DNA from: a virus | Direction: 5' to 3' (one strand) | UHGV virus genome: UHGV-0037280 | DNA: 64,000 bases | Shown here: one piece after another, positions 1 to 64,000 of the stretch | How positions within the stretch are numbered: position 1 is the first letter of the stretch | Layout of the letters: every line of letters begins with the position of its first letter | Program-made: the position numbers and the translations under genes | Notes under the pieces: model-generated | What the model was told of the DNA's origin: nothing | What the model saw: the letters and a program-made list of their open reading frames with translations, nothing else | Databases searched by the model: none

Positions 1-585
1 AGAAGGAACAATAAACTCCTCTAACAGCTCTTCACGGCTTACATTCTGCAACATAGCCTGTGCAGATGTTGCGTTTACGATACCAATAGAGTGTTTATGG
101 CTTAAAAACATCGTTGCTGAAGATTGCGGATCAAGGTCAATAACCAGAATCCTTAAATCTTCCATCAGAAGATGAGGGTGGGCACGCATTGCATGCGCCA
201 GAGAAACCGTCGATACAGTTTTTGACACACCGCCTTTAAGATTGGAGATGAAAATCACATACGCTTCGCTGTAGCGATCCCGGTATTTTGGCACTCCGCG
301 ATGTTCATATATGTCAATGATGTTCTGAATTGACATCGCATATTTCATTGAAGAGCCAGCAGGGCGTTTATCGAAAACATAGCCCTTTTCTTCCATTTCA
401 CTTACGGCATAGTCAACGTTCGCTCGAGTCAGTAGAGGCAATTTTGCCAGTGCCGCTTTCGCATAGACCTGGTAAAACTCGTTCGCGTGTAGCTCATCCT
501 TTTGCAACTGTACTTGTTCAGTCAGAACATTGAGCATTCTGTTTGCTCTTTGAGCAACCTTGTGAAGCTGGCTGGAATCACTCAT
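1..585 (-). CDS. parA: Partition ATPase ParA, N-terminal part (gene runs off window start)
   Basis: Minus-strand reading frame open to position 1; start ATG is complement of 583-585; N-terminus MSDSSQLHKVAQRANRML; deviant Walker A NLKGGVSKT; lies downstream of repA/incA as in the P1 replicon. Confidence 0.85.
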   Translation of the reverse strand, partial: MSDSSQLHKVAQRANRMLNVLTEQVQLQKDELHANEFYQVYAKAALAKLPLLTRANVDYAVSEMEEKGYVFDKRPAGSSMKYAMSIQNIIDIYEHRGVPKYRDRYSEAYVIFISNLKGGVSKTVSTVSLAHAMRAHPHLLMEDLRILVIDLDPQSSATMFLSHKHSIGIVNATSAQAMLQNVSREELLEEFIVPS

Positions 586-858
586 CGAAAGTCATCCTTT
601 ATGCTGTATTTTTGAATTTAATTAAAAATGCTGCATAAAATAATAATGTATGCGTAGATGCTTGTACATAGCATTCTCTGCATGTTTACTCCTTTGCCAA
701 GTGTGTCACAACATGCTTTGGCATCCTCCACGTATAAAGGACGCGGATTTCTTCTATGTTCAGGTTGTAGCCTGAATCATTTTGGTGATTTCCTGCTTCA
801 ACGGGCAGCCAGGCTTCACTCTCTATCAACTGGTGAGAACGGCTTGCCCGGCAGCTTC

Positions 859-1144
859 GATGTGTGCTGGAGGGAGAATAAAAGTCTAAGATGTGCGATA
901 GAGGGAAGTCGCATTGAATTATGTGCTGTGGAGGGATCGCTGGTATCAAATATGTGTGCTGGAGGGAAAGACAGAGAATTACATGTGCGCTGGAGGGAAA
1001 AACTGATGGACAGATGTGTGCTGGAGGGAAAGTCTGGGCAAACTGCGGGGCGTCCCCCTCCAGCGCACATCAAAAACAGGAAATTGGACAAGCCTTCCCG
1101 GCAGCACACATTTTTTGAATGCAGCTGCCCTCCAGCACACACTT
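859..1144. repeat. incA-type iteron array, about 9 copies of RepA-binding repeat (core TGTGCTGGAGGGA) in both orientations
   Basis: Repeated GATGTGTGCTGGAGGGAAA-like units at about 859, 921, 952, 983, 1013 and inverted copies at about 1053, 1095, 1125; between repA stop and parA start. Confidence 0.8.
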
Positions 1145-2003
1145 ATTCGGGGAGTTTCAGCTTTGGATTGCGAGAATGGACGATTACAAAACTTTCCCGG
1201 CCTTTCTTCTCAATTGAACAGTCGAGATAGCCGATTGTTTTAAGCTGTTCTATCGCTTTCTTAATGATACGGTTTTGCTCGCCAACAGCTGACTGCAAAG
1301 CCAGGCGCTCACGGATTCGCGCGAACGATAGCGGCAACGGGTTCTGCGGAAGGCTTTCGATGAAAGTGTAAATGGCTTGTGCAGCTTCTTTCTTCGGAAG
1401 GGCACGCAAGGCGTGGTGTTGCAACAGAACGCGATAATCAAGCTGGAACAGCTCCCACAACTTCGAATCAGCCTCCAGCTCTATCAGATCAAGGTCAGCA
1501 TCAAAACGCCCGACCTTCAGCAGACCAGTCTGATAGCCGCCTTTAGCATCTTTTCCGCGCTTAAAAGCGATACCCTTGTTACGCAAGCGTCCAAGTGATT
1601 CATGAATGGTTAAACGCAGTTTCGCATCCAGACGTTTTGAGGGGAAACCACAGGCTTTAGCGAATTCCTGAAACGATAACTGGATGGTGTTTGAGGACAA
1701 GCCGTATTTGCTGAACGCGTAGATGACACCGATCCACGTTTTGAAATCAGTATCCATATCGAGTCGAGGACCGGTGATTTTAATATCATCGTAACCCTCG
1801 GCTTTAGCTACCTCCAGCTGGGAAAACGCTTTGGTGGCATCAATCTCTTTACTTTCTCCTTTGCTCTTTGATGGCTTCGGCACGAATACCCCCAAGCGCA
1901 TCAACGCTACAGGCTGCACAGTGTTGTTTGAATTAACTGTTAGTTCTTTTGCCTTACTTTCAATGTCTGCGTAAAGAATATCGGAGATAAATGATTGATT
2001 CAT
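1143..2003 (-). CDS. repA: Plasmid replication initiator RepA (286 aa)
   Basis: ORF track 286 aa starting MNQSFISDILYADIESK; flanked by iteron arrays on both sides; start ATG complement of 2001-2003. Confidence 0.9.
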   Translation of the reverse strand: MNQSFISDILYADIESKAKELTVNSNNTVQPVALMRLGVFVPKPSKSKGESKEIDATKAFSQLEVAKAEGYDDIKITGPRLDMDTDFKTWIGVIYAFSKYGLSSNTIQLSFQEFAKACGFPSKRLDAKLRLTIHESLGRLRNKGIAFKRGKDAKGGYQTGLLKVGRFDADLDLIELEADSKLWELFQLDYRVLLQHHALRALPKKEAAQAIYTFIESLPQNPLPLSFARIRERLALQSAVGEQNRIIKKAIEQLKTIGYLDCSIEKKGRESFVIVHSRNPKLKLPE

Positions 2004-2060
2004 ATTACTTTTTCCGAATTGTGTGGATAGTTTTTATAAGTGGTGATAACTACCCAGGCT

Positions 2061-2164
2061 TTCCCGTCAGCACACATCCTATATCCCGCCAGCACACATT
2101 AGCAACCCGTCAGCACACATTTTTATCCCTCCAGCACACATCGTTTTCCCTCCAGCACACATCG
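2061..2164. repeat. incC-type iterons, 5 direct copies (core CC(C/G)(T/C)CAGCACACAT) upstream of repA
   Basis: Five spaced repeats at about 2061, 2083, 2104, 2125, 2146, same core as incA in opposite orientation. Confidence 0.8.
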
Positions 2165-2202
2165 CGATACACTTCTAAGCCAGACGTGGCGCGGCCTGCA
2201 AC

Positions 2203-2281
2203 GATCAGGGATCTATATGGATCTAATTGGGATCTGTATGGACCTGATTATTGGATCTACCCAGTGGATAATGTGGATAAG
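2203..2281. promoter_or_regulatory. oriR-like origin core: clustered GATC sites plus tandem DnaA boxes
   Basis: GATC at 2203 and four more within 2210-2260 (gatctatatggatctaattgggatctgtatggacctgattattggatc); tandem TGGATAA/TGTGGATAA at 2263-2280. Confidence 0.7.
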
Positions 2282-2329
2282 TGAAAAACCGGCCACTGAG
2301 GACCGATTTCTGTGAAGAGTTGAAGCGAA

Positions 2330-2731
2330 TTAGTTGTCGTTTTCCGTACCTACTTCTTCGATCAACAAACTACTTGTATAGATGCGTAACGTATCACCTT
2401 TGTAGAGGAATTGATAACCAACACCTCCTATGGCAGGGAGGTCGGGGAACATTTCAGAAGCAACCCCAGAGCAAATCACGGCGATACAGTCATCCCGCTG
2501 TACATCCTTACGCTCTGTACTCAAAGTTTGCTCTTCCCCGATTGCCTTTGTCATCTCCTCATCTTCGTACGCAACAGGGATATATTCAATCGCATCAGGC
2601 GTTTTGATACCCAGTTCTTCAGCAATCTCGAACGCCTGTTTAAATTGATCTGACCCAGGATATCCAACGGTAATACTCTCAATTTCGAACAAAGAAGTAG
2701 CGTTGTTTATTTCTTGTTTAACCGCAAACAT
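2330..2731 (-). CDS. Hypothetical protein (133 aa)
   Basis: ORF track; part of minus-strand gene string upstream of repA. Confidence 0.55.
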   Translation of the reverse strand: MFAVKQEINNATSLFEIESITVGYPGSDQFKQAFEIAEELGIKTPDAIEYIPVAYEDEEMTKAIGEEQTLSTERKDVQRDDCIAVICSGVASEMFPDLPAIGGVGYQFLYKGDTLRIYTSSLLIEEVGTENDN

Positions 2732-2801
2732 GTTGTTTGTCCTTAGTGGCTTCCTGCCAAAGTAAAGTCATGAGTGTTGATATTACGATTTCTACAGTTG
2801 A

Positions 2802-3161
2802 TTAAATCTGCTCGCTGAGCTTTTGCTTCAGCAGATAACCTTCCAGCGGCCAGATTTTCTCAATGGCGTTCTTACGGGCCACCTTACGGCCAATCTCCGC
2901 GTCGAAATTTTCAGGGCTGGCACAGGCGCTTTCCCCGGTAACAATGAATCCATTGCACAGCACCAAGACACAGATGGTCAGGCTACGCGTAGAGGGATGA
3001 ACAGACAGCACCTCACGAACGCCTTCGTGCGCAGCGCGAATGCCGTCAAAAGCTGTGAAATAATGCTCTTCGGCAATCACACTCTCGATGTGACCAGGAG
3101 TCAGGCGTGGTGCTGTTTTGCCTTTGGCCAGAATCTCTTTTTCAATTTCCATATCGGACAT
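2802..3161 (-). CDS. Hypothetical protein (119 aa)
   Basis: ORF track; no recognisable motif. Confidence 0.5.
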   Translation of the reverse strand: MSDMEIEKEILAKGKTAPRLTPGHIESVIAEEHYFTAFDGIRAAHEGVREVLSVHPSTRSLTICVLVLCNGFIVTGESACASPENFDAEIGRKVARKNAIEKIWPLEGYLLKQKLSEQI

Positions 3162-3172
3162 AGTTTTTCCTT

Positions 3173-3424
3173 TTAGTTACCGCTGATAGCACGGTTGTAA
3201 TCATTAACGTTGCGATTCTTCCTGTTAATCCCCTTCAGCATCGTTTCTGTATCGAGGATATACGCTGGCAGATCATCAAAATATTCATTGCTAAACTCTG
3301 GCATTCTGCACATAAATGCACTTTTGGGGGCAGGGTGGTTAACCTTTGTCGGCGTCGGCGTTAAATTCGCTGATCGACTCCCGGAGCAACCGCTGAGTGT
3401 CAGCAGGAATGCGCTGGCGAACAT
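3173..3424 (-). CDS. Putative lipoprotein (lipobox LTLSGC); alternative start at 3505
   Basis: Signal-like MFASAFLLTLSGCSG from internal Met; overlaps 3' end of the upstream gene in another frame, so boundaries uncertain. Confidence 0.4.
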   Translation of the reverse strand: MFASAFLLTLSGCSGSRSANLTPTPTKVNHPAPKSAFMCRMPEFSNEYFDDLPAYILDTETMLKGINRKNRNVNDYNRAISGN

Positions 3425-3761
3425 TACCCGCCGCAACCAGTTGTTTCTGAACTTCAGCTTTTCGTTCCATTTGCCTGTCAGCATATTTGGCTTGTTCTGA
3501 TTCATTTTTCACTTCCTGGCTGTGAAAATGTTGCTCTGCTTTGTTCATCGTCTCAATGGTCTGGTTAAGATCCATTATTGACTTATCACGTTCCTTAACA
3601 GCCTGATCAAGACTGCCAATTTTCTCCATGGCTTGCTTTAGCTGATGACGTTCCCATGCAAACCCAGCACCAACAAGTGCGCAAATCAGAACAAGAACAC
3701 CAGTAGCAGCAAGTTTCTCCTTCAAAGACAAAGCTGTTTTTAACGTAGAAAAGAATGACAT
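3339..3761 (-). CDS. Membrane-anchored/periplasmic protein with coiled-coil region
   Basis: Start chosen at Met10 (MSFFSTLK) because AGGAGG lies 6-11 nt upstream; N-terminal hydrophobic segment. Confidence 0.6.
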   Translation of the reverse strand: MSFFSTLKTALSLKEKLAATGVLVLICALVGAGFAWERHQLKQAMEKIGSLDQAVKERDKSIMDLNQTIETMNKAEQHFHSQEVKNESEQAKYADRQMERKAEVQKQLVAAGNVRQRIPADTQRLLRESISEFNADADKG

Positions 3762-3800
3762 GTCTTCCTCCTGAAGAAAAATTATCAATGAAGTCCTTTG

Positions 3801-4589
3801 TTACTGTGCCGCTTTGTTTAATTCATCAAGAACAGAATCAGGAACCAAAGCGGCAACTGCGCTGGCTGTGCTGACCTTATTTGCTGATGCTTCCGCAAGC
3901 GCGGTACCGATAGCATGGTTATAAGCAGTTATGGCTACGTTGGCGCTTTCATTCGCTCGTTCATACTGCTGTTGTAACGCAGTTGTGGGCGCTGTTGTCT
4001 GGTTGAAAACAACCCCAAACTGTTCAGTTGCTACTTTCAGAGATTCAATTTGCTCTTCTGTTAGTGCTGGTGGGGGAGTGGCAGTGCCGCCGCCTGAACC
4101 AGAGCCTGACGAGCTTCCTGAGCCAGTGTTAAGGGTCTGGTTAATCTCCCCCATAGCAGCGACTAAACTTGATGTATTAAGCGCGTTTACAGCGTCCTCA
4201 AGCGATTTAGTAATAGTCACATCACCAATGGCAATAGAGATCGGCAGTTCTGATACTTCTCGCTCATTAGCACGACAGTAAACATCCCAACCAATATCGA
4301 GTTGAAGGAGCATTGACAGATCAGCATAACCAGCCAACAGGTCCGCGTGCTTAGTTGCCAGTTCTCCAATGTTCGTTAAGCCGGTTGTGGTTGTTCTGAT
4401 CGTTGAAACATAGCTGGTAATAGTGTCGGGATAGACAATTGTATCCAGAATTAATCCGGTCAATTCTTCTGCAAGCAGTTTTGCTGTGTTAGCACTGTTT
4501 CGTGCCGATGTTATGGCACCAGGTGTTTTCATCCCACCGGCGGCGGCCAATTTTTTATATGCGGATAACTGGTAGTCTTTTTCCAGCAT
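3801..4589 (-). CDS. Hypothetical protein with Gly/Ser-rich linker
   Basis: Start at MLEKDYQL with AGGAG 6 nt upstream; GSGSSSGSGSGGG linker. Confidence 0.6.
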   Translation of the reverse strand: MLEKDYQLSAYKKLAAAGGMKTPGAITSARNSANTAKLLAEELTGLILDTIVYPDTITSYVSTIRTTTTGLTNIGELATKHADLLAGYADLSMLLQLDIGWDVYCRANEREVSELPISIAIGDVTITKSLEDAVNALNTSSLVAAMGEINQTLNTGSGSSSGSGSGGGTATPPPALTEEQIESLKVATEQFGVVFNQTTAPTTALQQQYERANESANVAITAYNHAIGTALAEASANKVSTASAVAALVPDSVLDELNKAAQ

Positions 4590-4597
4590 GATATCTC

Positions 4598-4882
4598 CTA
4601 ACTTACCTGAACCAGGCCGTCTCCGGACGCTACGGTAGATCCGCATGAAACAGGGTCACCAACGCATACGATCCCTTTACCATTGACGGTAAACCATGCC
4701 CTGGTTGATATAGCTTGCCCACCGTGCGTACTGTTTCCATCGGTATGCTGTGCATATTGCTTACCATCAACTAACACTTCGACTCCGTTGACTTTAAGTA
4801 GTGGTTCACTCTCTACAGGAGGCCTGGATGGGAATCCTCCGTGCCCCGAACAAATGCTGTCTTTTGTTGCAATACTTGCCAC
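4598..4882 (-). CDS. PAAR-like small protein (possible spike-tip protein), GTG start
   Basis: 94 aa with GDPVSCG and repeated HGG motifs typical of PAAR domains; start codon is GTG. Confidence 0.5.
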   Translation of the reverse strand: MASIATKDSICSGHGGFPSRPPVESEPLLKVNGVEVLVDGKQYAQHTDGNSTHGGQAISTRAWFTVNGKGIVCVGDPVSCGSTVASGDGLVQVS

Positions 4883-4962
4883 GTCATCACCAATTATTTG
4901 CTCTGGTTTTCGTTATTTTAACTTAGGTTACTTGTGGTCTATATGGTGTTAACTATTGCATG

Positions 4963-4979
4963 ATTGCTCTAATAAATAT
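4963..4979 (+). promoter_or_regulatory. C1 repressor operator (ATTGCTCTAATAAATAT)
   Basis: 16/17 match to P1 C1 operator consensus ATTGCTCTAATAAATTT; upstream of the hrdC-dmt gene string. Confidence 0.6.
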
Positions 4980-5050
4980 TGTTTTTTATGTCGTGTTTTC
5001 GGTACCATTCAGCCATCGCCCTTCAATGGGTATTTGTTTGGAGTCGTCAG

Positions 5051-5335
5051 ATGCAGATGGAGCTAATAAGCCGCAAAGAGTTCGATAGCCGTGTAACCAG
5101 CGGTGAACTCGACAACTTGCAGGCTATCAAGGTGAAAGAAGGCTTTTGCCTCATTGGGAATCAGAGCGGAACAAATCGCGTTTTTATGCTTCGCCGTACG
5201 GATTTGAAGCCATTTGTCTGGAAGAACGAAATTGGTCCCAGCTCATACGCTCAAACTAGGGGGTGCCTCAACCTGGCCTTTTTCTACAAAAACGAGCTTT
5301 CTGTGGTTGATATTCAAGGGTTACAACATGTTTAA
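5051..5335 (+). CDS. Hypothetical protein upstream of hrdC
   Basis: ATG at 5051 preceded by GGAG; the ORF-track start at 4979 is TTG inside the operator. Confidence 0.5.
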
Positions 5336-6233
5336 GCACTGGAAAAACATTACTATTTATAAACTTTCTCGTGAAGCGGATCTGACCGACTTAGAAGATA
5401 AAAAGAAAATGATCCTTTTCACGCCATGCGGTAGTCAGGATATGGCCAAGTTCGGTTTTGTATCTCCATTTGGTGATAATTCCGAAGTTATCGCTATGCA
5501 TGGAAATGGTTTTATCCTTGTTGAAGCAAAGCGCGAAACAAAAATCCTTCCCCCGCCGGTTATCCAGCGAGCTATTCAAGAAAAAATTGAAAAACTCGAG
5601 CAAGAACAAGCGCGTAAACTGAAGAAAACAGAGAAGGACTCCCTGAAAGACGAAGTTCTGCATTCTCTTCTGCCACGGGCTTTTTCAAAGTTTTCTGTTA
5701 TCCAGGCGATCTACGACGGTTCAACTAAACGTATCTATATCAATGCCAGCGCGCGGCAGGCAGAGGATATGCTCGCGCTTATGCGTAAATCTCTGGGTTC
5801 TCTTCCTGTTGTTCCCCTAAGTGTTGAAAATCCCATTGAATTAACGCTGACCGACTGGGTACGTGATGGTAGTGCTCCACAGGGATTTCAAATGGGGGAT
5901 GCGGCAGAACTTAAGGCAGTGCTTGAGGATGGCGGTATTGCCCGAGTGAAAAAGCAGGATTTGGGAAGCGATGAAATTTCCACACACCTGGAAGCTGGCA
6001 AGCTCGTTACTAAGTTGGCACTCGACTGGCAGAACCGCATTAAATTTACACTGGACCATAACTTCAGCCTTACCAGCGTCAAATTTGCGGATGAATTGCT
6101 TGAGCAGAACTCTGATATTGATAGTGAAGATGTTGCGCAGCGACTGGACGCAGATTTCTTCCTGTTGACCAGTGAAATTTCGTGCCTGGTTGATGCTCTG
6201 GTAAATGCCCTTGGTGGAGAGGCTAAGCAGTGA
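5328..6233 (+). CDS. hrdC: RdgC-like recombination-associated protein
   Basis: Strong RdgC-like stretches [66 protein letters not shown]. Confidence 0.85.
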
Positions 6234-8818
6234 AAGAGCTGTGCTATGGATCTGTTTGCAGCGGAATTGAAGCCGCGAGTATTGCCTGGGAACCGTTGGG
6301 TATGCGTCCGGCGTGGTTTGCTGAAATCGAGCCTTTTCCATCTGCCGTTCTTGCGCACCGCTGGCCCCATGTCGCCAACCTTGGCGACATGACAAAACTT
6401 GCCAAAAAAGTCCTGGCTGGGGAAATCGAATCCCCTGATGTGCTCGTCGGGGGTACGCCTTGTCAGGCATTCAGTATCGCGGGCTTACGTGGTGGGCTTG
6501 ATGATGAACGCGGCGCGCTAACTTTGAAGTATGTGGAGCTTGCAAATGCAATTGACGACAAACGGTCTGAGTCCTTCCTCAAACCGACAGTTATCGTCTG
6601 GGAAAATGTCCCAGGAGTCCTGTCATCGGCAGATAACGCCTTCGGATGTTTCCTTGCCGGATTGGCTGGAGAAGATGCGCCATTTGAACCAGGTGATCGA
6701 CCTGAATCAGGAAAAAGTAACGCGTTCTGGCGGTGGGATGGCAAAACCGGTTGCCATGCTCCAAAGTGGCCGCAGTGTGGTTGTATTTATGGACCGCAGC
6801 GAAAGGTGGCCTGGAGAATCCTTGATGCCCAATACTTCGGAGTGGCACAACGACGCCGACGCGTGTTTGTTGTCGCAAGTGCTCGAACAGACCTCGATCC
6901 CGCAACGGTACTTTTTGAGTTCGAAGGCGTGCGCCGGAATATTGCGCCGAGCAGAGGCGAGGGGAAGGAAGTTGCCGGAAATGTTGGAAATGGCATTAAA
7001 AGCGGGAGCCATTGGGATAACCCTGTAAATCCGCACCCGACACTTAACCAGTCACACAATACTGGCGGGATCGGCGCAAGTAACCAGGAGATTTTTGCGC
7101 AGCGCGGAAGTGGGCTTGTTGGTGCTTATCGAATGGTTGCATTTGGCGAATATGCTGATGATGAGACTGCTTCTACTGTCAAGGCCAGAGATTTTAAAGA
7201 TGCAACCGATTTAGCAGTTTTCAGTAGTACTGGTGCTGGTATTTGGCGTGAAGGTGCAGGCACTCTTCGTGCCAGAGCACAAGAAAGTCACGAACATCTG
7301 GCAGTGATGGCTATTCATGGAACACAGGATCCTGATGTTAATTGTGAATTGGCACATACTATTGGTCGTAACCATGGTCAAGAAAATGCAGTCGTAGCTT
7401 TTTCCTGCAAAGATTATGGACAAGATGTTTCTATTGAATGTTCTCCGACTTTACGATCTGGTAATACTGTTAATAGCAATCCAAATGCAGGATGCCCACC
7501 AGCTGTTGCGTATTCGCTACAACATGCACAAATTGGGCGAAAAGATGATGCTGGACCGCAGGGTAAAGGGTGGCAAAAAGAGATAAGTTTCACTCTTGAT
7601 TCCCGCGCTACAGCTGACGCCGTTGCGTTATCTTTTGGGGGGCAGAAAAGTATTGAAAAAGGCGAATTAGGTGATAATGGTTACTTACCTCATATGATGA
7701 GTGTTCGCCGTCTTACCCCTATCGAATGTGAAAGGCTGCAAGGTTTTCCTGATGGGCATACGTTGATCCCGACGGAAAAGCGTAAAAAAGTTAATTCAGA
7801 TGAACTGGTATATCTTCGCAATCACTATCCAGATTTAAGCGAAGAAGAGGCCGCGATGCTTGCAGCTGACGGACCTCGTTACAAAGCGATCGGCAATAGT
7901 ATGGCGATACCAGTAATGCGCTGGATTGGCGATCGGATTACCAAGGCTGCATGTCGGCAGAAGGAAGGGAGTGAAACAAAAGAGCGAAAAGTTAAACCAG
8001 CGGCAGAATTCGAACGGTCCATATTCAAATGGGCTGGTGGAAAATTTGGTGTTCTGGAACAAATCTTTCGCTATTTGCCAGAAGGGAAGCGCCTGATTGA
8101 ACCTTTCGTTGGTGGCGGAGCTGTCTTCATGAATGCCGGATACCAGGAAAATCTGCTAAATGATGTGAATGCTGACCTGATTAACTTTTACAAGACTCTG
8201 CAACGCGAGGCGCATTCACTTATCACTCTGGCACATCGTTTCTTCCAGGACTACAACACGCAGGAAGGATACCTGGCAGTACGGAATGCGTTTAACAAAC
8301 AAGTCTATGATGATTTACATCGCGCAGCGGCGTTTTTGTTCCTGAACCGACATTGTTTTAACGGATTGACGCGTTACAACCAAGCCGGTGAGTTCAATGT
8401 CGGTTATGGGAAGTATAAAACTCCGTATTTCCCATTGCAGGAGATGGAAGCCTTCCTTGGTGCGGAAGGGCGTTCTGAGTTTGTATGTGGTGATTTTGCT
8501 GCGGTGATTGAAGCTGCCGGAGAAGGAGATGTCATCTTTTGCGATCCGCCGTATGAACCGCTCCCAAATACAGAGGGATTCACGAACTATTCCGGTCATG
8601 ACTTTAAGTTTGAAGAGCAAAAACGCCTGGCGTCTCTGTTGACGGATGCTCATCGCCGAGGTGCAAAGGTTCTCATTACTAACAGTGGCGCGCCAAACAT
8701 CAGAGAACTTTATCAGGACAGTGGCTTCAGAGTGGAACCTCTTTTTGCCAGACGTTCTGTGTCTTGTAAGGGGGACACTCGAGGTGTTGCTCATGACGTT
8801 ATAGCAATATTGCTCTAA
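6230..8818 (+). CDS. dmt: Bifunctional-type DNA methyltransferase: N-terminal C5-cytosine MTase-like domain fused to C-terminal Dam-like N6-adenine MTase
   Basis: GTG start overlapping hrdC stop; motifs [12 protein letters not shown] and ENVPG (C5 MTase); FKWAGGK and DPPY (Dam-like) in C-terminal third. Confidence 0.85.
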
Positions 8819-8825
8819 TAAATTT
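8809..8825 (+). promoter_or_regulatory. C1 operator (perfect ATTGCTCTAATAAATTT) overlapping a -35/-10 promoter
   Basis: Exact consensus; TTGCTC at 8811-8816 and TAATAT at 8833-8838 with 16-nt spacing; partial inverted half-site follows. Confidence 0.65.
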
Positions 8826-9002
8826 ATTAGTGTAATATCGCCTCAATGAATCGTGATTTATAGAGCGATTTAGCTGTTAGCCGCGACAGGCGCGGCGGCA
8901 AGTATGGCGGGGTAGTGACTCCTTCCCCCTCATGACGCCGAGTTGCCAGGTTGACCATACGCCTAAGTGGCAACACCGAAGTGCGTTACGAGCTTCCAGT
9001 TT

Positions 9003-9028
9003 GCCCATCTTCGGGTGGGCGTTTTTTT
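9003..9028 (+). terminator. Intrinsic terminator (7-bp GC stem, TTCG loop, T8)
   Basis: gcccatc ttcg ggtgggc followed by gttttttt. Confidence 0.6.
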
Positions 9029-9493
9029 CAGGGTTTTCGTCATGGTTAGCGACTTTGCGGCGGTTTAGAAACTGACCATTAAAGTAAATGCAAACGATGA
9101 TCTGATGATGGTAGCGGCCTAAGAAGCCAGACGCCACGGGGTATGAGTCGTCCCCCGTCAAAAAATCGACCGCAGAGTGTCCCCGTCTGTGTATTAGGGA
9201 ACGGGGAGGCACAACAGGTAAGGGCGCTGGTGTGATTAACCAGATGAACGAGAAGGGGCCATCTGTTGGTCAGCGTCCTTTCCTGTTGCGTCTTCTTTTC
9301 AGCGTAACAGCGGTGCTTAACAGCACTTTGGGTACAGTTCCACGAATTTACGGGTATATCCCGTCATGCTGAAAGCGCTAATCACGCTGGAAGCCAGGGT
9401 TATGCATCCCCTGTTACCGAATTGCAGCCAGGGCGCGGTGCGCCGAAAAGCATACGGAGGTGGAAGCCCTCGCCGGAGACGTACCCGGCAAGT

Positions 9494-9569
9494 GATGGTG
9501 TAGCTCAGCGGTTAGAGCGGTTGACTGTTAATCAACGGGTCGATGGTTCAAATCCATCCACCATCGCCA
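9494..9569 (+). tRNA. tRNA-Asn (anticodon GTT)
   Basis: Cloverleaf by inspection: acceptor gatggtg/caccatc, anticodon stem gttga/tcaac with loop ctGTTaa, T-arm gatgg ttcaaat ccatc, 3' CCA encoded. Confidence 0.9.
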
Positions 9570-9571
9570 AT

Positions 9572-9647
9572 GCCGGTTTAGCTCAGTTGGTAGAGCGCCT
9601 GCCTTGTAAGCAGGATGTCAGCGGTTCGAGTCCGTTAATCGGCACCA
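9572..9647 (+). tRNA. tRNA-Thr (anticodon TGT)
   Basis: Acceptor gccggtt/aatcggc, anticodon stem cctgc/gcagg with loop ctTGTaa, T-loop ttcgagt, CCA encoded. Confidence 0.9.
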
Positions 9648-22442: not shown

Positions 22443-23140
22443 AGATTGCTTTAGTTTTTCGCTCTGGTGGTGACTATAACGCTTCCGATGTGCAGTGGCT
22501 GGTTAATCAACTGCCAAAAGGCTATGAAATTATTTGCCTGACAGACCTGAAGCGTTTACATGTACCTGGCGTCAAAGTTGTCCCATTGATCAACCAGTGG
22601 CAAAAGTGCCGTGGCTGGTGGGCGAAAATCGAGTTGTTCCGACCGGATATAACCGATGATCTGTTCTATCTGGATTTGGACACGGTTATTGCCGGTGATA
22701 TACGCCCAATCCTAGAGCATCCACCAACCAGCTTCACCATGCTTAGGGATTTTTACCATCCACAATATCGTGGCAGCGGTGCCCTGTGGATACCAAATAG
22801 TGTTAAAGCGCATATCTGGAGTTCATTCTGGCAAGATCCGGAAGGTTGGATTTCTCGTTGTGTCACTACTGAGTGCTGGGGTGACCAGGGGTTCTTACGA
22901 AAGGTTATGGGCGATGATATACCAGCATTTCAGGATCTGTATCCAGGATGGTTTGTAAGTTACAAGGCCGATGTTGTGGAACCTGGTTCAAAATATGCGA
23001 GCGCGCGTTACTCCAGGGGGAATGGGGCATTACCAAAAGACTGCCGAATAATCTTTTTCCACGGCAAACCGCGACCTCGCGAAGTGTCAGAGGATTGGCT
23101 TCCCCTTATCAGCTCATTTTTTGAGCGAGAATCAGAATAA
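22439..23140 (+). CDS. Hypothetical protein with DXD-like motif (possible nucleotide-sugar transferase)
   Basis: 233 aa; LDLDTV motif. Confidence 0.45.
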
Positions 23141-23141
23141 T

Positions 23142-23158
23142 ATTGCTCTAATAATTCC
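23142..23158 (+). promoter_or_regulatory. C1 operator (ATTGCTCTAATAATTCC)
   Basis: 14/17 match to consensus; first of an inverted operator pair. Confidence 0.55.
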
Positions 23159-23166
23159 ATATTTTT

Positions 23167-23194
23167 AAAACGTGATGTACACTCATCACGTTTT
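23167..23194. terminator. Perfect 11-bp-stem hairpin with A4/T-run flanks (bidirectional terminator-like)
   Basis: aaaacgtgatg tacact catcacgtttt followed by tttt. Confidence 0.55.
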
Positions 23195-23208
23195 TTATTA
23201 GAGCAATC
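23192..23208 (-). promoter_or_regulatory. C1 operator, inverted relative to 23142
   Basis: ttttttattagagcaat is the reverse complement of ATTGCTCTAATAAAAAA. Confidence 0.55.
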
Positions 23209-23221
23209 TACAAGGTGCACT

Positions 23222-23440
23222 ATGTGGCCATTCCGACGGAAATATCACTACTGGCTGATCGCCTTTGTTACGCCGACCGGCGGTATCAGGCATGTCATCA
23301 CCAGGTATCGCAACAAGAGACTCACCTTAGCCAGAATTTTACAGGCTGCCATAGGTGAGGGACTGGATACAAATTGCGTAGTCCTTCCTCCTTCATACTT
23401 AGGAAAAATGACCGAAGCACAAGCTAATACGGAACTTTGA
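23222..23440 (+). CDS. Small hypothetical protein (72 aa)
   Basis: ORF track only. Confidence 0.35.
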   Translation: MWPFRRKYHYWLIAFVTPTGGIRHVITRYRNKRLTLARILQAAIGEGLDTNCVVLPPSYLGKMTEAQANTEL

Positions 23441-23441
23441 A

Positions 23442-24704
23442 ATGATCACTTCAGCACAAAACCAATCAATCGAAAATGTATCTATCCCTGACGTCCTGAA
23501 TGCCGGTATCCCGGCCATTATCCAGAACATCCGGGCCGCGCAACGCCGCGTTAGTTGTGATGACCTCACAGCGCGTTTTTTTGATAATGCGGTTCAGTCA
23601 GCGGAGATGCTTCACGCACAGCTTATTGATGTTTATAACGCAGAAGCTGATAGCCATAACTCCCTGGTAGATGCAGCTGAAAATATGCAGTTGGATCTCG
23701 GTCTGAAGGGTAAAGAAATTGAAGAGCTTCAGCTACAAATTGAACATTTGAAACGCCAGCAACAGGACGCGATCGACGATGCGACGCATGACGCCAACCA
23801 GCGTGCTGATAATGCCGAACGTATAAGCATTGAGCTGGAAACAAAACTCAATGAAATGACCGCGATGGTTGAACTGCGGAACTCACAGATTTCAACGCTA
23901 AAATCTCAATATAAAGAGATCATGAAACTTGATCCTTTTAACCTTGAGAAACGCTATAACAAAGCTAAAAGCGAGCGACAGGAACTGCGTAAGCAGGTCG
24001 CCGACCTTAACCAACAGCTCAAAAAAACTATTAAAGATGCAAGCGAAGCGCGCGTGGCATTTGCTAATAAAAAAGCAGAGGTTACCGCGCTGGTTAATGA
24101 GAATGCCAAATTTGCGACGCTCAAGAAGGAAATGTATGGCATTACTGAGCGCCGTTTCCCTGCAAGCAAACTTCATCCGACGTTAGGGCAAATCTCCTTC
24201 TTCCCGCGCCTCCTGGCTTATGGGATCTCATCGCCTAAAGAGTTCAATAACGAGCGTCCTTATATCGTTTCTAAGCTGGACTTTGCTTATCAGTTCTGCT
24301 GCGACATGGGCTATGCCATTGATATCCGGATCAACGAATGGTTGATGCCAAACTTCCAGCCGTTGGCCATTTTCCGCGAGTTCCAGCCGGAAGGTTGGGT
24401 AGAGTTCTTCCATGAATTGATCTGTAAAGAGATGGAAAGCCGCCGCCCGGAACTGGTCCGTCGAGTTGAGTGGGCGCAAGAGGTTATGTTGGCAGAGGCA
24501 GAGCTGCCGTTCGAACCGGAATTTATTGATGATCTGGCAGCTAAAGGGCTGCATACCCTGTTTGATGTGGTTACCCGCCGTCATGAGCAGTTGGTTGTCG
24601 AATTGGGTTTAGAGGAAACAGCGGCAAGAAGACTTCTCGATGTTTGCTATGCACGTAGCGATGCATGGGAAAAAGAGAACGGCGGCACTATTTACGTTCG
24701 CTGA
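23442..24704 (+). CDS. Coiled-coil protein (420 aa)
   Basis: ATG 23442; long heptad-like E/Q/K-rich region in N-terminal half. Confidence 0.55.
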   Translation: MITSAQNQSIENVSIPDVLNAGIPAIIQNIRAAQRRVSCDDLTARFFDNAVQSAEMLHAQLIDVYNAEADSHNSLVDAAENMQLDLGLKGKEIEELQLQIEHLKRQQQDAIDDATHDANQRADNAERISIELETKLNEMTAMVELRNSQISTLKSQYKEIMKLDPFNLEKRYNKAKSERQELRKQVADLNQQLKKTIKDASEARVAFANKKAEVTALVNENAKFATLKKEMYGITERRFPASKLHPTLGQISFFPRLLAYGISSPKEFNNERPYIVSKLDFAYQFCCDMGYAIDIRINEWLMPNFQPLAIFREFQPEGWVEFFHELICKEMESRRPELVRRVEWAQEVMLAEAELPFEPEFIDDLAAKGLHTLFDVVTRRHEQLVVELGLEETAARRLLDVCYARSDAWEKENGGTIYVR

Positions 24705-24726
24705 CAGTTACAGTGTCACTTTTAAT

Positions 24727-24757
24727 GCTGGTGGAGTGCGCCCACCAGCATTTTTTC
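24727..24757 (+). terminator. Intrinsic terminator
   Basis: gctggtgg agtgcgc ccaccagc followed by attttttcg. Confidence 0.6.
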
Positions 24758-24775
24758 GTCCAATGAGGAGGGAAT

Positions 24776-25282
24776 TTGAGTATTTTCAATAAACACGCAC
24801 ACCAGGAACGTCCGTATATCGTCATAGTTGATATTGATGGAACAATATCAGAGGCAACTGAAGACAGACTGCATTTGCTTCCGCCACCAGGTAAAGGTGC
24901 ATTAACAAAGGACTGGAACGAGTTTAATCTCGCCTGTGACACTGATACTCCCATAACTCCAGTTATTGATATTGTGCGCCAGTTATTTAACGTTTACACG
25001 GTCTGGTTTGTAACCGGGCGCTGTGAGATCGCAAGGGATAAAACACGAGCCTGGCTGCGGAAGTACGTAACAAACGGGGCTGAGCCTTTGCTATCTATGC
25101 GTCCTGCCACCGATGACAGAAATGACGGCCCAGCAAAGATTGATCTCCTTAAGAAAATTGGTCTAAGTAAAATTGCGTTCGCGCTGGAAGATAAGATTGA
25201 AGTGGCGCGTGTTTTCAGGAGGCACGGCGTGCTTACGTTAATGGTCAGGGAGTATGAAAACGCGCTTCTCCATCAACAATAA
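24776..25282 (+). CDS. HAD-superfamily phosphatase-like protein (TTG start)
   Basis: DxDGT motif VIVDIDGTI near N-terminus; AGGAGG 7 nt upstream of TTG. Confidence 0.55.
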   Translation: MSIFNKHAHQERPYIVIVDIDGTISEATEDRLHLLPPPGKGALTKDWNEFNLACDTDTPITPVIDIVRQLFNVYTVWFVTGRCEIARDKTRAWLRKYVTNGAEPLLSMRPATDDRNDGPAKIDLLKKIGLSKIAFALEDKIEVARVFRRHGVLTLMVREYENALLHQQ

Positions 25283-25298
25283 TTGCTCTAATAAATAT
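25282..25298 (+). promoter_or_regulatory. C1 operator (ATTGCTCTAATAAATAT)
   Basis: 16/17 match to consensus. Confidence 0.6.
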
Positions 25299-25476
25299 TG
25301 ATTTTTAAAGCAGAGGAAGTGAAAATAAAAACATGCCGCAAGGCGCGGCATGTATCCAATCAATCACAGGAGCTGAAAATATGAACACGGCATTCAAAAT
25401 CATTATGGCCGCGATCTATTTCTGGCTGTTCTCTATCACTTTTGGCGGCATCGTCGCACATGGGTAAGGGGGATGC

Positions 25477-26055
25477 ATGAAAGGCGAAGTGAAAGAGCGC
25501 GGCATGATTTTTAACGATGAGATGGTCCGGGCAATTCTTGGCGGGAATAAAACACAGACTCGCAGGATTGTTGAAGAAAAATTCTATGGACGGGCAGTGG
25601 CCGCAGAGTTGCTTGCCAAGCATTGTCCATATGGTCAACCGGGCGATCGTATTTGGGTTCGCGAAACCTACCGGGTACATGGCAAAGCGACGGACGTCGC
25701 AACGCTGGTTTATCGCGCAAGCGTGCGTAACTCCTGGACAGAACAAACGCACCGGGTTCCGGTCGAGGTTTGTAATAAACCAGTATCAGAAAAGTGGACG
25801 CCATCAATTCACATGCCGCGCTGGGCTTCGCGTATTTTGCTGGAAATTACCGACGTGCGTGTGGAACGGCTGCATGACATGAGCGAGGCAGATGCTAAAG
25901 CGGAAGGCGCATCTCCGGCGACGTACAAGATTACACCGCCGGAAGCTGTTTATCGCGTTGGTTTCGGTGATATCTGGCGCGGTATTTACGGGCAAGAGAA
26001 CTGGCTATCTAACCCGTGGGTATGGGTAATCGAGTTTAAGCGCATTCAGGAATAA
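25477..26055 (+). CDS. ASCH/PUA-like domain protein
   Basis: MVRAILGGNKTQTRR N-terminal pattern typical of ASCH-like folds. Confidence 0.45.
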   Translation: MKGEVKERGMIFNDEMVRAILGGNKTQTRRIVEEKFYGRAVAAELLAKHCPYGQPGDRIWVRETYRVHGKATDVATLVYRASVRNSWTEQTHRVPVEVCNKPVSEKWTPSIHMPRWASRILLEITDVRVERLHDMSEADAKAEGASPATYKITPPEAVYRVGFGDIWRGIYGQENWLSNPWVWVIEFKRIQE

Positions 26056-26058
26056 ACC

Positions 26059-26937
26059 GTGAGTATGCATCAAGTTGTCAGCTTTTCAGGTGGACGAACA
26101 TCGGCTTATCTCGTTCATCTGATGGAAGCAAAGCGAAAAGCTGGCGCTAGCGTCCATTTCATTTTTATGGATACCGGCTGTGAACATCCTCTGACGTATC
26201 GCTTTATTCGTGAGGTTGTGAAGTTCTGGAACGTACCGCTAACGGTGTTGCAGGTCGATATAAATCCAGAACTTGGGCAGCCAAATGGTTATACGGAATG
26301 GGAACCAAAGGATATTCAGACGCGAATGCCGGTGCTTAAACCGTTTATGGACATGGTTAAAAAGTACGGTACGCCATACATCGGCGGCGCGTTCTGTACT
26401 GACAGGCTAAAACTCACCCCTTTCACGAAATATTGCGATGACCATTTTGGGCGAGGGAATTACATTACATGGCTGGGTATTCGTGCGGACGAACACCGCA
26501 GGCTGAAACCGAAACCGGGCGTCCGGTATCTTGCAGAGCTGTCAGATTTTGATAAGTCGGATGTTATCCGGTGGTGGCGAAAACAACCTTTTGATTTGCA
26601 AATCCCGGAGCACCTAGGGAACTGTGTTTTTTGCATCAAAAAGTCAACGCAAAAGCTGGGGCTTGCATGTAAAGACGAACCTGGTCTGATGCGGGTTTTT
26701 AATGAACTGGTTACAGGTAAACACGTCCGGGATGGTCACCGAAAGACAAATAAAGACGTTATGTACCGTGGTCATCTGAGCCTTGACGGGATTGCCAGAA
26801 TGTATGCCGACAGCGACTACAGAAATTTGTATCAGGCGATGGTGCAAGCCAGGCGATTCGATACCGGCTCGTGTTCAGAGTCATGTGAAATCTGGGGTGA
26901 TCAATTGGAGTTGAAATTCGAAGAGGTGGTGGCATGA
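26059..26937 (+). CDS. PAPS-reductase-like PP-loop ATP pyrophosphatase family protein
   Basis: SFSGGRTSAYL PP-loop motif at N-terminus; C-terminal Cys cluster CSESCEIWG. Confidence 0.7.
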   Translation: MSMHQVVSFSGGRTSAYLVHLMEAKRKAGASVHFIFMDTGCEHPLTYRFIREVVKFWNVPLTVLQVDINPELGQPNGYTEWEPKDIQTRMPVLKPFMDMVKKYGTPYIGGAFCTDRLKLTPFTKYCDDHFGRGNYITWLGIRADEHRRLKPKPGVRYLAELSDFDKSDVIRWWRKQPFDLQIPEHLGNCVFCIKKSTQKLGLACKDEPGLMRVFNELVTGKHVRDGHRKTNKDVMYRGHLSLDGIARMYADSDYRNLYQAMVQARRFDTGSCSESCEIWGDQLELKFEEVVA

Positions 26938-27638
26938 CAACCAAAATTAACTATCAGGCACTACGTGAGATAGCAAAACAGGCAACACAGGGCGAATGGG
27001 TCGCGTTTATTTCGACGGGTACAGGTACGTATGCTGTGCATACGCCCGGTGATAAACGATGTGAAGATGTTATCAAATGGACCGGCTTTGATGGGCTGAA
27101 AAACGCAGAGAACAACGCTCGTTATGTTGCCGCATTCAACCCAAAGGTTGCACTGGAGCTACTTGGTGAAATTAAGCGCCTGGAGGACACAAATATTGAT
27201 GCTATGTGCCGAATAGCACCGCTTGAGACTAAGCTCGCGGCGCTGGTGGCAGAGAACGCCGGGCTGAAACACGCAATGGCCGTAACTCTTGAGCATGTGT
27301 CGGTCACGGATGCAGGGCAGGCTGGTGTTGCTGCAATGATTATCAACGATGCCCTACACCACAGCGAAACTCCAGCTACCGATGCTTTTCTGGCTGAAAT
27401 TCGTGCGGAAGCACGCAACGAGGGGATTAACTATACCGCCAGCCGTCTTGCTGCTGCGTTCAATCACGGATTTATCAATAAGTCTTTGCGTGAAGTTTTC
27501 GACGTTACACGCATGATTTTGTCAGCGAAAGAAGAGTTGGCTAATGAAGCGCATCCGATTGATGGCCTGTCTGGTGAATATGCGGAGAAATCCCTTGAAG
27601 AATGGGCGGAACAGATTCGCAAAGGAAGCAGCCAGTGA
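26934..27638 (+). CDS. Ead/Ea22-like prophage protein, paralog 1
   Basis: N-terminus INYQALREIAKQATQGEW; shares C-terminal module DAFLAEIRA with 27922 gene. Confidence 0.55.
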   Translation: MTTKINYQALREIAKQATQGEWVAFISTGTGTYAVHTPGDKRCEDVIKWTGFDGLKNAENNARYVAAFNPKVALELLGEIKRLEDTNIDAMCRIAPLETKLAALVAENAGLKHAMAVTLEHVSVTDAGQAGVAAMIINDALHHSETPATDAFLAEIRAEARNEGINYTASRLAAAFNHGFINKSLREVFDVTRMILSAKEELANEAHPIDGLSGEYAEKSLEEWAEQIRKGSSQ

Positions 27639-27925
27639 ATATCGACACGACAATAACGATCGATACGCTCCTAAATACCGGTCTGGCACTTCTCGGTTGG
27701 CTTTACATCATGTCCCGTACATGGCGATGGCTGGGTTCCATTTTCCTAAAACAGTGGAAAAAACGGCGCAAACAGGAACTACGCCAGAAGGCATTAGAAG
27801 CGTTCTATGACGCATTTGAGCTTAGCCGCATTGAACCAGGTACAACAGCCAGGATAGCGACAAAAGGCGACCTGATGATAGTGATGTTCCGACAGGAGAG
27901 AGCAGAGAAAGGGGAATCAGCATGA
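27635..27925 (+). CDS. Small membrane protein (GTG start)
   Basis: AGGAAG 8 nt upstream of GTG overlapping preceding stop; one hydrophobic helix. Confidence 0.4.
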   Translation: MNIDTTITIDTLLNTGLALLGWLYIMSRTWRWLGSIFLKQWKKRRKQELRQKALEAFYDAFELSRIEPGTTARIATKGDLMIVMFRQERAEKGESA

Positions 27926-28590
27926 AATTTTCCAAATTTTCTGAGTTGGTGAATCGTATTTTGTCCAACAACCACAGCCATCGTCGCGATATGGATGTAA
28001 CGATCGTTGTTCATTCGCCTGGCAGCATTGGTTCAACACCCTCAGTTGAAGTTCAGTCAATTCACGCTGGTTTTGATTGGGATTCCGGGAAAGTGCTGAT
28101 TTTCCCAGCACAGCCACTGACCACTCTAACACCAGAACAGATTACTGATATTACTGATATTACTGATAGTGTGCGCAAAGGTCAGTCCTGGCACGCATAT
28201 CAGGAATACAAGAAGCATAAAGAGCAGTTGGAAAAATTATCGATTGAACTTGATGCCGCAAAACAGCGCATTGCAGAGCTGGAGGGTAATTTCACGGCGC
28301 TGGCAGCGGAGAATGCGGGGCTAAAGGCGATATGTGATGACCGTCGCAGGTTCATCATGAATGGGGTGCAGATGGGTTATATCAAGGTGCCAGCAGCGGA
28401 AACAGATCCAGACCTTGAGACAATTCGCATTGCTATATCACCACAAAAGCCCATTCCAGCCACCGATGCTTTCCTGGCTGAAGTACGGGCGCAGGGGGTA
28501 GAGATGTTTGCTGACCATCTGTTGTGCCCAGACCTTGATGACACTATCCGTGACTTTGCTGCCCAGCTTCGCAAAGGAGGCAACCAGTGA
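27922..28590 (+). CDS. Ead/Ea22-like protein, paralog 2 (contains 9-bp x3 tandem repeat)
   Basis: attactgat x3 at 28141-28167 encoding ITDITDITD; coiled-coil segment; shared C-terminal module. Confidence 0.55.
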   Translation: MKFSKFSELVNRILSNNHSHRRDMDVTIVVHSPGSIGSTPSVEVQSIHAGFDWDSGKVLIFPAQPLTTLTPEQITDITDITDSVRKGQSWHAYQEYKKHKEQLEKLSIELDAAKQRIAELEGNFTALAAENAGLKAICDDRRRFIMNGVQMGYIKVPAAETDPDLETIRIAISPQKPIPATDAFLAEVRAQGVEMFADHLLCPDLDDTIRDFAAQLRKGGNQ

Positions 28591-29282
28591 GCAAAATTAA
28601 CTATCAAGAACTGCGCGAGGCGGCGGAGAAGGCTACGAAAGGTAAGTGGGCTGTTGAATTCGACGATGAGATTTACTCCACTGACGGCATAAACCATGAG
28701 CAAATAGCTATGGTGTTCAGTGAAAACGAATCTCGTGATGCTGAATTCATCGCCGCAGCCAATCCGGCTACCGTCTTGGCGCTGCTGGATGAACGGGAAA
28801 GAAACCAGCAATACATAAAACGCCGCGACCAGGAGAACGAGGATATTGCGCTAACGGTAGGGAGGCTTCGCGTTGAGCTGGAAGGCAAAGACAGCAAAAT
28901 AGCCAATCTTACCGCCGAACGCGATGCTCTTCGTGAAGGTGAGATGGGCGACGCTAGGCATAGCAACACACGGGCCGCAGCTGATATCTACTTCCAACTG
29001 GTCGAGGAGTGCGAAATTCCTGCTGGCGGATCTCTGGTCGAGTACGTTGACGATATGCGCGAGAAGCTGGAAGCCGCAGAGAAGCGCATTGCAGAGTTAG
29101 AAAGTGGTTCTCAGGCACAAAAGTTAGTTGAAGCAATCATTGTTGCGATAGAAAACGAACAGGAAAGGCTTTTTGATGAAGATTACCTAATGGATTCGAA
29201 AGAATGCATTGACGTAATTCGTGAAGAAGTAAAGCGATGGAATGATTCCCGTGCCGCTGGCATTCGCATCAAAGGAGAGTGA
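28587..29282 (+). CDS. Ead/Ea22-like protein, paralog 3 (GTG start)
   Basis: N-terminus INYQELREAAEKATKGKW parallels paralog 1; AAGGAGG upstream. Confidence 0.55.
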   Translation: MSKINYQELREAAEKATKGKWAVEFDDEIYSTDGINHEQIAMVFSENESRDAEFIAAANPATVLALLDERERNQQYIKRRDQENEDIALTVGRLRVELEGKDSKIANLTAERDALREGEMGDARHSNTRAAADIYFQLVEECEIPAGGSLVEYVDDMREKLEAAEKRIAELESGSQAQKLVEAIIVAIENEQERLFDEDYLMDSKECIDVIREEVKRWNDSRAAGIRIKGE

Positions 29283-29283
29283 T

Positions 29284-29547
29284 ATGGCAACTTTAACAAA
29301 AAAAGAACGGGCATGGTTGAACGAATTACAGGACGTTCTTGATCGCTGCCCATCACCGAAAAAAATTGGTTTTTACACCATTGGCGATAAAAGCATTTAC
29401 CTGTATGACCTGCGCCGCATGGATGAAATCATGGAGGCTCTTGATAATCGTTCGTCGATGGATTGGTGTGTTGCTGTCCATGATATGAATGCAGGGTTTG
29501 ATGAAAAGATTTTGTTCCCCTCATCAGTTGAAAGCACTGCGGGTTAA
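29284..29547 (+). CDS. Small hypothetical protein (87 aa)
   Basis: ATG with AAGGAG upstream. Confidence 0.45.
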   Translation: MATLTKKERAWLNELQDVLDRCPSPKKIGFYTIGDKSIYLYDLRRMDEIMEALDNRSSMDWCVAVHDMNAGFDEKILFPSSVESTAG

Positions 29548-29557
29548 GGAGTAACAC

Positions 29558-30430
29558 ATGACCACTATTATCAAAGAACGTATTGAATTGTTCATTAAAA
29601 ATCCGCTTGAAAACGGGCTTACTCGTGGCGAACAAATGGAACTGGCACGAATTGCGCTGGCATCGCTGGAAGCAAAACCAATAGGTGCATTCCACATTGC
29701 AGAACAGCAAGTTGACGGCACAAGTGACTACCTCAAGGATGGAGAATGGCCTATTGATAATGGAATTATTGAGGTCTACGCCGCTCCCCCCGTTCCAGTA
29801 GTACCGGAAGAAAAACCAATGCCTAATCCTCTTAGCATGTACGCGGTTGATGCTGTTGCCGCTATTGCAGAGGTGAGAGGCTGGAACGCCTGCCGCGCCG
29901 CCATGCTTCAGTCCGGAAACTTTCGGGAAAACAAGAATTCGTCAACCAATAACTTTCGGGAAATCGCGGAAACGTCAACCAACTATCCGGTAATTCCTAG
30001 TGAGGTGTTGTCCGCAATCCAGAAGGTTGCCAAGATTCGTGCCGATTTCGATGATTTTGACGGTGACAGGCGAGGTATCGGTGATTGTCTGGATGAGGCT
30101 GAGCAAGAGCTTATCGTTACCATTAACAAATATGCCAGTCAGTTGGCAGCAGAACCTATAGCGCCTAATGACGTTCGAGAGCAGACAGCCATTCCGCAAG
30201 TTCCGGTAACTCCGGATGGTTGGATAAGCTGTAGTGAGCGAATGCCGAATACCAAAACAGCCGTTCTTGTTGCCGTGGAGTTTGACAGGAAAGGTGACTG
30301 GCGAATGAAATGGGCTACTTACATCCCGGGGCATCCTGACGCTAATGATGGGTGGATAATTCCTGGTGCGTCGTGGAAACCGTCACACTGGATGCCGCTA
30401 CCAGAACCGCCGCAGGAGGTGAATCAATGA
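29558..30430 (+). CDS. DUF551-type C-terminal domain prophage protein
   Basis: C-terminal W...P..HWMPLPEPP pattern. Confidence 0.55.
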   Translation: MTTIIKERIELFIKNPLENGLTRGEQMELARIALASLEAKPIGAFHIAEQQVDGTSDYLKDGEWPIDNGIIEVYAAPPVPVVPEEKPMPNPLSMYAVDAVAAIAEVRGWNACRAAMLQSGNFRENKNSSTNNFREIAETSTNYPVIPSEVLSAIQKVAKIRADFDDFDGDRRGIGDCLDEAEQELIVTINKYASQLAAEPIAPNDVREQTAIPQVPVTPDGWISCSERMPNTKTAVLVAVEFDRKGDWRMKWATYIPGHPDANDGWIIPGASWKPSHWMPLPEPPQEVNQ

Positions 30431-30512
30431 GCTGGCCTGAAGCATTCGCAACGGTAGGAATTGTGATGGCGGCAGCACTGGGTTTGTATTCAATTTGTTG
30501 CTGGTGGTAACG

Positions 30513-30746
30513 ATGGGGAAATTAACTTTTGTAGTCGAATTTGAGGATGGTAAAGAGCCACCTGTTAGCGCCAATCTTGATGTTGCTGGTGGCAGGCTTG
30601 TTTCGGTTCTATTTGGTGACTACCGAGATGACTTCTTCCAACCAGAAGAAGTTGATGTAGTGCGAGAGGCATTAAACGAGTTAAGTGTTGACAACGCTGA
30701 TGCTCATGCGGAAATCATCCAAAAAATGGAACTGCTAACTCACTAA
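30513..30746 (+). CDS. Small hypothetical protein
   Basis: ORF track, start moved to ATG 30513. Confidence 0.4.
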   Translation: MGKLTFVVEFEDGKEPPVSANLDVAGGRLVSVLFGDYRDDFFQPEEVDVVREALNELSVDNADAHAEIIQKMELLTH

Positions 30747-30924
30747 ATTAGCAATTATGGTGCTATCACCTACGGCAACGAGAGAAATTTTATAATGTTA
30801 AAAGTAAATGTTTTGATTTTTTCAGTAATTGTAGGTTTTGGTTTTTCTGCTGGAGTACATATTTATATTACGTGGGGAAAAATCATCAACTACGTATGGG
30901 GTTGTTTTATTAAGTGAGGTAAGT

Positions 30925-31218
30925 ATGTGGAGAGGTAATAGTCATGGCAAAAGCCAGATGATACTTACCGAATATCAGTTTGACCATAAAACCAATAAAT
31001 CACGTTCAGTATATTTGCTTCGGCACAATAGCCGCGTAAGGAATACCGTGCTGGAGCAAAATCTGACTGTTGAAATGGATAATTACGGGGGCTTCAAGCC
31101 AACAATTTCGCTTGATGATTTTCCTCGTGGTTTAAGCGAAAGAGAAGCAATGCTGAAATTGGCAGAATGGCTACAAAGATTAAGCATTGCTATTGAAGAT
31201 AACTGGTCTGAACCTTAA
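30925..31218 (+). CDS. Hypothetical protein in AT-rich segment
   Basis: ATG 30925 with GTGAGG upstream. Confidence 0.4.
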   Translation: MWRGNSHGKSQMILTEYQFDHKTNKSRSVYLLRHNSRVRNTVLEQNLTVEMDNYGGFKPTISLDDFPRGLSEREAMLKLAEWLQRLSIAIEDNWSEP

Positions 31219-31224
31219 ATTTAT

Positions 31225-31584
31225 ATGATGACACTAAAACATTTTCTTGACCGCCCATTATGGGCGGCAGCCGCAGGCTATGACTTTAATTATATGGATT
31301 GCATGTCTTATACCGCCAATGCATACGACCATTCCTTCAGTCTGCTGTTTAATTCTTTAAGAATATTGCCGCAAACAGAAGTTGGAGAGCTTCATTTATG
31401 GCTATTGGGCTTTATCGCGGCTGGAGTTGGTATTGCTGTATGGCCTTTTATTTTCTGGCTGGTGGCTGTTGTAGTGTGGTTTAAGTGCAAGACATACCGG
31501 AGAAAGTATTTCTTAGGTGATGGAATGACTGATATTGCCAAAATGAACATTGAAAAATGGACTAAGGAATGTGAAAAGAAATGA
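31225..31584 (+). CDS. Membrane protein (119 aa)
   Basis: Hydrophobic segment LWLLGFIAAGVGIAVWPFIFWLVAVVVW. Confidence 0.45.
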   Translation: MMTLKHFLDRPLWAAAAGYDFNYMDCMSYTANAYDHSFSLLFNSLRILPQTEVGELHLWLLGFIAAGVGIAVWPFIFWLVAVVVWFKCKTYRRKYFLGDGMTDIAKMNIEKWTKECEKK

Positions 31585-32063
31585 CCAGAATCACTGAAGA
31601 ACGCATATCGGAGATTATCGCCCGTATTGAAATGTATGGTCACGGTGCTGGATATACGGCAGATAAAGTATTGGAAATAGCCCAGCAGATGCTGGCCTTG
31701 AGACAAAAAGAGCAACATGAAAGTAATACATGTAGATTGAATTTTGAGCAGTGGCTGGAACAGCAACGCGGAAAAATCGATGTGGACTGTGGTTGTGTGT
31801 CCACTGAAACATTCATGCACTGGTTGCGGGTAGCTTACGAGGCTGGCAACTATCCGGATAGTTCGGAGCAAGCGCCAGGAAATGGCGTCCCCGGCGAACG
31901 TATACGAATTAAGCCGCATGTTTACCGCGAACTGGTTAACCGTCTCCACGATACAGCTATCAAGTGTGCTGGCACCCAGCAATTACGAGAAAGAATTAGC
32001 CGTGTTTTGGGCGACGTTATTACGCCAGATCATCATAAACAAGCCGAGAAAAGTGGCCTGTAA
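31581..32063 (+). CDS. Hypothetical protein (160 aa), translationally coupled to the membrane protein
   Basis: ATGA overlap with upstream gene. Confidence 0.5.
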   Translation: MTRITEERISEIIARIEMYGHGAGYTADKVLEIAQQMLALRQKEQHESNTCRLNFEQWLEQQRGKIDVDCGCVSTETFMHWLRVAYEAGNYPDSSEQAPGNGVPGERIRIKPHVYRELVNRLHDTAIKCAGTQQLRERISRVLGDVITPDHHKQAEKSGL

Positions 32064-32270
32064 AGGTGTCACCTTGAGGCGGCATTAAACATTAACCCGG
32101 GGCATACGCTTGGCATTATTGATGCACTATTGGTTCATAAGATGGCCAGGGCTTTATTGCCGCTGGTAGGGGGCAATGACAACTAGGAAAAAATCGCATT
32201 ACTGGTGGCAAAGCCATAACTACTGATACAATATTTCTAGGTTAAAGATCTGGCATTAGGTAGAGATAGC

Positions 32271-32735
32271 ATGTTTCTTCATATCAATCCCGATTGGGCA
32301 TCAGCTATTGCGGCATTTGGGTCAGCAATAGCTGCTTTTATTAGTTTGCGCACAAGTAAAAAGCTTGGATTATTCGATAAGGAAAAATTTTATAGTGAAG
32401 CATTGATAAACTTTGCTGATAGGGCAAATAAAATAGCAACAGGAAAAGCTGGATCAGACTGGGATGTTAATGACGCAAGTAATATAATTCTTTCACTAAA
32501 TGCCGCAAAAGAAACTATTGAAAGTGCGCCAAAACCTATTCGAGAGCAACTAAAACAATATTACAAACATAATCTTTGCCATGAGATCATAACCGAATTA
32601 GAGGCTCACTCTCCCCCAGATTCAGTAATTGTAAGAGAACCATCAGAGTATGAAGGCAAGATCATGGGATTGTGGGATGAGATTAAAATATTTCTGGGTT
32701 ATACAGTGGTATCAGAAGCAGACCTTGAAGATTAA
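32271..32735 (+). CDS. AT-rich gene encoding membrane-anchored protein (154 aa)
   Basis: N-terminal hydrophobic helix WASAIAAFGSAIAAFISL; markedly AT-rich codon usage. Confidence 0.5.
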   Translation: MFLHINPDWASAIAAFGSAIAAFISLRTSKKLGLFDKEKFYSEALINFADRANKIATGKAGSDWDVNDASNIILSLNAAKETIESAPKPIREQLKQYYKHNLCHEIITELEAHSPPDSVIVREPSEYEGKIMGLWDEIKIFLGYTVVSEADLED

Positions 32736-32837
32736 AGTTTGGTGTGACCACATCATTTCATCAATGATGCCCGAAGTGGGGAGTTTGACGATTGTCCGGT
32801 GATTTAAGCTGCAAAGTGCTGGTGCTTTATGCTTGTG

Positions 32838-32872
32838 AAGTTTATAATTGTGTACACATAACGAGTACACGA
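32838..32872 (+). promoter_or_regulatory. phd-doc promoter/operator region
   Basis: TATAAT at 32843-32848 followed by GTGTACAC (32850-32857) and GAGTACAC (32864-32870). Confidence 0.55.
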
Positions 32873-32879
32873 GGTGTTT

Positions 32880-33101
32880 ATGCAATCCATTAACTTCCGT
32901 ACCGCACGCGGCAACCTTAGCGAAGTGCTCAATAATGTTGAAGCAGGGGAAGAGGTTGAAATCACCCGCAGAGGCCGTGAATCAGCCGTAATTGTCAGCA
33001 AGGCCACTTTCGAAGCCTATAAAAAAGCGGCGCTGGATGCCGAATTTGCATCCCTGTTTGACACTCTGGACTCCACTAACAAGGAACTGGTTAACCGATA
33101 A
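32880..33101 (+). CDS. phd: Phd antitoxin
   Basis: [73 protein letters not shown] matches P1 Phd as I recall it. Confidence 0.9.
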
Positions 33102-33481
33102 TGAGGCATATATCACCGGAAGAACTTATTGCGCTTCATGATGCGAATATAAGCCGCTACGGCGGCCTGCCGGGCATGTCAGATCCGGGCAGGGCAGAAG
33201 CCATTATCGGGAGAGTTCAGGCCAGAGTTGCCTACGAAGAGATCACCGACCTTTTCGAAGTCTCCGCCACCTACCTGGTGGCTACAGCGAGAGGGCATAT
33301 ATTCAATGATGCCAATAAGCGTACCGCGCTAAACAGTGCGCTGTTATTTCTACGCCGTAACGGGGTGCAGGTATTTGATTCACCTGAACTGGCAGACCTT
33401 ACCGTAGGCGCTGCGACTGGCGAGATATCTGTATCTTCTGTCGCCGACACGTTACGTAGATTGTATGGTTCTGCGGAGTAG
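33101..33481 (+). CDS. doc: Doc toxin (Fic-fold kinase)
   Basis: Start overlaps phd stop; Fic motif [13 protein letters not shown]. Confidence 0.9.
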
Positions 33482-33485
33482 ATTA

Positions 33486-33665
33486 ATGGCACGTAAATAC
33501 AACAAGTTGTCCCGTGAAGCGTTAAAGATGCTTCTTGATGGCGTGAGCCGCCGCAAGGTAAAGCAATACCTGGTTGGTAAGCAAATTGGAGTCAGGACCG
33601 CTATTGCTGTGTTATGCCGTCAGGAAATGGTTGTGCTTAAACAGAGAATGCCGGGCAGCAGATAA
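33486..33665 (+). CDS. Small basic protein downstream of doc
   Basis: ATG 33486; 59 aa. Confidence 0.4.
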   Translation: MARKYNKLSREALKMLLDGVSRRKVKQYLVGKQIGVRTAIAVLCRQEMVVLKQRMPGSR

Positions 33666-33692
33666 AGCCCAATCAGTGATTAAAGGTGTGAT

Positions 33693-34736
33693 GTGAAAGC
33701 CATAATTACTCCCTTTGTACAGAAAGAGCTTGGCCTCGCCACGTTCAAAGTGGATCAGGAGGTCAGAAAGCTGGTGGAGGCTGGCCGTAAATTTATTATG
33801 GAGCCGGTGCCGCGTGAGTTAATCGAGCACATGGAAGACGGCCTCGTTGTTACCGAGCAAACCATGGCAACAAATGAGGCGTTGCAGCCGTTTTTTAACA
33901 GCGATGAACTGTTTCGCCGTATTGGTGGAATTGACTCGCTGGTGGCGTGGTTGCGCAGGAAAGAGGGTCAATGCCAGGCCGCAGATCGTAGTTGGTGTGA
34001 CAACCATATTGTCCACGCTGAACGAGACAATAGCGCGGTGTTGTTGTGCTGGCATCACGATAACCATTACCGGATGCGTGGTTTTAATGAGCTGAAAGAA
34101 ACGCTGCACAATAATCGCGTTAACTGGATACTGGATGTCGCCCGTCAGGAAATGGGCCTTTCAAATAGCCATGATTTAAGTATTCAGGAGCTGTGCTGGT
34201 GGGCTTTCATGCGCAACATGATGCACCTGATGCCGGAAGAAGTCTGCCGCATATCAATAAATAAGATGAAGGCTACTCCGCAGGATAGCGGACCTCTGAA
34301 AGAGGCGGATATTCGCCCGTATGACGATCGCGCTACAGCATATGTTCAGATGATGGAAGAACGCGCCGCGCCGATGCGTGCAAAAGTATGCCCTGTGGAT
34401 GTTGACTCCGACCCAGGTATGGCGCATTTCAAAATACCAAAACTTCAATCGCTAAAATTGCCCGAGTACATGGACTTTGTGGCTTCCCGTCCATGCTGTG
34501 GCTGTGGAGCTGCGGGAGCTGGCGCTCACATTACGCCTTATATCGTTCGTCATAGTCGATTATGCGCGCATGACATTTATGCTATTCCTCTGTGCCAGTC
34601 ATGCCAGCGTGATATTGAGCGTGACCGCGATAATTGGGAGAAGACGCACGGTAGGCTGGCGATGCATCAACGATTGTTCTTTGATTACGCGCTTGGAGTC
34701 GGCGCTATCACAAGTCATTCGTCGAGCGTTAGATAA
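33693..34736 (+). CDS. Cys/His-rich hypothetical protein (347 aa), GTG start
   Basis: Cys clusters [12 protein letters not shown] and CQSCQRD. Confidence 0.55.
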
Positions 34737-34737
34737 A

Positions 34738-34754
34738 ATTGCTCTAATGTATTG
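34738..34754 (+). promoter_or_regulatory. C1 operator (ATTGCTCTAATGTATTG) upstream of lpa-like gene
   Basis: 14/17 match; overlapping second weaker repeat ATTGCTATTTC. Confidence 0.55.
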
Positions 34755-34824
34755 CTATTTCTTTAATCGAGGGTATTATATTCGACGTTGATTAGTTGAC
34801 ATGGGCTAATCAGTAGGTGACAGG

Positions 34825-35277
34825 ATGTTACTTAACTGGCAGGGACGCCACTTCATGGAAATAAATCACTCACGAATAACATCGTACGAGATTGCGGATT
34901 ACATGATCCGCACTAAATCTCTTCTATCAGCGAAAGAACTCGCAGCAATTCTTGAAAAGGAATACCCGCATCTGGATGTCGATAAGCGCGATGTTTATCT
35001 GCGCTTAAAGGCTATCGCTGTGTCTAAGTATTCGTCTGTTTTGATTGATGACAGTACACGCCCACGTAGATTTCAGATCCACTCTCTGAATCCTGAATTC
35101 TTTCGCCGCAGCCGCGCTCCGCGCCGGTTTGATGAAAAACTCCAGAACGAACTCTATATGACGCAGGACGAAAAGGAACGCCGGGAGCACCAGCCTTGGG
35201 TGATGGCGCGTCAACTTTTCAATAAGGTGGTCCGTCAGCACCGTCATTACGGTAATGCCACATCCGCACGTATCTGA
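34825..35277 (+). CDS. lpa: Late promoter activator-like protein
   Basis: Position between doc-proximal genes and pacA; operator-controlled; basic C-terminal region. Confidence 0.55.
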   Translation: MLLNWQGRHFMEINHSRITSYEIADYMIRTKSLLSAKELAAILEKEYPHLDVDKRDVYLRLKAIAVSKYSSVLIDDSTRPRRFQIHSLNPEFFRRSRAPRRFDEKLQNELYMTQDEKERREHQPWVMARQLFNKVVRQHRHYGNATSARI

Positions 35278-35363
35278 TTGATTGCTTGCCCGTTCCGGGC
35301 CTTTTGACATGTGACTTTCGTTACCCTCGCGTCAAAAAGAGTTTTATACGAAAGGAAGCATAA

Positions 35364-36557
35364 GTGACCTGGGACGATCACAAGAAGAATTTTGCTCGCC
35401 TGGCGCGAGATGGTGGTTACACCATCGCACAGTATGCCGCCGAGTTTAATCTTAACCCTAATACCGCACGTCGTTATCTCCGTGCCTTCAAAGAAGACAC
35501 CAGGACAGCGGACAGCCGCAAGCCAAATAAGCCAGTCAGGAAGCCTCTAAAAAGCATGATCATTGATCACGCTAATGATCAACGTGCATGTGATCACATT
35601 GTGGCTGAAATGGCTGAAAAACAAAGAGTTAATGCTGTTGTCAGTGCCGCAGTCGAGAACGCTAAGCGCCAAAATAAGCGCATAAATGATCGTTCTGATG
35701 ATCATGACGTGATCACCCGCGCCCACCGTACCTTACGTGATCGCCTGGAACGCGACACCCTGGATGATGATGGTGAACGCTTTGAATTCGAAGCTGGCGA
35801 TTACCTGATAGATAACGTTGAAGCGCGGAAGGCCGCGCGCGCTATGTTGCGTCGGTCCGGGGCCGATGTTCTGGAAACCACTCTTCTGGAAAAGTCTCTT
35901 TCTCATCTCCTTATGCTGGAGAACGCCAGGGATACGTGTATTCGCCTGGTGCAGGAAATGCGCGATCAGCAAAAAGACGATGATGAAGGTACTCCGCCTG
36001 AATACCGTATCGCGAGCATGCTAAACAGCTGTTCCGCGCAGATAAGCAGCCTGATCAACACCATTTACAGCATCCGGAATAACTATCGAAAAGAAAGCCG
36101 GGAGGCGGAAAAGCACGCTTTATCTATGGGGCAAGCTGGCATTGTTAAGCTGGCATACGAACGAAAGCGTGAAAATAACTGGTCAGTGCTGGAAGCGGCT
36201 GAATTCATCGAGGCGCATGGAGGAAAAGTGCCTCCCCTGATGCTGGAGCAAATCAAAGCCGATCTGCGTGCTCCTAAGACCAATACCGATGATGAGGAAA
36301 ACCAAACAGCCGTCGGTGGCCCTTCTCTTGAAGATCTGGACAAAGTTGCGCGAGAACGGGCCGCCAACCGCCGCGCCGATGCCGCATTGTGGATTGAGCA
36401 GCGTAGGGAAGAAATCGCCGATATCGTTGATACAGGCGGTTATGGAGATGTTGATACTGAAGGTGTATCAAACGACCCATGGCTGGAACAAGACCTGGAC
36501 GAAGACGAGGAGGAAGACGAAGAAGTTACCCGCAAGCTATACGGGGATGATGATTAA
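35364..36557 (+). CDS. pacA: Terminase small subunit PacA (pac-site recognition)
   Basis: GTG start; 397 aa starting [19 protein letters not shown]; contains the pac hexamer cluster; acidic C-terminus. Confidence 0.85.
35557..35717. other. pac packaging site: 7 TGATCA/G hexamers in two clusters (4 + 3)
   Basis: TGATCA at 35558, 35566, 35577, 35592 and TGATCG/TGATCA at 35687, 35699, 35711; each carries a GATC site. Confidence 0.75.
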
Positions 36558-38041
36558 TGGCCAGAAGTTGCGTAACGGATCCACGTTGGCGCGAGCTGGT
36601 GGCGCTATATCGTTATGACTGGATTGCGGCCGCTGATGTTTTGTTCGGCAAAACACCTACCTGGCAGCAGGATCTGATTATTGAGTCTGTGCAGGAACAG
36701 GGTAGCAAGACATCTGTTTCGTCTGGCCACGGTACCGGGAAATCAGACATGACTTCTATCATGATCATGTTGTTCATAATCATGTATCCCGGTGCCCGCG
36801 CCATTATCGTTGCGAACAAAATTCAGCAGGTAATGACCGGTATATTCAAGTACATCAAGATAAACTGGGCTACTGCCACCAGCCGTTTTCCATGGCTTGC
36901 TGATTATTTTGTTCTGACAGAAACCGCTTTCTATGAGGTTACTGGTAAAGGTGTATGGACTGTAGTACCGAAGGGCTTTCGTCTGGGAAGTGAAGAAGCT
37001 CTCGCCGGTGAACACGCAGATCATCTTCTGTATATTATCGATGAAGCCTCCGGTGTCAGTGATAGAGCTTTCGGTATCATCACCGGTGCTCTTACCGGAC
37101 AGGATAACCGCATCTTATTGCTGTCACAGCCTACACGCCCAAGCGGCTATTTCTACGATACACACCATAAACTGGCCAAGCGTCCTGGTAACCCTGATGG
37201 CGTTTATACGGCGATCACGCTTAACAGTGAGGAATCACCGCTGGTAACGCCAGCATTTATCAAAATGAAGCTGGCGGAGTACGGCGGGCGTGATAACCCT
37301 ATGTACATGATTAAGGTACGCGGCCTATTCCCTAAATCACAGGATGGCTTCCTTCTTGGACGTGATGAGGTTGAACGTGCAACGCGGCGGAAAGTTAAGA
37401 TTGCCAAAGGATGGGGCTGGCTTGCATGTGTGGACGTTGCTGGTGGTACGGGACGGGATAAGTCAGTTATCAATATCATGATGGTGTCCGGCCAGCGAAA
37501 TAAACGCCGTGTAATCAACTATCGTATGCTGGAATACACAGACGTTACAGAAACGCAGCTTGCCGCCAAAATTTTCGCAGAATGCAATCCTGAGCGATTC
37601 CCAAATATCACCATAGCGATAGACGGCGATGGCCTGGGTAAAGCAACGGCGGATCTGATGTACGAGTATTATGGTATTACCGTACAGCGTATACGCTGGG
37701 GTAAAAAGATGCATAGCCGTGAAGATAAGAGCCTGTACTTTGATAAACGTGCTTATGCCAACGTTCAAGCCGCAGAGGCCGTAAAATCTGGTCGTATGAG
37801 ACTGGATAAGGGTAATGAAACTATTGAGGAAGCGTCGAAAATCCCTGTAGGGATTAACTCCGCAGGTCAATGGCGGGTGATGACTAAGGAAGACATGAAG
37901 AAAAAGCTCAACCTGCACTCACCAGACCATTGGGATACATATTGTTTCGCTATGCTGGCGGATTATGTTCCCCAGGATGAGGTGCTAAGCGTCGAAGACG
38001 AAGCGCAGGTTGATGAAGCTCTGGCATGGCTTAATGAATAA
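36557..38041 (+). CDS. pacB: Terminase large subunit PacB
   Basis: 494 aa; Walker A-like GHGTGKSD; directly follows pacA. Confidence 0.85.
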
Positions 38042-38043
38042 AC

Positions 38044-38060
38044 ACTTGCTCTAATAAATT
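38044..38060 (+). promoter_or_regulatory. C1 operator (ACTTGCTCTAATAAATT) upstream of icd-ant module 1
   Basis: 15/17 match immediately after pacB stop. Confidence 0.55.
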
Positions 38061-38190
38061 GTGATTTTTGACTGCCGATGTTACATTGAACCTGACATCT
38101 TGCGCCTTGAGGCATTTTCGGTTTATGCTTATCAGGCACCTCATTAAAACGGGTGCCGGGATTGAGACCCCGGATAATGTCAAAGGCGAC

Positions 38191-38216
38191 ACAGACGCCG
38201 AAAGCGTCTTTTTTTT
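38191..38216 (+). terminator. Intrinsic terminator (stem gacgc/gcgtc, T8)
   Basis: gacgc cgaaa gcgtc followed by tttttttt. Confidence 0.55.
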
Positions 38217-38265
38217 GTGTCATGCCATCGCACAGCCATACGTAGCGTTTAGCTCAGAGATCAAT

Positions 38266-38345
38266 GGTAGTGCTGGCTGGGCTGCCGAAAGGCAGGCCGG
38301 TTCCCTTTGACGCCGGTAGTCTCAACCCAGTCAGTGCTACCGCCA
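38266..38345 (+). ncRNA. Candidate c4-like antisense RNA of immunity module 1 (tRNA-like end ACCGCCA)
   Basis: 10-bp terminal stem ggtagtgctg/cagtgctacc followed by GCCA; internal cctttgac (38304-38311) is perfectly complementary to gtcaaagg (38383-38390) overlapping the icd SD. Confidence 0.4.
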
Positions 38346-38401
38346 TTGAGATTGAGACCTCACGCGGTAGCTCCTTAACTTAGTCAAAGGAGGCTGCCAT
38401 T

Positions 38402-38623
38402 ATGGCTACTATCCCTACCCCAACTCATCCTGAATTTATCTGGCGCTTTTACTCCTGCCAGAAACGTCACTATCACTTCGTTATCGCAACAACAGAAGAT
38501 GAGGCACGTTCTCAGCTTCCGGATGCTCCCTGCATTTTCTCCGCACGCTTTTCTACTGACTCGCGCAATTCTCTCAGTTACTGGTGCCTCCCTGTTAACG
38601 CTTCTGTTCAGGAGGGGCTATGA
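38402..38623 (+). CDS. icd: Icd-like small protein (73 aa)
   Basis: 73 aa, start 11 nt after AAGGAGG, stop overlaps ant start; layout as in P1 immI. Confidence 0.55.
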   Translation: MATIPTPTHPEFIWRFYSCQKRHYHFVIATTEDEARSQLPDAPCIFSARFSTDSRNSLSYWCLPVNASVQEGL

Positions 38624-39732
38624 GAACGTCATTAGTCACCCGTGAAGAGATGATCGAGGCAATTGAACAGCACACAATCTGTATCAGCACCAGGGATATT
38701 CCCGGTGTTATAGCCAATTACTTCATGATCACCAAACAACTCTACAGGAGAAAGGACAAGAACGCGGTTCACCGTATCCTGCTGTCTGATATCCGCGAAT
38801 ACCTGCTCGAACAGGGGCATCTGAATTACGCAACCGTCGCAGCCGAAACACGCAAGGAGGCACACAGAATGAAAGCTACTAACGTTAAATCAGAAAAAGT
38901 TCATGCACCTTCAGTTCAGGAATCAGAGCTGGTGGTTGTTCAAAATCAGCCTGATGAAATTCCCGTTCTGGAATGGCAGGGAGTACGCGTCGTAACGACC
39001 GAAACTCTTGCTAAGGGGTATGGAACCGAAACTAATAACATCAAAGTTAACTATACGCGTAATGCTGATCGCTTTGAGGAAGGTAAACATTACTTTCTAC
39101 TAACTGGTTCAAAATTAAGAGAATTGAAGGACAAGGTTACTCAAAGTAACTTAGTCGCACCGCGAGCAAAGCACCTCACTCTCTGGACGGAGCGTGGCGC
39201 AGCCCGCCACGCTAAAATGCTCGAAACCGATCAGGCATGGGCATTCTTTGAAAAACTGGAAGACAGCTACTTCCGGCAAAAAGAACAGCAACCGGTTGCA
39301 ATCCCCCAGACGCTTCCAGAAGCTCTGCGCCTGGCTGCCGAGTTGGCTGAACAAAAGCAGCTACTGGAACAGAAGGCCCACCAGCTAAATCAACAACTGG
39401 TGGCCGCAGCCCCCAAGGTCGATTTTGCCGACCGGGTATCAGTAGCTAAAGGGATCCTGATTGGGAATTTTGCAAAGGTTGTTGGACTTAAGCAAAACGC
39501 GCTGTTTGCCTGGTTACGGGAGAACGGCATCCTGATTGCGTCCGGCGGACGTAAAAATGTGCCGTTCCAGCAGTACATCACCGCGGGGTATTTCACGGTG
39601 AAAGAAGTGGTGCTGGATGATGAAGATGGCTACCAGATACGGTTGACGCCTCAATTAACGGGTAAAGGCCAGCAGTGGTTAACTCGCAAGCTACTTGATG
39701 CTGGCTTGTTAAAACCGGTGGCGGCTGAATAA
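38620..39732 (+). CDS. ant: Antirepressor Ant (Bro-N/ORF6N-like centre + KilA-C-like C-terminal domain)
   Basis: 370 aa; C-terminal VDFADRVSVAKGILIGNFAKVVGLKQNALFAWLRENGIL typical of phage antirepressor C-domain. Confidence 0.7.
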   Translation: MRTSLVTREEMIEAIEQHTICISTRDIPGVIANYFMITKQLYRRKDKNAVHRILLSDIREYLLEQGHLNYATVAAETRKEAHRMKATNVKSEKVHAPSVQESELVVVQNQPDEIPVLEWQGVRVVTTETLAKGYGTETNNIKVNYTRNADRFEEGKHYFLLTGSKLRELKDKVTQSNLVAPRAKHLTLWTERGAARHAKMLETDQAWAFFEKLEDSYFRQKEQQPVAIPQTLPEALRLAAELAEQKQLLEQKAHQLNQQLVAAAPKVDFADRVSVAKGILIGNFAKVVGLKQNALFAWLRENGILIASGGRKNVPFQQYITAGYFTVKEVVLDDEDGYQIRLTPQLTGKGQQWLTRKLLDAGLLKPVAAE

Positions 39733-39764
39733 TGGAAGAATGCCCGGTTGATGCCGGGCATAAT

Positions 39765-40616
39765 TTATTGCGCGCTTTCGGGGTTGTCGTTTACTGGCTG
39801 CCCCTTCTTGGTTTTACGGCTGCGCGTAACTGATGCGGCTGACTTAACCTTTTTCTCTTCGCGAGTGATGGCAATTTGTTTTTTTACATTTTCAATATCT
39901 GCCAGGCGATATATTTTTGCTTGCGGCCAGCGGTCGCAGATGATCGGTTCTATGGAGTCATAAAGGCTAAATTTTGCTTTTTCGAATTCACCGTTGATGA
40001 TAATTCCATCACGGAGAGTTTCATCGCAGATAAACACGCCACACAGTGGCACATGGTAACTAACTGATTTACCATCATTGTAGTTAGGGCTACTGGAAAT
40101 GTAGTGGACGCGCAGCATTGTTTCGCTAAAGCCGTGTACGCGCATACGGAATTTTTCATCCTCCGGGTACTGCTTCATTAGCTCTTTTGTTGCTTCCAGG
40201 TTCTCTATGTATTTCGCACTGTGCTCATTGATCCCCGCGCTTTTCTGGATGCGAATGTCCTTATCAATCAGATGAATAATGCGGCCAGCGGTCATGTTGA
40301 CGCTGTTCACAGCTTCTGTCTGATAAGTTGTAACCTTACGCACACCGCGAAGGATGTTAGGCACTGGATATAAAATAGTCTTTGGGATATTGAGGTCTGG
40401 GTACTGTTCCAGTTCCCGCGCCATTAAAGTCCATTTATCAATTTCAGCCTGAATGCTGTCCGTTTCTTTGAACGGCAGAACGACAACCGGGCGAACAGGA
40501 CGACCGTCGCTGGCGGCATCAACGTGTTGGGCGCGTGCAACAGCTTTTTTTAGAAAGAGATCCCTGAAGCTGACGAACTCCTGGTACAGTTGTTCGCCGT
40601 AGACATAATTTATCAT
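39765..40616 (-). CDS. c1: C1 repressor of lytic functions
   Basis: 283 aa starting MINYVYGEQLYQEFVSFRDLFLKK; coi immediately upstream; operators nearby. Confidence 0.9.
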   Translation of the reverse strand: MINYVYGEQLYQEFVSFRDLFLKKAVARAQHVDAASDGRPVRPVVVLPFKETDSIQAEIDKWTLMARELEQYPDLNIPKTILYPVPNILRGVRKVTTYQTEAVNSVNMTAGRIIHLIDKDIRIQKSAGINEHSAKYIENLEATKELMKQYPEDEKFRMRVHGFSETMLRVHYISSSPNYNDGKSVSYHVPLCGVFICDETLRDGIIINGEFEKAKFSLYDSIEPIICDRWPQAKIYRLADIENVKKQIAITREEKKVKSAASVTRSRKTKKGQPVNDNPESAQ

Positions 40617-40710
40617 TGATCCTCCTCCAGAATTGACATGGCCAACAACTCACAGCGGATTACACTGGGAGTTGTTGGCCACCATTATAGAAGGATCCAA
40701 CGAAAATAAT

Positions 40711-40727
40711 AGATTTATTAGTGCATT
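40711..40727 (-). promoter_or_regulatory. C1 operator-like site between coi and c1 (14/17)
   Basis: agatttattagtgcatt is the reverse complement of AATGCACTAATAAATCT. Confidence 0.5.
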
Positions 40728-40936
40728 TATTGTGAGTCTGGCTGGTTAGTGGCCATGAGATATTCGATTGTGTCAGTGAGATCATCCAGGTCGTCTTGGG
40801 TGATGCGGTACTCCTGATTGGATATCTTTGAGTAGTGTTCAGCAATGGCGCGGGCAGCGTCGGTTTCGGCGGGGTCTACAGATAAAGCGTTAGAGCAATG
40901 TCTAACGTCGTCGATGGTTGGTGGAATGAAAGCCAT
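40727..40936 (-). CDS. coi: Coi, C1 inactivator
   Basis: 69 aa acidic protein directly upstream of c1 on same strand. Confidence 0.75.
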   Translation of the reverse strand: MAFIPPTIDDVRHCSNALSVDPAETDAARAIAEHYSKISNQEYRITQDDLDDLTDTIEYLMATNQPDSQ

Positions 40937-41174
40937 AATTATGCCTCACTGTATTGACAACACAGAGCCTGAAGCTCTGACCTACTGTTTCACCCATGAT
41001 CCATGCTGGGGTAATCTAACAACATTGCGCTGTGTGTAAGATGAGCAATGCATAGCTGTAATGCCGTTGTATAAGGTTTCCCTGTTTGCTCATTTCCTTC
41101 TGAGCCGCTCTACAACGCTGAAGACACATTAAATAGTGAATCCAAAGTCGTATTACGAAACGGCGGCAAAACTA

Positions 41175-41191
41175 TAATTTATTAGAGCAAT
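41175..41191 (-). promoter_or_regulatory. C1 operator (reverse complement ATTGCTCTAATAAATTA)
   Basis: 16/17 match; part of operator cluster upstream of coi-c1. Confidence 0.6.
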
Positions 41192-41257
41192 TGTCAAACA
41201 ACTATGAAAAACAATCCAGTTTTTGGCTGGTGGAGTGGGATTTTTCTCTCAAAATTT

Positions 41258-41274
41258 ATTGCTCTAATAATTCT
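41258..41274 (+). promoter_or_regulatory. C1 operator (ATTGCTCTAATAATTCT)
   Basis: 14/17 match; 44 bp from loxP. Confidence 0.55.
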
Positions 41275-41317
41275 TGATTTTTATGCGCAGCTGGACGTAA
41301 ACTCCTCTTCAGACCTA

Positions 41318-41351
41318 ATAACTTCGTATAGCATACATTATACGAAGTTAT
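41318..41351 (+). other. loxP site (34 bp)
   Basis: Exact ATAACTTCGTATA GCATACAT TATACGAAGTTAT. Confidence 0.95.
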
Positions 41352-41540
41352 CTTAAGGGTTATTGAACATGATTAATTTACCTGTAAATCCATACAGTTC
41401 AATACCTTATCAGGTCAAATAGTGATCACTTGATCATTTGATCAAGGTTGCGCTACGTAAAATCTGCGAAATGTTGGCAGTGTTAGTGCTCCAGATTTCG
41501 CGTAGCGCACTTAGCACCACCAATCAATCAGAGGTGAAAA

Positions 41541-41762
41541 ATGGGATATTCAGCTGCTAAAGTGTCCACTCATATTGAGCTTGAGAAAAACCGTGGTTAC
41601 TGGCGGGCAAAAGGGTTTGATCGTGATAGTTGTCAACTGTCATTATCGCGCGGTGAAGAGAAAATAGAACGCACGCGCGGTCGCTGGCGTTTCTATGACG
41701 AGAACCATAAACAGGTAAAGGCAGAGCCGATCCTGTACACTTTACTTAAAACCATTATCTGA
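41541..41762 (+). CDS. Small ORF upstream of cre (73 aa)
   Basis: ORF track; precedes cre by 8 nt. Confidence 0.35.
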   Translation: MGYSAAKVSTHIELEKNRGYWRAKGFDRDSCQLSLSRGEEKIERTRGRWRFYDENHKQVKAEPILYTLLKTII

Positions 41763-41769
41763 GTGTTAA

Positions 41770-42801
41770 ATGTCCAATTTACTGACCGTACACCAAAATT
41801 TGCCTGCATTACCGGTCGATGCAACGAGTGATGAGGTTCGCAAGAACCTGATGGACATGTTCAGGGATCGCCAGGCGTTTTCTGAGCATACCTGGAAAAT
41901 GCTTCTGTCCGTTTGCCGGTCGTGGGCGGCATGGTGCAAGTTGAATAACCGGAAATGGTTTCCCGCAGAACCTGAAGATGTTCGCGATTATCTTCTATAT
42001 CTTCAGGCGCGCGGTCTGGCAGTAAAAACTATCCAGCAACATTTGGGCCAGCTAAACATGCTTCATCGTCGGTCCGGGCTGCCACGACCAAGTGACAGTA
42101 ATGCTGTTTCACTGGTCATGCGACGGATCCGAAAAGAAAACGTTGATGCCGGTGAACGTGCAAAACAGGCACTGGCGTTCGAACGCACTGATTTCGACCA
42201 GGTTCGTTCACTCATGGAAAATAGCGATCGCTGCCAGGATATACGTAATCTGGCATTTCTGGGGATTGCTTATAACACCCTGTTACGTATAGCCGAAATT
42301 TCCAGGATCAGGGTTAAAGATATCTCACGTACTGACGGTGGGAGAATGTTAATCCATATTGGCAGAACGAAAACGCTGGTTAGCACCGCTGGTGTAGAGA
42401 AGGCACTTAGCCTGGGGGTAACTAAACTGGTTGAGCGATGGATTTCTGTCTCTGGTGTAGCTGATGATCCGAATAACTACCTGTTTTGCCGCGTCAGAAA
42501 AAATGGTGTTGCCGCTCCATCATCCACCAGCCAGCTATCAACTCGCGCCCTGGAAGGGATTTTTGAAGCAACTCACCGATTGATTTACGGGGCAAAAGAT
42601 GACTCTGGTCAGCGATACCTGGCCTGGTCTGGACATAGTGCCCGTGTCGGTGCCGCGCGAGATATGGCCCGAGCCGGAGTTTCTATACCGGAGATCATGC
42701 AAGCTGGTGGCTGGACCAACGTAAATATTGTCATGAACTACATTCGTAACCTGGATAGTGAAACGGGGGCAATGGTGCGCCTGCTGGAAGATGGCGATTA
42801 G
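41770..42801 (+). CDS. cre: Cre tyrosine recombinase
   Basis: 343 aa starting MSNLLTVHQNLPALPVDATSDEVRKNLMDMFRDRQAFSEHTWKMLLSVCRSWAAWCKLNNRKWFPAEPEDVRDYLLYLQARGLAVKTIQQHLGQLNMLHRR; adjacent loxP. Confidence 0.95.
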   Translation: MSNLLTVHQNLPALPVDATSDEVRKNLMDMFRDRQAFSEHTWKMLLSVCRSWAAWCKLNNRKWFPAEPEDVRDYLLYLQARGLAVKTIQQHLGQLNMLHRRSGLPRPSDSNAVSLVMRRIRKENVDAGERAKQALAFERTDFDQVRSLMENSDRCQDIRNLAFLGIAYNTLLRIAEISRIRVKDISRTDGGRMLIHIGRTKTLVSTAGVEKALSLGVTKLVERWISVSGVADDPNNYLFCRVRKNGVAAPSSTSQLSTRALEGIFEATHRLIYGAKDDSGQRYLAWSGHSARVGAARDMARAGVSIPEIMQAGGWTNVNIVMNYIRNLDSETGAMVRLLEDGD

Positions 42802-42818
42802 CCGTTCATTTGCTCTTT

Positions 42819-42835
42819 ATTGCTCTAATTATTTG
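42819..42835 (+). promoter_or_regulatory. C1 operator (ATTGCTCTAATTATTTG)
   Basis: 14/17 match between cre stop and next gene. Confidence 0.5.
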
Positions 42836-42851
42836 ATATTTATGGTTACAC

Positions 42852-43163
42852 ATGCGGAAGGATTTCAAAATAGACGGAAAATATGTGGTGCTGTCTGTAA
42901 GCTCTCAAATTCAGTCACCATCTGTCATTGTCACCGTAAAGTTGAGCGATAGGATGCCTGATATCGACTCGATATCTGTTGCGTTCCCCGTTAAAAGCAT
43001 GCGGAGTGCTGAACATTTTGTGATGAATGCAACGGAGGAGGAAGCACGGCGCGGGCTTACTAGAGTGATGGCGGAATTTGGCGAACTCCTGGGTAAGGTA
43101 AACAATGCCCTTTCAATCAGTTCAGCAAGATCCAAAGCGTTAACAGCTTCCATGATGAAATAA
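42852..43163 (+). CDS. Hypothetical protein downstream of cre (103 aa)
   Basis: ORF track; ATG 42852. Confidence 0.5.
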   Translation: MRKDFKIDGKYVVLSVSSQIQSPSVIVTVKLSDRMPDIDSISVAFPVKSMRSAEHFVMNATEEEARRGLTRVMAEFGELLGKVNNALSISSARSKALTASMMK

Positions 43164-43188
43164 AAAAAAGCCTGGCAAGGAGCCAGGC
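43162..43188 (-). terminator. Intrinsic terminator for minus-strand transcripts
   Basis: aaaaaaaa gcctggc aagga gccaggc; U-run on minus strand. Confidence 0.5.
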
Positions 43189-43378
43189 TGCACAAAAGAG
43201 CGGGGTTGTATTCCGCATCCAATCAATCAAGAAGGAGTATAGCACACAGGTACTGAAGAGAAAAAATGTGATTCGCGATAGATAAAATAGCCACTATTGT
43301 TATAATTAATTGCCATAATTGAGTTATGGCTTTAGTCAACTACGAAGACATTGCCATTATAGACTCCGTGACATCATT

Positions 43379-43402
43379 GGCGGCCGAAAGGCCGCCTTTT
43401 TT
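43379..43402 (+). terminator. Intrinsic terminator (ggcggcc gaaa ggccgcc T6)
   Basis: 7-bp GC stem, GAAA loop, tttttt. Confidence 0.6.
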
Positions 43403-43404
43403 AA

Positions 43405-44463
43405 TCATTCAGCCGCCACCGGTTTTAACAAGCCAGCATCGAGCAGTTTACGCGTCAACCACTGTTGGCCTTTCCCCGTTAATTGAGGCGTCAGCCGTAT
43501 CTGATAGCCATCTTCATCATCCAGCACCACTTCTTTCACTGTGAAATATCCGGCGTTTATGTACTGCTGAAACGGTACATTTTTACGTCCGCCGGACGCA
43601 ATCAGGATGCCGTTCTCCCGTAACCAGGCAAACAACGCGTTTTGCTTAAGCCCAACAACCTTTGCAAAATTTCCAATCAGGATCCCCTTGGCCCCTGATA
43701 CCCGGTCGGCAAAATCGACTTTAGGGGCGGCGGCCACCAGCTGCTGATTTAGCTGGTGGGCTTTCTGTTCCAGAAGTTGCTTTTGTTCAGCCAGCTCGGC
43801 AGCCAGGCGCAGAGCTTCGGGGAGTGTTTGGGGAATCACTGGAGAAGCAGTGCTAGCCTGCTGCAATTCCTCCAGTTTGTCGATCAGCGAACGGCGGACC
43901 GCTTTTGACTCGCGCGCGGCAACTCTCAGGGCTTGTTTGTAGGTCATGGAGATAGTTTCAGATGTTGTGTTGTTTAATTTTTGCACTACGAAAATTTCGT
44001 AGTACTCACCATCCAGTTCATCCTTAACTCTGGCAATAAAATCATTATTGCGAACTGGTTTTTCGCTACATAATTTCCGCGCTTCATTGACCATCTTTAA
44101 CAGCGTCTGGCTGTCGATTGTGTCTCCGGTGTTGGGGATAGCATCCATGGCCGTTGCTGGTGTGGTTGCTGTCAAAGGCTTTGTAACGACAACATCTGGT
44201 TTGCTTGCTTTCATTCTGTGTGCCTCCTTGCGTGTTTCGGCTGCGACGGTTGCGTAATTCAGATGCCCCTGTTCGAGCAGGTATTCGCGAATATCAGACA
44301 GCAGGATACGGTGAACCGCGTTCTTGTCCTTTCTCCGGTAAAGTTGTTTGGTGATCATGAAGTAGTTGGCAATAACACCCGGTATATCCCTGGTACTGAT
44401 ACAGGCAGTGTGCTGTTCAATTGCCTCAATCATCTCTTCACGGGTGACTAATGACGTTCTCAT
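43405..44463 (-). CDS. Antirepressor paralog with swapped central module
   Basis: 352 aa; N-terminal about 85 aa and C-terminal about 150 aa near-identical to 38620-39732 product, central region unrelated. Confidence 0.7.
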   Translation of the reverse strand: MRTSLVTREEMIEAIEQHTACISTRDIPGVIANYFMITKQLYRRKDKNAVHRILLSDIREYLLEQGHLNYATVAAETRKEAHRMKASKPDVVVTKPLTATTPATAMDAIPNTGDTIDSQTLLKMVNEARKLCSEKPVRNNDFIARVKDELDGEYYEIFVVQKLNNTTSETISMTYKQALRVAARESKAVRRSLIDKLEELQQASTASPVIPQTLPEALRLAAELAEQKQLLEQKAHQLNQQLVAAAPKVDFADRVSGAKGILIGNFAKVVGLKQNALFAWLRENGILIASGGRKNVPFQQYINAGYFTVKEVVLDDEDGYQIRLTPQLTGKGQQWLTRKLLDAGLLKPVAAE

Positions 44464-44681
44464 AGTCCCTCCTGAGCAGAAGCGTTAACAGGGAGGCACC
44501 AGTAACTGAGAGAATTGCGCGAATCGGTAGAAAAACGGGCGGAGAAAATGCAGGGAGCATCCGGAAGCTGAGAACGTGCCTCATCTTCTGTTGGTGCGAT
44601 AACGAAGTGATAGTGACGTTTTTGACAAGAATAGAAGCGCCAGATGAATTCAGGGCGTGCGCAAGGATTGGCATTAACCAT
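44460..44681 (-). CDS. Icd-like small protein, second copy with divergent N-terminus
   Basis: 73 aa; identical to copy 1 from PEFIWRFYSC onward. Confidence 0.55.
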   Translation of the reverse strand: MVNANPCARPEFIWRFYSCQKRHYHFVIAPTEDEARSQLPDAPCIFSARFSTDSRNSLSYWCLPVNASAQEGL

Positions 44682-44719
44682 AGTTACGGCCTCACTAACA
44701 GGTTTAACAACCTGCTACC

Positions 44720-44790
44720 CGCTGCTAAACAGGTGGCAGGACGTGACGGGGTTAGCAGACTGGCGTTAGTGAAACCAGCAGGCCGAAGCC
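44720..44790 (-). ncRNA. Candidate c4-like antisense RNA of module 2
   Basis: Minus-strand segment tcactaac (plus-strand gttagtga 44765-44772) is perfectly complementary to the SD-containing leader (plus-strand 44692-44699) of the second icd copy; boundaries approximate. Confidence 0.3.
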
Positions 44791-44998
44791 TCCCCATCAC
44801 GCCCCACCATAATTTGGGCGTAACGCGGTTTTACGGACACAAAAATACCGCAATATCGGATATCTGCGGTTGTCCACACTAACATTCAGGCTGCTAAACC
44901 CGGTCGCAGAATTTGCTACGACGTAGGAACTATAAGCCTGAACAACAGGAAGATCAATAGTCTGGCGTCCAATAGTAGTTTATTTGTTTCAATAAATC

Positions 44999-45015
44999 AA
45001 ATTTATTAGAGCAAC
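44999..45015 (-). promoter_or_regulatory. C1 operator (reverse complement GTTGCTCTAATAAATTT)
   Basis: 16/17 match. Confidence 0.6.
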
Positions 45016-45076
45016 AACAATCTAGTTGAATGTTTCCTCTCTGAGGTTGCAATGTGCACACTTAGTGCCTTATTTG

Positions 45077-45093
45077 TATGCACTAATAAATAT
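45077..45093 (+). promoter_or_regulatory. Weaker C1 operator-like site (TGCACTAATAAAT core)
   Basis: 12/13 core match about 60 bp from previous operator. Confidence 0.35.
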
Positions 45094-45275
45094 ATTATTT
45101 TTAATAATAAATAATTGACAACTGACAAGTGACTTCAGTCAGAATCATCACACGCCCGGTACGGATGGATCCCTTTTCAAATATTCCATGGACGGCACAG
45201 TCTGAGTACCGGGCGCTACCTTCTGTTGTATTGCTAAGCCGCCGCTGGTGGCTTTTCTTTTTTGTAGGGGGCGCT

Positions 45276-45917
45276 ATGGATAAGAAAATATGCGTTGTTT
45301 CGATGAGCGTCGGCAAACCGGCGTCAATGACTGCTGCATGGATCAACAACGAGCTGATAATGGCTGAGCGTACCAGCTACCCTGAACGCCGCCGCGACAT
45401 GGAACTCCAGCTGCTGCGCGAATTGCGAGAAAAAGAGGAAAAGGGTTTTATCGTGCTGGTGGAAGAGGAAAACAGCTTTATTACTGGTCGAGTTGGCCAG
45501 CGTGTAAGGTTGCGCGATCCCTTCATGAACGGCAGGCCGGTACTGATTGAAGCAATGCAGATTTACAAGGAGCTGGAACGCCAGAAAGCGATCAAGTTAC
45601 CGCGCAAAGAATCCGGCAAATACATCCTCCACCAAAGCATCTTCGATTCCGAACATGACAAAAAAGGCGATGAATTTTTCAACATCAACTGGAGCGAAAT
45701 AACGACAGAGCACGTTCTGACGTTGTTATGCTGCTTCGCAACGGAATACAACAACGTTGCAAGCTCCGACTACATCAGGGCAATGGCTGGAGAAATTGAT
45801 ACCCGCCAAGAACCTTCGTTACTAAGCTCCCTTGTGAATATAATTCAAGCTACTCATGAAATGACCGCACGGAAAGTGCCTCAAGGTTCATTAACCGGCA
45901 GAGATAATTATCTTTAA
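45276..45917 (+). CDS. Hypothetical protein downstream of operator pair (213 aa)
   Basis: ATG 45276 (in frame with ORF-track start 45129); no HNH or other recognisable motif; convergent with PIN-like gene. Confidence 0.5.
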   Translation: MDKKICVVSMSVGKPASMTAAWINNELIMAERTSYPERRRDMELQLLRELREKEEKGFIVLVEEENSFITGRVGQRVRLRDPFMNGRPVLIEAMQIYKELERQKAIKLPRKESGKYILHQSIFDSEHDKKGDEFFNINWSEITTEHVLTLLCCFATEYNNVASSDYIRAMAGEIDTRQEPSLLSSLVNIIQATHEMTARKVPQGSLTGRDNYL

Positions 45918-45959
45918 ACTTCTTGGGCGCTAACTATGCGCCCACGCCCATTACATTAA

Positions 45960-46910
45960 TTAATCAATAAATACACGGAATGGCTCAAGCATCCCTTCAG
46001 GATCTTTATCCTCGTCACCAAGTGATATTAGTCTTCTGGCGAGTAGTTTTACATCATCATCATCTTTAATGAAGCCAACCTGATCATTATTAAAATAGAT
46101 ATCGATTATTTTTAGGATTTGCTCTTGTGTAAAATGATTGAATTTTAATAACTTTGCTACAACTCGATGTGTTGTGGCAAAACTGCCTGAGCGGCGTAAT
46201 TCATCTATAGTGAAATTAACTTCCATTTCCGCTAAGTTACTGGCTTGAGGAAAGTGCTCGCCTATAAACTCTGATAAGCGGGCATAGATATGTGGTTCTG
46301 AATCTTTCTTCTTTTTCCACTCGTACTTCAAATACTCATTCATATCATCCTTTATAAAGGCACTTTTATAATCACCATCTTCAGTTATAATGTATATATC
46401 CTCTCCGTTTGGTATCGCTTTTAGCAAACACTCCCAATTGACTGCATCACCATATGATTTATTTTTACCCGGAGGGTTGCCAAGATCGAATCGGCGTTTC
46501 CCCTTTTCTATTGTTTCATCATCAGCCTCTATCTTAGACGCTGCATCAAAAATCCTTTTAATTACAACATCGGCAGCTAAAGACTCTTCTTTAAATAAGT
46601 TCTGTATATCGGTAATAATTTCATTCTTTAGCCGACTAGCTTCTATAACCTTATCATTAAATAGTGAATGTTTTTCATGCTGTCTGAAAATCTGTGGTAG
46701 CGCGGGCTTGTAGTCTTTTGCAATTTCCTTTATGGTTTCAGAGAGAACTTTAGAACGATTTCTCCAGAACTCATTCACTAAAAGTTCTGGCAACCAAAGT
46801 TTTAAACGACCATATTGATGTAAGGCAAATACTTTATCTAGCTCATCTAGTTTATCCTTACCCATTCGATAAAATTCTAAATATAGATTTGTATCAATAA
46901 AAACATTCAT
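45960..46910 (-). CDS. PIN-like nuclease-domain protein (316 aa), AT-rich
   Basis: N-terminus MNVFIDTNLYLEFY with Asp at position 6, later acidic cluster ITEDGDY, consistent with a PIN-like fold; AGGATG SD; strongly AT-rich versus flanks. Confidence 0.65.
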   Translation of the reverse strand: MNVFIDTNLYLEFYRMGKDKLDELDKVFALHQYGRLKLWLPELLVNEFWRNRSKVLSETIKEIAKDYKPALPQIFRQHEKHSLFNDKVIEASRLKNEIITDIQNLFKEESLAADVVIKRIFDAASKIEADDETIEKGKRRFDLGNPPGKNKSYGDAVNWECLLKAIPNGEDIYIITEDGDYKSAFIKDDMNEYLKYEWKKKKDSEPHIYARLSEFIGEHFPQASNLAEMEVNFTIDELRRSGSFATTHRVVAKLLKFNHFTQEQILKIIDIYFNNDQVGFIKDDDDVKLLARRLISLGDEDKDPEGMLEPFRVFID

Positions 46911-46934
46911 ATCACATCCTAATTATAAGTAATT

Positions 46935-46963
46935 TAGGCCACTCTAAAAAATAAAGTGGCCTA
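46935..46963. other. 9-bp-stem hairpin between lxc stop and PIN-like gene start
   Basis: taggccact ctaaaaaataa agtggccta; no flanking U-run. Confidence 0.4.
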
Positions 46964-46971
46964 ATAAGAAA

Positions 46972-47220
46972 TCAATCAGCATTCAGAAGCAATGCGTTAT
47001 CTATGATGATCTGCTCCCATTCTTCGAATGCCCGATCGCGGACGCCCTGGGGAACGCTGTTAGTTTTGAAATCGACGACCGTACGCCATTTCCCGTCCGG
47101 ACGGTACATGCGCAGAGCTTTACTTCCCCCTTCCCTGCGCACCTCAACGTTATGCTTGTCAGCAAACTCTTGTAATGCTCGTAGCGTCCCATGCTTTACT
47201 GTGTAGTATCGCTTTTTCAA
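46972..47220 (-). CDS. lxc: Lxc/Bof-like C1 co-repressor modulator (82 aa)
   Basis: 82 aa basic protein downstream of ulx-darB on same strand. Confidence 0.65.
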   Translation of the reverse strand: MKKRYYTVKHGTLRALQEFADKHNVEVRREGGSKALRMYRPDGKWRTVVDFKTNSVPQGVRDRAFEEWEQIIIDNALLLNAD

Positions 47221-47657
47221 GTTTTCTCTCCAGCCTGTGCTAAGGCTTCAACTTCCAAATCGTAAGACTCAAACTCATAGTCCTGGTCGTCAACCTCTTC
47301 AGGCACTGGCAGTAAATGCCAGGCTGAGTATATCTGACCATTATCAAAACGCTCCTGGCTGTAGAGCGTCGCAGCTATGAGCGTCAGCGCCGGGCGGTCA
47401 TAACGGTAAATTTTGCGAACGTCACGGTCAACGAGACGACCGAAATTACCATAACCGCGCTCCAGTAATAATTTTTTAATTTCCGGCCAGTATGGACCAT
47501 AGCTGCGGTACAGGCGGGGATTTTTCAGTAATCGCCCGCGTAGCCCTGACAGGAAGAAATCAACGTATTCGTCTTCTGTCTTTCCTAACAACGCTGTACG
47601 GAGTACCGCCTCAAGATATGTTTTATTCGGTTTTATTGTATCAGATAGTGTGGCCAT
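47217..47657 (-). CDS. ulx: Ulx-like protein (146 aa)
   Basis: Immediately downstream of darB, ATGA-coupled to lxc. Confidence 0.55.
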   Translation of the reverse strand: MATLSDTIKPNKTYLEAVLRTALLGKTEDEYVDFFLSGLRGRLLKNPRLYRSYGPYWPEIKKLLLERGYGNFGRLVDRDVRKIYRYDRPALTLIAATLYSQERFDNGQIYSAWHLLPVPEEVDDQDYEFESYDLEVEALAQAGEKT

Positions 47658-47690
47658 ATTATGCGACGCCCGGCGAACCGGGCGCTCCTG

Positions 47691-50600
47691 TTATGCGTAT
47701 TGTTGGATGACGGCCAGAACGTCCGCCACGTTGTGTTTTGTCTCGATAATCCACCAGTTACCCGGGAAATCGCTGTTCTTCGCCTTCGCTGGCAGCCAGC
47801 GAGCGCCGAATTTCGCCTTGATTGCGTCTTTCGCACGGAAAAGAACGCCTTTCATGCCTGAGGCTTCCTGAAGCCCAAATACCTCGCCAGCGGCGAATTT
47901 TGGTGCGTACATCATCTTCAGGTCGGCGGTGGATACGCGATAATTCAGACCAAGAGACTGAGCTATGCTGGTGGCATCACCCTGTATTGATGATAACTCT
48001 TCTTGTTTCTCGTTTCTGGCGGCAATCTCTTCCTCCGTGATGTTGCCAAGGGCTAGGTTTATCCGATCAGCGTCGGCCTGTTTCTCTTCATCGGTGCGCC
48101 CGGCAAGAACCGTGTTAATTCTCTGCAATATCTCCACATGATTCTTGCGCATGCTGAGCAATTCCGGCGTAACCTCGTTAAGATCCACCAGCCCAAGGAT
48201 GGCAAGGTCGGAAAACATTGATACCAGGTTGTAGGTCATGCGATAGCTGAGTTGACCATAGGCTGATGGCAACTTCACCGCATCCATTTGATAGGCATCC
48301 ATAAATTTAGAGCCGTCGTTTACGACATCCGCTATTGCAGGTGTGATTTTCCCTGTGGTGGCGGCCTCCCTGATTGCTGTTACCCACGATTGAGTCAGCG
48401 CGGCGACTGCATGATTCAGATTGGCTTCCCGTTCTGCTGCGATGCGCGCGCTTGCTGCGTCCATTGCCTGCTTGATCTCGGCTTTATTGCTGTAAATGCC
48501 AATGGTGCCAAACTGTGCTGTGGTGATCTCATAATCTGACGCCCGGAACTCATTGGTACCGAAAATGGCATTGGTGACTTCAAGTTCAGAATCCCCGTTA
48601 CGAGTAGCCCCCTGGCTTGTTTTTTCCGGCATTCTGGCGATCGCATCCGCTATTTTCTCCTGAATTGCTTCAGGGGATAGCGTATCTCCGTATGACGCGA
48701 TTACATCGCCATAATTGGAGCCAAACAGTTCAACCAGGAATGTTTCTGCCGAACGGATCTGGCGGTTATTCCCTTCCGACATCATACCAAGCACCCATTT
48801 TGCAATTGACGACTTCAGCGCGCCGTCACGGCGATCCGGGTAAACCGCATGCTTCAGTGGGTCCGTATAGGTACCAACAAAATCGATGCTATAGCCTGAC
48901 TCTGTAGTCTGAACGCCGTATGAGTCAGTGATTTTGATCATGCCGCGCTGCTGGAAACGGTAGAAATCGTCACAGGAAATGATGTCGTTAATCCCGGCGA
49001 TGGAGACGCCACCACTGATTTTCTGCATAACAGCATCTTCATCGGGAGTTACATCAACCTGTTTATCCAGCGTCTTCACATCCCAGTTACCCGATTTGGT
49101 GCCTTTGAAGGTAAAGATGATCTCCACGTCTGCGCGCTGGCTGTCGAAGTCCAGCGACTTAATGCGAACGATATCACCGGCACAATCATAGTATTGGCCT
49201 ACACGCCATGAGCGATCGCCGATAACAAGGAACTCATTCGCATGGTTAACCAGATCAGGATCAACATCCAGAATGCCTTTATTTATTGCATCCTCCACCA
49301 GCGGGCGCAGGCGTTTGATATCCGTCGCGGCCTTCTGAGTACGGTTCAATAATTTCTCATAGCGGGAGATGGCCTGAGAGATATTAGCCTTGCGCTGAAT
49401 GGCGCTTTTCAACGACGCGCGATACTGTGCTAACAACGTACGGTCTGTGTGATGGACGCTACCCCAGCGGGCTTTCCAGTCTGCGTTATCAGCTGCTTTG
49501 GCCATTACCGCCTGTTTGAATTTAGCTACCTCGGCGGTGGTCTTTTCAAGTTCCGCTTTGCTTCGCTCTAATTCAGCGGTAAGCACCTCCACATCCTCAC
49601 CAGCTGCGTGCTGCGCCTTGATGTAGTTCTGAAGGTCGATAGTAGCCTGTTCTTTCTGGCGAGCGCGTTGCGCGGCTTTCGCCTTATCCATTTGAACCTG
49701 CATCATTGCCAGACGTTCGCCATCATCCTTAGCGGTATACATCTGCATTTCGATCATATCGTTGGCGTCGGCGTTCTCCATTTCTGACTTATCTGAACGG
49801 AGGATATCGGAGATCCAGCCTGCTTTACGCTTCAGCGTCTTCAGTCGGTATTCATCGAAAGAACCCTTGCCGCAGTAGTAGTGAACGCGAACGCTTGCAC
49901 GGTTGGAGCCAACTCGGGCACCGCGACCGTTTCGTTGCGCAATACTGGCTGGAGTCCATGGCAACGTCAGATGATGGATGTCAGTCGTTCCTCGATGCAG
50001 GTTGATACCCACCTCTGCCTTTTTGTTGCAGATGATGATCGGAGTCCGGCCCTCCTGGAAGTCGGCTGCAATCTTTTCCAGACCGCCCAACGACATTTCA
50101 TTTTGCTGCGCGATATAGGCGTCATACAGAGCCATTTGCTCGTTGTATTTCGCTATCTGTGCATCTGTTGGTTCATCCGGTAACTCTTTCGGCGGTTTAA
50201 CCGCTTTCAGTTTCTTACCGGTTTTACCTGCCTCGGCAACCGTCTGAGCATTCAGTATCCCCACCTTTGAAGGTTCAAGGTTAAGAGCATTGCAGATAAT
50301 GCGCTTGAGCTTCTGGTGCTGCGTTTTTTCATCGGTGAAGATGATTTGCTTACCTTCCGGGAAAAACTCCTTCAGCGTGGCAATCAGCTTCGCGTATTTG
50401 GGCGTAACGGGGTGAGTTACGGTCTGTTCGTCAATGCCAAACCTGGCCAGGCGCTTATTCACTTCCTGCTCGAACGCTTCCGGAACCTGCAACTGAATAA
50501 ACTCGCCCTTATCTATCAGGGAGTATTGCGATTGCTGCGTGATTAAATCATCACTGTCGTCGTCTTCGCTGGTGGCTTGTTTAGGCAAACTGTCCGTCAG

Positions 50601-53600
50601 CTGCTGCACCGCATCGGCGTACTCCGGCAGGAAACGATAGGTGATCCGGCGATAGTACAGGTCCATGTCAGTACATACGCGGTCCATATCCCTGATTATT
50701 GAGAAGATCGGACGGGCTTTCTCGTGCTCAATCACGCCGTCTTCATTGACCGAGGTCGTTACACCATTGTTGGCTTTGGCCGCCGCTTCCGCCTGCTGAC
50801 GCAATTCTTCATACGCCGCCAGTTGTTCTTCAGTAAGTGGTGCATCCTGCTGGTGTTCGTCCAGTTCCGGGATCTCCACGGTATCCTTAACGTCTTCCGC
50901 CGTTTTAAGCGTTGTCCAGCGATGGAATATGCCGCGCAGCGCATCAAGGTTTTCAAAACCCACCAGCGCCATTTTTTCTTCAACTTCGCCGCTGATTTTC
51001 TGTACCGTTTCCAGCCTGGTCTTGCCGAAGAATTTTACGAAGTCATCAGGACTGTAGATCCCCATCTTCTGCCAGTATTCCTTCGGCAGAACATGAGAAA
51101 GCATGTTGTATGCATCGATCGGGGTGTTAACGACTGGTGTTGCAGTCAGGAGAACCGGTCCGCGCCCGCCATTCTTTTTCATCAAGTACGCGTTTTTGAT
51201 TGCCATATCTCGCGCCGATTGCGCCACCGCGCTGGTGGGCAGATAGGCCAGCTGTGACGCTTCGCGACCATTTTTATAGCTATTGCGGTAGTTGTGGCCT
51301 TCGTCAGCAATCACGCTGTCGAAGCCCATATCCTCAAAGTACGGATACTTCTCTGCTTTTTCGGTACCGGTATCTGAATACTCCGACAATACCCGGCGAC
51401 GCGCCGCCTCTTTGCGGTGGGAGTCGGAATCCATTGCGCTGGCTACGCGCCCGGCGGCAACGAAGTCATAAAGCATGTCTTGTGCATGCTCATCTACGGT
51501 GTCATCACGTAGCGGAATGCGGGCGTATTGTTCTTTGGTAAACACGACTGCACGGTAGTTTGAGTGCGGGATCGCGTTCATCCGCGCCGTGATAGTGGCT
51601 TCATCTGCCAGCTTAAGAGCATCGCGCATAACTGGAGTGCCATCAGTACCAAGAACAGGTTTACCGTTCTCATTGAGCACCGGCACCTGGCGAATCTGAT
51701 CGCCATCCATCAGCACATCAAGACCGACGAACAAGTAGTTACTGAATGCCTCTTCACTCAGGAATTCTTTTGCTTCGTAATACCAATTTTCCAGCACTGA
51801 TTTAGGCACTACATACGCAGTACGGGTAGAGCGACCGTTCTCATAGTTGAACGCCTCAAGCGCCAGCGCGGTCGTGGTTTTACCCAGACCGGTGCCGAAG
51901 CCCAGGATGCCGCGCCCATCTTCGGACAGTCGGCGCACCTCGCTATTCTGGTAATCAAATGGCTGGCGCTTACCGCTTAATCCCTTCAACCCAAGCGGAT
52001 CGCCAGAGTGTTCATACGGGATATTGCTATTGAACACATCGTTGTATTTGGCAACCAGCTCATCGTAGCGATCGTGCGTCTTGATCCACTTATTGAACTG
52101 GTCCTCAAGCAGTGCCATCTGCTCGCGGTAGCCGTTCGCCGTCGCGCTATCTTTGCCACCGATACGCGCACCATTGAGATACTTTTCCAGCTGTGCCGGG
52201 AACCCGGTCGCGTTTTCACCCGATTTACGGTCCCACTCGTAGCGGATCTCGCCTGTTTCTTTATCCTTGCGCTGGACGACACCGTATCGGTGCCCGACGA
52301 ACAGACCATCACCACCGTGATAGGTGTCAGAAACCATTTCGTCGCCTTCCAGCTGCACTGACTGCACATAGCGCAGATCCGGATAGCCGTTTTCCTGCAA
52401 AAATTCCAGAATGACGGAGCGGTCGAACCAACGGCTATTGAGCTTAAAGCGGATATTCTCTGCTGGCGTCTTGATGCGCTTCTCTTCGATCGCTGCCAGC
52501 TGATTAAGGACGTTGTTCTTTACTGGACCGTCGGGGAGTGTGGCAAGAAATTCCTGTTTTGGAGCCACTATCTCGTTAATGTCGCCGCTGGTGGCGCGGG
52601 CGAACGGAACAATCCCGCCATACGGTGAAACCGCAATACCAGGGGTGCTGGCCAATAAATTAAGCAACTCTTCATCACTGGCTGGCAGTTCGCCGGTAAA
52701 CGCAAGGCGGAAATCATCGAGCTGGATTGGATCGCGGGTAAGATCGCTATAGAGATAACGCAGGGTGTCCTGATAGCTGGTGGAGTCATAACTGGCGCTG
52801 GAATCATGCGTAACCAGCTTTCCTGTCAGCTCGTCAGAAATAGTGCCATCCAGCTTAATCGCACCACGGAAAGCAAACCAGGCGCGCGCACCGCTCCCCG
52901 ACAATTTCGCTATCGGACCGCGACCGGGGTTACCAAAACGGTCAATCTCTGCCTGCAAACGGGATACCAGAGAAAGGCGCTGCTGTTCGATTTGTTCAGC
53001 ACTATGCCCGGCGGCCTTCATGTCCTGATATTCAATTAACATCCGGCCAATCATCGCCCCGCGATACAAGCGTTCACGGTATTTTTCAGGCTGGCTGTTA
53101 ATCCAGTCCACCAGCTGCACCATATCGTCGCTGATTGATGTGGTGTACTTATCGCGGACATTTGCCATCTGGGTAAATGTCATGCCGAGACGGCCTTCTG
53201 TTGTAGTCAGGTTACGCTGAAGAGCCTCCCAGCTATCCGCGCCATAACTGGCAGCATCGATCTTAAGTTCCTTCCCGGCATCAGCTTCAATCCAGCGACC
53301 ACCAGCATATTTTTGCCATACGCCATTAATCAGGCGCATTTCCCCTTCACCAACAACGTCTGCGGTCGGTGACGGTTCAGCCATATCGAGCAAAGACCAG
53401 TCGATACGGCTTTCGAAACGATGAATCAGCTTCGCTTTAAGAGCCTGGTTATCAATCTGACCGTCGGCACGAACCTCAATACGCCCCTGGAAGCCCTTTT
53501 CCTGGGTGCCATGAACAAACCGGCGGCCGTCCTTTTCAAACCACTTGCCAGAAATAAACGTTGGCCAAAGCACATTTGCCGATTCGAGAGTGCTTTCATC

Positions 53601-54458
53601 CACCAGGGGGATTTTCTCAGCCATCTCTGCCGGATGTTTGCGCATCAGCACCACATCAACGACTGTACTGGTCCCGTTTGCGTCAAAAGTACCGGTAGGC
53701 AAGCGGTGGGCACCAAGAAATTCAGCTTTCCGTGATAGGCGCAGGCGTAACCGCTTCATGTTTGAACCTGAAACAATGGACGGCGGCACAATCACGCACA
53801 TGAATCCGCCTGGCTTTATCTTGTCCAGCATGCGGAGCATGAAGTAAGAACCCATGTCCGTTTCTTCTGCATAAGGCTTATCGATGTTGCGTGTGTTATC
53901 ACGACCACCGAACGGAACGTTACCCACAACATGGTCGAATGAATCGTTAGGCGTGCTTACAGCCAGCTGTTCGAACGGGGAAATCTGTACGCTGTCTTCC
54001 GGGTGTAACAGCTGGTTTATACGACCGGAAACACTGCTGATCTCAGTCGCAGTCATCACCGTACCAACCGGTTTTGTCTCATTAAAAACGCCGGTGCCCG
54101 CCGATGGTTCCAGAGTGTTACCTACGTCCGCGCCGTAGAGCTTCATGATCTCCCAGACACCTTCAGCGATCGGCTTTGGTGTGTAATATTCGGAGACGGA
54201 CCCGCCAATGCCGCCTTCACCGGTGTACCCAGCCAGGATCTGGCGCTGTTCATCTGTCAGTGTCGCGCCGTCCACCAGCGAATTAAGCAAATCTATCGCC
54301 TTCTGATTCGCCTCCCGGCGCAGTCGGTCATAGCTTTTGCCTTCCACCTTTTCCACGCCGTATTTAATCGGCGCTCGGTGAGATGTTATTGCCCTAATGT
54401 ATTTCAATATTTCGCTGACACTTGAACAGCGAAACACCCCCATAGATAGCTTGTTCAT
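47691..54458 (-). CDS. darB: DarB antirestriction protein (N-terminal MTase-like domain + DExH helicase), 2255 aa
   Basis: Single 6.8-kb ORF; MTase motifs LEPSAGTGVF and GNVPFG; helicase motifs GFGTGLGKTT and IADEGHNYRN; size and order match P1 DarB. Confidence 0.9.
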   Translation of the reverse strand: MNKLSMGVFRCSSVSEILKYIRAITSHRAPIKYGVEKVEGKSYDRLRREANQKAIDLLNSLVDGATLTDEQRQILAGYTGEGGIGGSVSEYYTPKPIAEGVWEIMKLYGADVGNTLEPSAGTGVFNETKPVGTVMTATEISSVSGRINQLLHPEDSVQISPFEQLAVSTPNDSFDHVVGNVPFGGRDNTRNIDKPYAEETDMGSYFMLRMLDKIKPGGFMCVIVPPSIVSGSNMKRLRLRLSRKAEFLGAHRLPTGTFDANGTSTVVDVVLMRKHPAEMAEKIPLVDESTLESANVLWPTFISGKWFEKDGRRFVHGTQEKGFQGRIEVRADGQIDNQALKAKLIHRFESRIDWSLLDMAEPSPTADVVGEGEMRLINGVWQKYAGGRWIEADAGKELKIDAASYGADSWEALQRNLTTTEGRLGMTFTQMANVRDKYTTSISDDMVQLVDWINSQPEKYRERLYRGAMIGRMLIEYQDMKAAGHSAEQIEQQRLSLVSRLQAEIDRFGNPGRGPIAKLSGSGARAWFAFRGAIKLDGTISDELTGKLVTHDSSASYDSTSYQDTLRYLYSDLTRDPIQLDDFRLAFTGELPASDEELLNLLASTPGIAVSPYGGIVPFARATSGDINEIVAPKQEFLATLPDGPVKNNVLNQLAAIEEKRIKTPAENIRFKLNSRWFDRSVILEFLQENGYPDLRYVQSVQLEGDEMVSDTYHGGDGLFVGHRYGVVQRKDKETGEIRYEWDRKSGENATGFPAQLEKYLNGARIGGKDSATANGYREQMALLEDQFNKWIKTHDRYDELVAKYNDVFNSNIPYEHSGDPLGLKGLSGKRQPFDYQNSEVRRLSEDGRGILGFGTGLGKTTTALALEAFNYENGRSTRTAYVVPKSVLENWYYEAKEFLSEEAFSNYLFVGLDVLMDGDQIRQVPVLNENGKPVLGTDGTPVMRDALKLADEATITARMNAIPHSNYRAVVFTKEQYARIPLRDDTVDEHAQDMLYDFVAAGRVASAMDSDSHRKEAARRRVLSEYSDTGTEKAEKYPYFEDMGFDSVIADEGHNYRNSYKNGREASQLAYLPTSAVAQSARDMAIKNAYLMKKNGGRGPVLLTATPVVNTPIDAYNMLSHVLPKEYWQKMGIYSPDDFVKFFGKTRLETVQKISGEVEEKMALVGFENLDALRGIFHRWTTLKTAEDVKDTVEIPELDEHQQDAPLTEEQLAAYEELRQQAEAAAKANNGVTTSVNEDGVIEHEKARPIFSIIRDMDRVCTDMDLYYRRITYRFLPEYADAVQQLTDSLPKQATSEDDDSDDLITQQSQYSLIDKGEFIQLQVPEAFEQEVNKRLARFGIDEQTVTHPVTPKYAKLIATLKEFFPEGKQIIFTDEKTQHQKLKRIICNALNLEPSKVGILNAQTVAEAGKTGKKLKAVKPPKELPDEPTDAQIAKYNEQMALYDAYIAQQNEMSLGGLEKIAADFQEGRTPIIICNKKAEVGINLHRGTTDIHHLTLPWTPASIAQRNGRGARVGSNRASVRVHYYCGKGSFDEYRLKTLKRKAGWISDILRSDKSEMENADANDMIEMQMYTAKDDGERLAMMQVQMDKAKAAQRARQKEQATIDLQNYIKAQHAAGEDVEVLTAELERSKAELEKTTAEVAKFKQAVMAKAADNADWKARWGSVHHTDRTLLAQYRASLKSAIQRKANISQAISRYEKLLNRTQKAATDIKRLRPLVEDAINKGILDVDPDLVNHANEFLVIGDRSWRVGQYYDCAGDIVRIKSLDFDSQRADVEIIFTFKGTKSGNWDVKTLDKQVDVTPDEDAVMQKISGGVSIAGINDIISCDDFYRFQQRGMIKITDSYGVQTTESGYSIDFVGTYTDPLKHAVYPDRRDGALKSSIAKWVLGMMSEGNNRQIRSAETFLVELFGSNYGDVIASYGDTLSPEAIQEKIADAIARMPEKTSQGATRNGDSELEVTNAIFGTNEFRASDYEITTAQFGTIGIYSNKAEIKQAMDAASARIAAEREANLNHAVAALTQSWVTAIREAATTGKITPAIADVVNDGSKFMDAYQMDAVKLPSAYGQLSYRMTYNLVSMFSDLAILGLVDLNEVTPELLSMRKNHVEILQRINTVLAGRTDEEKQADADRINLALGNITEEEIAARNEKQEELSSIQGDATSIAQSLGLNYRVSTADLKMMYAPKFAAGEVFGLQEASGMKGVLFRAKDAIKAKFGARWLPAKAKNSDFPGNWWIIETKHNVADVLAVIQQYA

Positions 54459-54524
54459 TGGTAATCCTTAACAAGTGACTAGTGTTAAATTCCGTTCAAA
54501 CACGATGTGAATTATTCTAATTAA

Positions 54525-57255
<2,731 letters not shown>

Positions 57256-57299
57256 CCACCAAAAATAACCCCGGCGGCTGCCGGGGTTCTCGTTAACTA

Positions 57300-57554
57300 T
57301 TATCGCCTTCGCCTGCGTGCCATATATTTGCGCACCGCGCGGCGTGGACAATCTGAAGCGGTTTCTTTCTGCTGCATCAATCTTGCAGCCATGCTCAAAA
57401 ATGTCAGGCACAGCCGAAGCCCGGCATACAATAGCGGTTCCAGTGGCCACGTCTCATTGAGCACATATACCGCCATGAAAATCGAGTCGAAAACTATCGC
57501 CGCCAGCGATAACTTCATTGTCGAAAGTCGGCGGAGCTGCCGGAGTTTATTCAT
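57300..57554 (-). CDS. Small membrane protein downstream of lyz
   Basis: 84 aa with hydrophobic stretches and Arg-rich C-terminus; overlaps lyz stop. Confidence 0.4.
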   Translation of the reverse strand: MNKLRQLRRLSTMKLSLAAIVFDSIFMAVYVLNETWPLEPLLYAGLRLCLTFLSMAARLMQQKETASDCPRRAVRKYMARRRRR

Positions 57555-58104
57555 TGACCAGTCCCGTCAGGCAAAGCTGGCGTTCTTTTTCACGGCGAAT
57601 CTTTAAACCTCGCAGGGGCACGCCGTTACTGTTCACGAAATCAGGGAGATGGTTACACATATTCACCCATTCCCCTTTCTGCGCCCACTTGTGGATGGAC
57701 GTTTCTACTCGCATGCCTCGCGCTTTGCTGTAGTAGGTCCGTAAGCTATTGCATCCCATATTGAATGCCGCGCTTGTCATTGCACTGAAGGCATTATCGG
57801 GCATGTCTTTGCCCCGGAAGTGCTGATTAATACAGCGTTCAGCGATCAGGATATTCTTTTCCCAATCAGCGGCGATTTGCTGGTCGGTTTTTCGCACACC
57901 CGGCGTTACCCCGTGTGTATTACCGATCCCGTCAGTCCATACCCCCGCAGGGCACATGTATGGATCACGTCGGCAACCTTCAGCGTTACCAATCAGCTCA
58001 AGCCCCGCCTGGTTGGTTCGCACATTGCCATTACCCATCACGATGGTAATCATCACCGCGATAGCGCAAATTGCACCGCCTCCTGCGGCTGTTTTTCCCT
58101 TCAT
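57547..58104 (-). CDS. lyz: SAR endolysin (T4-lysozyme-like muramidase with signal-arrest-release N-terminal helix)
   Basis: Start MKGKTAAGGGAICAIAVMITIVMGNGNVRTNQAGLELIGNAEGCRRD; glycine-rich weakly hydrophobic SAR domain then lysozyme core. Confidence 0.9.
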   Translation of the reverse strand: MKGKTAAGGGAICAIAVMITIVMGNGNVRTNQAGLELIGNAEGCRRDPYMCPAGVWTDGIGNTHGVTPGVRKTDQQIAADWEKNILIAERCINQHFRGKDMPDNAFSAMTSAAFNMGCNSLRTYYSKARGMRVETSIHKWAQKGEWVNMCNHLPDFVNSNGVPLRGLKIRREKERQLCLTGLVNE

Positions 58105-58237
58105 AAAGACCTCATAAGCGAATTTTTTACGCTCCAGGACAAACACCCATTCACAGCCAATACCGACTGACTCGATCCCTTTAGAAGGCACAGGATAATG
58201 CAAATCACTTGTTAGCTACGTTTCAAAGATATACATT

Positions 58238-58254
58238 ATTGCTCTAATTAATTT
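58238..58254 (+). promoter_or_regulatory. C1 operator (ATTGCTCTAATTAATTT) upstream of ssb
   Basis: 16/17 match; overlaps the TTG at 58253, supporting a downstream start. Confidence 0.6.
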
Positions 58255-58273
58255 GTTTTATTGGGTAAGAAAA

Positions 58274-58762
58274 GTGGCACAACGCGGTGTAAACAAAGTC
58301 ATCCTGATTGGTACCCTGGGGCAAGACCCGGAGATCAGGTATATACCAAATGGCGTCGCGGTCGGAAGACTCAGCATCGCAACGAATGAATCATGGCGCG
58401 ACAAGCAAACGGGCCAACAGAAAGAGCAAACAGAATGGCATAAAGTCGTTTTGTTCGGAAAACTTGCTGAAATTGCGAGTGAGTATTTACGAAAAGGTTC
58501 TCAGGTCTACATCGAAGGGAAACTTAAAACCCGTAAGTGGACAGATGACGCCGGTGTAGAACGTTACACGACGGAAATTATCGTCAGCCAGGGCGGCACC
58601 ATGCAAATGATCGGCGCTCGCCGTGACGATTCACAGTCCTCAAATGGCTGGGGGCAATCAAACCAACCTCAAAACCACCAGCAATACAGCGGTGGCGGTA
58701 AACCTCAGAGCAACGCCAATAACGAACCTCCAATGGACTTTGACGACGATATTCCGTTTTGA
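58274..58762 (+). CDS. ssb: Single-stranded DNA-binding protein (GTG start)
   Basis: [24 protein letters not shown]-fold N-terminus; Gly/Gln-rich linker; acidic tail DFDDDIPF. Confidence 0.85.
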
Positions 58763-58959
58763 ATGTGTAAAAAACGACTGAAAGAAAAGCGGTGGTCCAA
58801 ACGCCAACAAAAGCACGAACTCGCTAAAAAACGCCAAAGTTGGCAATGGCACGCGCTTTTCACGAAAAGAACACCCCGAGATATTGCTTTCGCTGGTGGG
58901 AAAACATTCCTGACCCACCTGAAGGCGCAATACATCAGGTTTTAAGCAGAGGAAAGACT

Positions 58960-59748
58960 ATGACAGCACAAAATACTAAAACAATTCAATACCGCCTGCG
59001 TAATGGCCAGAGTGTCGAAGTGACCGTCAATAATGATGGAGTGCCAGGCGAAAAGGTTTCTATCTCTGATCTGGCTATCGAAAAAACCATCATGTGCCAC
59101 CTTGGCTTTACTGAAGAAGTGAGCAAAAAGCATGGTGTAGCAATCTGGAGCGCAATGGATACTGGTATGCGCAGATTCATTACTGCTCGTACCCCAGGGA
59201 TGACCATGATGGACCTCATGCAGATTGCGCCGCTGTTTGAGTGTGAACCTTTGGATGTATTCAGCAATCCAGCTATCTGCCAGCAGTTATATGGTGAGAT
59301 GAAACTCGCGGTTACCCCCATTGTGCTGCATGAAGGATCGCTTGCTGGCGTATGGAAAGTAGAGCGAATTTCAAGCTACATGCCTTTCCATGTCAACGGC
59401 GTAATCACTGGTGAAAATCAACCTGTTTCCGTTATAAAGTCAGACCTCAAGCGCGCAATTCTTGAAGCAAGTTGTCGAGTTGTCGGCCTGGGCAAACAGT
59501 CTTATGTTTCCTTCCCGGCTGGCCCTGAAGGCCCGGCAGAAATTCTGATTATGGATGCCGATCTGCTCTGGCAAATACAGTTTCTGATTGGCAAAAGCAT
59601 CATCCGCGATGAAGAACTCGATCAGTACATTACCTGCACGATGACGGATGAAGTCAAAAGTGTGGCTATAGCCAATGCCCGGAACCTATGTCGTGCTGCA
59701 TTAACAGAACTGCAAGAAAACACCACGGGAGAAGTGGAAAGTGATTAA
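58960..59748 (+). CDS. Hypothetical protein (262 aa)
   Basis: ATG 58960 with GAGGAAAG upstream. Confidence 0.5.
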   Translation: MTAQNTKTIQYRLRNGQSVEVTVNNDGVPGEKVSISDLAIEKTIMCHLGFTEEVSKKHGVAIWSAMDTGMRRFITARTPGMTMMDLMQIAPLFECEPLDVFSNPAICQQLYGEMKLAVTPIVLHEGSLAGVWKVERISSYMPFHVNGVITGENQPVSVIKSDLKRAILEASCRVVGLGKQSYVSFPAGPEGPAEILIMDADLLWQIQFLIGKSIIRDEELDQYITCTMTDEVKSVAIANARNLCRAALTELQENTTGEVESD

Positions 59749-59749
59749 A

Positions 59750-59780
59750 AAGAACCCGCCAATTGGCGGGTTCTTTATTT
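59750..59780 (+). terminator. Intrinsic terminator (11-bp stem)
   Basis: aagaacccgcc aatt ggcgggttctt tattt. Confidence 0.7.
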
Positions 59781-59994
59781 ATTGAATTAGCATTCAACTC
59801 CCGATTGTTATAGCGAACACTATGTAACAGAATAATATTATTAACATTTTAGTAATAAGTTGATTATTCATCTTCTGTATTCGCAAAGCGTAAGTATTGC
59901 TCATAGTTTCTTATTCCAGTACATTGTGATTCGTTGAGGCAAAAGAATAGTGGCAATTCTACTGGCAATAAACTCAAGTAAGAGGTTGTAAACA

Positions 59995-60282
59995 ATGGAA
60001 AAACTGAACAATTTCTTAGACAAAATATCCACCCCAAACACTCGCGCAGGCCACACTATTACCCGCATAGCTAAGCTAAGCGATGCGGGTGTCAGTGATG
60101 ACGTAATCGCACTTCAACTGTCCAGTAACAGTGCAAATGGCTTCCGATATACAGCAGATGAAATAAAAGCGTATAAGAAGCTCCACAATGATGTAAAAAC
60201 CAAAGTGGGAATTACATCCAAACAAACAAAAGCATTAATCAAAGATCAAGAGCTGACTTTTGTTGCATTGCCTCAAAACTAA
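59995..60282 (+). CDS. Small hypothetical protein in AT-rich islet (95 aa)
   Basis: ATG with AAGAGG upstream; AT-rich flanks. Confidence 0.45.
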   Translation: MEKLNNFLDKISTPNTRAGHTITRIAKLSDAGVSDDVIALQLSSNSANGFRYTADEIKAYKKLHNDVKTKVGITSKQTKALIKDQELTFVALPQN

Positions 60283-60310
60283 ATTTGTTTAAAGCTATAG
60301 CTAACAAAGA

Positions 60311-60356
60311 GTTATAAGAGCGATAGTGATAAATTTATCATTGTCGCTCTTATAAC
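60311..60356. other. Nested palindrome (13-bp outer stem around an inner 14-bp palindrome)
   Basis: gttataagagcga ... tgataaatttatca ... tcgctcttataac. Confidence 0.45.
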
Positions 60357-60485
60357 CTTGTTAAAGATAAGAATATAACCCAAAAGATATACATGGGTTA
60401 TTAAGGCCATAATTATCAGGCAAATAACATGAAGTCGTCTATGTGATGGATGAAATTTGAACAATCAATTCTATGCCAATTCCTG

Positions 60486-60806
60486 TCAATACAAGAGTTG
60501 GTTTACTGTTTCATCACTAAAAACCTCTTCATCGTCATCATCATCCTCATCGCCACCATCTACTGCTGGCCAATCAACAAACCAGCCAGCGTAAAGATGC
60601 AGCGTTCGGAGAACATCACTTGCGGGAGCATCAAGGGTGTTAACGAATCCCATATAGCTATTGGGATTTGCCCCAGCTATGGCTTCAGCGATCATGTCCT
60701 CGGTAATGTCACCGGAGATAATGCTTAAACGCCCGGAAACTTCTTCGTTATCATCAAATTCGATAATGGCATCTCCACCTAATGGCGCTGCGATTTTAAT
60801 CTGCAT
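60486..60806 (-). CDS. Small acidic protein (106 aa)
   Basis: C-terminal DGGDEDDDDDEE; downstream of and overlapping the 995-aa gene. Confidence 0.5.
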   Translation of the reverse strand: MQIKIAAPLGGDAIIEFDDNEEVSGRLSIISGDITEDMIAEAIAGANPNSYMGFVNTLDAPASDVLRTLHLYAGWFVDWPAVDGGDEDDDDDEEVFSDETVNQLLY

Positions 60807-63783
60807 TATTTAGCTCCTTTGCCACACCTAATAACAGTTCCAGCAATCCGTCACCATTCATCAGTGATGCGGCAGCGGCCTCTTTGTCATGATACAACTG
60901 AAGAGCCATAGAGAATACTTCCGTTGCTGACGTTTTGGAAATAGTCGGTGATTTCTGCCGAATTTTCCCGGTGTTACTTACTGAGGCTGGTGGGTATACC
61001 TTCGCCATATAAATATTACTCAATCGAGATCTGAAGCACCATTCAGGCTTGCCACGCCCACCGATATTAACGAAAGATGGTTTATCCCCTTCAACATTGG
61101 CCTTCAGGAATGACCGGGCTTTCTCTAACAAACCAGGGTTACTGTACTCAAGATGATGACCCAGCTCGTGCCACAGTGCACTTGCAGTTTCATCGTTCAA
61201 ATTGACAGCAACAACACCATTAAGATTTGCATACGCCCTACCCTTGTGGTGAATTACCCTTGATAAGGTTGATATTTTCCCGCCGGTCAGGCGATAAATA
61301 TCAGCAAGTTCCTTGCGCAGGTCTATTCCACCATTCTGTCCAGCGCGGGCTTCTTCCACTTCTTCCGTGATAAAAGAGTCGGCCCACTCAAGAGCTTTTT
61401 CTTCAGATACGGATGAGTTGGCAATCGCACTGTTCATGGCAGATAACACTTTCTCGTGGACCGAACCCATACTTTGCTGATTCATTTGCCAGCGTGTCTG
61501 CGGGTTATATGAGAATCGCTTAAGTAGTTGGTCAAGCTGCTCAAGTTCTTCTTCACTGACATACCTTTTAGCCTCACCAATAATGCCAGGGAGAATATTG
61601 CCGTTAGGATTAAACGCTCGCGAAAGGAAGAGTTTCAGCGCCCCCATGCCCTCCGATGCTTCAATATCACCAATAACCCGGTTAACAATGGCCGCACTCT
61701 TCGGATTAGCATCCGCCAACGCTCTGGCTACGATTTGCAGGGACGATACGACCTCACGCTGCATATCAGTCCTGATCTCATCAATAAACTCTGGCGTTAT
61801 GCCGTGCTCTTTAAGGATATCCCGGCCTTCCGCCGTTACCCCATCGATATCACCGACATGTTTATTAACACGACTTTGCAATGCCTTAAATGCCTTCAGA
61901 ATTCCACGGGCATCATCCGCTTTACTAACGGCCTTCCTGAATGCTGGCAAGAAGTCTGAGTTAACCTCATTTTGTTGATCGGCCCACTGAATGGAGGCTT
62001 CCTTCATCTCGTCCAGAGTCAGATCACCCAACGCGGTATGGTCTGTGAATATGAGCGATAACCTCTGAACCATTTCTGCCAATGGTGATGCCGAATGCGC
62101 CGCGCTAAGGAATGCTTTCACCCTGGTTGGGCGAATGGAAAACCAGTCAATAGCTGGTGGCATATCTCCGTTTTTTATCGCCTGCGCTATCTCGTCAAAG
62201 CCATCGCGCCCAAGGGAGGATGCGTGATTTAACAAGCCGCGAAGTAACGAATTGCTGATACCGAATAATCGGCACCATTTTTTCACGTCGGCAACAGGCA
62301 TTCGAACAAAATGCGCAAGCACTTGTACAAGCTGTTCATCCTGGGGATCTGTGCGGGAAAGCAGCCTGATCAGATGAATAATGTCTTTGATGCCGGATGC
62401 CCGATGTAATAGCAAACTGGTATACGGAGCAACACCGTTGTAACTACCGCCGGAAACGGACTCGAAAAGACCGCCGGATATCCCTTGCATGCCTTCGTTT
62501 TCCAGTTCCTGAGACACCTGGCGAAGGATATCCTGTAACGACACATCGCCTCCGCCAAACATATCCCCCAGCGCCTGGCCCTGGTGCTGTAACTCATCAT
62601 TGATACGTTGAGCCATCAACTTAAAGGCGGTGGCCATACGCTTCGCGCTACGGTTATTCGCGACGATGAACAACGCGAGTGCTTTCACTTCCGGGGCCGT
62701 TTCGCTGAACATATCCCCCTGAGCAATAACATCGGTAATATGCTGGCCTGACTCCTTCGATTGCCTTACCAGGTCTACCGCATCTTTCAATGCCACCAGC
62801 GCCTTTTTATCGAGGCTATCCGCTGTCTCAATGCCATCAACAATAGTTGTCACAGCCTGCTTGTGCGCTTCTCCTGATAAAGCCTGCATCTGGACAAAAT
62901 CATTGGCTGCCGCATTAAGCGCCGTCAGAACATTACGCATATCCGGATCAGGTTCTTCTGCAACCATCCTTACCAGGCGCGCATCCTTATATGCCTTGGC
63001 AAAGATCGCGTTTTGTATACGGTCTACAAGTTGCCGTGTTGGTCGCCCATCTTCAGTTACAAGGCCAGCCGCCTGTGTGGCACCAACTTGCGTCATAAAT
63101 CCGCGAATAAACGCGTCATTACTGCGGCTAAGCAGATCTCCGCTTTCTGACGGGTTAAAAAGCGCCATCATCGCCGGTGTTATGCTGTCGGCATCAACAA
63201 AAGCCTTTTCACTGGCTGCCATTTCCTGAAGATCAGAAATATTTGAGTCCTTGGCAAACTGAACGCGGTCAACCTTAGTTAACCGGCGGCGCACCAGTAC
63301 CGGAGCCGTCATTGATTCAACCTTTTCAGGTCGTATGCCGAATTCGGTCGCATGTTCAATCAGGTACTCACGATACCGATCCGCATTGCCGTCCTGATAG
63401 GCTTTGATGATCCCCATGGTCCGCCCATTACCTGACTCAACGGCATTGTCCTCACCAATTATCGGCGCGCCATGGCTGGATAAACCGGAATCGGTAAGCT
63501 GGGCAGGACGCAAATCCTTGGATATCTGGTTGACCTGAAGAAGGCTGGATGCGCGGGTCCGGTCGCGCGGCTGAAGTTCCTGGGGATAGTCTGGATTAAT
63601 TTTCCCATCCAGAGTATTGGATACCAAAAGAGCTGAGGCATCGACGATATCAAACGCCGTTTTTACCTCGTCTCCCTTCGCTGTCACCACATACGAAACC
63701 CGCCCGTAATCGGGCAGGTTCTTTAGCAGCTCGATCAGCGTTTCTATGCTGGTGGCCATAACCACCTGATCGCTTAAGCTCAT
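60796..63783 (-). CDS. Large dar-operon-type protein (995 aa), DdrB-like by size and position
   Basis: ATG complement of 63781-63783; no catalytic motif recognised; assignment from size and neighbourhood only. Confidence 0.5.
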   Translation of the reverse strand: MSLSDQVVMATSIETLIELLKNLPDYGRVSYVVTAKGDEVKTAFDIVDASALLVSNTLDGKINPDYPQELQPRDRTRASSLLQVNQISKDLRPAQLTDSGLSSHGAPIIGEDNAVESGNGRTMGIIKAYQDGNADRYREYLIEHATEFGIRPEKVESMTAPVLVRRRLTKVDRVQFAKDSNISDLQEMAASEKAFVDADSITPAMMALFNPSESGDLLSRSNDAFIRGFMTQVGATQAAGLVTEDGRPTRQLVDRIQNAIFAKAYKDARLVRMVAEEPDPDMRNVLTALNAAANDFVQMQALSGEAHKQAVTTIVDGIETADSLDKKALVALKDAVDLVRQSKESGQHITDVIAQGDMFSETAPEVKALALFIVANNRSAKRMATAFKLMAQRINDELQHQGQALGDMFGGGDVSLQDILRQVSQELENEGMQGISGGLFESVSGGSYNGVAPYTSLLLHRASGIKDIIHLIRLLSRTDPQDEQLVQVLAHFVRMPVADVKKWCRLFGISNSLLRGLLNHASSLGRDGFDEIAQAIKNGDMPPAIDWFSIRPTRVKAFLSAAHSASPLAEMVQRLSLIFTDHTALGDLTLDEMKEASIQWADQQNEVNSDFLPAFRKAVSKADDARGILKAFKALQSRVNKHVGDIDGVTAEGRDILKEHGITPEFIDEIRTDMQREVVSSLQIVARALADANPKSAAIVNRVIGDIEASEGMGALKLFLSRAFNPNGNILPGIIGEAKRYVSEEELEQLDQLLKRFSYNPQTRWQMNQQSMGSVHEKVLSAMNSAIANSSVSEEKALEWADSFITEEVEEARAGQNGGIDLRKELADIYRLTGGKISTLSRVIHHKGRAYANLNGVVAVNLNDETASALWHELGHHLEYSNPGLLEKARSFLKANVEGDKPSFVNIGGRGKPEWCFRSRLSNIYMAKVYPPASVSNTGKIRQKSPTISKTSATEVFSMALQLYHDKEAAAASLMNGDGLLELLLGVAKELNNAD

Positions 63784-63804
63784 CCCTGTTACGCCTTATC
63801 CAAT

Positions 63805-64000
63805 GTGCCGCTCCCCACGCTCCTCATAGTGGGGATATAAGGCACAGTTTTCCTCCCGGCTATTTTTGCTTAAAATAGTGACATGAAACAACAGGTGTCA
63901 TTCAAATTCCGATTAAGACCAGATGGTCAACAGGAGCGTGAAATGAGGCGCTTCGCAGGCGCATGTCGTTTCGTTTTCAATCGTGCTCTGGCGCTTCAGA
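63805..64000 (+). mobile_element. IS200/IS605-family element, left end with tnpB start (partial)
   Basis: Subterminal hairpin tccccac gctcctcata gtgggga at 63805-63830; tnpB-like N-terminus follows. Confidence 0.5.
63883..64000 (+). CDS. TnpB (OrfB)-like transposase-associated protein, N-terminal fragment running off window end
   Basis: MKQQVSFKFRLRPDGQQEREMRRFAGACRFVFNRALALQ matches the TnpB N-terminal signature (FK-R-YP-Q, RFVYN-AL). Confidence 0.6.
   Translation, partial: MKQQVSFKFRLRPDGQQEREMRRFAGACRFVFNRALALQ

Follow-up and report, generated by a model that had tools for sequence, protein, structure and literature searches.

The start of the ban operon in phages P1 and P7, the dicBF operon of Qin and other lambdoid prophages, and the put sites of phage HK022 are the described systems with which the present locus is compared. 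Repression of the promoter P1ban by C1 is established for P1, as given by the P1 annotation and the older P1 literature, and the annotated ban operon of P1/P7 consists of tRNA genes (tRNA-Asn and tRNA-Thr among them), tciABC, tRNA-Ile and ban. DicF, the host cell-division inhibitor, has hitherto been treated as a simple 3′UTR-derived sRNA. A 190-nt long form of DicF is seen on Northern blots and ends at a terminator equivalent to the one described below. In HK022, putL and putR encode structured RNA located between an early repressor-controlled promoter and the first terminator with no N-like gene before it, an arrangement shared by the locus described here. The put RNA renders RNA polymerase resistant to terminators and binds the beta′ zinc-binding domain.

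This locus lies in a 64,000-nt stretch of UHGV virus genome UHGV-0037280 (the window), downstream of dmt and upstream of tRNA-Asn/tRNA-Thr, tciABC and ban. Judged by alignment, it is the already mapped repressor-controlled start of the P1/P7 ban operon. The locus itself is known; what is new is the content of the interval, a domain homologous to the segment upstream of DicF. With moderate confidence, we read the interval as the non-coding leader at the promoter end of a C1-repressed ban operon, carried by a P1/P7-type plasmid prophage and giving mostly a terminated RNA of ~184 nt.

The C1 operator and the P1ban promoter

Three overlapping elements mark the upstream end of the interval:

8809..8825, plus strand: C1 operator half-site Obana (former Op72a), a perfect 17-mer, ATTGCTCTAATAAATTT, that aligns to a P1 protein_bind feature
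8820..8836, minus strand: second C1 half-site, Obanb / Op72b, inverted, with 2 mismatches
8810..8838, plus strand: sigma-70 promoter P1ban, with -35 TTGCTC (8810-8815), a 17-nt spacer and -10 TAATAT (8833-8838)

A perfect C1 operator overlapping a promoter had been proposed in the first-pass annotation, and the 8809-8825 site has 0 mismatches to the C1 consensus. The inverted site at 8820-8836 had been overlooked and makes the operator bipartite. Obana and Obanb share 6 bp to form a bivalent operator that contains both P1ban hexamers, the inverted site covering the -10. The earlier placement of TAATAT is retained, and the -35 is moved from 8811-8816 to 8810-8815 with a spacer of 17 rather than 16 nt. 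The window holds 16 C1 sites with three or fewer mismatches, versus 0.24 expected, a count reached in none of 100 shuffles.

Pairwise alignment of window 8809-8838 with P1 68667-68696 yields zero differences, and over this region P1 and P7 match the window at 97-98% identity. The P1 record annotates Obana, Obanb and P1ban (‘controls expression of ban’) at the aligned positions, and the P7 record annotates Op(ban), including Op(ban[b]) at the inverted site, as controlling the tRNA genes. The C1-controlled promoter proposed earlier corresponds to a feature already annotated in both phages, as Op72ab/P1ban in P1 and as Op(ban) in P7. Both hexamers and the bivalent pair of overlapping half-sites occupy aligned positions in P1/P7 Op72ab (Obanab)/P1ban, with no differences in operator or promoter. 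The window departs from the P1 ban leader downstream of the promoter, where it carries the P7 allele (100% over 8870-8990), the P1 allele being only 83.7% identical. A generic promoter scan made no call at P1ban, which is identified by its exact alignment to the P1 feature ‘sigma 70 promoter P1ban’. By manual count P1ban matches 7 of 12 consensus positions; it is weak by this measure, which counts against the short-RNA reading.

The terminator and the predicted transcript

Downstream of the promoter the following features frame the interval:

8845..9028, plus strand: predicted primary transcript of ~184 nt, from a putative start ~7 nt past the -10 to the terminator U-run
8847..8871, plus strand: 5′-terminal hairpin UGAAUCGU/AGCGAUUU, specific to the P1/P7 lineage, -7.0 kcal/mol
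8975..9002, plus strand: linker and candidate seed region, ending in U-rich CCAGUUU adjoining the terminator and lacking detectable homology to DicF
9003..9028, plus strand: intrinsic terminator with a 7-bp stem, GCCCATC/GGTGGGC (9003-9020), a TTCG (UUCG) loop, and G plus T7 (U7), 9022-9028
9029..9647, plus strand: read-through context, comprising a strongly structured 465-nt spacer, tRNA-Asn (9494-9569) and tRNA-Thr (9572-9647)

The strong terminator claimed at 9003-9028 is called by a terminator scan, and its hairpin folds at -12.8 kcal/mol. It is kept in P1, P7 and SJ46, and also in D6, in which the upstream leader differs. Because this strong terminator lies 185 nt past the promoter, the first product of the ban operon would be a structured RNA and not a protein. 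The ORF listing agrees with the earlier description of the interval, which contains no credible ORF: the plus-strand ORFs at 8932, 8951 and 8967 all lack a Shine-Dalgarno sequence, the ATG of the first of these is missing in P1, and the 111-codon minus-strand ORF (8877-9212) is antisense.

A conserved pseudoknotted RNA domain

The interval contains a conserved RNA domain of ~115 nt (window ~8864-8978), which folds into four helices and a pseudoknot with compensatory changes:

8881..8895, plus strand: helix PA, CCGCG-ACAGG-CGCGG, with 96.5% of cells paired and zero compensatory changes
8896..8940, plus strand: helix P2, CGGC (8896-8899) with GCCG (8937-8940), found by RNAalifold and enclosing the pseudoknot 5′ strand and PB
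8909..8928, plus strand: variable hairpin PB, a GGGG/CCCC stem with a CU-rich loop, UAGUGACUCCUU
8942..8974, plus strand: helix PC, GTTGCCA/TGGCAAC, with a near-invariant 19-nt loop, GGTTGACCATACGCCTAAG
8902..8960, plus strand: pseudoknot, GTATGG (8902-8907) with CCATAC (8955-8960) in the PC loop

Domain diversity was sampled from IMG/VR, GenBank phages and E. coli genomes. With 69 distinct sequences aligned by MAFFT, 95.2% of the cells at helix positions are paired, compared with 30-59% in slid controls, and both sides of a pair have changed in 25 cells versus 4.1 ± 1.9 in shuffles, none of 500 shuffles reaching 25. Realignment with a covariance model that includes P2 and the pseudoknot raises pairing to 96.8%, with eight compensatory pairs (0/500 shuffles). 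In P2, 64 rows have U-A at a covarying pair where the P7 lineage has C-G; for the PC pair 110:134 the counts are 62 rows with U-A and 6 with C-G. The pseudoknot is 99.3% paired; one of its pairs is U-A in 62 rows, C-G in 3 and U-G in 3, and its strands in P1 read GCATGG/CCATGC. The PB stem varies in sequence and length by lineage, with both sides changed in three of five pairs, but every variant inspected retains the pairing and a UCCU-type loop. Despite a sequence difference of 16% between them, the P1 and P7 alleles keep all helices, and the window sequence forms PA, P2, PB, PC and the pseudoknot. A closing helix that covaries in the lambdoid copies, GUUGUGGC/GCUGCAAC, is not recognisable in the P1/P7 rows, which are gapped or unpaired there; only a 4-bp AGCU/AGCU pairing is predicted at this position.

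In Qin and other lambdoid prophages, the region between ydfC and dicB aligns with window 8881-8978 at ~82% identity over 98 nt (E about 1e-16), and a homologue of the domain is present in 4412 of 5426 E. coli genomes. The homology stops ~25 nt upstream of DicF, as in locus L003 (block at 2501-2597, Rfam DicF at 2622-2673), and the homologous segment lies inside the 190-nt long DicF, in its 5′ portion. Against a covariance model built from the domain family, the window reaches 107 bits (E about 4e-32). Inspection of all 25 downstream classes (91 unique loci) shows one order after the domain: a variable stretch, then a GC-rich hairpin with a T-run. The window terminator, 28 nt past helix PC, lies within the layout seen in the other classes. 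The domain is more conserved than DicF, is swapped between sRNA/terminator modules and occurs in two unrelated phage types. A boxA-like GUGCUCU is seen by eye upstream of the domain in lambdoid copies and is absent in P1/P7.

In the P1 record, the stretch corresponding to window 8936-9038 has been labelled ‘dicF-like region’ since deposition. The family search proposed in the first-pass annotation was run with Rfam 15, at gathering thresholds over the whole window and at E up to 10 over 8700-9800; only the tRNAs matched, and the interval was assigned to no family. Weak matches to CcsR1, RyhB, tmRNA and nuoG were rejected, all being far below threshold. The domain is absent from Rfam 15, and a full-text literature search for its sequence motifs returned nothing. 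A scan of genome contigs with CAGGTTGACCATNCGC gave matches that were nearly all due to chance, in unrelated phyla.

Comparison with DicF

The P1/P7 leader and the long DicF of the Qin/lambdoid dicBF operon share the ~115-nt 5′ domain with the same helices at ~82% identity. In both, a short linker and a U-rich stretch lead from this domain to an intrinsic terminator. Their lengths are similar, 190 nt for long DicF and ~184 nt here, and both belong to early operons under phage repressor control. They differ at the 5′ end, which in Qin is cut by RNase III from a polycistronic RNA. Here, the promoter lies ~35 nt upstream of the domain and the P1/P7 RNA would consequently be a primary transcript. 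The closing helix present in the lambdoid copies of long DicF is likewise not kept in P1/P7.

DicF itself (RF00039) and the P1/P7 3′ module occupy the same position relative to the domain and, judged from sequence, share a putative Hfq-type 3′ layout of U-rich stretch, terminator hairpin and U tail. In DicF, the terminator loop and 3′ region pair with ftsZ; the P1/P7 terminator has a 4-nt UUCG loop and lacks these elements. A search of 8700-9800 with RF00039 returned no DicF match at E up to 10 (gathering score 48 bits), while the Qin positive control scored 76.7 bits. A local alignment of the P1/P7 3′ module to DicF was not significant (p about 0.07). Orthology of this module with DicF was rejected on the combination of no covariance-model match, a different terminator and the non-significant alignment. 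In an RNAduplex calculation against ftsZ -70..+45, the P7 module paired more weakly than 80% of shuffles, a crude comparison in which genuine DicF itself gives p = 0.17; targeting of ftsZ by the P1/P7 module is thus unsupported by this low-power test. Because the domain is common and the 3′ module different, the P1/P7 RNA is not a DicF orthologue and probably has targets other than those of DicF. Within the 64-kb window the candidate targets amounted to just 10-11-nt matches, all inside ORFs, which is the chance level.

Proposed mechanism and alternative explanations

In the lysogen, C1 bound to the bivalent operator at 8809-8836 would cover both hexamers and keep the promoter off. Upon loss of C1, by induction or infection, RNA polymerase would start near 8845 and transcribe in order the 5′ hairpin, the ~115-nt pseudoknotted domain, a short single-stranded U-rich stretch and the terminator at 9003-9028. 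Most transcripts would stop there, giving a stable ~184-nt RNA with the 3′ architecture of an Hfq-type sRNA, which may correspond in P1/P7 to the 190-nt long DicF. The remaining fraction would read through into the tRNAs, TciABC and the Ban helicase. The most likely outcome of C1 loss is a terminated ~184-nt sRNA, with some polymerases continuing into the tRNA genes and ban. By analogy to long DicF, a discrete ~184-nt RNA ending at 9028 is likely, given the homology between the interval and the 5′ portion of that 190-nt species; in Qin, a major share of transcripts terminates in vivo at the equivalent terminator. Read-through past 9028 must occur since P1ban is the promoter of the whole ban operon. 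With ban 2.6 kb downstream of the promoter, this read-through could be large and the short RNA perhaps a minor by-product. The fold energy of the whole 186 nt is unexceptional (z = -1.58) and also counts against the short-RNA reading. A search of the literature found no support from Northern, RACE, Term-seq or RNA-seq data for a short RNA in P1/P7, and two P1vir transcriptome papers are silent on it. Of the earlier proposal, a repressor-controlled small RNA or a leader/attenuator for the downstream tRNA genes, the non-coding and C1-controlled character is upheld; the promoter serves the whole ban operon, and inspection showed no attenuator-type pairing.

The domain could instead act in cis to control read-through, as a put-like antiterminator (factor-independent or Nus-dependent) or a riboswitch-like sensor, with the short RNA as a by-product. 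We regard this as unlikely. In its favor, the first intrinsic terminator of the early operon always comes directly after the domain, with all genes beyond. In P1/P7 the order is promoter, domain, terminator, tRNAs and ban; in an Stx2c phage it is cI, a PL-like promoter (11/12 match), a 285-nt leader, the domain, the terminator and the first ORF, with no N-like ORF ahead of the terminator. Transcriptional riboswitches are laid out in this way, with a variable terminator behind an ‘aptamer-like’ conserved core, and the near-invariant 19-nt loop and the pseudoknot suggest binding by a conserved macromolecule. However, the domain covariance model found no match at E up to 10 in HK022 22000-33500, which contains both putL and putR. 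The HK022 put RNAs are ~70-nt triplex-containing elements of two stem-loops, in contrast to the four helices and pseudoknot found here, and by covariance model share no sequence or structure similarity with the domain. A 9-mer common to putL by eye, GCGCGGCGG, was set aside as a sign of homology, since the model finds nothing. Moreover, the DicF terminator of Qin forms the 3′ end of prominent transcripts (53 nt, 190 nt and the 1,146-nt ydfABC-dicF), which would not be expected of a site just past an efficient antiterminator. Inspection of the variant classes revealed no consistent antiterminator pairing of the domain or linker with the terminator 5′ strand, and gave no support for an attenuator-type switch. 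The only alternative pairing seen in this inspection is lineage-specific and imperfect, between CUGUUAUC and GGUAUCAG in Qin, with none in P1/P7. Finally, phage D6 keeps the terminator and the downstream region while missing the domain.

A scaffold for RNase III/RNase E processing and stability, belonging to the ydfC 3′UTR, recombined from a lambdoid prophage and functionless in P1/P7, is a distinctly improbable description of the domain. It would account for the RNase III 5′ end of the 190-nt Qin RNA and the RNase E cut between domain and DicF that yields 53-nt DicF, for the loss of the covarying closing helix in P1/P7, and for the position of the P1/P7 promoter near the estimated Qin RNase III 5′ end (190 nt back from the DicF 3′ end). 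The sharp ends of homology at both domain edges are likewise those of a recombined module. Against it, the P1 and P7 alleles have kept their helices across their 16% divergence by compensatory changes in PB, P2 and the pseudoknot, which indicates that the fold has been under selection in the P1/P7 lineage. The PC loop and the CU-rich PB loop are also conserved far past the needs of a nuclease entry site. That the region is protein-coding is hardly credible. The antisense ORF exists, and ‘hypothetical proteins’ are annotated across the homologous block in several phage records, but these annotated ORFs differ in strand and frame between records and the homology stops inside the ORF. In addition, the length changes of hairpin PB are not multiples of three, pairing nonetheless being kept, and the substitutions are compensatory for RNA helices.

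Implications

On the favored reading of the interval as a mostly terminated non-coding leader, P1 would produce, early and under repressor control, an RNA akin to the precursor of DicF, the cell-division inhibitor of the host. More tentatively, the domain may possibly be a functional RNA element in its own right, common to lambdoid prophages (in about 80% of E. coli genomes) and P1/P7 plasmid prophages. If so, it might bind RNA polymerase, a Nus factor, the ribosome or another host factor and govern passage through the terminator; alternatively, its activity might be independent of the variable sRNA module. DicF and the P1/P7 RNA would then be ‘cargo’ modules on a common, previously unrecognised regulatory RNA. 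The 190-nt DicF carries a deeply conserved, covarying and pseudoknotted domain, which provides a testable object for the role of the long form. The domain also bears on the read-through of early operons in which a terminator comes first and is not preceded by an N-like gene.

Organization of the C1-controlled leader

The interval between dmt and the tRNA genes lies in a region that shares 97–98% identity with phages P1 and P7 as well as related plasmid prophages; one E. coli plasmid matches it at 100%. Its features are as follows.

Up to 8818: end of the dmt ORF
8809–8836: Obanab operator (P1 annotation)
8810–8838: P1ban sigma 70 promoter, the ban operon promoter (P1 annotation)
8936–9038: dicF-like region (P1 annotation)
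9494–9647: tRNA-Asn and tRNA-Thr, 3' of the interval
11648–11723: tRNA-Met (CAT), ARAGORN call

The homologue of the last of these is tRNA-Ile2 in the P1 record, which is read as Ile after lysidine modification.

The perfect C1 operator proposed in the first-pass annotation is present as the 17-mer ATTGCTCTAATAAATTT at 8809–8825, with no mismatches. A second, inverted site with two mismatches (8820–8836), which had been overlooked, overlaps the first. The window contains 16 C1 sites with at most three mismatches against 0.24 expected, and these are therefore regarded as real C1 operators. As for the overlapping promoter, the TAATAT hexamer at 8833–8838 was correctly placed; TTGCTC lies at 8810–8815 and the spacer is 17 nt, so each had been off by one base. 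A generic promoter scan made no call at 8810–8838, where only 7/12 consensus positions are matched by our own count. In the P1 GenBank record, the aligned stretch carries the entry [quoted passage not shown], together with "sigma 70 promoter P1ban" and, further on, a "dicF-like region". The P7 record assigns the same operator to tRNA gene regulation. Hence, neither this promoter nor its control by the repressor is a new finding. Identity with the annotated P1 features indicates that C1 bound to the bivalent operator would occlude both promoter hexamers.

The strong intrinsic terminator is as originally described, GCCCATC-TTCG-GGTGGGC at 9003–9020 followed by G and T7 to 9028; it is called by the terminator scan and its hairpin has a folding energy of −12.8 kcal/mol. 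The ORF inventory likewise agrees with the earlier one, and all plus-strand ORFs lack a ribosome-binding site. The terminator lies 158 nt past the inferred start, and the sequence between the two holds a conserved, covarying structured domain and an Hfq-type 3' end.

Homology to the DicF precursor

The ncRNA family search suggested for the interval returned no Rfam 15 match, with DicF absent even at E values up to 10. Of 5,426 complete E. coli genomes searched by sensitive blastn with window 8826–9040, 4,412 matched 8881–8978 in chromosomal prophages, at ~82% identity. The K-12 match lies in the ydfC-dicB intergenic region of the lambdoid prophage Qin and stops ~25 nt 5' of the DicF gene as placed by Rfam. 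The block is also present in functional lambdoid phages, for example mEp460, cdtI and Stx2c phages.

Ragunathan et al. 2023 (PMC10448788) confirmed two DicF forms by Northern blotting and primer extension, of 53 nt with an RNase E-dependent 5' end and of 190 nt with an RNase III-dependent 5' end. Figure S1 of that paper prints the 190-nt region, and its sequence is the conserved block. For the 53-nt form, Balasubramanian et al. place the 3' end at the DicF terminator, and both forms are taken to end there. The first-pass proposal of a short non-coding, C1-controlled RNA was a reasonable one and is now supported, because the candidate is homologous to an experimentally observed RNA. The promoter is not exclusive to it: the whole operon is driven from here, with ban beginning ~2.6 kb downstream.

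Structure and covariation of the conserved domain

From IMG/VR, GenBank phages and E. coli, 91 unique homologues were gathered and 69 distinct sequences aligned. The structure read from the alignment comprises a closing helix, hairpin PA, a variable hairpin PB, hairpin PC with a near-invariant 19-nt loop, and a pseudoknot in which GUAUGG pairs with CCAUAC of the PC loop. In the MAFFT alignment, 95.2% of cells are paired, compared with just 30–59% when partners were slid by 1–3 columns. Doubly changed cells number 25 against 4.1 ± 1.9 in column shuffles (0/500 reach 25). RNAalifold independently adds a 4-bp helix, P2 (CGGU/ACCG; CGGC/GCCG in the P7 lineage). After covariance-model realignment, 96.8% of cells of the full structure are paired and eight pairs show compensatory changes (0/500 shuffles); this alignment is fitted to the model, and the unfitted MAFFT alignment shows the same picture.

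The P1 and P7 blocks differ by 16%, and the differences are compensatory: in P1 the PB stem reads CUGGG/CCCAG and the pseudoknot GCAUGG/CCAUGC, in P7 they read GGGG/CCCC and GUAUGG/CCAUAC, and P2 is also altered on both strands. The closing helix covaries among lambdoid copies and is not recognisable in P1/P7, which carry a lineage-specific 5' hairpin (8847–8871) ahead of the domain. The pattern of indels and the covariation, which is of the RNA type, effectively rule out a protein-coding role.

The PB loop (8913–8924 and homologues) bears a CU-rich, anti-Shine-Dalgarno-like UCCU-type motif (CUCCUU, UCCUCC, UUCCUU) kept in every lineage inspected, while stem and loop lengths vary. In lambdoid copies, an almost unvarying GUGC(G/U)CU motif (columns 30–36 of the homologue alignment A2) precedes the closing helix by ~10 nt, e.g. 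at ~2468–2474 of the Qin-region sequence L003; it resembles the boxA core (UGCUCUUUA) and is missing from P1/P7.

The 3' module and neighbouring sequences

By inspection, all 25 downstream classes (25/25) consist of a short linker, a variable single-stranded U-ending stretch, a GC-rich hairpin and a T-run; the P1/P7 type is one of them, as are canonical DicF and several of its variants. The stem of the P1/P7 module is a minimal one of 7 bp, capped by a UUCG loop, so that the ftsZ-pairing part of DicF is missing. A low-power test found no ftsZ complementarity in this module, and its alignment to the Qin linker plus DicF was not significant (p about 0.07). In Actinobacillus phage vB_Apl-pPE4 (L247, 2480–2760), a domain copy without the 5' closing strand precedes a linker, sRNA and terminator module that is duplicated in tandem. 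In Stx2c phage LC727876 (L252, 4644–5310), the cI terminator is followed by a PL-like promoter close to consensus (TTGACA-16-CATAAT) and an untranslated leader of 285 nt, after which come the domain, a DicF-variant terminator and the first ORF; an N-like gene is absent before the first terminator of the leftward operon.

Phage D6 shares the terminator and downstream region, whereas its leader is entirely different. Here (L250, 760–1500), terminator, spacer and tRNA genes are as in the window, with an extra tRNA-Ser downstream, and ~700 nt of unrelated non-coding sequence, with long hairpins apparent by eye, replaces the operator and DicF-like domain. The 465-nt spacer from terminator to tRNA-Asn (9029–9493) has a much more stable predicted fold than its shuffles (−181 kcal/mol, z = −4.2, 0/100 shuffles as stable) and is kept in D6 despite the different upstream leader. 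Three exact plus-strand copies of a 15-mer, CACAACAGGTAAGGG, are present where 0.07 would be expected: one upstream of the tRNA-Asn/Thr pair (9210–9224, at the base of a long predicted hairpin) and two downstream (9649–9663, 9864–9878).

Elsewhere in the window are two C4 antisense RNAs in opposite orientation, at 38136–38347 (+) and 44729–44935 (−), scoring 75 and 70 bits; one adjoins isrK and the other has a c4-a1b1 target element. As P1 has a single c4/immI region, a second module for immunity or antirepression may be present in this element.

Possible roles of the domain

As an alternative to a leader that mainly yields a short RNA, the domain might be a cis-acting read-through element. 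The order of early promoter, domain, terminator and then all genes in P1/P7 and a Stx2c phage is reminiscent of HK022 putL, or else of a riboswitch whose expression platform varies, and this Stx2c phage has no ORF between its PL-like promoter and the domain. However, the covariance model does not detect HK022 put, no conserved antiterminator pairing was seen on inspection of the variant classes, and termination directly past the domain is prominent in Qin, which makes this role rather unlikely. Compensatory evolution inside the P1/P7 lineage itself makes a pure processing scaffold a weaker explanation.

With a predicted start near 8845 and an end in the terminator U-run at 9028, the P1/P7 RNA would be ~184 nt long. 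It would correspond to 190-nt DicF, but as a primary transcript. Upon loss of C1, most transcripts would stop at 9028 and yield this stable RNA, while read-through would supply the tRNAs, TciABC and Ban. The in vivo behaviour of the homologous Qin locus supports such a combination of terminated RNA and read-through: prominent species end at the DicF terminator, and read-through RNA is seen too (Ragunathan et al. 2023, PMC10448788).

The P1/P7 RNA is best grouped with long DicF, from which it differs in its 3' module. Operator, promoter and the "dicF-like" label were all known before. The conserved pseudoknotted domain, which is absent from Rfam 15 and gave no hit in a full-text literature search with its sequence, is the part that deserves follow-up.

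What the first reader, a model, noticed from the sequence alone, without database searches (positions are those of the whole stretch)
30780..32735. AT-rich accessory cargo immediately upstream of phd-doc
The segment before the phd-doc addiction module contains several short ORFs with AT-rich composition unlike the backbone: 30925-31218, a membrane protein 31225-31584 coupled by ATGA overlap to a 160-aa protein 31581-32063, and a 154-aa membrane-anchored protein 32271-32735. None carries a motif I recognise. I do not see the theta-subunit and UmuD-like homologues I remember at this position in P1. Small membrane-protein pairs next to toxin-antitoxin loci are frequent superinfection-exclusion or abortive-infection candidates.
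Basis: partly seen in the sequence, partly recalled or inferred. Interest (0 to 1): 0.55.

Follow-up and report, generated by a model that had tools for sequence, protein, structure and literature searches.

The report
Swapped accessory genes in P1-like plasmid
In this P1-like phage-plasmid, a stretch already known to vary between relatives carries four small genes of unknown function in place of P1's hot, lxr and humD genes, and nothing found here shows that they defend against other phages.

Summary
The window is a P1-like phage-plasmid. ORFs A (30925-31218), B (31225-31584), C (31581-32063) and D (32271-32735) exist. The interval has 40.8% GC against 48.2% for the window. hot, lxr, pmgV and upfMNO are absent, and only the last 17 codons of humD remain.

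It is not one island. A and B end a roughly 5.9-kb block of lambdoid-prophage-type early genes placed inside pmgT, downstream of the conserved C1 operator OpmgT. The distal half of C is P1 PmgU backbone (about 50% GC), cut short by a stop codon seen only in this window. D sits on a 570-bp, 37.5%-GC cassette that replaces 2.4 kb of P1. Its left edge lies on a Chi-like octamer.

A, B and D match PHROG families of unknown function. None matches Pfam, NCBIfam, PADLOC or P22 SieA/SieB. Structure models of A and D found no informative fold match.

D belongs to a small family. All eight relatives examined lie in early regions of temperate phages or prophages. The family has a predicted N-terminal membrane anchor and a helical bundle.

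The interval is the published "variable region 8" of P1-like elements. Accessory cargo is supported. An exclusion or abortive-infection role is untested speculation. Interest is low to moderate.

The parts
25282..25298 (+). C1 repressor operator, the equivalent of P1 OpmgT/Op88, at the head of the co-oriented gene array that ends with A, B and C
   Evidence: One mismatch to the operator consensus. It lies inside the segment 23895-25568, which is 96.9% identical to P1, and at the position of the annotated P1 OpmgT.
30795..30917 (+). 40-aa very hydrophobic small ORF just upstream of A
   Evidence: phrog_5525, E 8e-19, full length. Kyte-Doolittle 19-residue mean 1.96. Annotated as a CDS in phage vB_EcoM-813R1.
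30925..31218 (+). ORF A, 97 aa, a conserved hypothetical protein seen in enterobacterial genomes, P1-like plasmids and phage contigs
31225..31584 (+). ORF B, 119 aa, membrane protein with a hydrophobic stretch at residues 57-87 followed by a basic patch
   Evidence: phrog_2638, E 5e-61. Kyte-Doolittle mean 2.38. 16 clusters, many of them on contigs of about 90-98 kb. 42% identical homologue in Yersinia phage P840 and 35% in Klebsiella phage phiKp_30.
31581..32063 (+). ORF C, 160 aa: a variable N-terminal module fused to a P1 PmgU-homologous part and truncated by a premature stop
   Evidence: tblastn of P1 PmgU residues 3-108 gives 88.7% identity at 31872-32189, in the C frame and running across the stop. 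Homologues in five related elements are 213-221 aa.
31835..32167 (+). Island of P1 backbone (pmgT 3' end and pmgU) between the two replaced segments
   Evidence: 91.5% nucleotide identity to P1. GC 49.8%.
32061..32063 (+). TAA stop codon where P1, RCS47, 813R1 and two related plasmids all have GAA. It removes about 41 conserved C-terminal residues of C.
32163..32170 (+). Chi-like octamer GCTGGTAG at the left edge of the D cassette. It is a perfect Chi (GCTGGTGG) in RCS47 and 813R1 and GTTGGTGG in P1.
   Evidence: The alignment shows three different right-hand continuations starting at this octamer. The window holds 52 Chi sites against 1.6 expected.
32168..32737 (+). 570-bp AT-rich cassette that replaces the 2381 bp of P1 running from the end of pmgU through pmgV, upfM/N/O, hot and lxr into humD
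   Evidence: No similarity to P1, RCS47 or 813R1. GC 37.5%. Present in 9 of 1206 matching PLSDB plasmids and 10 of 5426 complete E. coli genomes.
32205..32232 (+). Sigma-70 promoter-like site with a TG-extended -10, inside the cassette and 39 nt upstream of D
   Evidence: It is a consensus match only, and such sites are not more frequent in the region than in shuffled sequence.
32271..32735 (+). ORF D, 154 aa: predicted N-terminal membrane anchor, cytoplasmic helical bundle and acidic C-terminal tail (EADLED)
32738..32806 (+). Remnant of the 3' end of humD, where P1 homology resumes
   Evidence: The megablast match to P1 starts at 32738, which is P1 position 87905; humD ends at 87973. HumD residues 113-129 are found at 32754-32804.
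32880..33481 (+). phd-doc addiction module, the intact right-hand boundary
   Evidence: Phd is 98.6% and Doc 100% identical to P1.

Best explanation
The interval is the right-hand end of the known hypervariable "region 8" (pmgT to humD) of P1-like phage-plasmids. It has been rebuilt here by two recombinational replacements around a surviving piece of P1 backbone.

Shown:
- About 5.9 kb of lambdoid-prophage-type early genes sit inside pmgT, downstream of the conserved C1 operator. They include a PAPS-reductase-like gene, three Ea22-like genes, a DUF551 gene, small ORFs, and then A and B.
- A 333-bp P1 pmgT/pmgU piece follows. It forms the distal part of C, which carries a premature stop.
- A 570-bp AT-rich cassette carrying only D then replaces the end of pmgU, pmgV, upfMNO, hot, lxr and most of humD. 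Its left junction lies at a Chi-like octamer and its right junction inside humD.
- A, B and D are real, conserved proteins of PHROG families with no known function.

Inferred:
- A, B and C are transcribed with the C1-repressed early lytic operon, as pmgT is in P1.
- D is a single-pass inner-membrane protein with a short N-terminus outside and a helical bundle in the cytoplasm. It has no conserved catalytic-type residues, so it most probably acts by binding a host or phage partner at the inner face of the membrane during early phage development.
- These are dispensable, exchangeable early accessory genes drawn from the shared gene pool of temperate enterobacterial phages. They are not a dedicated defence module linked to phd-doc.
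- Losing hot, lxr and humD removes P1's LexA-regulated genes from this element.
For: Identity and position:
- The window is 98.4% identical to P1 over 87% of its first 25 kb.
- P1 homology runs 23895-25568, 31835-32167 and from 32738 onward.
- The OpmgT-like operator is at 25282-25298.
- Plus-strand ORFs are tightly packed from 25477 to 32063.
- P1 Hot, Lxr, PmgV and UpfMNO are absent, and only a HumD remnant is left.

Published context:
- PMC9603915 lists pmgT-pmgU-pmgV-upfMNO-hot-lxr-humD as highly variable region 8 of P1-like phage-plasmids and links the variable regions to low GC.
- A CRISPRi screen found every tested gene from pmgT to doc non-essential for P1 (PMC10695390).

Distribution:
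- Sequence from 30780-32800 matches 458 PLSDB plasmids. Sequence covering both A and B is in eight records of the phage collection.
- D is in only 9-10 records.

The D family:
- All eight D relatives examined lie in early regions of temperate phages or prophages. Several sit next to Ea22, DUF551 or theta (hot-like) genes.
- D relatives are AT-richer than their surroundings in 7 of 8 loci.
- The family alignment shows a conserved hydrophobic N-terminus, net negative or neutral charge before it and positive charge after it. Its conserved positions are mostly non-polar; only S25 and N53 are polar, and there is no conserved His, Asp, Glu or Cys set.
- The structure model is confident (pLDDT 85) and is a helical bundle without a specific fold relative.

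Junction:
- Three lineages diverge at the same Chi octamer.
- The genome is strongly Chi-enriched.
Against: - No expression data exist. A promoter-like site with an extended -10 lies just upstream of D, so D could be made in the lysogen, which would fit a conversion or defence role better.
- The membrane anchor of D is only predicted, and it is below the usual hydrophobicity threshold in this copy.
- A binding rather than enzymatic role is inferred only from the absence of conserved catalytic-type residues and of fold matches.
- Operon membership of A-C is inferred from P1 annotation and gene packing, not measured.
- The Chi coincidence (roughly 1% by chance) is suggestive, not proof of a mechanism.
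Confidence: 0.6

Rival explanations
1. D, alone or with the membrane protein B, is a prophage-expressed superinfection-exclusion or abortive-infection determinant. It would block DNA entry at the inner membrane or kill infected cells, and it travels next to the phd-doc addiction module.
For: - B and D are small predicted membrane proteins.
- D is on an AT-rich cassette with a promoter-like site of its own.
- D relatives are AT-richer than their flanks in 7 of 8 loci.
- One relative lies two genes from a PD-lambda-1 defence gene in phage PhiR26_1.
- The nin and ea regions of lambdoid phages are known to hold defence genes (general knowledge).
Against: - None of A-D has a PADLOC hit, and no D family member has a consistent one.
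- No profile similarity to P22 SieA or SieB.
- In seven of the eight D loci examined no annotated or Pfam-recognisable defence gene lies next to the D gene.
- In L011, L013 and L015 the D gene follows the preceding early gene by only 44-79 nt, and in L013 and L014 a terminator-like hairpin lies about 10-15 nt upstream of its start. This looks like antitermination-dependent early expression.
- A-C lie behind a C1 operator.
- The promoter scan is at chance level.
Confidence: 0.17
2. D stands in functionally for the genes it displaced, or works with them. It would be a replication or SOS-linked accessory factor, since its relatives lie beside theta (hot-like) genes in lambdoid prophages.
For: - D homologues are directly upstream of DNA_pol3_theta genes in L013 and L014 and three genes from one in L016.
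- In this window D occupies the position of hot, lxr and humD.
Against: - No sequence or fold similarity to Hot, Lxr or HumD.
- A membrane-anchored helical bundle is an unlikely polymerase or repair accessory.
- Adjacency inside a mosaic region of unrelated small genes carries little functional weight.
- Other relatives have no theta neighbour.
Confidence: 0.05
3. The interval is decaying recombination debris, and the ORFs, at least C and D, are no longer functional.
For: - C carries a premature stop seen only in this window.
- A humD stump remains.
- The D cassette is rare.
Against: - A, B and D are full length relative to their PHROG profiles.
- A has 23 invariant columns across genera.
- The D family keeps length, hydrophobic N-terminus, invariant W64 and a C-terminal acidic motif at 27-41% identity.
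- The D copies in ten plasmids are intact.
Confidence: 0.08

Closest known systems
[quoted passage not shown]
   Same: Same position, between pmgS/pap with the OpmgT operator and phd-doc. It has the same behaviour (gene replacement) and the low GC that the paper reports for the variable regions.
   Different: The specific D cassette that removes hot, lxr and humD is a rare variant, found in 9 of 1206 plasmids. It is not described in the papers read here.
Accessory early genes of the lambdoid nin and ea (exo-xis) regions, including "morons"
   Same: D has relatives in these regions of temperate prophages and phages, and so does B (Klebsiella phage phiKp_30 and Yersinia phage P840). The upstream array consists of Ea22-like and DUF551 genes. 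D-family genes are AT-richer than their flanks.
   Different: Here they sit in a P1-type plasmid prophage under a C1 operator. The classic moron signature of an own promoter plus a terminator is not demonstrated: a promoter-like site exists only at chance level and there is no terminator.
P1 PmgU (putative morphogenetic function, non-essential)
   Same: Residues 98-160 of C are 88.7% identical, over the whole tblastn match, to PmgU residues 3 onward, in the same frame and position.
   Different: C has a different N-terminal module. It lacks the last ~41 conserved residues because of a GAA-to-TAA change at 32061.
Superinfection-exclusion proteins of temperate phages (P22 SieA and SieB)
   Same: They are small proteins (164 and 192 aa) encoded by a temperate phage and annotated as superinfection-exclusion proteins in the P22 record. 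From general knowledge, SieA is an inner-membrane protein expressed from the prophage.
   Different: No profile similarity: hhalign probability 0.2% or less. D relatives lie within early regions rather than at immunity loci. No functional data exist.

Membership tests
P1-like phage-plasmid variable region 8 | Lies between the conserved pmgS/pap/OpmgT segment and the conserved phd-doc genes | tested here: met
   P1 homology runs up to 25568 and from 32738 onward. phd and doc are 98.6-100% identical to P1. The region is defined in PMC9603915.
DNA polymerase III theta homologue (P1 Hot, PF06440) | Sequence similarity to Hot or to the theta domain | tested here: not met
   tblastn of P1 Hot against the whole window finds nothing at E <= 1e-3. 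A-D have no PF06440 hit.
UmuD-like S24 peptidase (P1 HumD) | Full-length HumD coding sequence | tested here: not met
   Only residues 113-129 of 129 are present, at 32754-32804.
P1 PmgU | Full-length similarity to PmgU (111 aa) | tested here: inconclusive
   88.7% identity over PmgU residues 3-108 at the DNA level, but the reading frame is closed by TAA at 32061-32063, about two thirds of the way through the match.
PHROG families 1258 (A), 2638 (B) and 1779 (D) | Full-length profile match | tested here: met
   E values 1e-49, 5e-61 and 5e-63, each covering the protein and the profile end to end. All three families are labelled unknown function.
Known anti-phage defence proteins (PADLOC-DB v2) | Significant match to any defence-system model | tested here: not met
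   No hits for A-D at E <= 1. Of 19 D-family members, no model is hit by more than two, and always at E > 0.001.
P22 SieA / SieB superinfection exclusion | Profile-level sequence similarity | tested here: not met
   hhalign of the D family against SieA gives probability 0.1% and against SieB 0.2%.
Superinfection exclusion or abortive infection (functional class) | Expression from the prophage and reduced plating of a superinfecting phage | not testable with these tools
   This needs transcript mapping and phage-challenge assays.
Moron (an independently transcribed added gene in a phage genome) | Atypical composition | tested here: met
   D has 37% GC and 25% GC3 against 48.2% for the window. 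Family members are AT-richer than their flanks in 7 of 8 loci.
Moron (an independently transcribed added gene in a phage genome) | Own promoter and own terminator flanking the gene | tested here: inconclusive
   A promoter-like site lies at 32205-32232, but the scan finds 9 sites in the region against 14.9 expected in shuffles. There is no terminator-like site between D and phd.

The most novel reading that the evidence does not exclude
The D family (PHROG 1779) would be a new single-gene defence or exclusion determinant. A membrane-tethered cytoplasmic helical bundle, with a conserved acidic C-terminal DxDLxD tail, would dock on a host inner-membrane component and block DNA entry or development of competing phages. 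In this rare P1 lineage it would have been traded for the SOS-linked hot-lxr-humD genes.
Probability: 0.13. Interest if true: 0.55.

Novelty: new member of a known kind. Interest (0 to 1): 0.25.

Why it matters
It shows how P1-like phage-plasmids draw on the lambdoid prophage gene pool at a defined variable region. One mosaic junction coincides with a Chi site. It also records a rare lineage that has lost P1's theta and UmuD' homologues.

The D family is small, conserved and confidently modelled, yet has no Pfam, defence-database or fold relative. That makes it a tractable orphan for functional screening. As it stands the finding is a routine case of mosaic accessory cargo, not a new system.

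Tried and rejected
- Pfam, NCBIfam and PADLOC scans of A-D and of the neighbouring small ORFs gave only sub-threshold noise. Scanning all 19 D-family members gave no consistent family.
- The word-based protein search for D found only its own cluster. The exhaustive HMMER search was needed to find 20 further clusters.
- The search for related loci with the D alignment failed because there is no conserved 7-10-column stretch.
- The afdb50 fold library was unavailable.
- The PDB sequence search for A and the D profile found nothing.
- I tested whether A and B form a conserved pair. The gene upstream of the B homologue in Yersinia phage P840 is unrelated to A, so I rejected that idea.
- A search for transposon-like terminal repeats around the D cassette found only short chance repeats.
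- Promoter scans upstream of two D homologues were at chance level.
- The literature search for the PhiR phages led nowhere. One search had a malformed term. The P1 genome paper is not held.

Full report
**What the window is.** The first 25 kb are 98.4% identical to phage P1 over 87% of their length. The region around the finding matches Punavirus genomes and many E. coli and Salmonella plasmids. The window is therefore part of a P1-like phage-plasmid. P1 tRNA genes and C4 antisense RNA genes are present.

**Checking the observation.**
- PHROG profile matches cover A, B and D end to end. The B stop and C start overlap as ATGA.
- The interval has 40.8% GC against 48.2% for the window, the 0.3rd percentile of same-length windows. 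D is 37.0% GC with 25% GC3.
- The low GC is not uniform. The stretch 31835-32167 is 49.8% GC.
- B has a strong hydrophobic stretch, with a Kyte-Doolittle mean of 2.38. The N-terminal segment of D is borderline in this copy at 1.49.
- tblastn with P1 proteins finds no Hot, Lxr, PmgV or UpfM/N/O in the whole window, and only the last 17 residues of HumD.

**Anatomy relative to P1.** P1 homology runs through 23895-25568. This segment includes the C1 operator OpmgT at 25282-25298 and the first 92 nt of pmgT.

About 5.9 kb of non-P1 DNA follows, all on the plus strand and tightly packed. It holds:
- a diverged PmgT-like N-terminal ORF;
- a PAPS-reductase-like ORF;
- three Ea22-like ORFs;
- a DUF551 protein;
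- small ORFs, including a 40-aa hydrophobic one;
- A and B.

P1 homology then returns for 333 bp at 31835-32167 (91.5% identity; the pmgT 3' end and pmgU). It disappears for 570 bp (32168-32737, carrying D) and resumes at 32738, which is 69 nt before the end of humD. From there it continues through phd, doc, pdcA and pdcB. The 570 bp replace 2381 bp of P1.

**ORF C.**
- Its distal part is PmgU, 88.7% identical in the same frame.
- Its N-terminal module varies between elements.
- At 32061-32063 the window has TAA where P1, RCS47, 813R1 and two plasmids have GAA. This removes about 41 conserved residues. Homologues are 213-221 aa.
- The ATGA overlap between B and C is a 15-bp deletion variant of a 19-nt overlap seen in relatives.

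**Junctions.**
- The left edge of the D cassette lies in the octamer GCTGGTAG. The same place is a perfect Chi in RCS47 and 813R1 and GTTGGTGG in P1.
- RCS47, the window and the P1/813R1 type continue differently from exactly this point.
- The window has 52 Chi sites against 1.6 expected. A Chi within a few bases of a given point has roughly a 1% chance.
- No terminal repeats flank the cassette.
- I infer homologous or homology-facilitated recombination in the conserved flank, possibly Chi-stimulated. This is not shown.

**Distribution.**
- Sequence from 30780-32800 matches 458 PLSDB plasmids. Sequence covering both A and B is found in eight phage-collection records: RCS47, SJ46, 813R1 and three P1-like isolates.
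- The D cassette is in 9 of 1206 matching plasmids and 10 of 5426 complete E. coli genomes.
- No database plasmid has this exact combination.

**What the proteins are.** None of A-D matches Pfam, NCBIfam or PADLOC above noise.

*A* (phrog_1258) is a conserved 97-aa protein found across enterobacterial genera. Its model (pLDDT 80.6) is a four-stranded sheet plus a helix, with no informative fold match.

*B* (phrog_2638) is a membrane protein with 16 clusters, many on contigs of about 90-98 kb. More distant homologues occur in a Yersinia phage and a Klebsiella phage, in early or nin regions with different neighbours.

*D* (phrog_1779):
- It has only 21 clusters among 1.84 billion representatives.
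- The family keeps a hydrophobic, small-residue-rich N-terminal segment. The Kyte-Doolittle mean is 1.6 or more in 16 of the 17 other full-length members, with neutral or negative charge before the segment and positive charge after it.
- It also keeps an invariant Trp, an "A-x-R-A-N" helix and, in most members, a C-terminal DxDLxD tail.
- AlphaFold2 gives pLDDT 85.3: a long first helix running into a helical bundle.
- Profile comparison with P22 SieA and SieB is negative.

**Context of D relatives.**
- All eight loci examined are early regions of temperate phages or prophages. They lie either between the replication genes and NinB/RusA/Q or in the ea region near the integrase.
- Several follow Ea22 or DUF551 genes, and three lie beside theta (hot-like) genes.
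- The D gene is AT-richer than its flanks in 7 of 8 loci.
- Gaps to the preceding gene are 44-79 nt in L011, L013 and L015. In L013 and L014 a terminator-like hairpin lies about 10-15 nt upstream of the start.
- Only one locus has an annotated defence gene nearby, PD-lambda-1.

**Literature.**
- PMC9603915 lists pmgT through humD as highly variable region 8 of P1-like phage-plasmids and notes low GC in the variable regions.
- A genome-wide CRISPRi screen scored all tested genes from pmgT to doc as non-essential for P1 (PMC10695390).

**Interpretation.** The best-supported reading is a mosaic replacement within a known dispensable variable region, using genes from the common pool of temperate enterobacterial phages.
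- A-C probably belong to the C1-repressed early operon. This is inferred from the P1 annotation and from gene packing.
- D is probably an N-out, C-in membrane-anchored, non-enzymatic binding protein. This is inferred from the family features and the model.
- A promoter-like site with an extended -10 lies upstream of D. It leaves open expression in the lysogen, but the scan is at chance level.

**Verdict.** It includes a rare cassette carrying a small orphan protein family. I rate it a new member of a known kind, of low to moderate interest.

Noticed in passing
window 32163-32170; whole window: Chi (GCTGGTGG) occurs 52 times in 64 kb against 1.6 expected. The mosaic breakpoint where P1/813R1, RCS47 and this window diverge lies exactly on a Chi or Chi-like octamer.
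   Followed up: partly
window 32061-32063: A TAA stop seen only in this window truncates the PmgU-like ORF C. All five comparators have GAA. A 15-bp deletion at the B/C boundary creates the ATGA overlap.
   Followed up: yes
window 45960-46910 (- strand): The lowest-GC island of the window (about 35% GC) encodes a 316-aa PIN_12/PIN_8-domain protein. It has a partial match to the PADLOC candidate defence model PDC-S34 (E 1.4e-11). This is a better defence candidate than anything in the finding.
   Followed up: partly
window 38136-38347 (+) and 44729-44935 (-): There are two C4 antisense RNA genes. One is preceded by an isrK-like sRNA just after pacB, and the other comes with its a1/b1 target sites. 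This suggests two immI-type immunity and antirepressor modules.
   Followed up: no
window 25477-30430: The gene array that replaces pmgT holds a diverged PmgT-like N-terminal ORF, a PAPS-reductase-like ORF (weak SspD/DndC-like PADLOC hits), three Ea22-like paralogues and a DUF551 protein. These are typical lambdoid ea-region genes inside a P1 operon.
   Followed up: partly
   Followed up: partly
L013 and L014, 5940-6830; L016, 5028-6495: In lambdoid prophages the D-family gene sits beside a DNA polymerase III theta (hot-like) gene. In L013 and L014 a terminator-like hairpin lies about 10-15 nt upstream of its start codon.
   Followed up: partly
window 59400-60800: This is a second low-GC stretch (38-41% GC). 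It holds small ORFs without Pfam or PADLOC matches, next to a 995-aa protein with a ddrB-like ParB domain (60796-63783, - strand).
   Followed up: no

Follow-up and report, generated by a model that had tools for sequence, protein, structure and literature searches.

Evidence for two c4-type antisense-RNA/antirepressor modules of unlike specificity on either side of c1-coi-loxP-cre in a P1-like phage-plasmid

Introduction

What are two inverted icd-ant modules doing on either side of c1-coi-loxP-cre, and is each of them under an antisense RNA of its own? The window analyzed here, a stretch of 64 kb (64,000 nt), is a P1-like phage-plasmid, and an earlier note, made from the letters alone, had proposed that it holds two such c4-like modules. 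In P1 and P7, C4 is processed to about 77 nt in an RNase P-dependent manner, and a complex of Ant1 and Ant2 inactivates C1. This c4 mechanism was described by Citron and Schuster (1990, 1992), Biere et al. (1992), Riedel et al. (1993), and Heinrich et al. (1995). It is also given in the feature notes of the P1 record and in a review (PMC12197685).

Organization of the locus

A complete c4-icd-ant operon was found on each side of the segment: module 1 (38045-39761, plus strand) has pacB and c1 as its neighbors, and module 2 (43379-45015, minus strand) has c8 and mat. The bracketed segment (39765-43163) contains c1 (39765-40616, minus), coi (40727-40936, minus), loxP (41318-41351), cra (41541-41762, plus), cre (41770-42801, plus), and a c8-like gene (42852-43163, plus). 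The whole window has 16 C1-operator-like sites against 0.24 expected. The modules had been placed before at 38266-39732 and 43405-44790; they are real, but those limits are too short, as each module begins at a C1-operator-like site. Because both RNAs belong to the Rfam C4 family, the a1/b1/a'/b'/a2/b2 architecture is complete, and RNA and targets co-vary across relatives, the sequence supports the view that two c4-type antisense-RNA/antirepressor modules of unlike specificity, in inverted orientation, flank c1-coi-loxP-cre, as the earlier note had claimed.

Module 2

Comparison with P1 immI, which had been proposed as a check, showed that the control region of module 2, from promoter P1c4 as far as the beginning of icd, is near-identical to that of P1 and collinear with it. 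The annotated P1 order Oc4-P1c4-a1-b1-c4-a2-b2-icd aligned with it base for base, with few differences; among these, a1, a', and a2 show coordinated 2-nt swaps. On the minus strand, module 2 starts with an Oc4 (Op51)-like C1 operator (44999-45015; one mismatch to the consensus), which aligns with the annotated P1 Oc4, followed by a promoter homologous to P1 P1c4/P51b (44929-44957, TTGATC-17-TATAGT). The a1/b1 leader (44876-44935) matched Rfam RF03163 (c4-a1b1) with 53.2 bits against 46.7, and mapping on P1 placed a1 at 44897-44891 and b1 at 44883-44876. The C4-2 antisense RNA (44729-44814) scored 70.0 bits against 45 on Rfam RF01695 (E 1.4e-11; fold z -5.4), and the mature 77-nt RNA is predicted by homology at 44808-44732. 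Alignment with P1 and P7 c4 gave a b' of P1 type (UCACUAAC; 8-mer TCACTAAC at 44772-44765) and an a' of P7 type (CUGCUAA). By this alignment, module 2 is a hybrid specificity that joins P1 b' to P7 a', a new allele combination that sets it apart from the immI of P1 and P7. The target region (44692-44728), mapped on the annotated P1 record, consists of a2 (44728-44722, TTAGCAG) and b2 (44699-44692, GTTAGTGA), the latter overlapping the icd ribosome site. It is followed by icd-2 (73 aa, 44460-44681; NF033153 match, 82% identical to P7 Icd) and ant-2 (352 aa, 43405-44463; P1/P7-type centre plus KilAC), which has its nested Ant2-type start at 44214; a GC-rich hairpin (43379-43396) lies directly past the ant-2 end.

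Module 1

Module 1, on the plus strand, differs from P1/P7 immI in its C4 scaffold, its IsrK-type leader, and its ORF6N-type Ant centre. It begins with a C1-operator-like site (38045-38061, CTTGCTCTAATAAATTG) with two mismatches to the P1 operator consensus, homologous to the module 2 operator (27-nt HSP). A consensus promoter scan of module 1 called none; by eye, a putative promoter of the leader (38100-38129, TTGCGC-18-TATGCT) was placed at the same relative position as the promoter preceding isrK in Stx phage L095. The IsrK-like leader RNA (38136-38214) scored 60.2 bits on Rfam RF01394, above the gathering threshold of 50, and ends in an intrinsic terminator (hairpin 38193-38209 followed by T8). 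Inside it lie a1 (38162-38168, TTGAGAC) and b1 (38179-38186, GTCAAAGG), which the terminator separates from c4. The C4-1 antisense RNA (38260-38347; RF01695, 75.4 bits against 45, E 6.6e-13) folded with an MFE of -46.5 kcal/mol (z -5.1), with the b' core (38304-38311, CCTTTGAC) in a hairpin loop and a' (38319-38325, GTCTCAA) in an unpaired stretch. Its target region (38352-38393) consists of a2 (38352-38358, TTGAGAC) and b2 (38383-38390, GTCAAAGG), which overlaps the icd Shine-Dalgarno GGAGG. Then come icd-1 (73 aa, 38402-38623; NCBIfam NF033153, 49.9 bits), a P1-type icd joined behind 9 isrK-type codons, and ant-1 (370 aa, 38620-39732; ORF6N plus KilAC), in which a nested Ant2-type start was read from the sequence at 38869 behind AAGGAGG. 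A hairpin terminator (39740-39761) separates ant-1 from the c1 3' end.

Specificity of the two antisense RNAs

In module 1, CCTTTGAC (38304-38311) pairs with GTCAAAGG (38383-38390), and in module 2, TCACTAAC (44772-44765, minus) pairs with GTTAGTGA (44699-44692, minus). These 8-mer complementarities and their difference between the modules had been seen before and are correct, but that picture was incomplete, since the 7-nt a'/a2 pairs and the upstream a1/b1 had been missed. The spacing of the 8-nt b and 7-nt a matches agrees with the annotated P1 record, with a2 about 30 nt upstream. The folding and covariance checks that had been suggested for the two structured segments agreed with the reading as C4 RNAs: both matches are full-length (1-87) on RF01695 and above its gathering score of 45, and in both RNAs the MFE and centroid folds place b' in the loop of the second hairpin and leave a' unpaired before the closing stem. 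Both modules have the features of P1/P7 immI, namely a C4 RNA, four targets (a1/b1 upstream, a2, and b2 over the icd ribosome site), an upstream C1 operator, nested Ant1/Ant2 starts, and a probable icd-ant coupling.

Modules 1 and 2 differ at every a1/b1/a'/b'/a2/b2 site. In duplex calculations limited to the loop, the module 1 b duplex had -12.7 kcal/mol with its cognate target and -2.8 to -6.8 kcal/mol with non-cognate targets, and cognate b loop-target duplexes were 5-10 kcal/mol better than non-cognate ones. Whole-RNA RNAduplex of C4 against the leaders was uninformative, as it unfolds the C4 stems. The paired a+b targets had no other occurrence within the 64 kb. Since a' and b' differ and each is matched solely by its own leader, each C4 RNA should silence its own module only.

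Relatives and allele diversity

The layout is found again, unbroken, in 46 plasmid records and, among 5426 complete E. coli genomes, in 34. These sequences stem from studies unrelated to one another and represent three Escherichia species. The closest relative (best identity 97.1% in the plasmid, phage, and E. coli collections) has three modules with three specificities; the third stands at the canonical immI site, and kilA-repL lies 3' of this canonical module only. In the window, kilA-repL is absent 3' of both ant-1 (c1 is next) and ant-2 (c8/cre is next), and the whole source element probably has three modules.

The earlier note had held that its reading would fall if the complementarities were not conserved in related elements. 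They are conserved and co-vary: plasmids and viral contigs gave about 260 related modules in about 20 classes of specificity, throughout which the RNA changes together with its targets and no real mismatch occurs. In the first locus collection, a1, a2, b1, and b2 matched every C4 (98 hits, of which two are those of the window itself and a few come from loci counted twice; 13 classes). Among the IMG/VR loci, which overlap that collection, 159 of 160 matched, and the single failure was a truncated locus. The locus pattern allowed G-U pairs and took in a third C4 scaffold; a MAFFT alignment misplaced hairpin 1 between C4 scaffolds. A scan of genome contigs gave 7 loci only, and two Stx phages had further, different a/b sequences. 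In all, at least 10 b' and at least 7 a' alleles were found, with 11 of 12 possible combinations present on the P1 scaffold. In some co-resident modules b' is common and a' alone differs. For any avoidance of identical keys, co-resident pairs on the same scaffold were a small sample (IMG/VR n = 4, with one identical-class tandem duplicate; closest relative n = 1; L102 n = 1), for which chance identity is about 0.19-0.31.

Icd-Ant genes and inverted arms

The ORF coordinates and the NF033153 matches bear out the earlier claim that each module has a 73-aa Icd-like ORF overlapping an antirepressor start. Each icd stop overlaps the ATG of its ant by ATGA, and this overlap suggests translational coupling; the nested Ant1/Ant2 starts are also conserved (M84, with an AAGGAGG site). 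Pairwise alignment delimited two inverted arms. Arm 1 (38429-38876 / 44207-44654; 448 nt, 94.4% identity, gapless) runs from Icd codon 10 (PEFIW) to Ant residue 86, and arm 2 (39301-39733 / 43404-43836; 433 nt, 91%) covers the last ~143 Ant residues. Between the arms the Ant centres gave no alignment, Ant-1 having an ORF6N domain and Ant-2 a P1/P7-Ant-like centre, so the description of near-identical ends around unrelated centres was right. The ant genes are mosaic, which shows that modules have recombined in the past.

This geometry raises the question of whether the arms work as a recombinational switch between two functional isomers, either through RecA-dependent inversion of c1-lox-cre or by placing each Ant centre under the other c4 control. 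The inverted arms do bracket the segment, with 94% and 91% identity, and the ant mosaics would fit such exchange. However, among 843 plasmid records that matched a junction simulated for the inverted state (pacB + module 1 + c8/cre), not one covered at least 80% of it; the matches all stop at the module 1 end, no record with the opposite orientation was seen among them, and the 6-9% divergence of the arms speaks against frequent exchange inside a single genome. We consider a switch very improbable; the earlier remark on inversion had the arms right, and its inverted junction found no support in these records. A chimera of ant-1 centre, arm, and c8 had 34 full matches and was considered as an inversion product; it was set aside, because the one context checked showed the usual pacB...mat order, the mat-side slot being occupied by a different ant allele.

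The modules could also be decaying duplicates, left by recombination with P1-like elements or lambdoid prophages and now without a role. In relatives, the canonical immI with kilA-repL is located elsewhere, one locus (L066) is without c4, and the ant at the mat-side slot is a pseudogene in 3 of 11 relatives examined, so that this slot does not always retain Ant function. In the window, however, all ORFs are intact, both C4 RNAs score full-length, the operators and the P51b-like promoter are conserved, and the four target sites of each module are perfectly matched and co-vary across the ~20 classes. That so many coordinated sites are still matched indicates selection, and we regard decay as very improbable. 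An assembly artefact, in which mis-joined reads of a single immI locus gave the second ant copy, was a possibility that the earlier note itself had raised; it can be dismissed, since nothing but the ~450-nt repeats speaks for it, the layout is unbroken in the 46 independent plasmid records and the 34 genomes, and the copies are unlike in scaffold, specificity, and Ant centre.

Proposed mechanism

We therefore read the modules as two supernumerary, complete P1 immI-type operons inserted on either side of immC-lox-cre, with a probability of about 0.85. Each operon is ordered as C1 operator, promoter (putative in module 1), a1-b1 leader, c4 RNA, a2-b2, icd, and ant1/ant2; module 1 uses a different scaffold, with a1/b1 within a separately terminated IsrK-like RNA. 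By analogy with P1 and P7, the operon's own transcript would be cut to a C4 RNA of ~77-80 nt, whose loop b' and unpaired a' would pair with the leader's b2 and a2, blocking the ribosome site of icd. Since ant would be translationally coupled to icd, no antirepressor would be made, and C1 repression (lysogeny) would hold. A resident with several c4 types may then silence incoming relatives of several immunity types, and an incomer with several differently keyed ant genes may escape a resident that misses any key.

Meaning of the stacked modules

The two modules are new members, and one of them a new allele combination, of a well-known system. The heteroimmunity of P1 and P7 through four base changes in c4 is a textbook case of RNA-encoded immunity specificity, and it has so far been discussed as a matter of two alleles. 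Many natural a'/b' keys, freely recombined, occur in this locus and its relatives, with several stacked per element. They offer a natural series for asking how many mismatches it takes to abolish c4 repression, whether specificity depends on a' or b' alone, and how immunity types control the co-existence and exclusion of P1-like plasmids, which often carry resistance genes in E. coli and Salmonella.

As a tentative proposal, which we would not yet call probable, P1-like phage-plasmids may use a reassorting two-site RNA immunity code, stacking two to four differently keyed c4-icd-ant modules, with superinfection decided by a set rule and the IsrK-type leader as a decoy. If so, a resident would win only when its c4 set covers every incoming ant module, the IsrK-type leader would titrate the element's own C4, and the element in the window, with its hybrid P1-b/P7-a key and its IsrK-type key, would be one player in an arms race.

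Comparison with known systems

Unlike canonical immI, which adjoins sim/kilA-repL, the modules here flank immC. The P4 CI RNA (seqA/seqB/seqC) and the sar/ant immI of P22 are similar in that a small processed or antisense RNA controls immunity or an antirepressor, with targets on both sides of the RNA gene. However, P4 CI terminates the transcription of replication genes, the sar RNA of P22 is a genuine cis-antisense RNA, and neither has sequence homology to the RNAs here; these features of the two systems are general background. Discussion of them is also found in PMC4825925.

Module 1 resembles the isrK-C4 pairs of Stx/lambdoid phages; in the Stx phages checked, isrK likewise carries a1/b1. 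It also resembles isrK-orf45-anrP of the Salmonella prophage Gifsy-1 (PMC4825925), having isrK with its own terminator, then a C4 RNA and a probably coupled ORF-antirepressor pair; it differs in that the coupled ORF is a P1-type icd behind 9 isrK-type codons and that C1 controls the element, a P1-like plasmid prophage. Activation of the downstream ORF-antirepressor pair in trans by short IsrK, at the level of translation, was shown in Gifsy-1 only, as was Hfq binding (PMC4825925). Extra ant/icd genes of RCS47, pTZ20_1P, and pSvP1 occupy the same insertion sites, pacB-c1 and the variable region after cre/c8 (PMC6906374; RCS47 annotation), and the D6-like pYU39_89 has a second c4-icd region (PMC6799933). 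For these four elements, gene content alone was recorded in PMC6906374 and PMC6799933, with no analysis of RNA specificity or orthogonality there. At the module sites of relatives, a 39-aa CDS annotated as "ash family protein" overlaps the C4 RNA gene; this CDS is probably spurious.

C4 RNAs and keys of the two modules

The earlier note had proposed that a structured segment upstream of each icd encodes a c4-type antisense RNA with its own specificity. RNA folding and Rfam searches agreed with this: C4 antisense RNA (RF01695) was matched at 38260-38347 (plus strand, 75.4 bits) in module 1 and at 44729-44814 (minus strand, 70.0 bits) in module 2, both above the threshold of 45 bits, and the two predicted RNAs are shown here to be C4 family members. 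Both candidates adopted the family structure in predicted folds (z-scores -5.1 and -5.4), with the 8-mer in the loop of the second hairpin (b') and a further unpaired stretch (a') before the closing stem. The two 8-mer complementarities reported earlier were found again in place, and each key was matched by its own four targets alone (a1 and b1 upstream, a2 and b2 downstream), which means two c4-type specificities. The paired a + b targets of either key did not occur again across the 64 kb, and in loop-only duplex energies for b, cognate pairs had an advantage of 5-10 kcal/mol over non-cognate ones. We infer that modules 1 and 2 are orthogonal.

In P1 and P7, C4 is processed out of the operon transcript and blocks icd translation, hence ant expression is prevented; Ant1/Ant2 inactivate C1, and the heteroimmunity of the two phages results from differing c4 keys. 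In the modules, b2 overlaps the icd ribosome site. Stacked modules would allow a prophage to silence a wider set of incomers and also to overcome a wider set of residents.

The control region of module 2 was placed by alignment to the annotated P1 record, which lists Oc4 (Op51), promoters P2c4 and P1c4, a1, b1, a 77-nt c4, a2, b2, icd, ant1 and ant2. This comparison with P1 immI, suggested by the earlier note, showed near-identity, nearly base for base, between the P1c4 promoter and the start of icd; upstream of the promoter the Oc4 operator core alone was conserved. The features, all on the minus strand, were an Oc4-like operator (45015-44999), a P1c4-like promoter (44957-44929), a1 (44897-44891), b1 (44883-44876), mature c4 (44808-44732), a2 (44728-44722), b2 (44699-44692) and the icd ATG (44681), and Rfam c4-a1b1 was matched at 44883-44935 (minus strand, 53.2 bits, threshold 46.7). 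The few differences from P1 include one changed base in the closing stem and a dinucleotide swap that a1, a' and a2 share (TTGACAG to TTAGCAG, complementary in the RNA). When P7 c4 was compared as well (loci L185 for P1 and L006 for P7), b' (CACUAAC) proved to be that of P1 and a' (CUGCUAA) that of P7, so the module 2 key is, by sequence, a P1-b/P7-a hybrid.

The scaffold of module 1 is unlike that of module 2. Its b' is CCUUUGAC and its a' GUCUCAA, with a2 (TTGAGAC) at 38352-38358 and b2 (GTCAAAGG) at 38383-38390, extending into the icd GGAGG. Its a1 (38162-38168) and b1 (38179-38186) lie inside an isrK match (38136-38214, plus strand, 60.2 bits, threshold 50) that ends with a terminator (38193-38209 plus T-run). 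The same matching rule, yet with other sequences, was found in two Stx phages, where isrK also carries a1 and b1 of the following C4 (L095 1800-1875, L096 ~1805-1880), so that IsrK resembles an a1b1 leader belonging to a c4 module, with a terminator of its own. In Gifsy-1, short IsrK activates translation of a downstream ORF-antirepressor pair in trans, and a processed RNA of ~80 nt lies downstream (PMC4825925). Because IsrK of module 1 carries a1/b1, a natural hypothesis is that it could act as a decoy against C4. A 39-aa 'ash family protein' CDS in RefSeq (related locus L001, 6364-6483, corresponding to ~38264-38383 of the window) overlaps the C4 RNA gene and a2; such a CDS over C4, also called in L094, L100 and L104, is probably a spurious call.

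Keys across relatives

Loci around Icd homologues were gathered from IMG/VR, GTDB genomes, plasmids and phages, and each C4 was parsed for a', b' and the sites of best complementarity on its upstream and its downstream side. The first collection gave 98 C4 hits in 13 classes, a figure that counts both C4 RNAs of the window and a few duplicate loci, and for every hit a1, a2, b1 and b2 all matched. Among the IMG/VR loci, which overlap this collection, 159/160 matched and the sole failure was a truncated locus; the complementarities are thus conserved in related elements. At least 10 b' and at least 7 a' alleles were counted. On the P1 scaffold, 11 of the 12 possible combinations of 6 b' and 2 a' alleles occurred, which indicates that these keys reassort freely. 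The strongest argument for functional complementarities is this conservation of key and target together with reassortment.

A third C4 scaffold, with b' UUACCUUGGACG and a' AAGGCCAA, was found ~150 nt upstream of icd in L015-L046, L097, L099 and L101-L103. Its a1 is fully Watson-Crick, and a2, b1 and b2 each have a single G-U wobble. It is common at the pacB-side slot (the module 1 site), which across plasmids had IsrK-scaffold or third-scaffold keys; the mat-side slot (the module 2 site) had various P1-scaffold keys. In L017 (2159-4310) the third-scaffold c4-icd-ant is in tandem direct duplication near a contig end (period 1566 nt, identical keys); this could be a true duplication or a product of assembly. 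In the IMG/VR contig L066 (~2350-2503), pacB-like sequence seems to be joined straight to b2 and the icd start without a C4 RNA, and this appears to be an icd-ant unit without antisense control.

Icd and Ant proteins and the inverted arms

Each module has the reported Icd-like protein of 73 aa, and the icd stop codon overlaps the antirepressor start in an ATGA. Icd-1 and Icd-2 both matched NCBIfam NF033153, and Icd-2 had 82% identity to P7 Icd. Pairwise alignment gave two inverted arms: arm 1 (38429-38876/44207-44654; 448 nt, 94.4%, ungapped) runs from Icd codon 10 (PEFIW), the start described before, to Ant residue 86, and arm 2 (39301-39733/43404-43836; 433 nt, 91.0%) is the KilAC C-terminus of Ant. 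The Ant centres do differ, with an ORF6N domain in Ant-1 and a centre that aligns to P7 Ant1 in Ant-2.

The earlier note had also expected recombination between the arms to invert c1-lox-cre, but no isomer was evident. The simulated inversion junction (pacB 3' end, module 1, c8/cre side) was covered to 80% in 0 of the 843 records with matches, all of which ended at the module 1 end. A shorter chimeric sequence of ant-1 centre, arm and c8 matched 34 records, which were rejected as inversion products: the one record examined has the normal order mat/module/c8-cre-lox-coi-c1/module/pacB, with an ant-1-type allele in the mat-side slot. The evident reading of these matches is therefore that modules have exchanged parts of ant in the past.

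Gene order and relation to P1 immI

The window region is a P1-like phage-plasmid, with pacA (35364-36557), pacB (36557-38041), c1 (39765-40616, minus strand), coi (40727-40936, minus strand), a canonical loxP (41318-41351), cra between loxP and cre, cre (41770-42801) and a c8-like ORF (42852-43163). Compared with P1, two modules are inserted, module 1 between pacB and c1 and module 2 between c8 and a mat-like gene; the P1 counterpart of the latter slot is ref. When up to 3 mismatches to the P1 C1-operator consensus were allowed, 16 sites were found in the window (for example 4963, 8809, 25282, 41175 and 58238) against 0.24 expected, which fits a putative genome-wide, P1-like C1 regulon, and a C1-operator-like site lies upstream of both modules. 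Just past module 2 is a 316-aa PIN-domain protein (PIN_12/PIN_8; 45960-46910, minus strand), which may serve in defence or as an accessory gene; a relative's copy adjoins a very large N6-methylase gene.

Both modules share every defining feature of P1 immI that could be checked, except the downstream kilA-repL, and the locus is made of further members of this known system. At precisely the two positions seen here, additional ant or icd-ant genes were described as gene content in RCS47, pTZ20_1P and pSvP1 (PMC6906374), and a D6-like plasmid has a second c4-icd region (PMC6799933). In the accessible literature we found no study of RNA keys, of how orthogonal they are when one element carries several, or of the P1-b/P7-a hybrid. 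The most novel of the possible readings is a broader, combinatorial-key picture across P1-like elements.

Distribution and copy number

An uninterrupted copy of the 7.3-kb layout is present in 46 plasmid records (E. coli, E. albertii and E. fergusonii) and in 34/5426 complete E. coli genomes, which rules out that the two ant copies are an assembly artefact. The best match and closest relative, with 97.1% identity, is NZ_CP142921.1. It carries a third module at the canonical immI site, where kilA and repL come next, and each of its three C4 RNAs has a different key; by position, this site lies outside the window. Arm 1 as query matched 680 plasmids in 1040 places; about half of these plasmids had only one P1-type copy and the remainder one to four. 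The mat-side ant was decayed with c4 and icd retained in 3 of the 11 relatives examined, as one would predict for elements that keep the RNA (immunity) and can dispense with the antirepressor. The truncated or pseudogenised ant, beside intact c4 and icd, lies at 5906-6721 in L098, 5902-6192 in L100 and 5901-6704 in L104. In another relative, L102, the lox-cre interval holds a higB/higA-like toxin-antitoxin pair (4072-4737) instead of cra, and past mat lies a third c4-icd-ant module (9583-11010), with the b' of its neighbour and the other a'.

Follow-up and report, generated by a model that had tools for sequence, protein, structure and literature searches.

We analysed a stretch of 64,000 nucleotides of the virus genome UHGV-0037280, called the window in the following, and compared it with phage P1 (NC_005856). 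BLAST aligns window positions 41335-43402 with P1 1-2069 (lox, cre and c8), positions 45078-45846 with P1 2629-3397, which covers Omat and most of mat, and the sequence from 46974 rightwards with P1 9752 onwards, that is lxc, ulx and darB. These blocks confirm the synteny with P1 which the initial annotation had proposed for the cre side as well as for the lxc-ulx-darB side. According to the alignment breakpoints and the P1 annotation, window positions 45847-46973 stand in for P1 3398-9751, where P1 carries res and mod::IS5. This P1 segment is missing, and the list of open reading frames holds neither a Mod methyltransferase nor a Res helicase-nuclease between mat and lxc, as had been noticed before. 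The replaced cassette (45847..46973) has a length of 1127 bp and a GC content of 35.8%. It comprises the divergent last ~24 codons of mat, a gene with a PIN_12 domain and a hairpin.

The left flank of the slot is the maturation control gene mat, which spans 45165..45917 on the plus strand when read from P1's annotated start. The gene matches PHROG 1837 (E 6e-110) and has 96.5% nucleotide identity to P1 mat. The 213-aa open reading frame at 45276-45917, hitherto listed as unassigned, is thus a shorter reading of mat. The right flank, identified by the P1 annotation and a junction alignment, is lxc (46972..47220, minus strand), which encodes the C1 co-repressor. In the junction alignment, the last ~70-110 nt of mat vary among the cargo classes compared, and in each of them the exact or almost exact match with P1 restarts at the lxc stop codon. 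Upstream of lxc follow ulx (47217-47657, minus strand) and darB (47691-54458, minus strand), assigned from their open reading frames and the annotation of P1 and phage JL22. Together they form the conserved anti-restriction operon (47217..54458, minus strand).

A second icd-ant module had been placed in the res/mod interval as well. The module exists, but it lies outside this interval and takes the place of ref between c8 and mat. Its Icd (44460-44681, minus strand) is 97% identical to the canonical copy, its Ant (43405-44463, minus strand) 67%; the canonical icd-ant genes are found at 38429-39732. The second module has its own C4 antisense RNA and a1/b1 targets. The ref position and the mat-lxc interval are therefore two separate variable slots which had been merged in the initial annotation. 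We also find the pair of C1 operators described there: a site at 44999-45015 on the minus strand with 16 of 17 consensus positions and P1's annotated Omat at 45077-45093 with 13 of 17.

The single gene of the cassette (45960..46910, minus strand) encodes a protein of 316 amino acids. Its GC content of 35.2% compares with 48.2% for the whole window and with 48-52% in mat, lxc-ulx and darB, so that the AT-richness pointed out earlier is borne out. Outside this gene the cassette has no open reading frame of at least 25 amino acids, and the intergenic gaps measure 42 and 61 bp. An antisense frame of 107 amino acids (46390-46713, plus strand) is fully contained in the PIN gene and was disregarded as an unlikely gene. 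The PIN protein aligns to no P1 housekeeping gene, and neither it nor mat has a match in NCBIfam. Two P1-borne alleles of the gene differ with a dN/dS of 0.07 at a dS of 0.42, and by this measure the gene is under purifying selection. All copies examined have an intact reading frame.

A stem-loop (46934..46964, minus strand), found by a scan and by RNA folding, separates the start of the PIN gene from the stop codon of lxc. The stem, given before as 9 bp, is a perfect 10-bp stem in which 46934-43 pairs with 46955-64, and it can be extended to 13 pairs. As RNA the hairpin has a folding energy of -21 kcal/mol (z = -4.6 relative to shuffled sequences). According to the junction alignment most other cargo classes of the slot have a hairpin of their own at the same position. 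The hairpin at 46934-46964 is not followed by a U-tract, and its designation as an intrinsic terminator is therefore unsupported. For the lxc transcript it probably serves either as a weak terminator or to stabilise the RNA. A consensus scan gave no convincing dedicated promoter upstream of the PIN gene. A perfect TATAAT is present 11 nt from the ATG; we do not call it a promoter because this distance leaves no room for a Shine-Dalgarno sequence. Searches with Rfam found nothing inside the cassette.

The N-terminal part of the protein, residues ~3-220 (46251..46904, minus strand), has a five-stranded core with helical inserts. Residues 3-181 match the whole Pfam profile PIN_12 (PF16289, formerly DUF4935; profile positions 1-172 of 172) with E 7.6e-18 and 65.9 bits, well above the gathering cut-off of 32 bits. 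This agrees with the PIN-like N-terminus noted from the FIDTN motif and the acidic cluster TEDGDY. In an alignment of 66 homologues there are 24 invariant columns, among them the acidic residues D6, which belongs to FIDTN, E47, D114, D155 and the pair D178/D180 within TEDGDY. Full-length homologues are found in Proteobacteria and Bacteroidota. The structure is predicted with a pLDDT of 90.5, and the predicted PIN fold has the full set of metal-binding acidic residues. The fold of the domain is VapC-like and also resembles PcrIIC1, a DNA-targeting accessory nuclease.

The C-terminal extension had been described as free of recognisable motifs. We find instead that residues ~221-316 (45963..46250, minus strand) make up a HEAT-like helical module that bears the motif I..L..S..F..TH ... 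Q ... N.Q ... D.D(V/I)..F. Its predicted fold is an alpha-solenoid of about two to three helical repeats. Residues 226-297 match positions 298-369 of the PADLOC model PDC-S34 (E 1.4e-11), a candidate defence system (10.1101/2024.01.29.577857); the match involves the last ~72 residues and a minor part of the 384-position model, and five other members of the PIN family show the same partial match. The PADLOC v2 models of validated systems do not match the 316-aa protein, and PDC-S34 is its sole significant hit. Sequence homology links the last ~80-95 residues with positions ~297-372 of PDC-S34 and with the C-termini of two further proteins, a UG30-type reverse transcriptase (72 bits), itself UG30/Drt6/AbiK-like by its PADLOC RT_UG30 match (E 3e-124), and an FRG/PDC-S15 protein (80 bits). 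In class-1 reverse transcriptases the alphaRep tail is needed for immunity (PMC9226505). It is possible, and we propose it only tentatively, that the ~90-residue helical tail (I..L..S..F..TH ... N.Q ... D.DV..F) is a portable infection-sensing or assembly module which is found on at least four unrelated defence effectors, namely the PIN_12 nuclease, the UG30-class reverse transcriptase, the FRG-domain PDC-S15 protein and PDC-S34.

We surveyed the mat-lxc interval in 74 P1-like IMG/VR contigs and found ten alternative contents, namely nine types of AT-rich cargo and the empty slot. The most frequent are SIR2 (SIR2-PDC-S25, 14 of 74), the RelA/SpoT toxin (RelA/SpoT-PDC-S33, 11) and DUF2971-PDC-S31 (10); nine contigs carry a GNAT gene, nine have an empty slot, seven carry a type III restriction-modification system and five the PIN gene. 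YaaC together with a deoxyribosyltransferase-like protein, JukA and a lipoprotein are each found in three contigs. For the GNAT and the lipoprotein cargo a defensive role is not obvious. Cargo is inserted in both orientations. The region has been described as variable before ("highly variable region 1"; PMC9603915). The PIN cassette has the features of the slot cargo: it is situated between the conserved genes mat and lxc, its GC content is 0.36 and relatives have other cargo at this place. Its gene content in P1 relatives, with known or candidate defence genes, marks the mat-lxc slot as a defence hotspot.

The same cassette occurs in phage JL22, in 23 PLSDB plasmids and in 30 of 5426 complete E. 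coli genomes, where it is plasmid-borne each time. About 13% of the complete E. coli genomes contain P1-like elements, and 30 of the 695 genomes which carry mat have the PIN gene. In prophages, on integrative islands and on conjugative elements, relatives of the protein are carried as single-gene cargo; homologues also lie in defence islands, and the neighbouring genes are not conserved among them. One relative is encoded in a Klebsiella/E. coli island with hsdMS, Mrr, ScoMcrA and CbtA/CbeA, one at the end of a Pantoea prophage, one next to a Vibrio DUF4011 helicase, one immediately 3' of a type IIG restriction-modification gene and one in an integrative element with MutH and a DNA methylase. 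Others are located in a conjugative element and beside a phage integrase. Among the contexts examined, one resembles housekeeping genes.

For DUF4935, PF16289, PDC-S34 and P1 lxc/defence, we found no functional study of this PIN_12 subfamily in the literature. The DUF4935/PIN_12 family has been described as bacterial proteins of ~320-380 amino acids encoded by monocistronic genes, with a PIN-like domain at the N-terminus, a long helical insertion following strand 2 and an uncharacterised C-terminal region (PMC5499597). This description by Matelska et al. (2017) fits the 316-aa protein. The authors gave DUF4935 no function and saw no homology in its C-terminal part (PMC5499597). For the subfamily of the 316-aa protein, we can now connect this part with defence reverse transcriptases, FRG proteins and PDC-S34.

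A PIN_12 protein with a known activity is Cosus/Brc24, a single-gene anti-phage system of mobile integron cassettes (10.1101/2024.07.02.601719). This single PIN_12-domain protein confers complete resistance to T7, of which little is left in the D14A and D96A variants, and it is costly or toxic under strong expression (10.1101/2024.07.02.601719). Cosus is predicted to be hexameric. For comparison we used its sequence from plasmid pKAZ2 (ALG87191.1, 382 aa). Both proteins are products of single genes on mobile elements, and in both the N-terminal ~180 residues cover the whole PIN_12 profile, with 126 bits for Cosus and 66 bits for the 316-aa protein. They have in common a first strand with I-D-(T/N), a glutamate after strand 2, the motif GK(N/D)K....DA(V/I) and a late aspartate. 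Mapped through the Pfam profile, D14 and D96 of Cosus correspond to D6 and D114. The two proteins differ, however, beyond the nuclease domain. Cosus has an acidic C-terminal region of ~200 residues, which from its sequence is apparently beta-rich, and has no helical module, and the profile of our C-terminal module gives no match to it; members of its family sometimes have an N-terminal cold-shock domain. The vehicles are different too, an integron cassette for Cosus and the slot of a phage-plasmid here. Direct similarity between the 316-aa family and Cosus was not detected by tblastn, BLAST, hmmsearch or hhalign of the family profiles. The protein can therefore not be called a Cosus orthologue, and the link is the common membership in Pfam PIN_12.

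With EcoP1I, the product of P1 res/mod, the PIN cassette shares the mat-lxc slot, a similarly low GC content and the presumed role as a phage barrier expressed by the lysogen. Proteins and mechanism are unrelated, as the cassette lacks a methyltransferase, a helicase-nuclease and any marking of self and non-self. The class-1 UG/Abi reverse transcriptases (AbiK, DRT; PMC9226505) have a HEAT-like alphaRep domain at the C-terminus, to which our helical module may be related. Here, however, the enzymatic domain is a PIN domain rather than a reverse transcriptase or FRG domain, and two to three repeats take the place of a full alphaRep array.

All in all, the 316-aa protein is likely a defence nuclease. 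We propose, with a probability of roughly 0.68, that the PIN gene is horizontally acquired lysogenic-conversion cargo which encodes a single-protein anti-phage nuclease, probably of the abortive-infection type, in the swappable slot that holds EcoP1I in P1. The initial annotation had already read the gene as an acquired anti-phage determinant; the defence hotspot, the Cosus precedent, the C-terminal module and the contexts of the homologues support this reading, from which we infer the anti-phage phenotype. We suggest the following steps. In the lysogen the gene would be transcribed at a low level, either by read-through from the lxc operon across the leaky hairpin or from a weak promoter at the 3' end of lxc. 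The nuclease would stay inactive until the cell is infected by another phage. Its C-terminal module, which may also end some class-1 Abi/DRT reverse transcriptases, could then sense the trigger or control oligomerisation. Subsequently the PIN domain would cut nucleic acid; RNA is the likelier substrate because the fold is VapC-like, and DNA is possible. Cleavage would halt the replication of the invader and shield the clonal population which carries the P1 plasmid.

The VapC-like fold could also point to plasmid addiction, that is, to a toxin for post-segregational killing with the C-terminal module as built-in antitoxin. The element is a low-copy plasmid prophage, and the distant relative Cosus is costly or toxic when strongly expressed. 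Yet the 316-aa protein is twice the size of VapC, has helical inserts and an extra domain and reaches an identity of only 9-17%, and unlike in VapBC there is neither a VapB partner nor any other antitoxin frame adjoining the PIN gene. P1-type elements already carry phd-doc. Moreover, the slot is either empty (9/74) or filled with restriction-modification, SIR2 or JukA genes and not with maintenance genes, and the homologues are mostly cargo of chromosomal islands or prophages. We consider addiction unlikely. A role in the lytic cycle or in counter-defence, in which the nuclease degrades host RNA or DNA or defence components alongside the Dar operon, is suggested by the position of the gene directly 3' of darB-ulx-lxc, in the same orientation and separated only by a leaky-looking hairpin. 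Slot cargo is however found in both orientations, and the PIN gene is restricted to 5/74 P1 relatives and 30/695 mat-carrying E. coli genomes. The gene is missing from most P1 relatives and is therefore not needed for the lytic cycle. As relatives also reside in non-phage islands and conjugative elements and no anti-defence family was matched, this role appears quite improbable.

The nuclease could further serve the competition between mobile elements and target incoming plasmids or related P1-like elements. Consistent with this, among PLSDB plasmids and complete E. coli genomes the gene is carried by mobile elements only, the duplicated immunity (immI) module suggests rivalry with relatives, and the fold resembles the DNA-targeting PcrIIC1. 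The sole characterised PIN_12 protein, Cosus, acts however against the lytic phage T7, and we regard such a function as improbable. Finally, AT-rich foreign DNA without a clear promoter might simply be carried along as an inert passenger that is decaying or has no function. The intact frames, the low dN/dS and catalytic residues that are invariant across phyla speak against this, and the selection signal in the sequences already largely refutes it, which makes a passenger very unlikely. We thus favour the anti-phage nuclease.

Should the PIN gene protect lysogens, it would represent a second, architecturally distinct PIN_12 branch in the anti-phage repertoire and would explain part of the benefit that P1-like phage-plasmids, known vehicles of resistance genes, bring to their hosts. 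The tail that a nuclease shares with a reverse transcriptase and with two PADLOC candidates offers a concrete handle on infection sensing by single-protein systems; if it is indeed portable, the PIN_12, UG30 reverse transcriptase, PDC-S15 and PDC-S34 families would react to one common type of phage signal. In the mat-lxc slot, nature offers an allelic series of cargo genes in an almost uniform backbone, which lends itself to comparative phenotyping. With a portable tail, it would be a natural test bench for the candidate single-gene cargos PIN_12, SIR2-PDC-S25, DUF2971-PDC-S31 and YaaC as well as for the GNAT and lipoprotein genes.

The sequence of the window is that of a P1-like phage-plasmid. 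In BLAST comparison with P1 (NC_005856) we find three collinear blocks, namely lox, cra, cre and c8 (window 41335-43402, P1 1-2069), the operator Omat with most of mat (45078-45846, P1 2629-3397) and lxc, ulx and darB (from 46974 onward, P1 9752 onward). Two P1 segments are exchanged. The ref segment (P1 2070-2628) is replaced by window 43403-45077; the end of mat together with, according to the P1 annotation, res and mod interrupted by IS5 (P1 3398-9751) is replaced by window 45847-46973. The C1 operator consensus ATTGCTCTAATAAATTT is matched 16 times in the whole window with at most three mismatches (chance expectation 0.24), in keeping with an intact immunity circuit of the P1 type. The 213-aa open reading frame at 45276-45917, left unassigned in the initial annotation, is mat (PHROG 1837, E = 6e-110), annotated in P1 and its relatives as "maturation control protein". 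With the start codon of P1 the 250-aa P1-type frame is open in the window (45165-45917). In the record of phage JL22 (ON018986.2, 2716-3467) mat is split into two overlapping 'Mat-like' CDS, and RefSeq plasmids carry only the 213-aa form in their annotation.

The cassette which takes the place of res and mod is 1127 bp long and has a GC content of 35.8%, compared with 48.2% across the window and 48-52% in the genes on either side; the AT-richness remarked on initially is thus real. Its sole gene is a 316-codon open reading frame on the minus strand (45960-46910, the PIN gene), and an ORF scan of the cassette gave no frame of at least 25 codons outside this gene. Between the start of this gene and the lxc stop codon lies a strong stem–loop (46934-46964; RNA fold -21 kcal/mol, z = -4.6), in agreement with the hairpin noted there before, and it has no U-tract downstream. 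Among 5426 complete E. coli genomes, 695 contain a mat homologue and 30 the PIN cassette, every one of the latter on a plasmid. The gene is annotated as "hypothetical protein gp7" in phage JL22 and as "PIN domain-containing protein" in 23 PLSDB plasmids.

The proposal of a PIN-like N-terminus is borne out by Pfam: residues 3-181 match PIN_12 (PF16289, formerly DUF4935) over the whole profile with 65.9 bits (cut-off 32), and PIN_8 is a second, lesser match. We obtained 157 homologues from a database search; the listed ones, of 312-345 residues, span no less than 85% of the query and belong to Enterobacterales, Vibrio and many Bacteroidota. Across 66 aligned homologues D6, E47, R50, N51, R52, D114, R140, D178, D180, E197, W198 and N275 are invariant, as are the PPGK core and S152, G154, D155 and W159 of the block GNPPGKNKSYGDAVNWE, the remaining positions of which are at least 90% conserved. 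The invariance of D6, D178 and D180 supports the active site suggested earlier from D6 and the acidic TEDGDY cluster. The gene almost certainly encodes a functional protein of the PIN_12 nuclease fold that was acquired horizontally.

The relatives reside in varied surroundings. A 63%-identical protein from Klebsiella and E. coli is found on an integrative island together with type I restriction-modification, HNH, Mrr and ScoMcrA genes as well as CbtA/CbeA and anti-restriction genes. The Pantoea relative sits at a prophage end adjacent to a serine recombinase and the Vibrio relative adjoins a DUF4011 helicase. Another lies directly 3′ of a type IIG restriction-modification gene with overlapping stop and start codons, and one resides in an integrative element that also encodes MutH, a DNA methylase and an AAA+ protein. 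Further relatives occur in a conjugative element and immediately beside a phage-type integrase, and one has a housekeeping-looking context. The neighbours are not conserved from locus to locus, which agrees with the earlier description of DUF4935/PIN_12 genes as monocistronic (PMC5499597).

In the literature we found a phenotype for only one PIN_12 protein, Cosus (Brc24), the product of a mobile-integron cassette gene which alone confers complete T7 resistance; the substitutions T12A, D14A and D96A reduce protection more than 10^5-fold, and strong expression is costly (10.1101/2024.07.02.601719). The Cosus sequence (382 aa, taken from plasmid pKAZ2) matches the full PIN_12 profile with 126 bits, and through this profile its D14 and D96 correspond to D6 and D114 of the PIN protein. 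However, BLAST, HMM and profile-profile comparisons revealed no direct similarity between the two families and their C-terminal halves differ; the PIN protein is therefore not a Cosus orthologue. By these comparisons it represents a distinct subfamily within PIN_12 and carries another accessory module. An N-terminal cold-shock domain (PF00313) is present in some proteins of the Cosus family (P0364, P0368, P0374 and P0381; 462-467 aa), a hint at RNA or single-stranded DNA as the target of this branch. We also rejected a VapBC toxin because the gene has no partner gene.

The C-terminal helical tail (encoded by 45963-46250) has no match in Pfam-A. Contrary to the initial annotation, which recognized no motif in it, the tail matches the last third of PDC-S34, a PADLOC candidate defence model (E = 1.4e-11); since the match is confined to the tail of the model, we do not assign the protein to PDC-S34. 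An exhaustive phmmer search of 1.8 billion representative proteins with the tail returned mainly the PIN_12 architecture and, in addition, two others. P0181 (561 aa) is a reverse transcriptase (PADLOC RT_UG30, E = 3e-124, with weaker matches to Drt6, Drt4 and AbiK), the tail of which (residues 470-549) matches PDC-S34 with E = 2.7e-43. The other, P0248 (504 aa), has this tail at residues 423-486 of an FRG-domain protein that matches PDC-S15 (E = 6e-40). With a profile of the C-terminal region of the PIN_12 family, P0181 reaches 72 bits and P0248 80 bits; Cosus gave no score. Thus, the tail is a module common to several defence or candidate defence families. A HEAT-like "alphaRep" domain at the C-terminus is the defining feature of class-1 UG/Abi reverse transcriptases, and removal of 38 C-terminal residues from the UG15 enzyme abolishes immunity (PMC9226505).

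With Mat as probe we retrieved 80 P1-like IMG/VR contigs and could measure the mat-lxc interval in the 74 which contain both genes. Interval clustering and ORF annotation sorted these loci by cargo: a SIR2_2 protein of 434-435 aa (PDC-S25/ThsA-like) in 14, a RelA/SpoT protein of 378-379 aa (PDC-S33, E = 5e-87) in 11, a DUF2971 protein (PDC-S31) in 10, no cargo (29-39 bp) in nine, a 201-aa GNAT acetyltransferase with two alleles (L034 and L046 classes) in nine, type III res and mod in seven and the PIN_12 gene of the window in five. Three loci each have a YaaC-like 346-aa protein with a 169-aa nucleoside-2-deoxyribosyltransferase-like protein (L047/L051/L064), icd-ant with an HTH protein and JukA (E = 3e-66), or a small 135-aa lipoprotein (L083/L087/L088). 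The YaaC-like/deoxyribosyltransferase-like pair, the GNAT and the lipoprotein cargo have no match in PADLOC v2. The GC content of all slot cargo falls within 35-43%. For each of the cargo classes compared, the lxc stop codon marks the return to sequence identical or nearly identical to P1; most classes have their own, mostly GC-rich, hairpin directly before it. On the left the junction falls within the final 70-110 nt of mat, a mosaic stretch that varies from one compared cargo class to another. In our reading, this pattern reflects homologous recombination in the flanking genes and not a site-specific mechanism.

The second icd-ant module reported initially does exist, but it occupies the ref slot and not the res/mod slot. 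By its parts it is a complete immI-type unit on the minus strand (43403-45077), with the C1 operator already recognized beside it (44999-45015, 16/17 consensus matches), a1/b1 target sites (44883-44935), C4 antisense RNA (44729-44814; Rfam, 53 and 70 bits), icd (44460-44681) and ant (43405-44463). The element thus has two C4-icd-ant modules. Compared with the canonical copy (38429-39732), Icd is 97% and Ant only 67% identical, which could be relevant to heteroimmunity or anti-repression. Judged by gap sizes (loci L010-L089), P1-like elements have a second variable slot between c8 and mat: the sizes cluster at ~995 bp (the ref arrangement of P1), ~1690-1800, ~2111-2169 (to which the window belongs) and 3419 bp, and a single locus (L019) has 9635 bp.

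We suggest, with a probability of roughly 0.7, that the PIN protein is an anti-phage defence nuclease. The comparisons show that a single gene encodes a conserved, predicted nuclease whose active site is complete and whose tail is shared with other families, and that this gene is swappable cargo of a slot otherwise holding restriction and other defence genes. The gene would be expressed in the lysogen; the mod promoters of P1 lie at the 3′ end of lxc, and in the window only the hairpin lacking a U-tract bars read-through from lxc. The nuclease might be kept inactive until infection, the tail could sense a phage cue or control assembly, and the PIN domain would then cut RNA (or DNA) and abort the infection.

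Inert passenger DNA is a reading we do not favour: the two alleles on P1-like elements differ by dS 0.42 and dN 0.03, and the dN/dS of 0.07 indicates that the gene is maintained by selection. Nor do we favour a function in plasmid addiction, in exclusion between elements, or as a nuclease serving the phage itself or counter-defence.

In outline the variable region, the defence cargo of P1-like elements and PIN_12 as a defence domain were already known. A comparison of P1-like phage-plasmids lists the slot as low-GC "highly variable region 1 (res-mod)" (PMC9603915), and type III restriction-modification, CapRel and further systems have been reported from P1-like elements in surveys (10.1101/2025.09.12.675607); the PIN gene is mentioned in neither source. 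New are the catalogue of the slot cargo, a PIN_12 subfamily as recurrent occupant of the P1 res/mod slot and the link of its tail to a defence reverse transcriptase, an FRG protein and PDC-S34.

Follow-up and report, generated by a model that had tools for sequence, protein, structure and literature searches.

An IS609-like tnpB element next to ddrB in a P1-like phage-plasmid

The window analyzed here, a stretch of 64,000 nucleotides of the virus genome UHGV-0037280, is part of a P1-like phage-plasmid. Its end carries the minus-strand genes hxr and ddrB, followed by the left end (LE) of an IS element and the beginning of a tnpB gene (Table 1). The original prediction for this region had noted a 995-aa open reading frame (ORF) of dar-operon type, and both the ORF with its ATG start and this assignment could be confirmed. 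The encoded protein aligns with P1 DdrB over the full length and without gaps, 978 of 995 residues being identical (98%), and the ddrB region shows 98% nucleotide identity to P1. Judged by this similarity, the 995-aa protein is DdrB of phage P1. It is not devoid of recognizable motifs, as had been stated before, since besides the full-length similarity also the DdrB-ParB domain and a C-terminal HExxH motif are present. The DdrB-like ParB domain was described by Iyer et al. 2017 (PMC5512222), from which also the metallopeptidase domain assignment for the HELGH region was taken, and the P1 record annotates ddrB as 'possible metallopeptidase'. Compared with the P1 darA operon (Lobocka 2004 annotation), the window is alike not only in DdrB but also in the 11-nt overlap of hxr and ddrB. 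Hxr had no Pfam match, nor had either of two ORFs located between ssb and hxr. The coordinate 60486, from which the region of the original prediction starts, is the stop end of hxr and not of ddrB.

Table 1. Features at the end of the window (positions in the 64,000-nt stretch).
Feature	Position	Strand	Remarks
hxr (106-aa ORF), downstream of ddrB	60486–60806	−	Named Hxr in P1, RCS47 and SJ46 at the matching place
ddrB	60796–63783	−	Intact, 995 aa; P1 internal head protein (Dar anti-restriction)
HELGH zincin motif of DdrB (aa 872)	61156–61170	−	Sole HExxH in the protein
132-aa ORF within ddrB, opposite strand	62831–63229	+	Doubtful gene; position matches the P1 iddB annotation only
DdrB-like ParB superfamily domain (aa 36–167)	63283–63678	−	Pfam PF18763, E = 1.6e-39, 135 bits vs. 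cut-off of 27.6
ddrB leader, retained	63784–63799	−	TAAGG Shine-Dalgarno-like on minus strand; last 4 nt on plus strand TTAT
Left end (LE) of IS609-like element, 83 nt	63800–63882	+	Two-tier subterminal hairpin 63804–63846; junction identical in 20 other loci
tnpB, 5′ part (first 39 codons)	63883–64000	+	ATG at 63883; antisense to dar operon; runs off the window

Similarity to P1 ends exactly after the tetranucleotide TTAT (63796–63799), and the IS starts with the next base, leaving 16 nt between it and the ATG of ddrB. The outer stem of the LE hairpin is formed by TGTGCC (63804–63809) and GGCACA (63841–63846), the inner stem by TCCCCAC (63812–63818) and GTGGGGA (63829–63835). The hairpin proposed before is thus real, while its placement at 63805–63830 was slightly off. 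As single-stranded DNA it folds with −11.2 kcal/mol (z = −3.76), and none of 200 shuffled sequences folded equally well. Also, a 35-nt string of the LE occurred once in the window and never in shuffled sequences. The 39 tnpB codons match the Pfam family HTH_OrfB_IS605 (PF12323) with an E-value of 2.1e-14, better than the curated cut-off, which supports the expectation of a tnpB-like ORF of IS200/IS605 type running off the window. Altogether, the last 201 nt of the window belong to the IS and are of variant A type, like the loci L003, L004 and L007 over these 201 nt. The right end (RE) of the IS and the 3′ end of ddrA were searched for in the window, and neither was found. TTAT represents the target and cleavage tetranucleotide of the IS and presumably the TAM of its TnpB; chromosomal IS609 left ends are likewise preceded by TTAT.

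The course of the element beyond position 64000 and the upstream operon were inferred from relatives that are 96–99.8% identical over the junction. Those extending further all carry a tnpB-only IS609-like element of 1335 bp; they comprise RCS47 and SJ46, six plasmid loci that were read in detail, and nine contigs from IMG/VR. The same LE junction is shared by 20 of 20 IS-bearing loci, and the 17 that extend to the RE also agree in the junction there. The element is composed of the LE hairpin, a tnpB gene (402 aa, of the RNA-guided nuclease type) and an RE hairpin, the latter with z = −3.30 in RCS47 and weaker in variant A (z = −0.93). No tnpA is present in the 1335 bp, and thus the element lacks the TnpA (Y1 HUH transposase) of autonomous IS200/IS605 elements. 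Since it contains only tnpB, it is a non-autonomous, IS1341-style tnpB-only member of the IS200/IS605 family. In agreement with this family, there are subterminal hairpins at both ends and no terminal inverted repeats, and insertion took place 3′ of TTAT without duplication. This became evident from the comparison of P1 (TTAT/GCTGCC) with IS-bearing genomes (TTAT/CCAATG...GTCAC/GCTGCC), in which no repeat and hence no target-site duplication is found.

In the relatives, the IS is located precisely within the 12-bp spacer of ddrA and ddrB, extending the distance between both genes from 12 bp in P1 to 1347 bp. It is thereby placed, in antisense orientation, within the late operon lydA-lydB-hdf-darA-ddrA-ddrB-hxr. 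The insertion point lies one base inside the last sense codon of ddrA. Because the right end of the IS (...GTCAC) restores this codon as GCG in place of GCA, which likewise encodes Ala, and also provides a stop codon (TGA), DdrA is unchanged. For the genome analyzed here, the remaining approximately 1134 bp of the IS beyond the window would accordingly be expected to end with ...GGAGGATGTCAC, followed by GCTGCCTCTTTAATG and the genes ddrA-darA-hdf-lydB-lydA.

In the full-length TnpB of the relatives, the Pfam families PF12323, PF01385 (OrfB_IS605) and PF07282 (Cas12f1-like_TNB) were all detected above their cut-offs. TnpB of ISDra2 (PDB 8BF8/8EXA), the prototype of the RNA-guided nucleases and a distant homologue, has the same domain order and could be aligned over residues 5–372 (E = 9.5e-51). 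Thereby, the motifs GLDAG, VIEDL and ANADVN were found to correspond to the catalytic D/E/D of ISDra2 TnpB (D191, E278 and D361), and the zinc finger (CxxC...CxxC) was aligned too. The two proteins would differ in their TAM, which is TTGAT in ISDra2 and would be TTAT here. The full 402 aa are encoded in 16 of 17 good copies of tnpB, and dN/dS ranges from 0.14 to 0.18. On the basis of these sequence comparisons, tnpB is intact and under purifying selection, and the IS represents a natural case of a tnpB that has been kept intact for long without a transposase.

The region of tnpB and RE shows 93.5–95.7% nucleotide identity to copies of chromosomal insQ, which 5014 of 5426 E. coli genomes contain. 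With IS609 of Escherichia coli (insP/insQ), the element shares the RE hairpin and the subsequent 10 nt as well as the motif GGGGATATAAGGCxCxGTTTTCC. The chromosomal IS609 LE has the same architecture with a two-tier hairpin (L006) and the TTAT target; its stems consist of different bases that still pair, and the two left ends are only loosely similar in sequence. Further differences are the RE terminus, which is TCAC instead of TCAA in IS609, and the divergent, often defective tnpA located just upstream of the chromosomal tnpB, which is absent here. As the LE deviates from that of IS609 and tnpA is absent, 'IS609-like derivative' is the safe label. IS609 or IS609-like elements have been reported in P1-like plasmids by Venturini et al. 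(2019, PMC6906374). There, TTAT and TCAA are named as the cleavage sites of the copy of IS609 that pJIE250-3 carries, while the position of the 'IS609-like sequence' of pSvP1 could only be inferred from the coordinates provided. RCS47 (FO818745), SJ46 (KU760857) and vB_EcoM-813R1 have identical ddrB/ddrA junctions and the 1335-bp layout, the gene being annotated as insQ or transposase IS605; RCS47 carries variant B of the IS, whereas the window carries variant A. The feature is thus already known, as the records of RCS47 and SJ46 show insQ at the same position, and partly published. As it stands, this passenger IS annotated in published P1-like genomes next to a known P1 protein matters little.

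In the original prediction, it was suggested that the IS end could have displaced upstream dar genes or could supply an outward promoter, and indeed the IS separates ddrB from the operon promoter. In the relatives with the identical junction, however, no operon member is displaced: in all eight annotated loci, the IS is followed by ddrA (366 nt) and darA, and where reading was continued, in three loci, hdf, lydB and lydA were intact as well. That the operon would turn out to be intact upstream and the IS to be intergenic had been named beforehand as the finding that would speak against displacement, and this was observed in all of these relatives. With their gene order lydA-lydB-hdf-darA-ddrA and their LPdar promoter, the relatives also resemble the P1 darA operon (Piya 2017 as cited in PMC12810830). 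With respect to an outward promoter, one sigma-70-like match points toward ddrB (ATGACA-18-TATTTT, minus strand, about 63901–63872), but this single match is within the range of shuffled sequences (1.7 ± 1.0), and the scan of the IS for sigma-70 promoters and terminators yielded nothing beyond shuffles. When LPdar and LPlyz were used to define a P1 late-promoter motif, these two known promoters were its only matches; it was absent in or beside the IS, and none was found between LPdar and ddrB even when one mismatch was allowed. We therefore regard both displacement and an outward promoter as highly improbable. Instead, ddrB and hxr would be transcribed by read-through that starts at LPdar and passes over 1.3 kb of IS sequence, which is antisense and untranslated. 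Expression is probably lowered, as the coupling to ddrA is lost, Rho polarity may act, and tnpB and omega-RNA would be transcribed convergently; this would be tolerated because ddrB is non-essential (PMC10695390). In addition to the window, ddrB is intact in seven of eight IS-bearing loci.

Of 5426 complete E. coli genomes, 64 harbor the LE, in each case on a plasmid and never on the chromosome, and a search for the exact LE 32-mer in the GTDB representative genomes gave no hit. No second LE site was found in these data; an apparent one in NZ_CP029117.1 is explained by an overlap in the assembly of this linear record, which is rich in errors. Among the plasmids of PLSDB, 75 carry the ddrB-IS junction and 357 the uninterrupted site. 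The IS (about 17%) can serve as a clean marker by which IS-bearing lineages of P1-like phage-plasmids, about one in six, are distinguished from IS-free lineages. The IS variants A and B differ by 3.7% and the flanks by 1.5–2%. These variant differences occur in blocks, some copies are recombinant, and in L009 there is a patch resembling chromosomal IS609. Comparison of IS-bearing and empty copies revealed no fixed flank differences within 1200 bp on either side, the flanks being fully mosaic, a pattern compatible with a single origin as well as with homing. We are quite confident that the element is a passenger IS609-like IS between ddrA and ddrB of a P1-like phage-plasmid which left the operon intact and probably derives from one old insertion. 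Worded as a history, the IS would have inserted once in the P1 lineage, would since have spread onto many backbone variants by homologous recombination, would have undergone gene conversion in blocks with other copies of IS609, and would no longer be able to transpose by itself. Regarding the single origin, A and B diverge about twice as much as the flanks do, which repeated homing, or replacement by different variants of IS609, could have produced too.

That different P1-like elements acquired the IS independently of each other, at a transposition hot spot, would be in line with the larger divergence of the IS variants compared with their flanks and with the fact that TnpA-type targeting needs TTAT only. 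The tetranucleotide is, however, far too common to explain a repeated, base-exact site, the LE occurs nowhere else in the chromosomal and GTDB data described above, tnpA is missing, the LE hairpin sequences of chromosomal IS609 differ, and the differences between the variants are block-wise, which makes independent insertions very unlikely. Another idea is that tnpB was domesticated as a nuclease-dead, TldR-like RNA-guided repressor of the dar operon, for which its antisense location within the operon and a guide that would pair with the ddrA 3′ end region could be put forward. Here, the dead-nuclease reading was rejected, as the RuvC Asp/Glu/Asp are intact; the zinc-finger cysteines are present too, the protein is of full length, the transposon ends are intact, and on an IS-bearing genome TAM and target are split by the IS. 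We consider such a repressor extremely unlikely.

For ISDra2 and IS605-type TnpB, a mechanism in which the guide originates from the RE flank and the TAM corresponds to the LE target has reportedly been established (Karvelis 2021, Altae-Tran 2021, Meers 2023). By this family rule, the guide of the omega-RNA would be the 16–20 nt after the right end (GCTGCCTCTTTAATGT...), and TTAT plus guide would be exactly the uninterrupted P1 site between ddrA and ddrB. The empty site of P1 reads TTAT followed by GCTGCCTCTTTAATGTTGGC. The 3′ region of tnpB together with the RE folds moderately better than shuffled sequences (z = −2.46) and is thus structured, as the scaffold of the predicted omega-RNA would be. 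An Rfam search with the whole element detected no family at threshold, RAGATH-18 remaining below it with 28 bits versus a gathering score of 44.9, and this hit was given no weight.

From these features a working homing or exclusion device can be conceived, in which TnpB and omega-RNA would cut IS-free P1 relatives at TTAT/GCTGCCTCTTTAATGT and a P1-like genome that superinfects or is co-resident would be destroyed or repaired with the IS-bearing copy as template, so that the IS would spread among P1-like genomes without a transposase. An intact tnpB with catalytic residues and low dN/dS in spite of the missing tnpA, a predicted target which equals the exact empty site and whose first 10 nt are invariant in all eight empty-site genomes examined, and the occurrence of the IS on many recombinant backgrounds without fixed flank differences and in about 17% of the P1-like plasmids are in favor of such a device. 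Against it, ordinary recombination among P1-like plasmids gives the same population pattern, purifying selection may come via gene conversion from chromosomal IS609 copies, and 83% of the P1-like plasmids are IS-free, unlike what an efficient drive would leave behind. We therefore judge a working device to be unlikely. The more specific proposal that the tnpA-less element is kept because its omega-RNA is permanently aimed at the uninterrupted ddrA-ddrB junction, so that competing P1-like genomes would face an RNA-guided weapon or a gene drive, is speculative and improbable. If TnpB were active on the empty site, this would mean RNA-guided competition or homing between phage-plasmids, and, provided that the weapon or drive reading is true, JL22 (a T-to-C variant) and phi456, in which target position 11 shows a change from K to E, could possibly carry an escape allele.

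A megablast comparison of 60400-64000 with phage genomes matched P1, P7 and other Punavirus genomes at 98% identity, with ddrB, hxr and ddrA annotated beneath the matches. Further P1 landmarks elsewhere in the window were three tRNAs, a 2255-aa ORF of darB size, a lysozyme gene and an ssb gene. The 995-aa ORF, originally described as a dar-operon-type gene without recognisable motif, is by its sequence DdrB itself and does carry such motifs, since it is identical to P1 DdrB at 978 of 995 positions without gaps and contains a Pfam ddrB-ParB domain (aa 36-167, E = 1.6e-39) and a single HExxH motif (HELGH, aa 872). The latter belongs to the C-terminal zincin-like peptidase domain described by Iyer et al. 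(PMC5512222). An antisense 132-aa ORF within ddrB (62831-63229, plus strand) corresponds to the P1 annotation 'iddB' and is doubtful as a gene. Between ssb and hxr, in variable region RD-2 (Venturini et al. 2019), P1 has isaA-IS1-isaB and SJ46-like plasmids a DUF2829 protein, whereas the window has ORFs of 302 aa and 95 aa (58840-60282, plus strand), neither with a Pfam match. Left of ~60529, the window is closer to phage vB_EcoM-Ro157c2YLVW than to SJ46 or RCS47.

The similarity of P1-type genomes stopped at position 3400 of the megablast query, and RCS47, SJ46 and vB_EcoM-813R1 matched through to the window end. In a three-way alignment, window, RCS47 and P1 were colinear as far as ...GTTACGCCTTAT, after which window and RCS47 read CCAATGTGCC... 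and P1 reads GCTGCCTCTTTAATG. Because this alignment breaks after TTAT (63796-63799), the element begins immediately 3′ of this motif at 63800, 16 nt upstream of the ddrB ATG. As single-stranded DNA, its left end (LE) folds into a two-tier hairpin (z = −3.76) that was equalled in 0 of 200 shuffles, and the tnpB codons within the window matched HTH_OrfB_IS605 with E = 2.1e-14. The predicted tnpB-type IS end beside the 995-aa ORF was thereby confirmed, both neighbours having been named correctly and only small coordinate corrections being required (element from 63800, hairpin 63804-63846).

Features of the ddrB region and the in-window part of the element
Feature	Position in window	Strand	Basis
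hxr, 106-aa ORF downstream of ddrB	60486-60806	minus	ORF list; annotation under phage match
ddrB, 995 aa	60796-63783	minus	ORF list; P1 DdrB match
LE two-tier hairpin	63804-63809 / 63841-63846 and 63812-63818 / 63829-63835		ssDNA fold
tnpB, first 39 codons	start 63883		Pfam HTH_OrfB_IS605

The complete element of RCS47 (L001:9272 to 10606, 1335 bp) has a single gene, which codes for a TnpB of 402 aa with OrfB_IS605 and Zn-ribbon domains. It ends with ...CCACGCCCTTCGGGGCGTGGAGGATGTCAC, followed at once by the sequence that in P1 comes after TTAT (GCTGCCTCTTTAATG), and no target duplication was present at the two junctions when RCS47 was compared with P1. The P1 ddrA stop codon corresponds to the complement of TTA within TTAT, and the insertion falls one base inside the final sense codon. 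The element's right end (RE) rebuilds this codon, with GCA becoming GCG (both Ala), and provides a TGA stop; therefore, ddrA keeps its 366 nt. The left junction was identical in all 20 IS-bearing loci fetched, including 12 IMG/VR contigs retrieved by an LE 32-mer, as was the right junction in all 17 loci reaching it. A displacement of upstream operon members by the IS is contradicted by the relatives: ddrA and darA come next after the IS in 8/8 annotated loci (RCS47, two Salmonella plasmids, four E. coli plasmids, and one E. albertii plasmid), and hdf, lydB, and lydA were intact in the three loci read further upstream. Such an intact operon beyond the IS is the outcome that the original prediction had itself named as refuting displacement.

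For the search of promoters, a P1 late-promoter motif was built from LPdar, the late promoter of the dar operon, and LPlyz. With one mismatch allowed, it matched nothing in the 14.5-kb IS-bearing locus beyond LPdar and LPlyz themselves. A sigma-70 scan gave one match towards ddrB versus 1.7 in shuffles, and terminator-like sites were not enriched in the same scan. The suggested outward IS promoter was thus not found either, and the proposed consequences of the insertion are not supported. Since no other late-promoter match was present and sigma-70 matches were not above shuffles, ddrB and hxr would be reached via read-through from LPdar over 1.3 kb of untranslated antisense IS. The IS would also remove the translational coupling of ddrB to ddrA, and tnpB transcription would be convergent with the operon, so that somewhat reduced ddrB and hxr expression is likely. 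Lower ddrB expression should be tolerable because CRISPRi and previous genetics showed ddrB to be non-essential (PMC10695390). The gene is intact in the window and in seven of eight IS-bearing loci; the sole broken copy, in the SJ46-like Salmonella Indiana plasmid NZ_CP031191 (L003:4501-7300), is frameshifted by a 1-nt deletion with a stop at ~aa 470. As the element is a member of a well-understood family and the operon is not disrupted, its interest is low.

Of 5426 complete E. coli genomes, 5014 contain chromosomal insQ/IS609 copies, which share 93.5-95.7% identity with tnpB and RE of the element. Their LE also lies 3′ of TTAT and has a common core (GGGGATATAAGGCxCxGTTTTCC) and the same two-tier hairpin, although the stem bases differ. 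Their RE terminates in TCAA instead of TCAC, and they have a divergently oriented tnpA just upstream of tnpB, whereas the P1-borne element is without tnpA. ISDra2 TnpB (8BF8) aligns with the element's TnpB (E = 9.5e-51); the RuvC Asp/Glu/Asp positions are conserved, and so are both CxxC pairs. On the basis of tnpB and RE identity, LE architecture with TTAT, the TnpB alignment and tnpB as only gene, the element is classified as an IS609-like, tnpA-less member of the IS200/IS605 family. The RCS47 and SJ46 records already carry an annotation for it, and published work covers it in part: for P1-like plasmids, Venturini et al. (PMC6906374) reported both IS609, with TTAT and TCAA as cleavage sites, and an 'IS609-like sequence'. 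In both chromosomal IS609 copies inspected (E. coli, L005:1986-2477 and L006:2052-2477), tnpA is a pseudogene, with an internal stop in one and a truncation in the other, next to an intact insQ/tnpB. A sub-threshold match to RAGATH-18 of Rfam within the tnpB 3′ end (L003:8519-8562, plus strand; 28.1 bits, gathering score 44.9, E = 0.011) could correspond to a hairpin in the putative omega-RNA scaffold.

The exact LE was detected in 64 of the 5426 complete E. coli genomes, where every copy was on a P1-sized plasmid and none on a chromosome; no GTDB representative genome contained it. PLSDB contained 75 records with the ddrB-IS junction versus 357 with the uninterrupted ddrA-ddrB junction; among phage records, three distinct phages had the IS and 14 records the empty site. 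A second IS copy in NZ_CP029117.1 (L024:1-1850) was rejected as an assembly overlap, as this linear record begins with a repeated, heavily frameshifted tnpB-ddrA region.

The IS copies form two variants, A and B, of 96.3% identity, with less divergent flanks (98-99%); the window has variant A over its 201 nt. The 50 differences are distributed block-wise, one variant or the other agreeing with chromosomal IS609 in each block, and the IS-bearing relatives L004 and L008 are recombinants between both. In E. coli plasmid pLH10-b-1-B (L009:2801-4120), tnpB has lost 15 nt in frame (397 aa) and contains a ~65-nt patch identical to chromosomal IS609, a direct trace of plasmid/chromosome gene conversion. 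Comparing 19 (left) or 16 (right) IS-bearing with 8 empty-site flanks, we found no fixed differences within 1200 bp on either side, and polymorphisms common to both groups started ≤14 bp from the junction. In our reading, a single old insertion was later reshuffled by extensive homologous recombination and gene conversion; repeated homing is conceivable as an alternative history.

In ISDra2 and IS605-type TnpB, the omega-RNA takes its guide from the sequence immediately flanking RE, and the TAM, the short motif required beside the target, is the LE target. Applied to this element, the rule yields TTAT followed by GCTGCCTCTTTAATGT..., exactly the uninterrupted P1 site. Target bases 1-10 were invariant in all eight empty-site genomes examined; position 11 is changed from T to C in two of them, JL22 (L028) and phi456 (L029). 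Furthermore, 16 of 17 good copies of tnpB encode the complete 402-aa protein, and its dN/dS between the variants is 0.14-0.18. A role of tnpB in homing or exclusion at the empty P1 site nevertheless appears improbable from this analysis. An intact, selected tnpB without tnpA would suit such a role, but conversion by the abundant chromosomal IS609 copies would account for it equally well. Our literature search found no paper linking TnpB with P1-like phage-plasmids. The T-to-C exchange of JL22 and phi456, which lies within ddrA at 11 nt from the empty junction, replaces Lys by Glu in DdrA and may represent either neutral variation or an escape allele.
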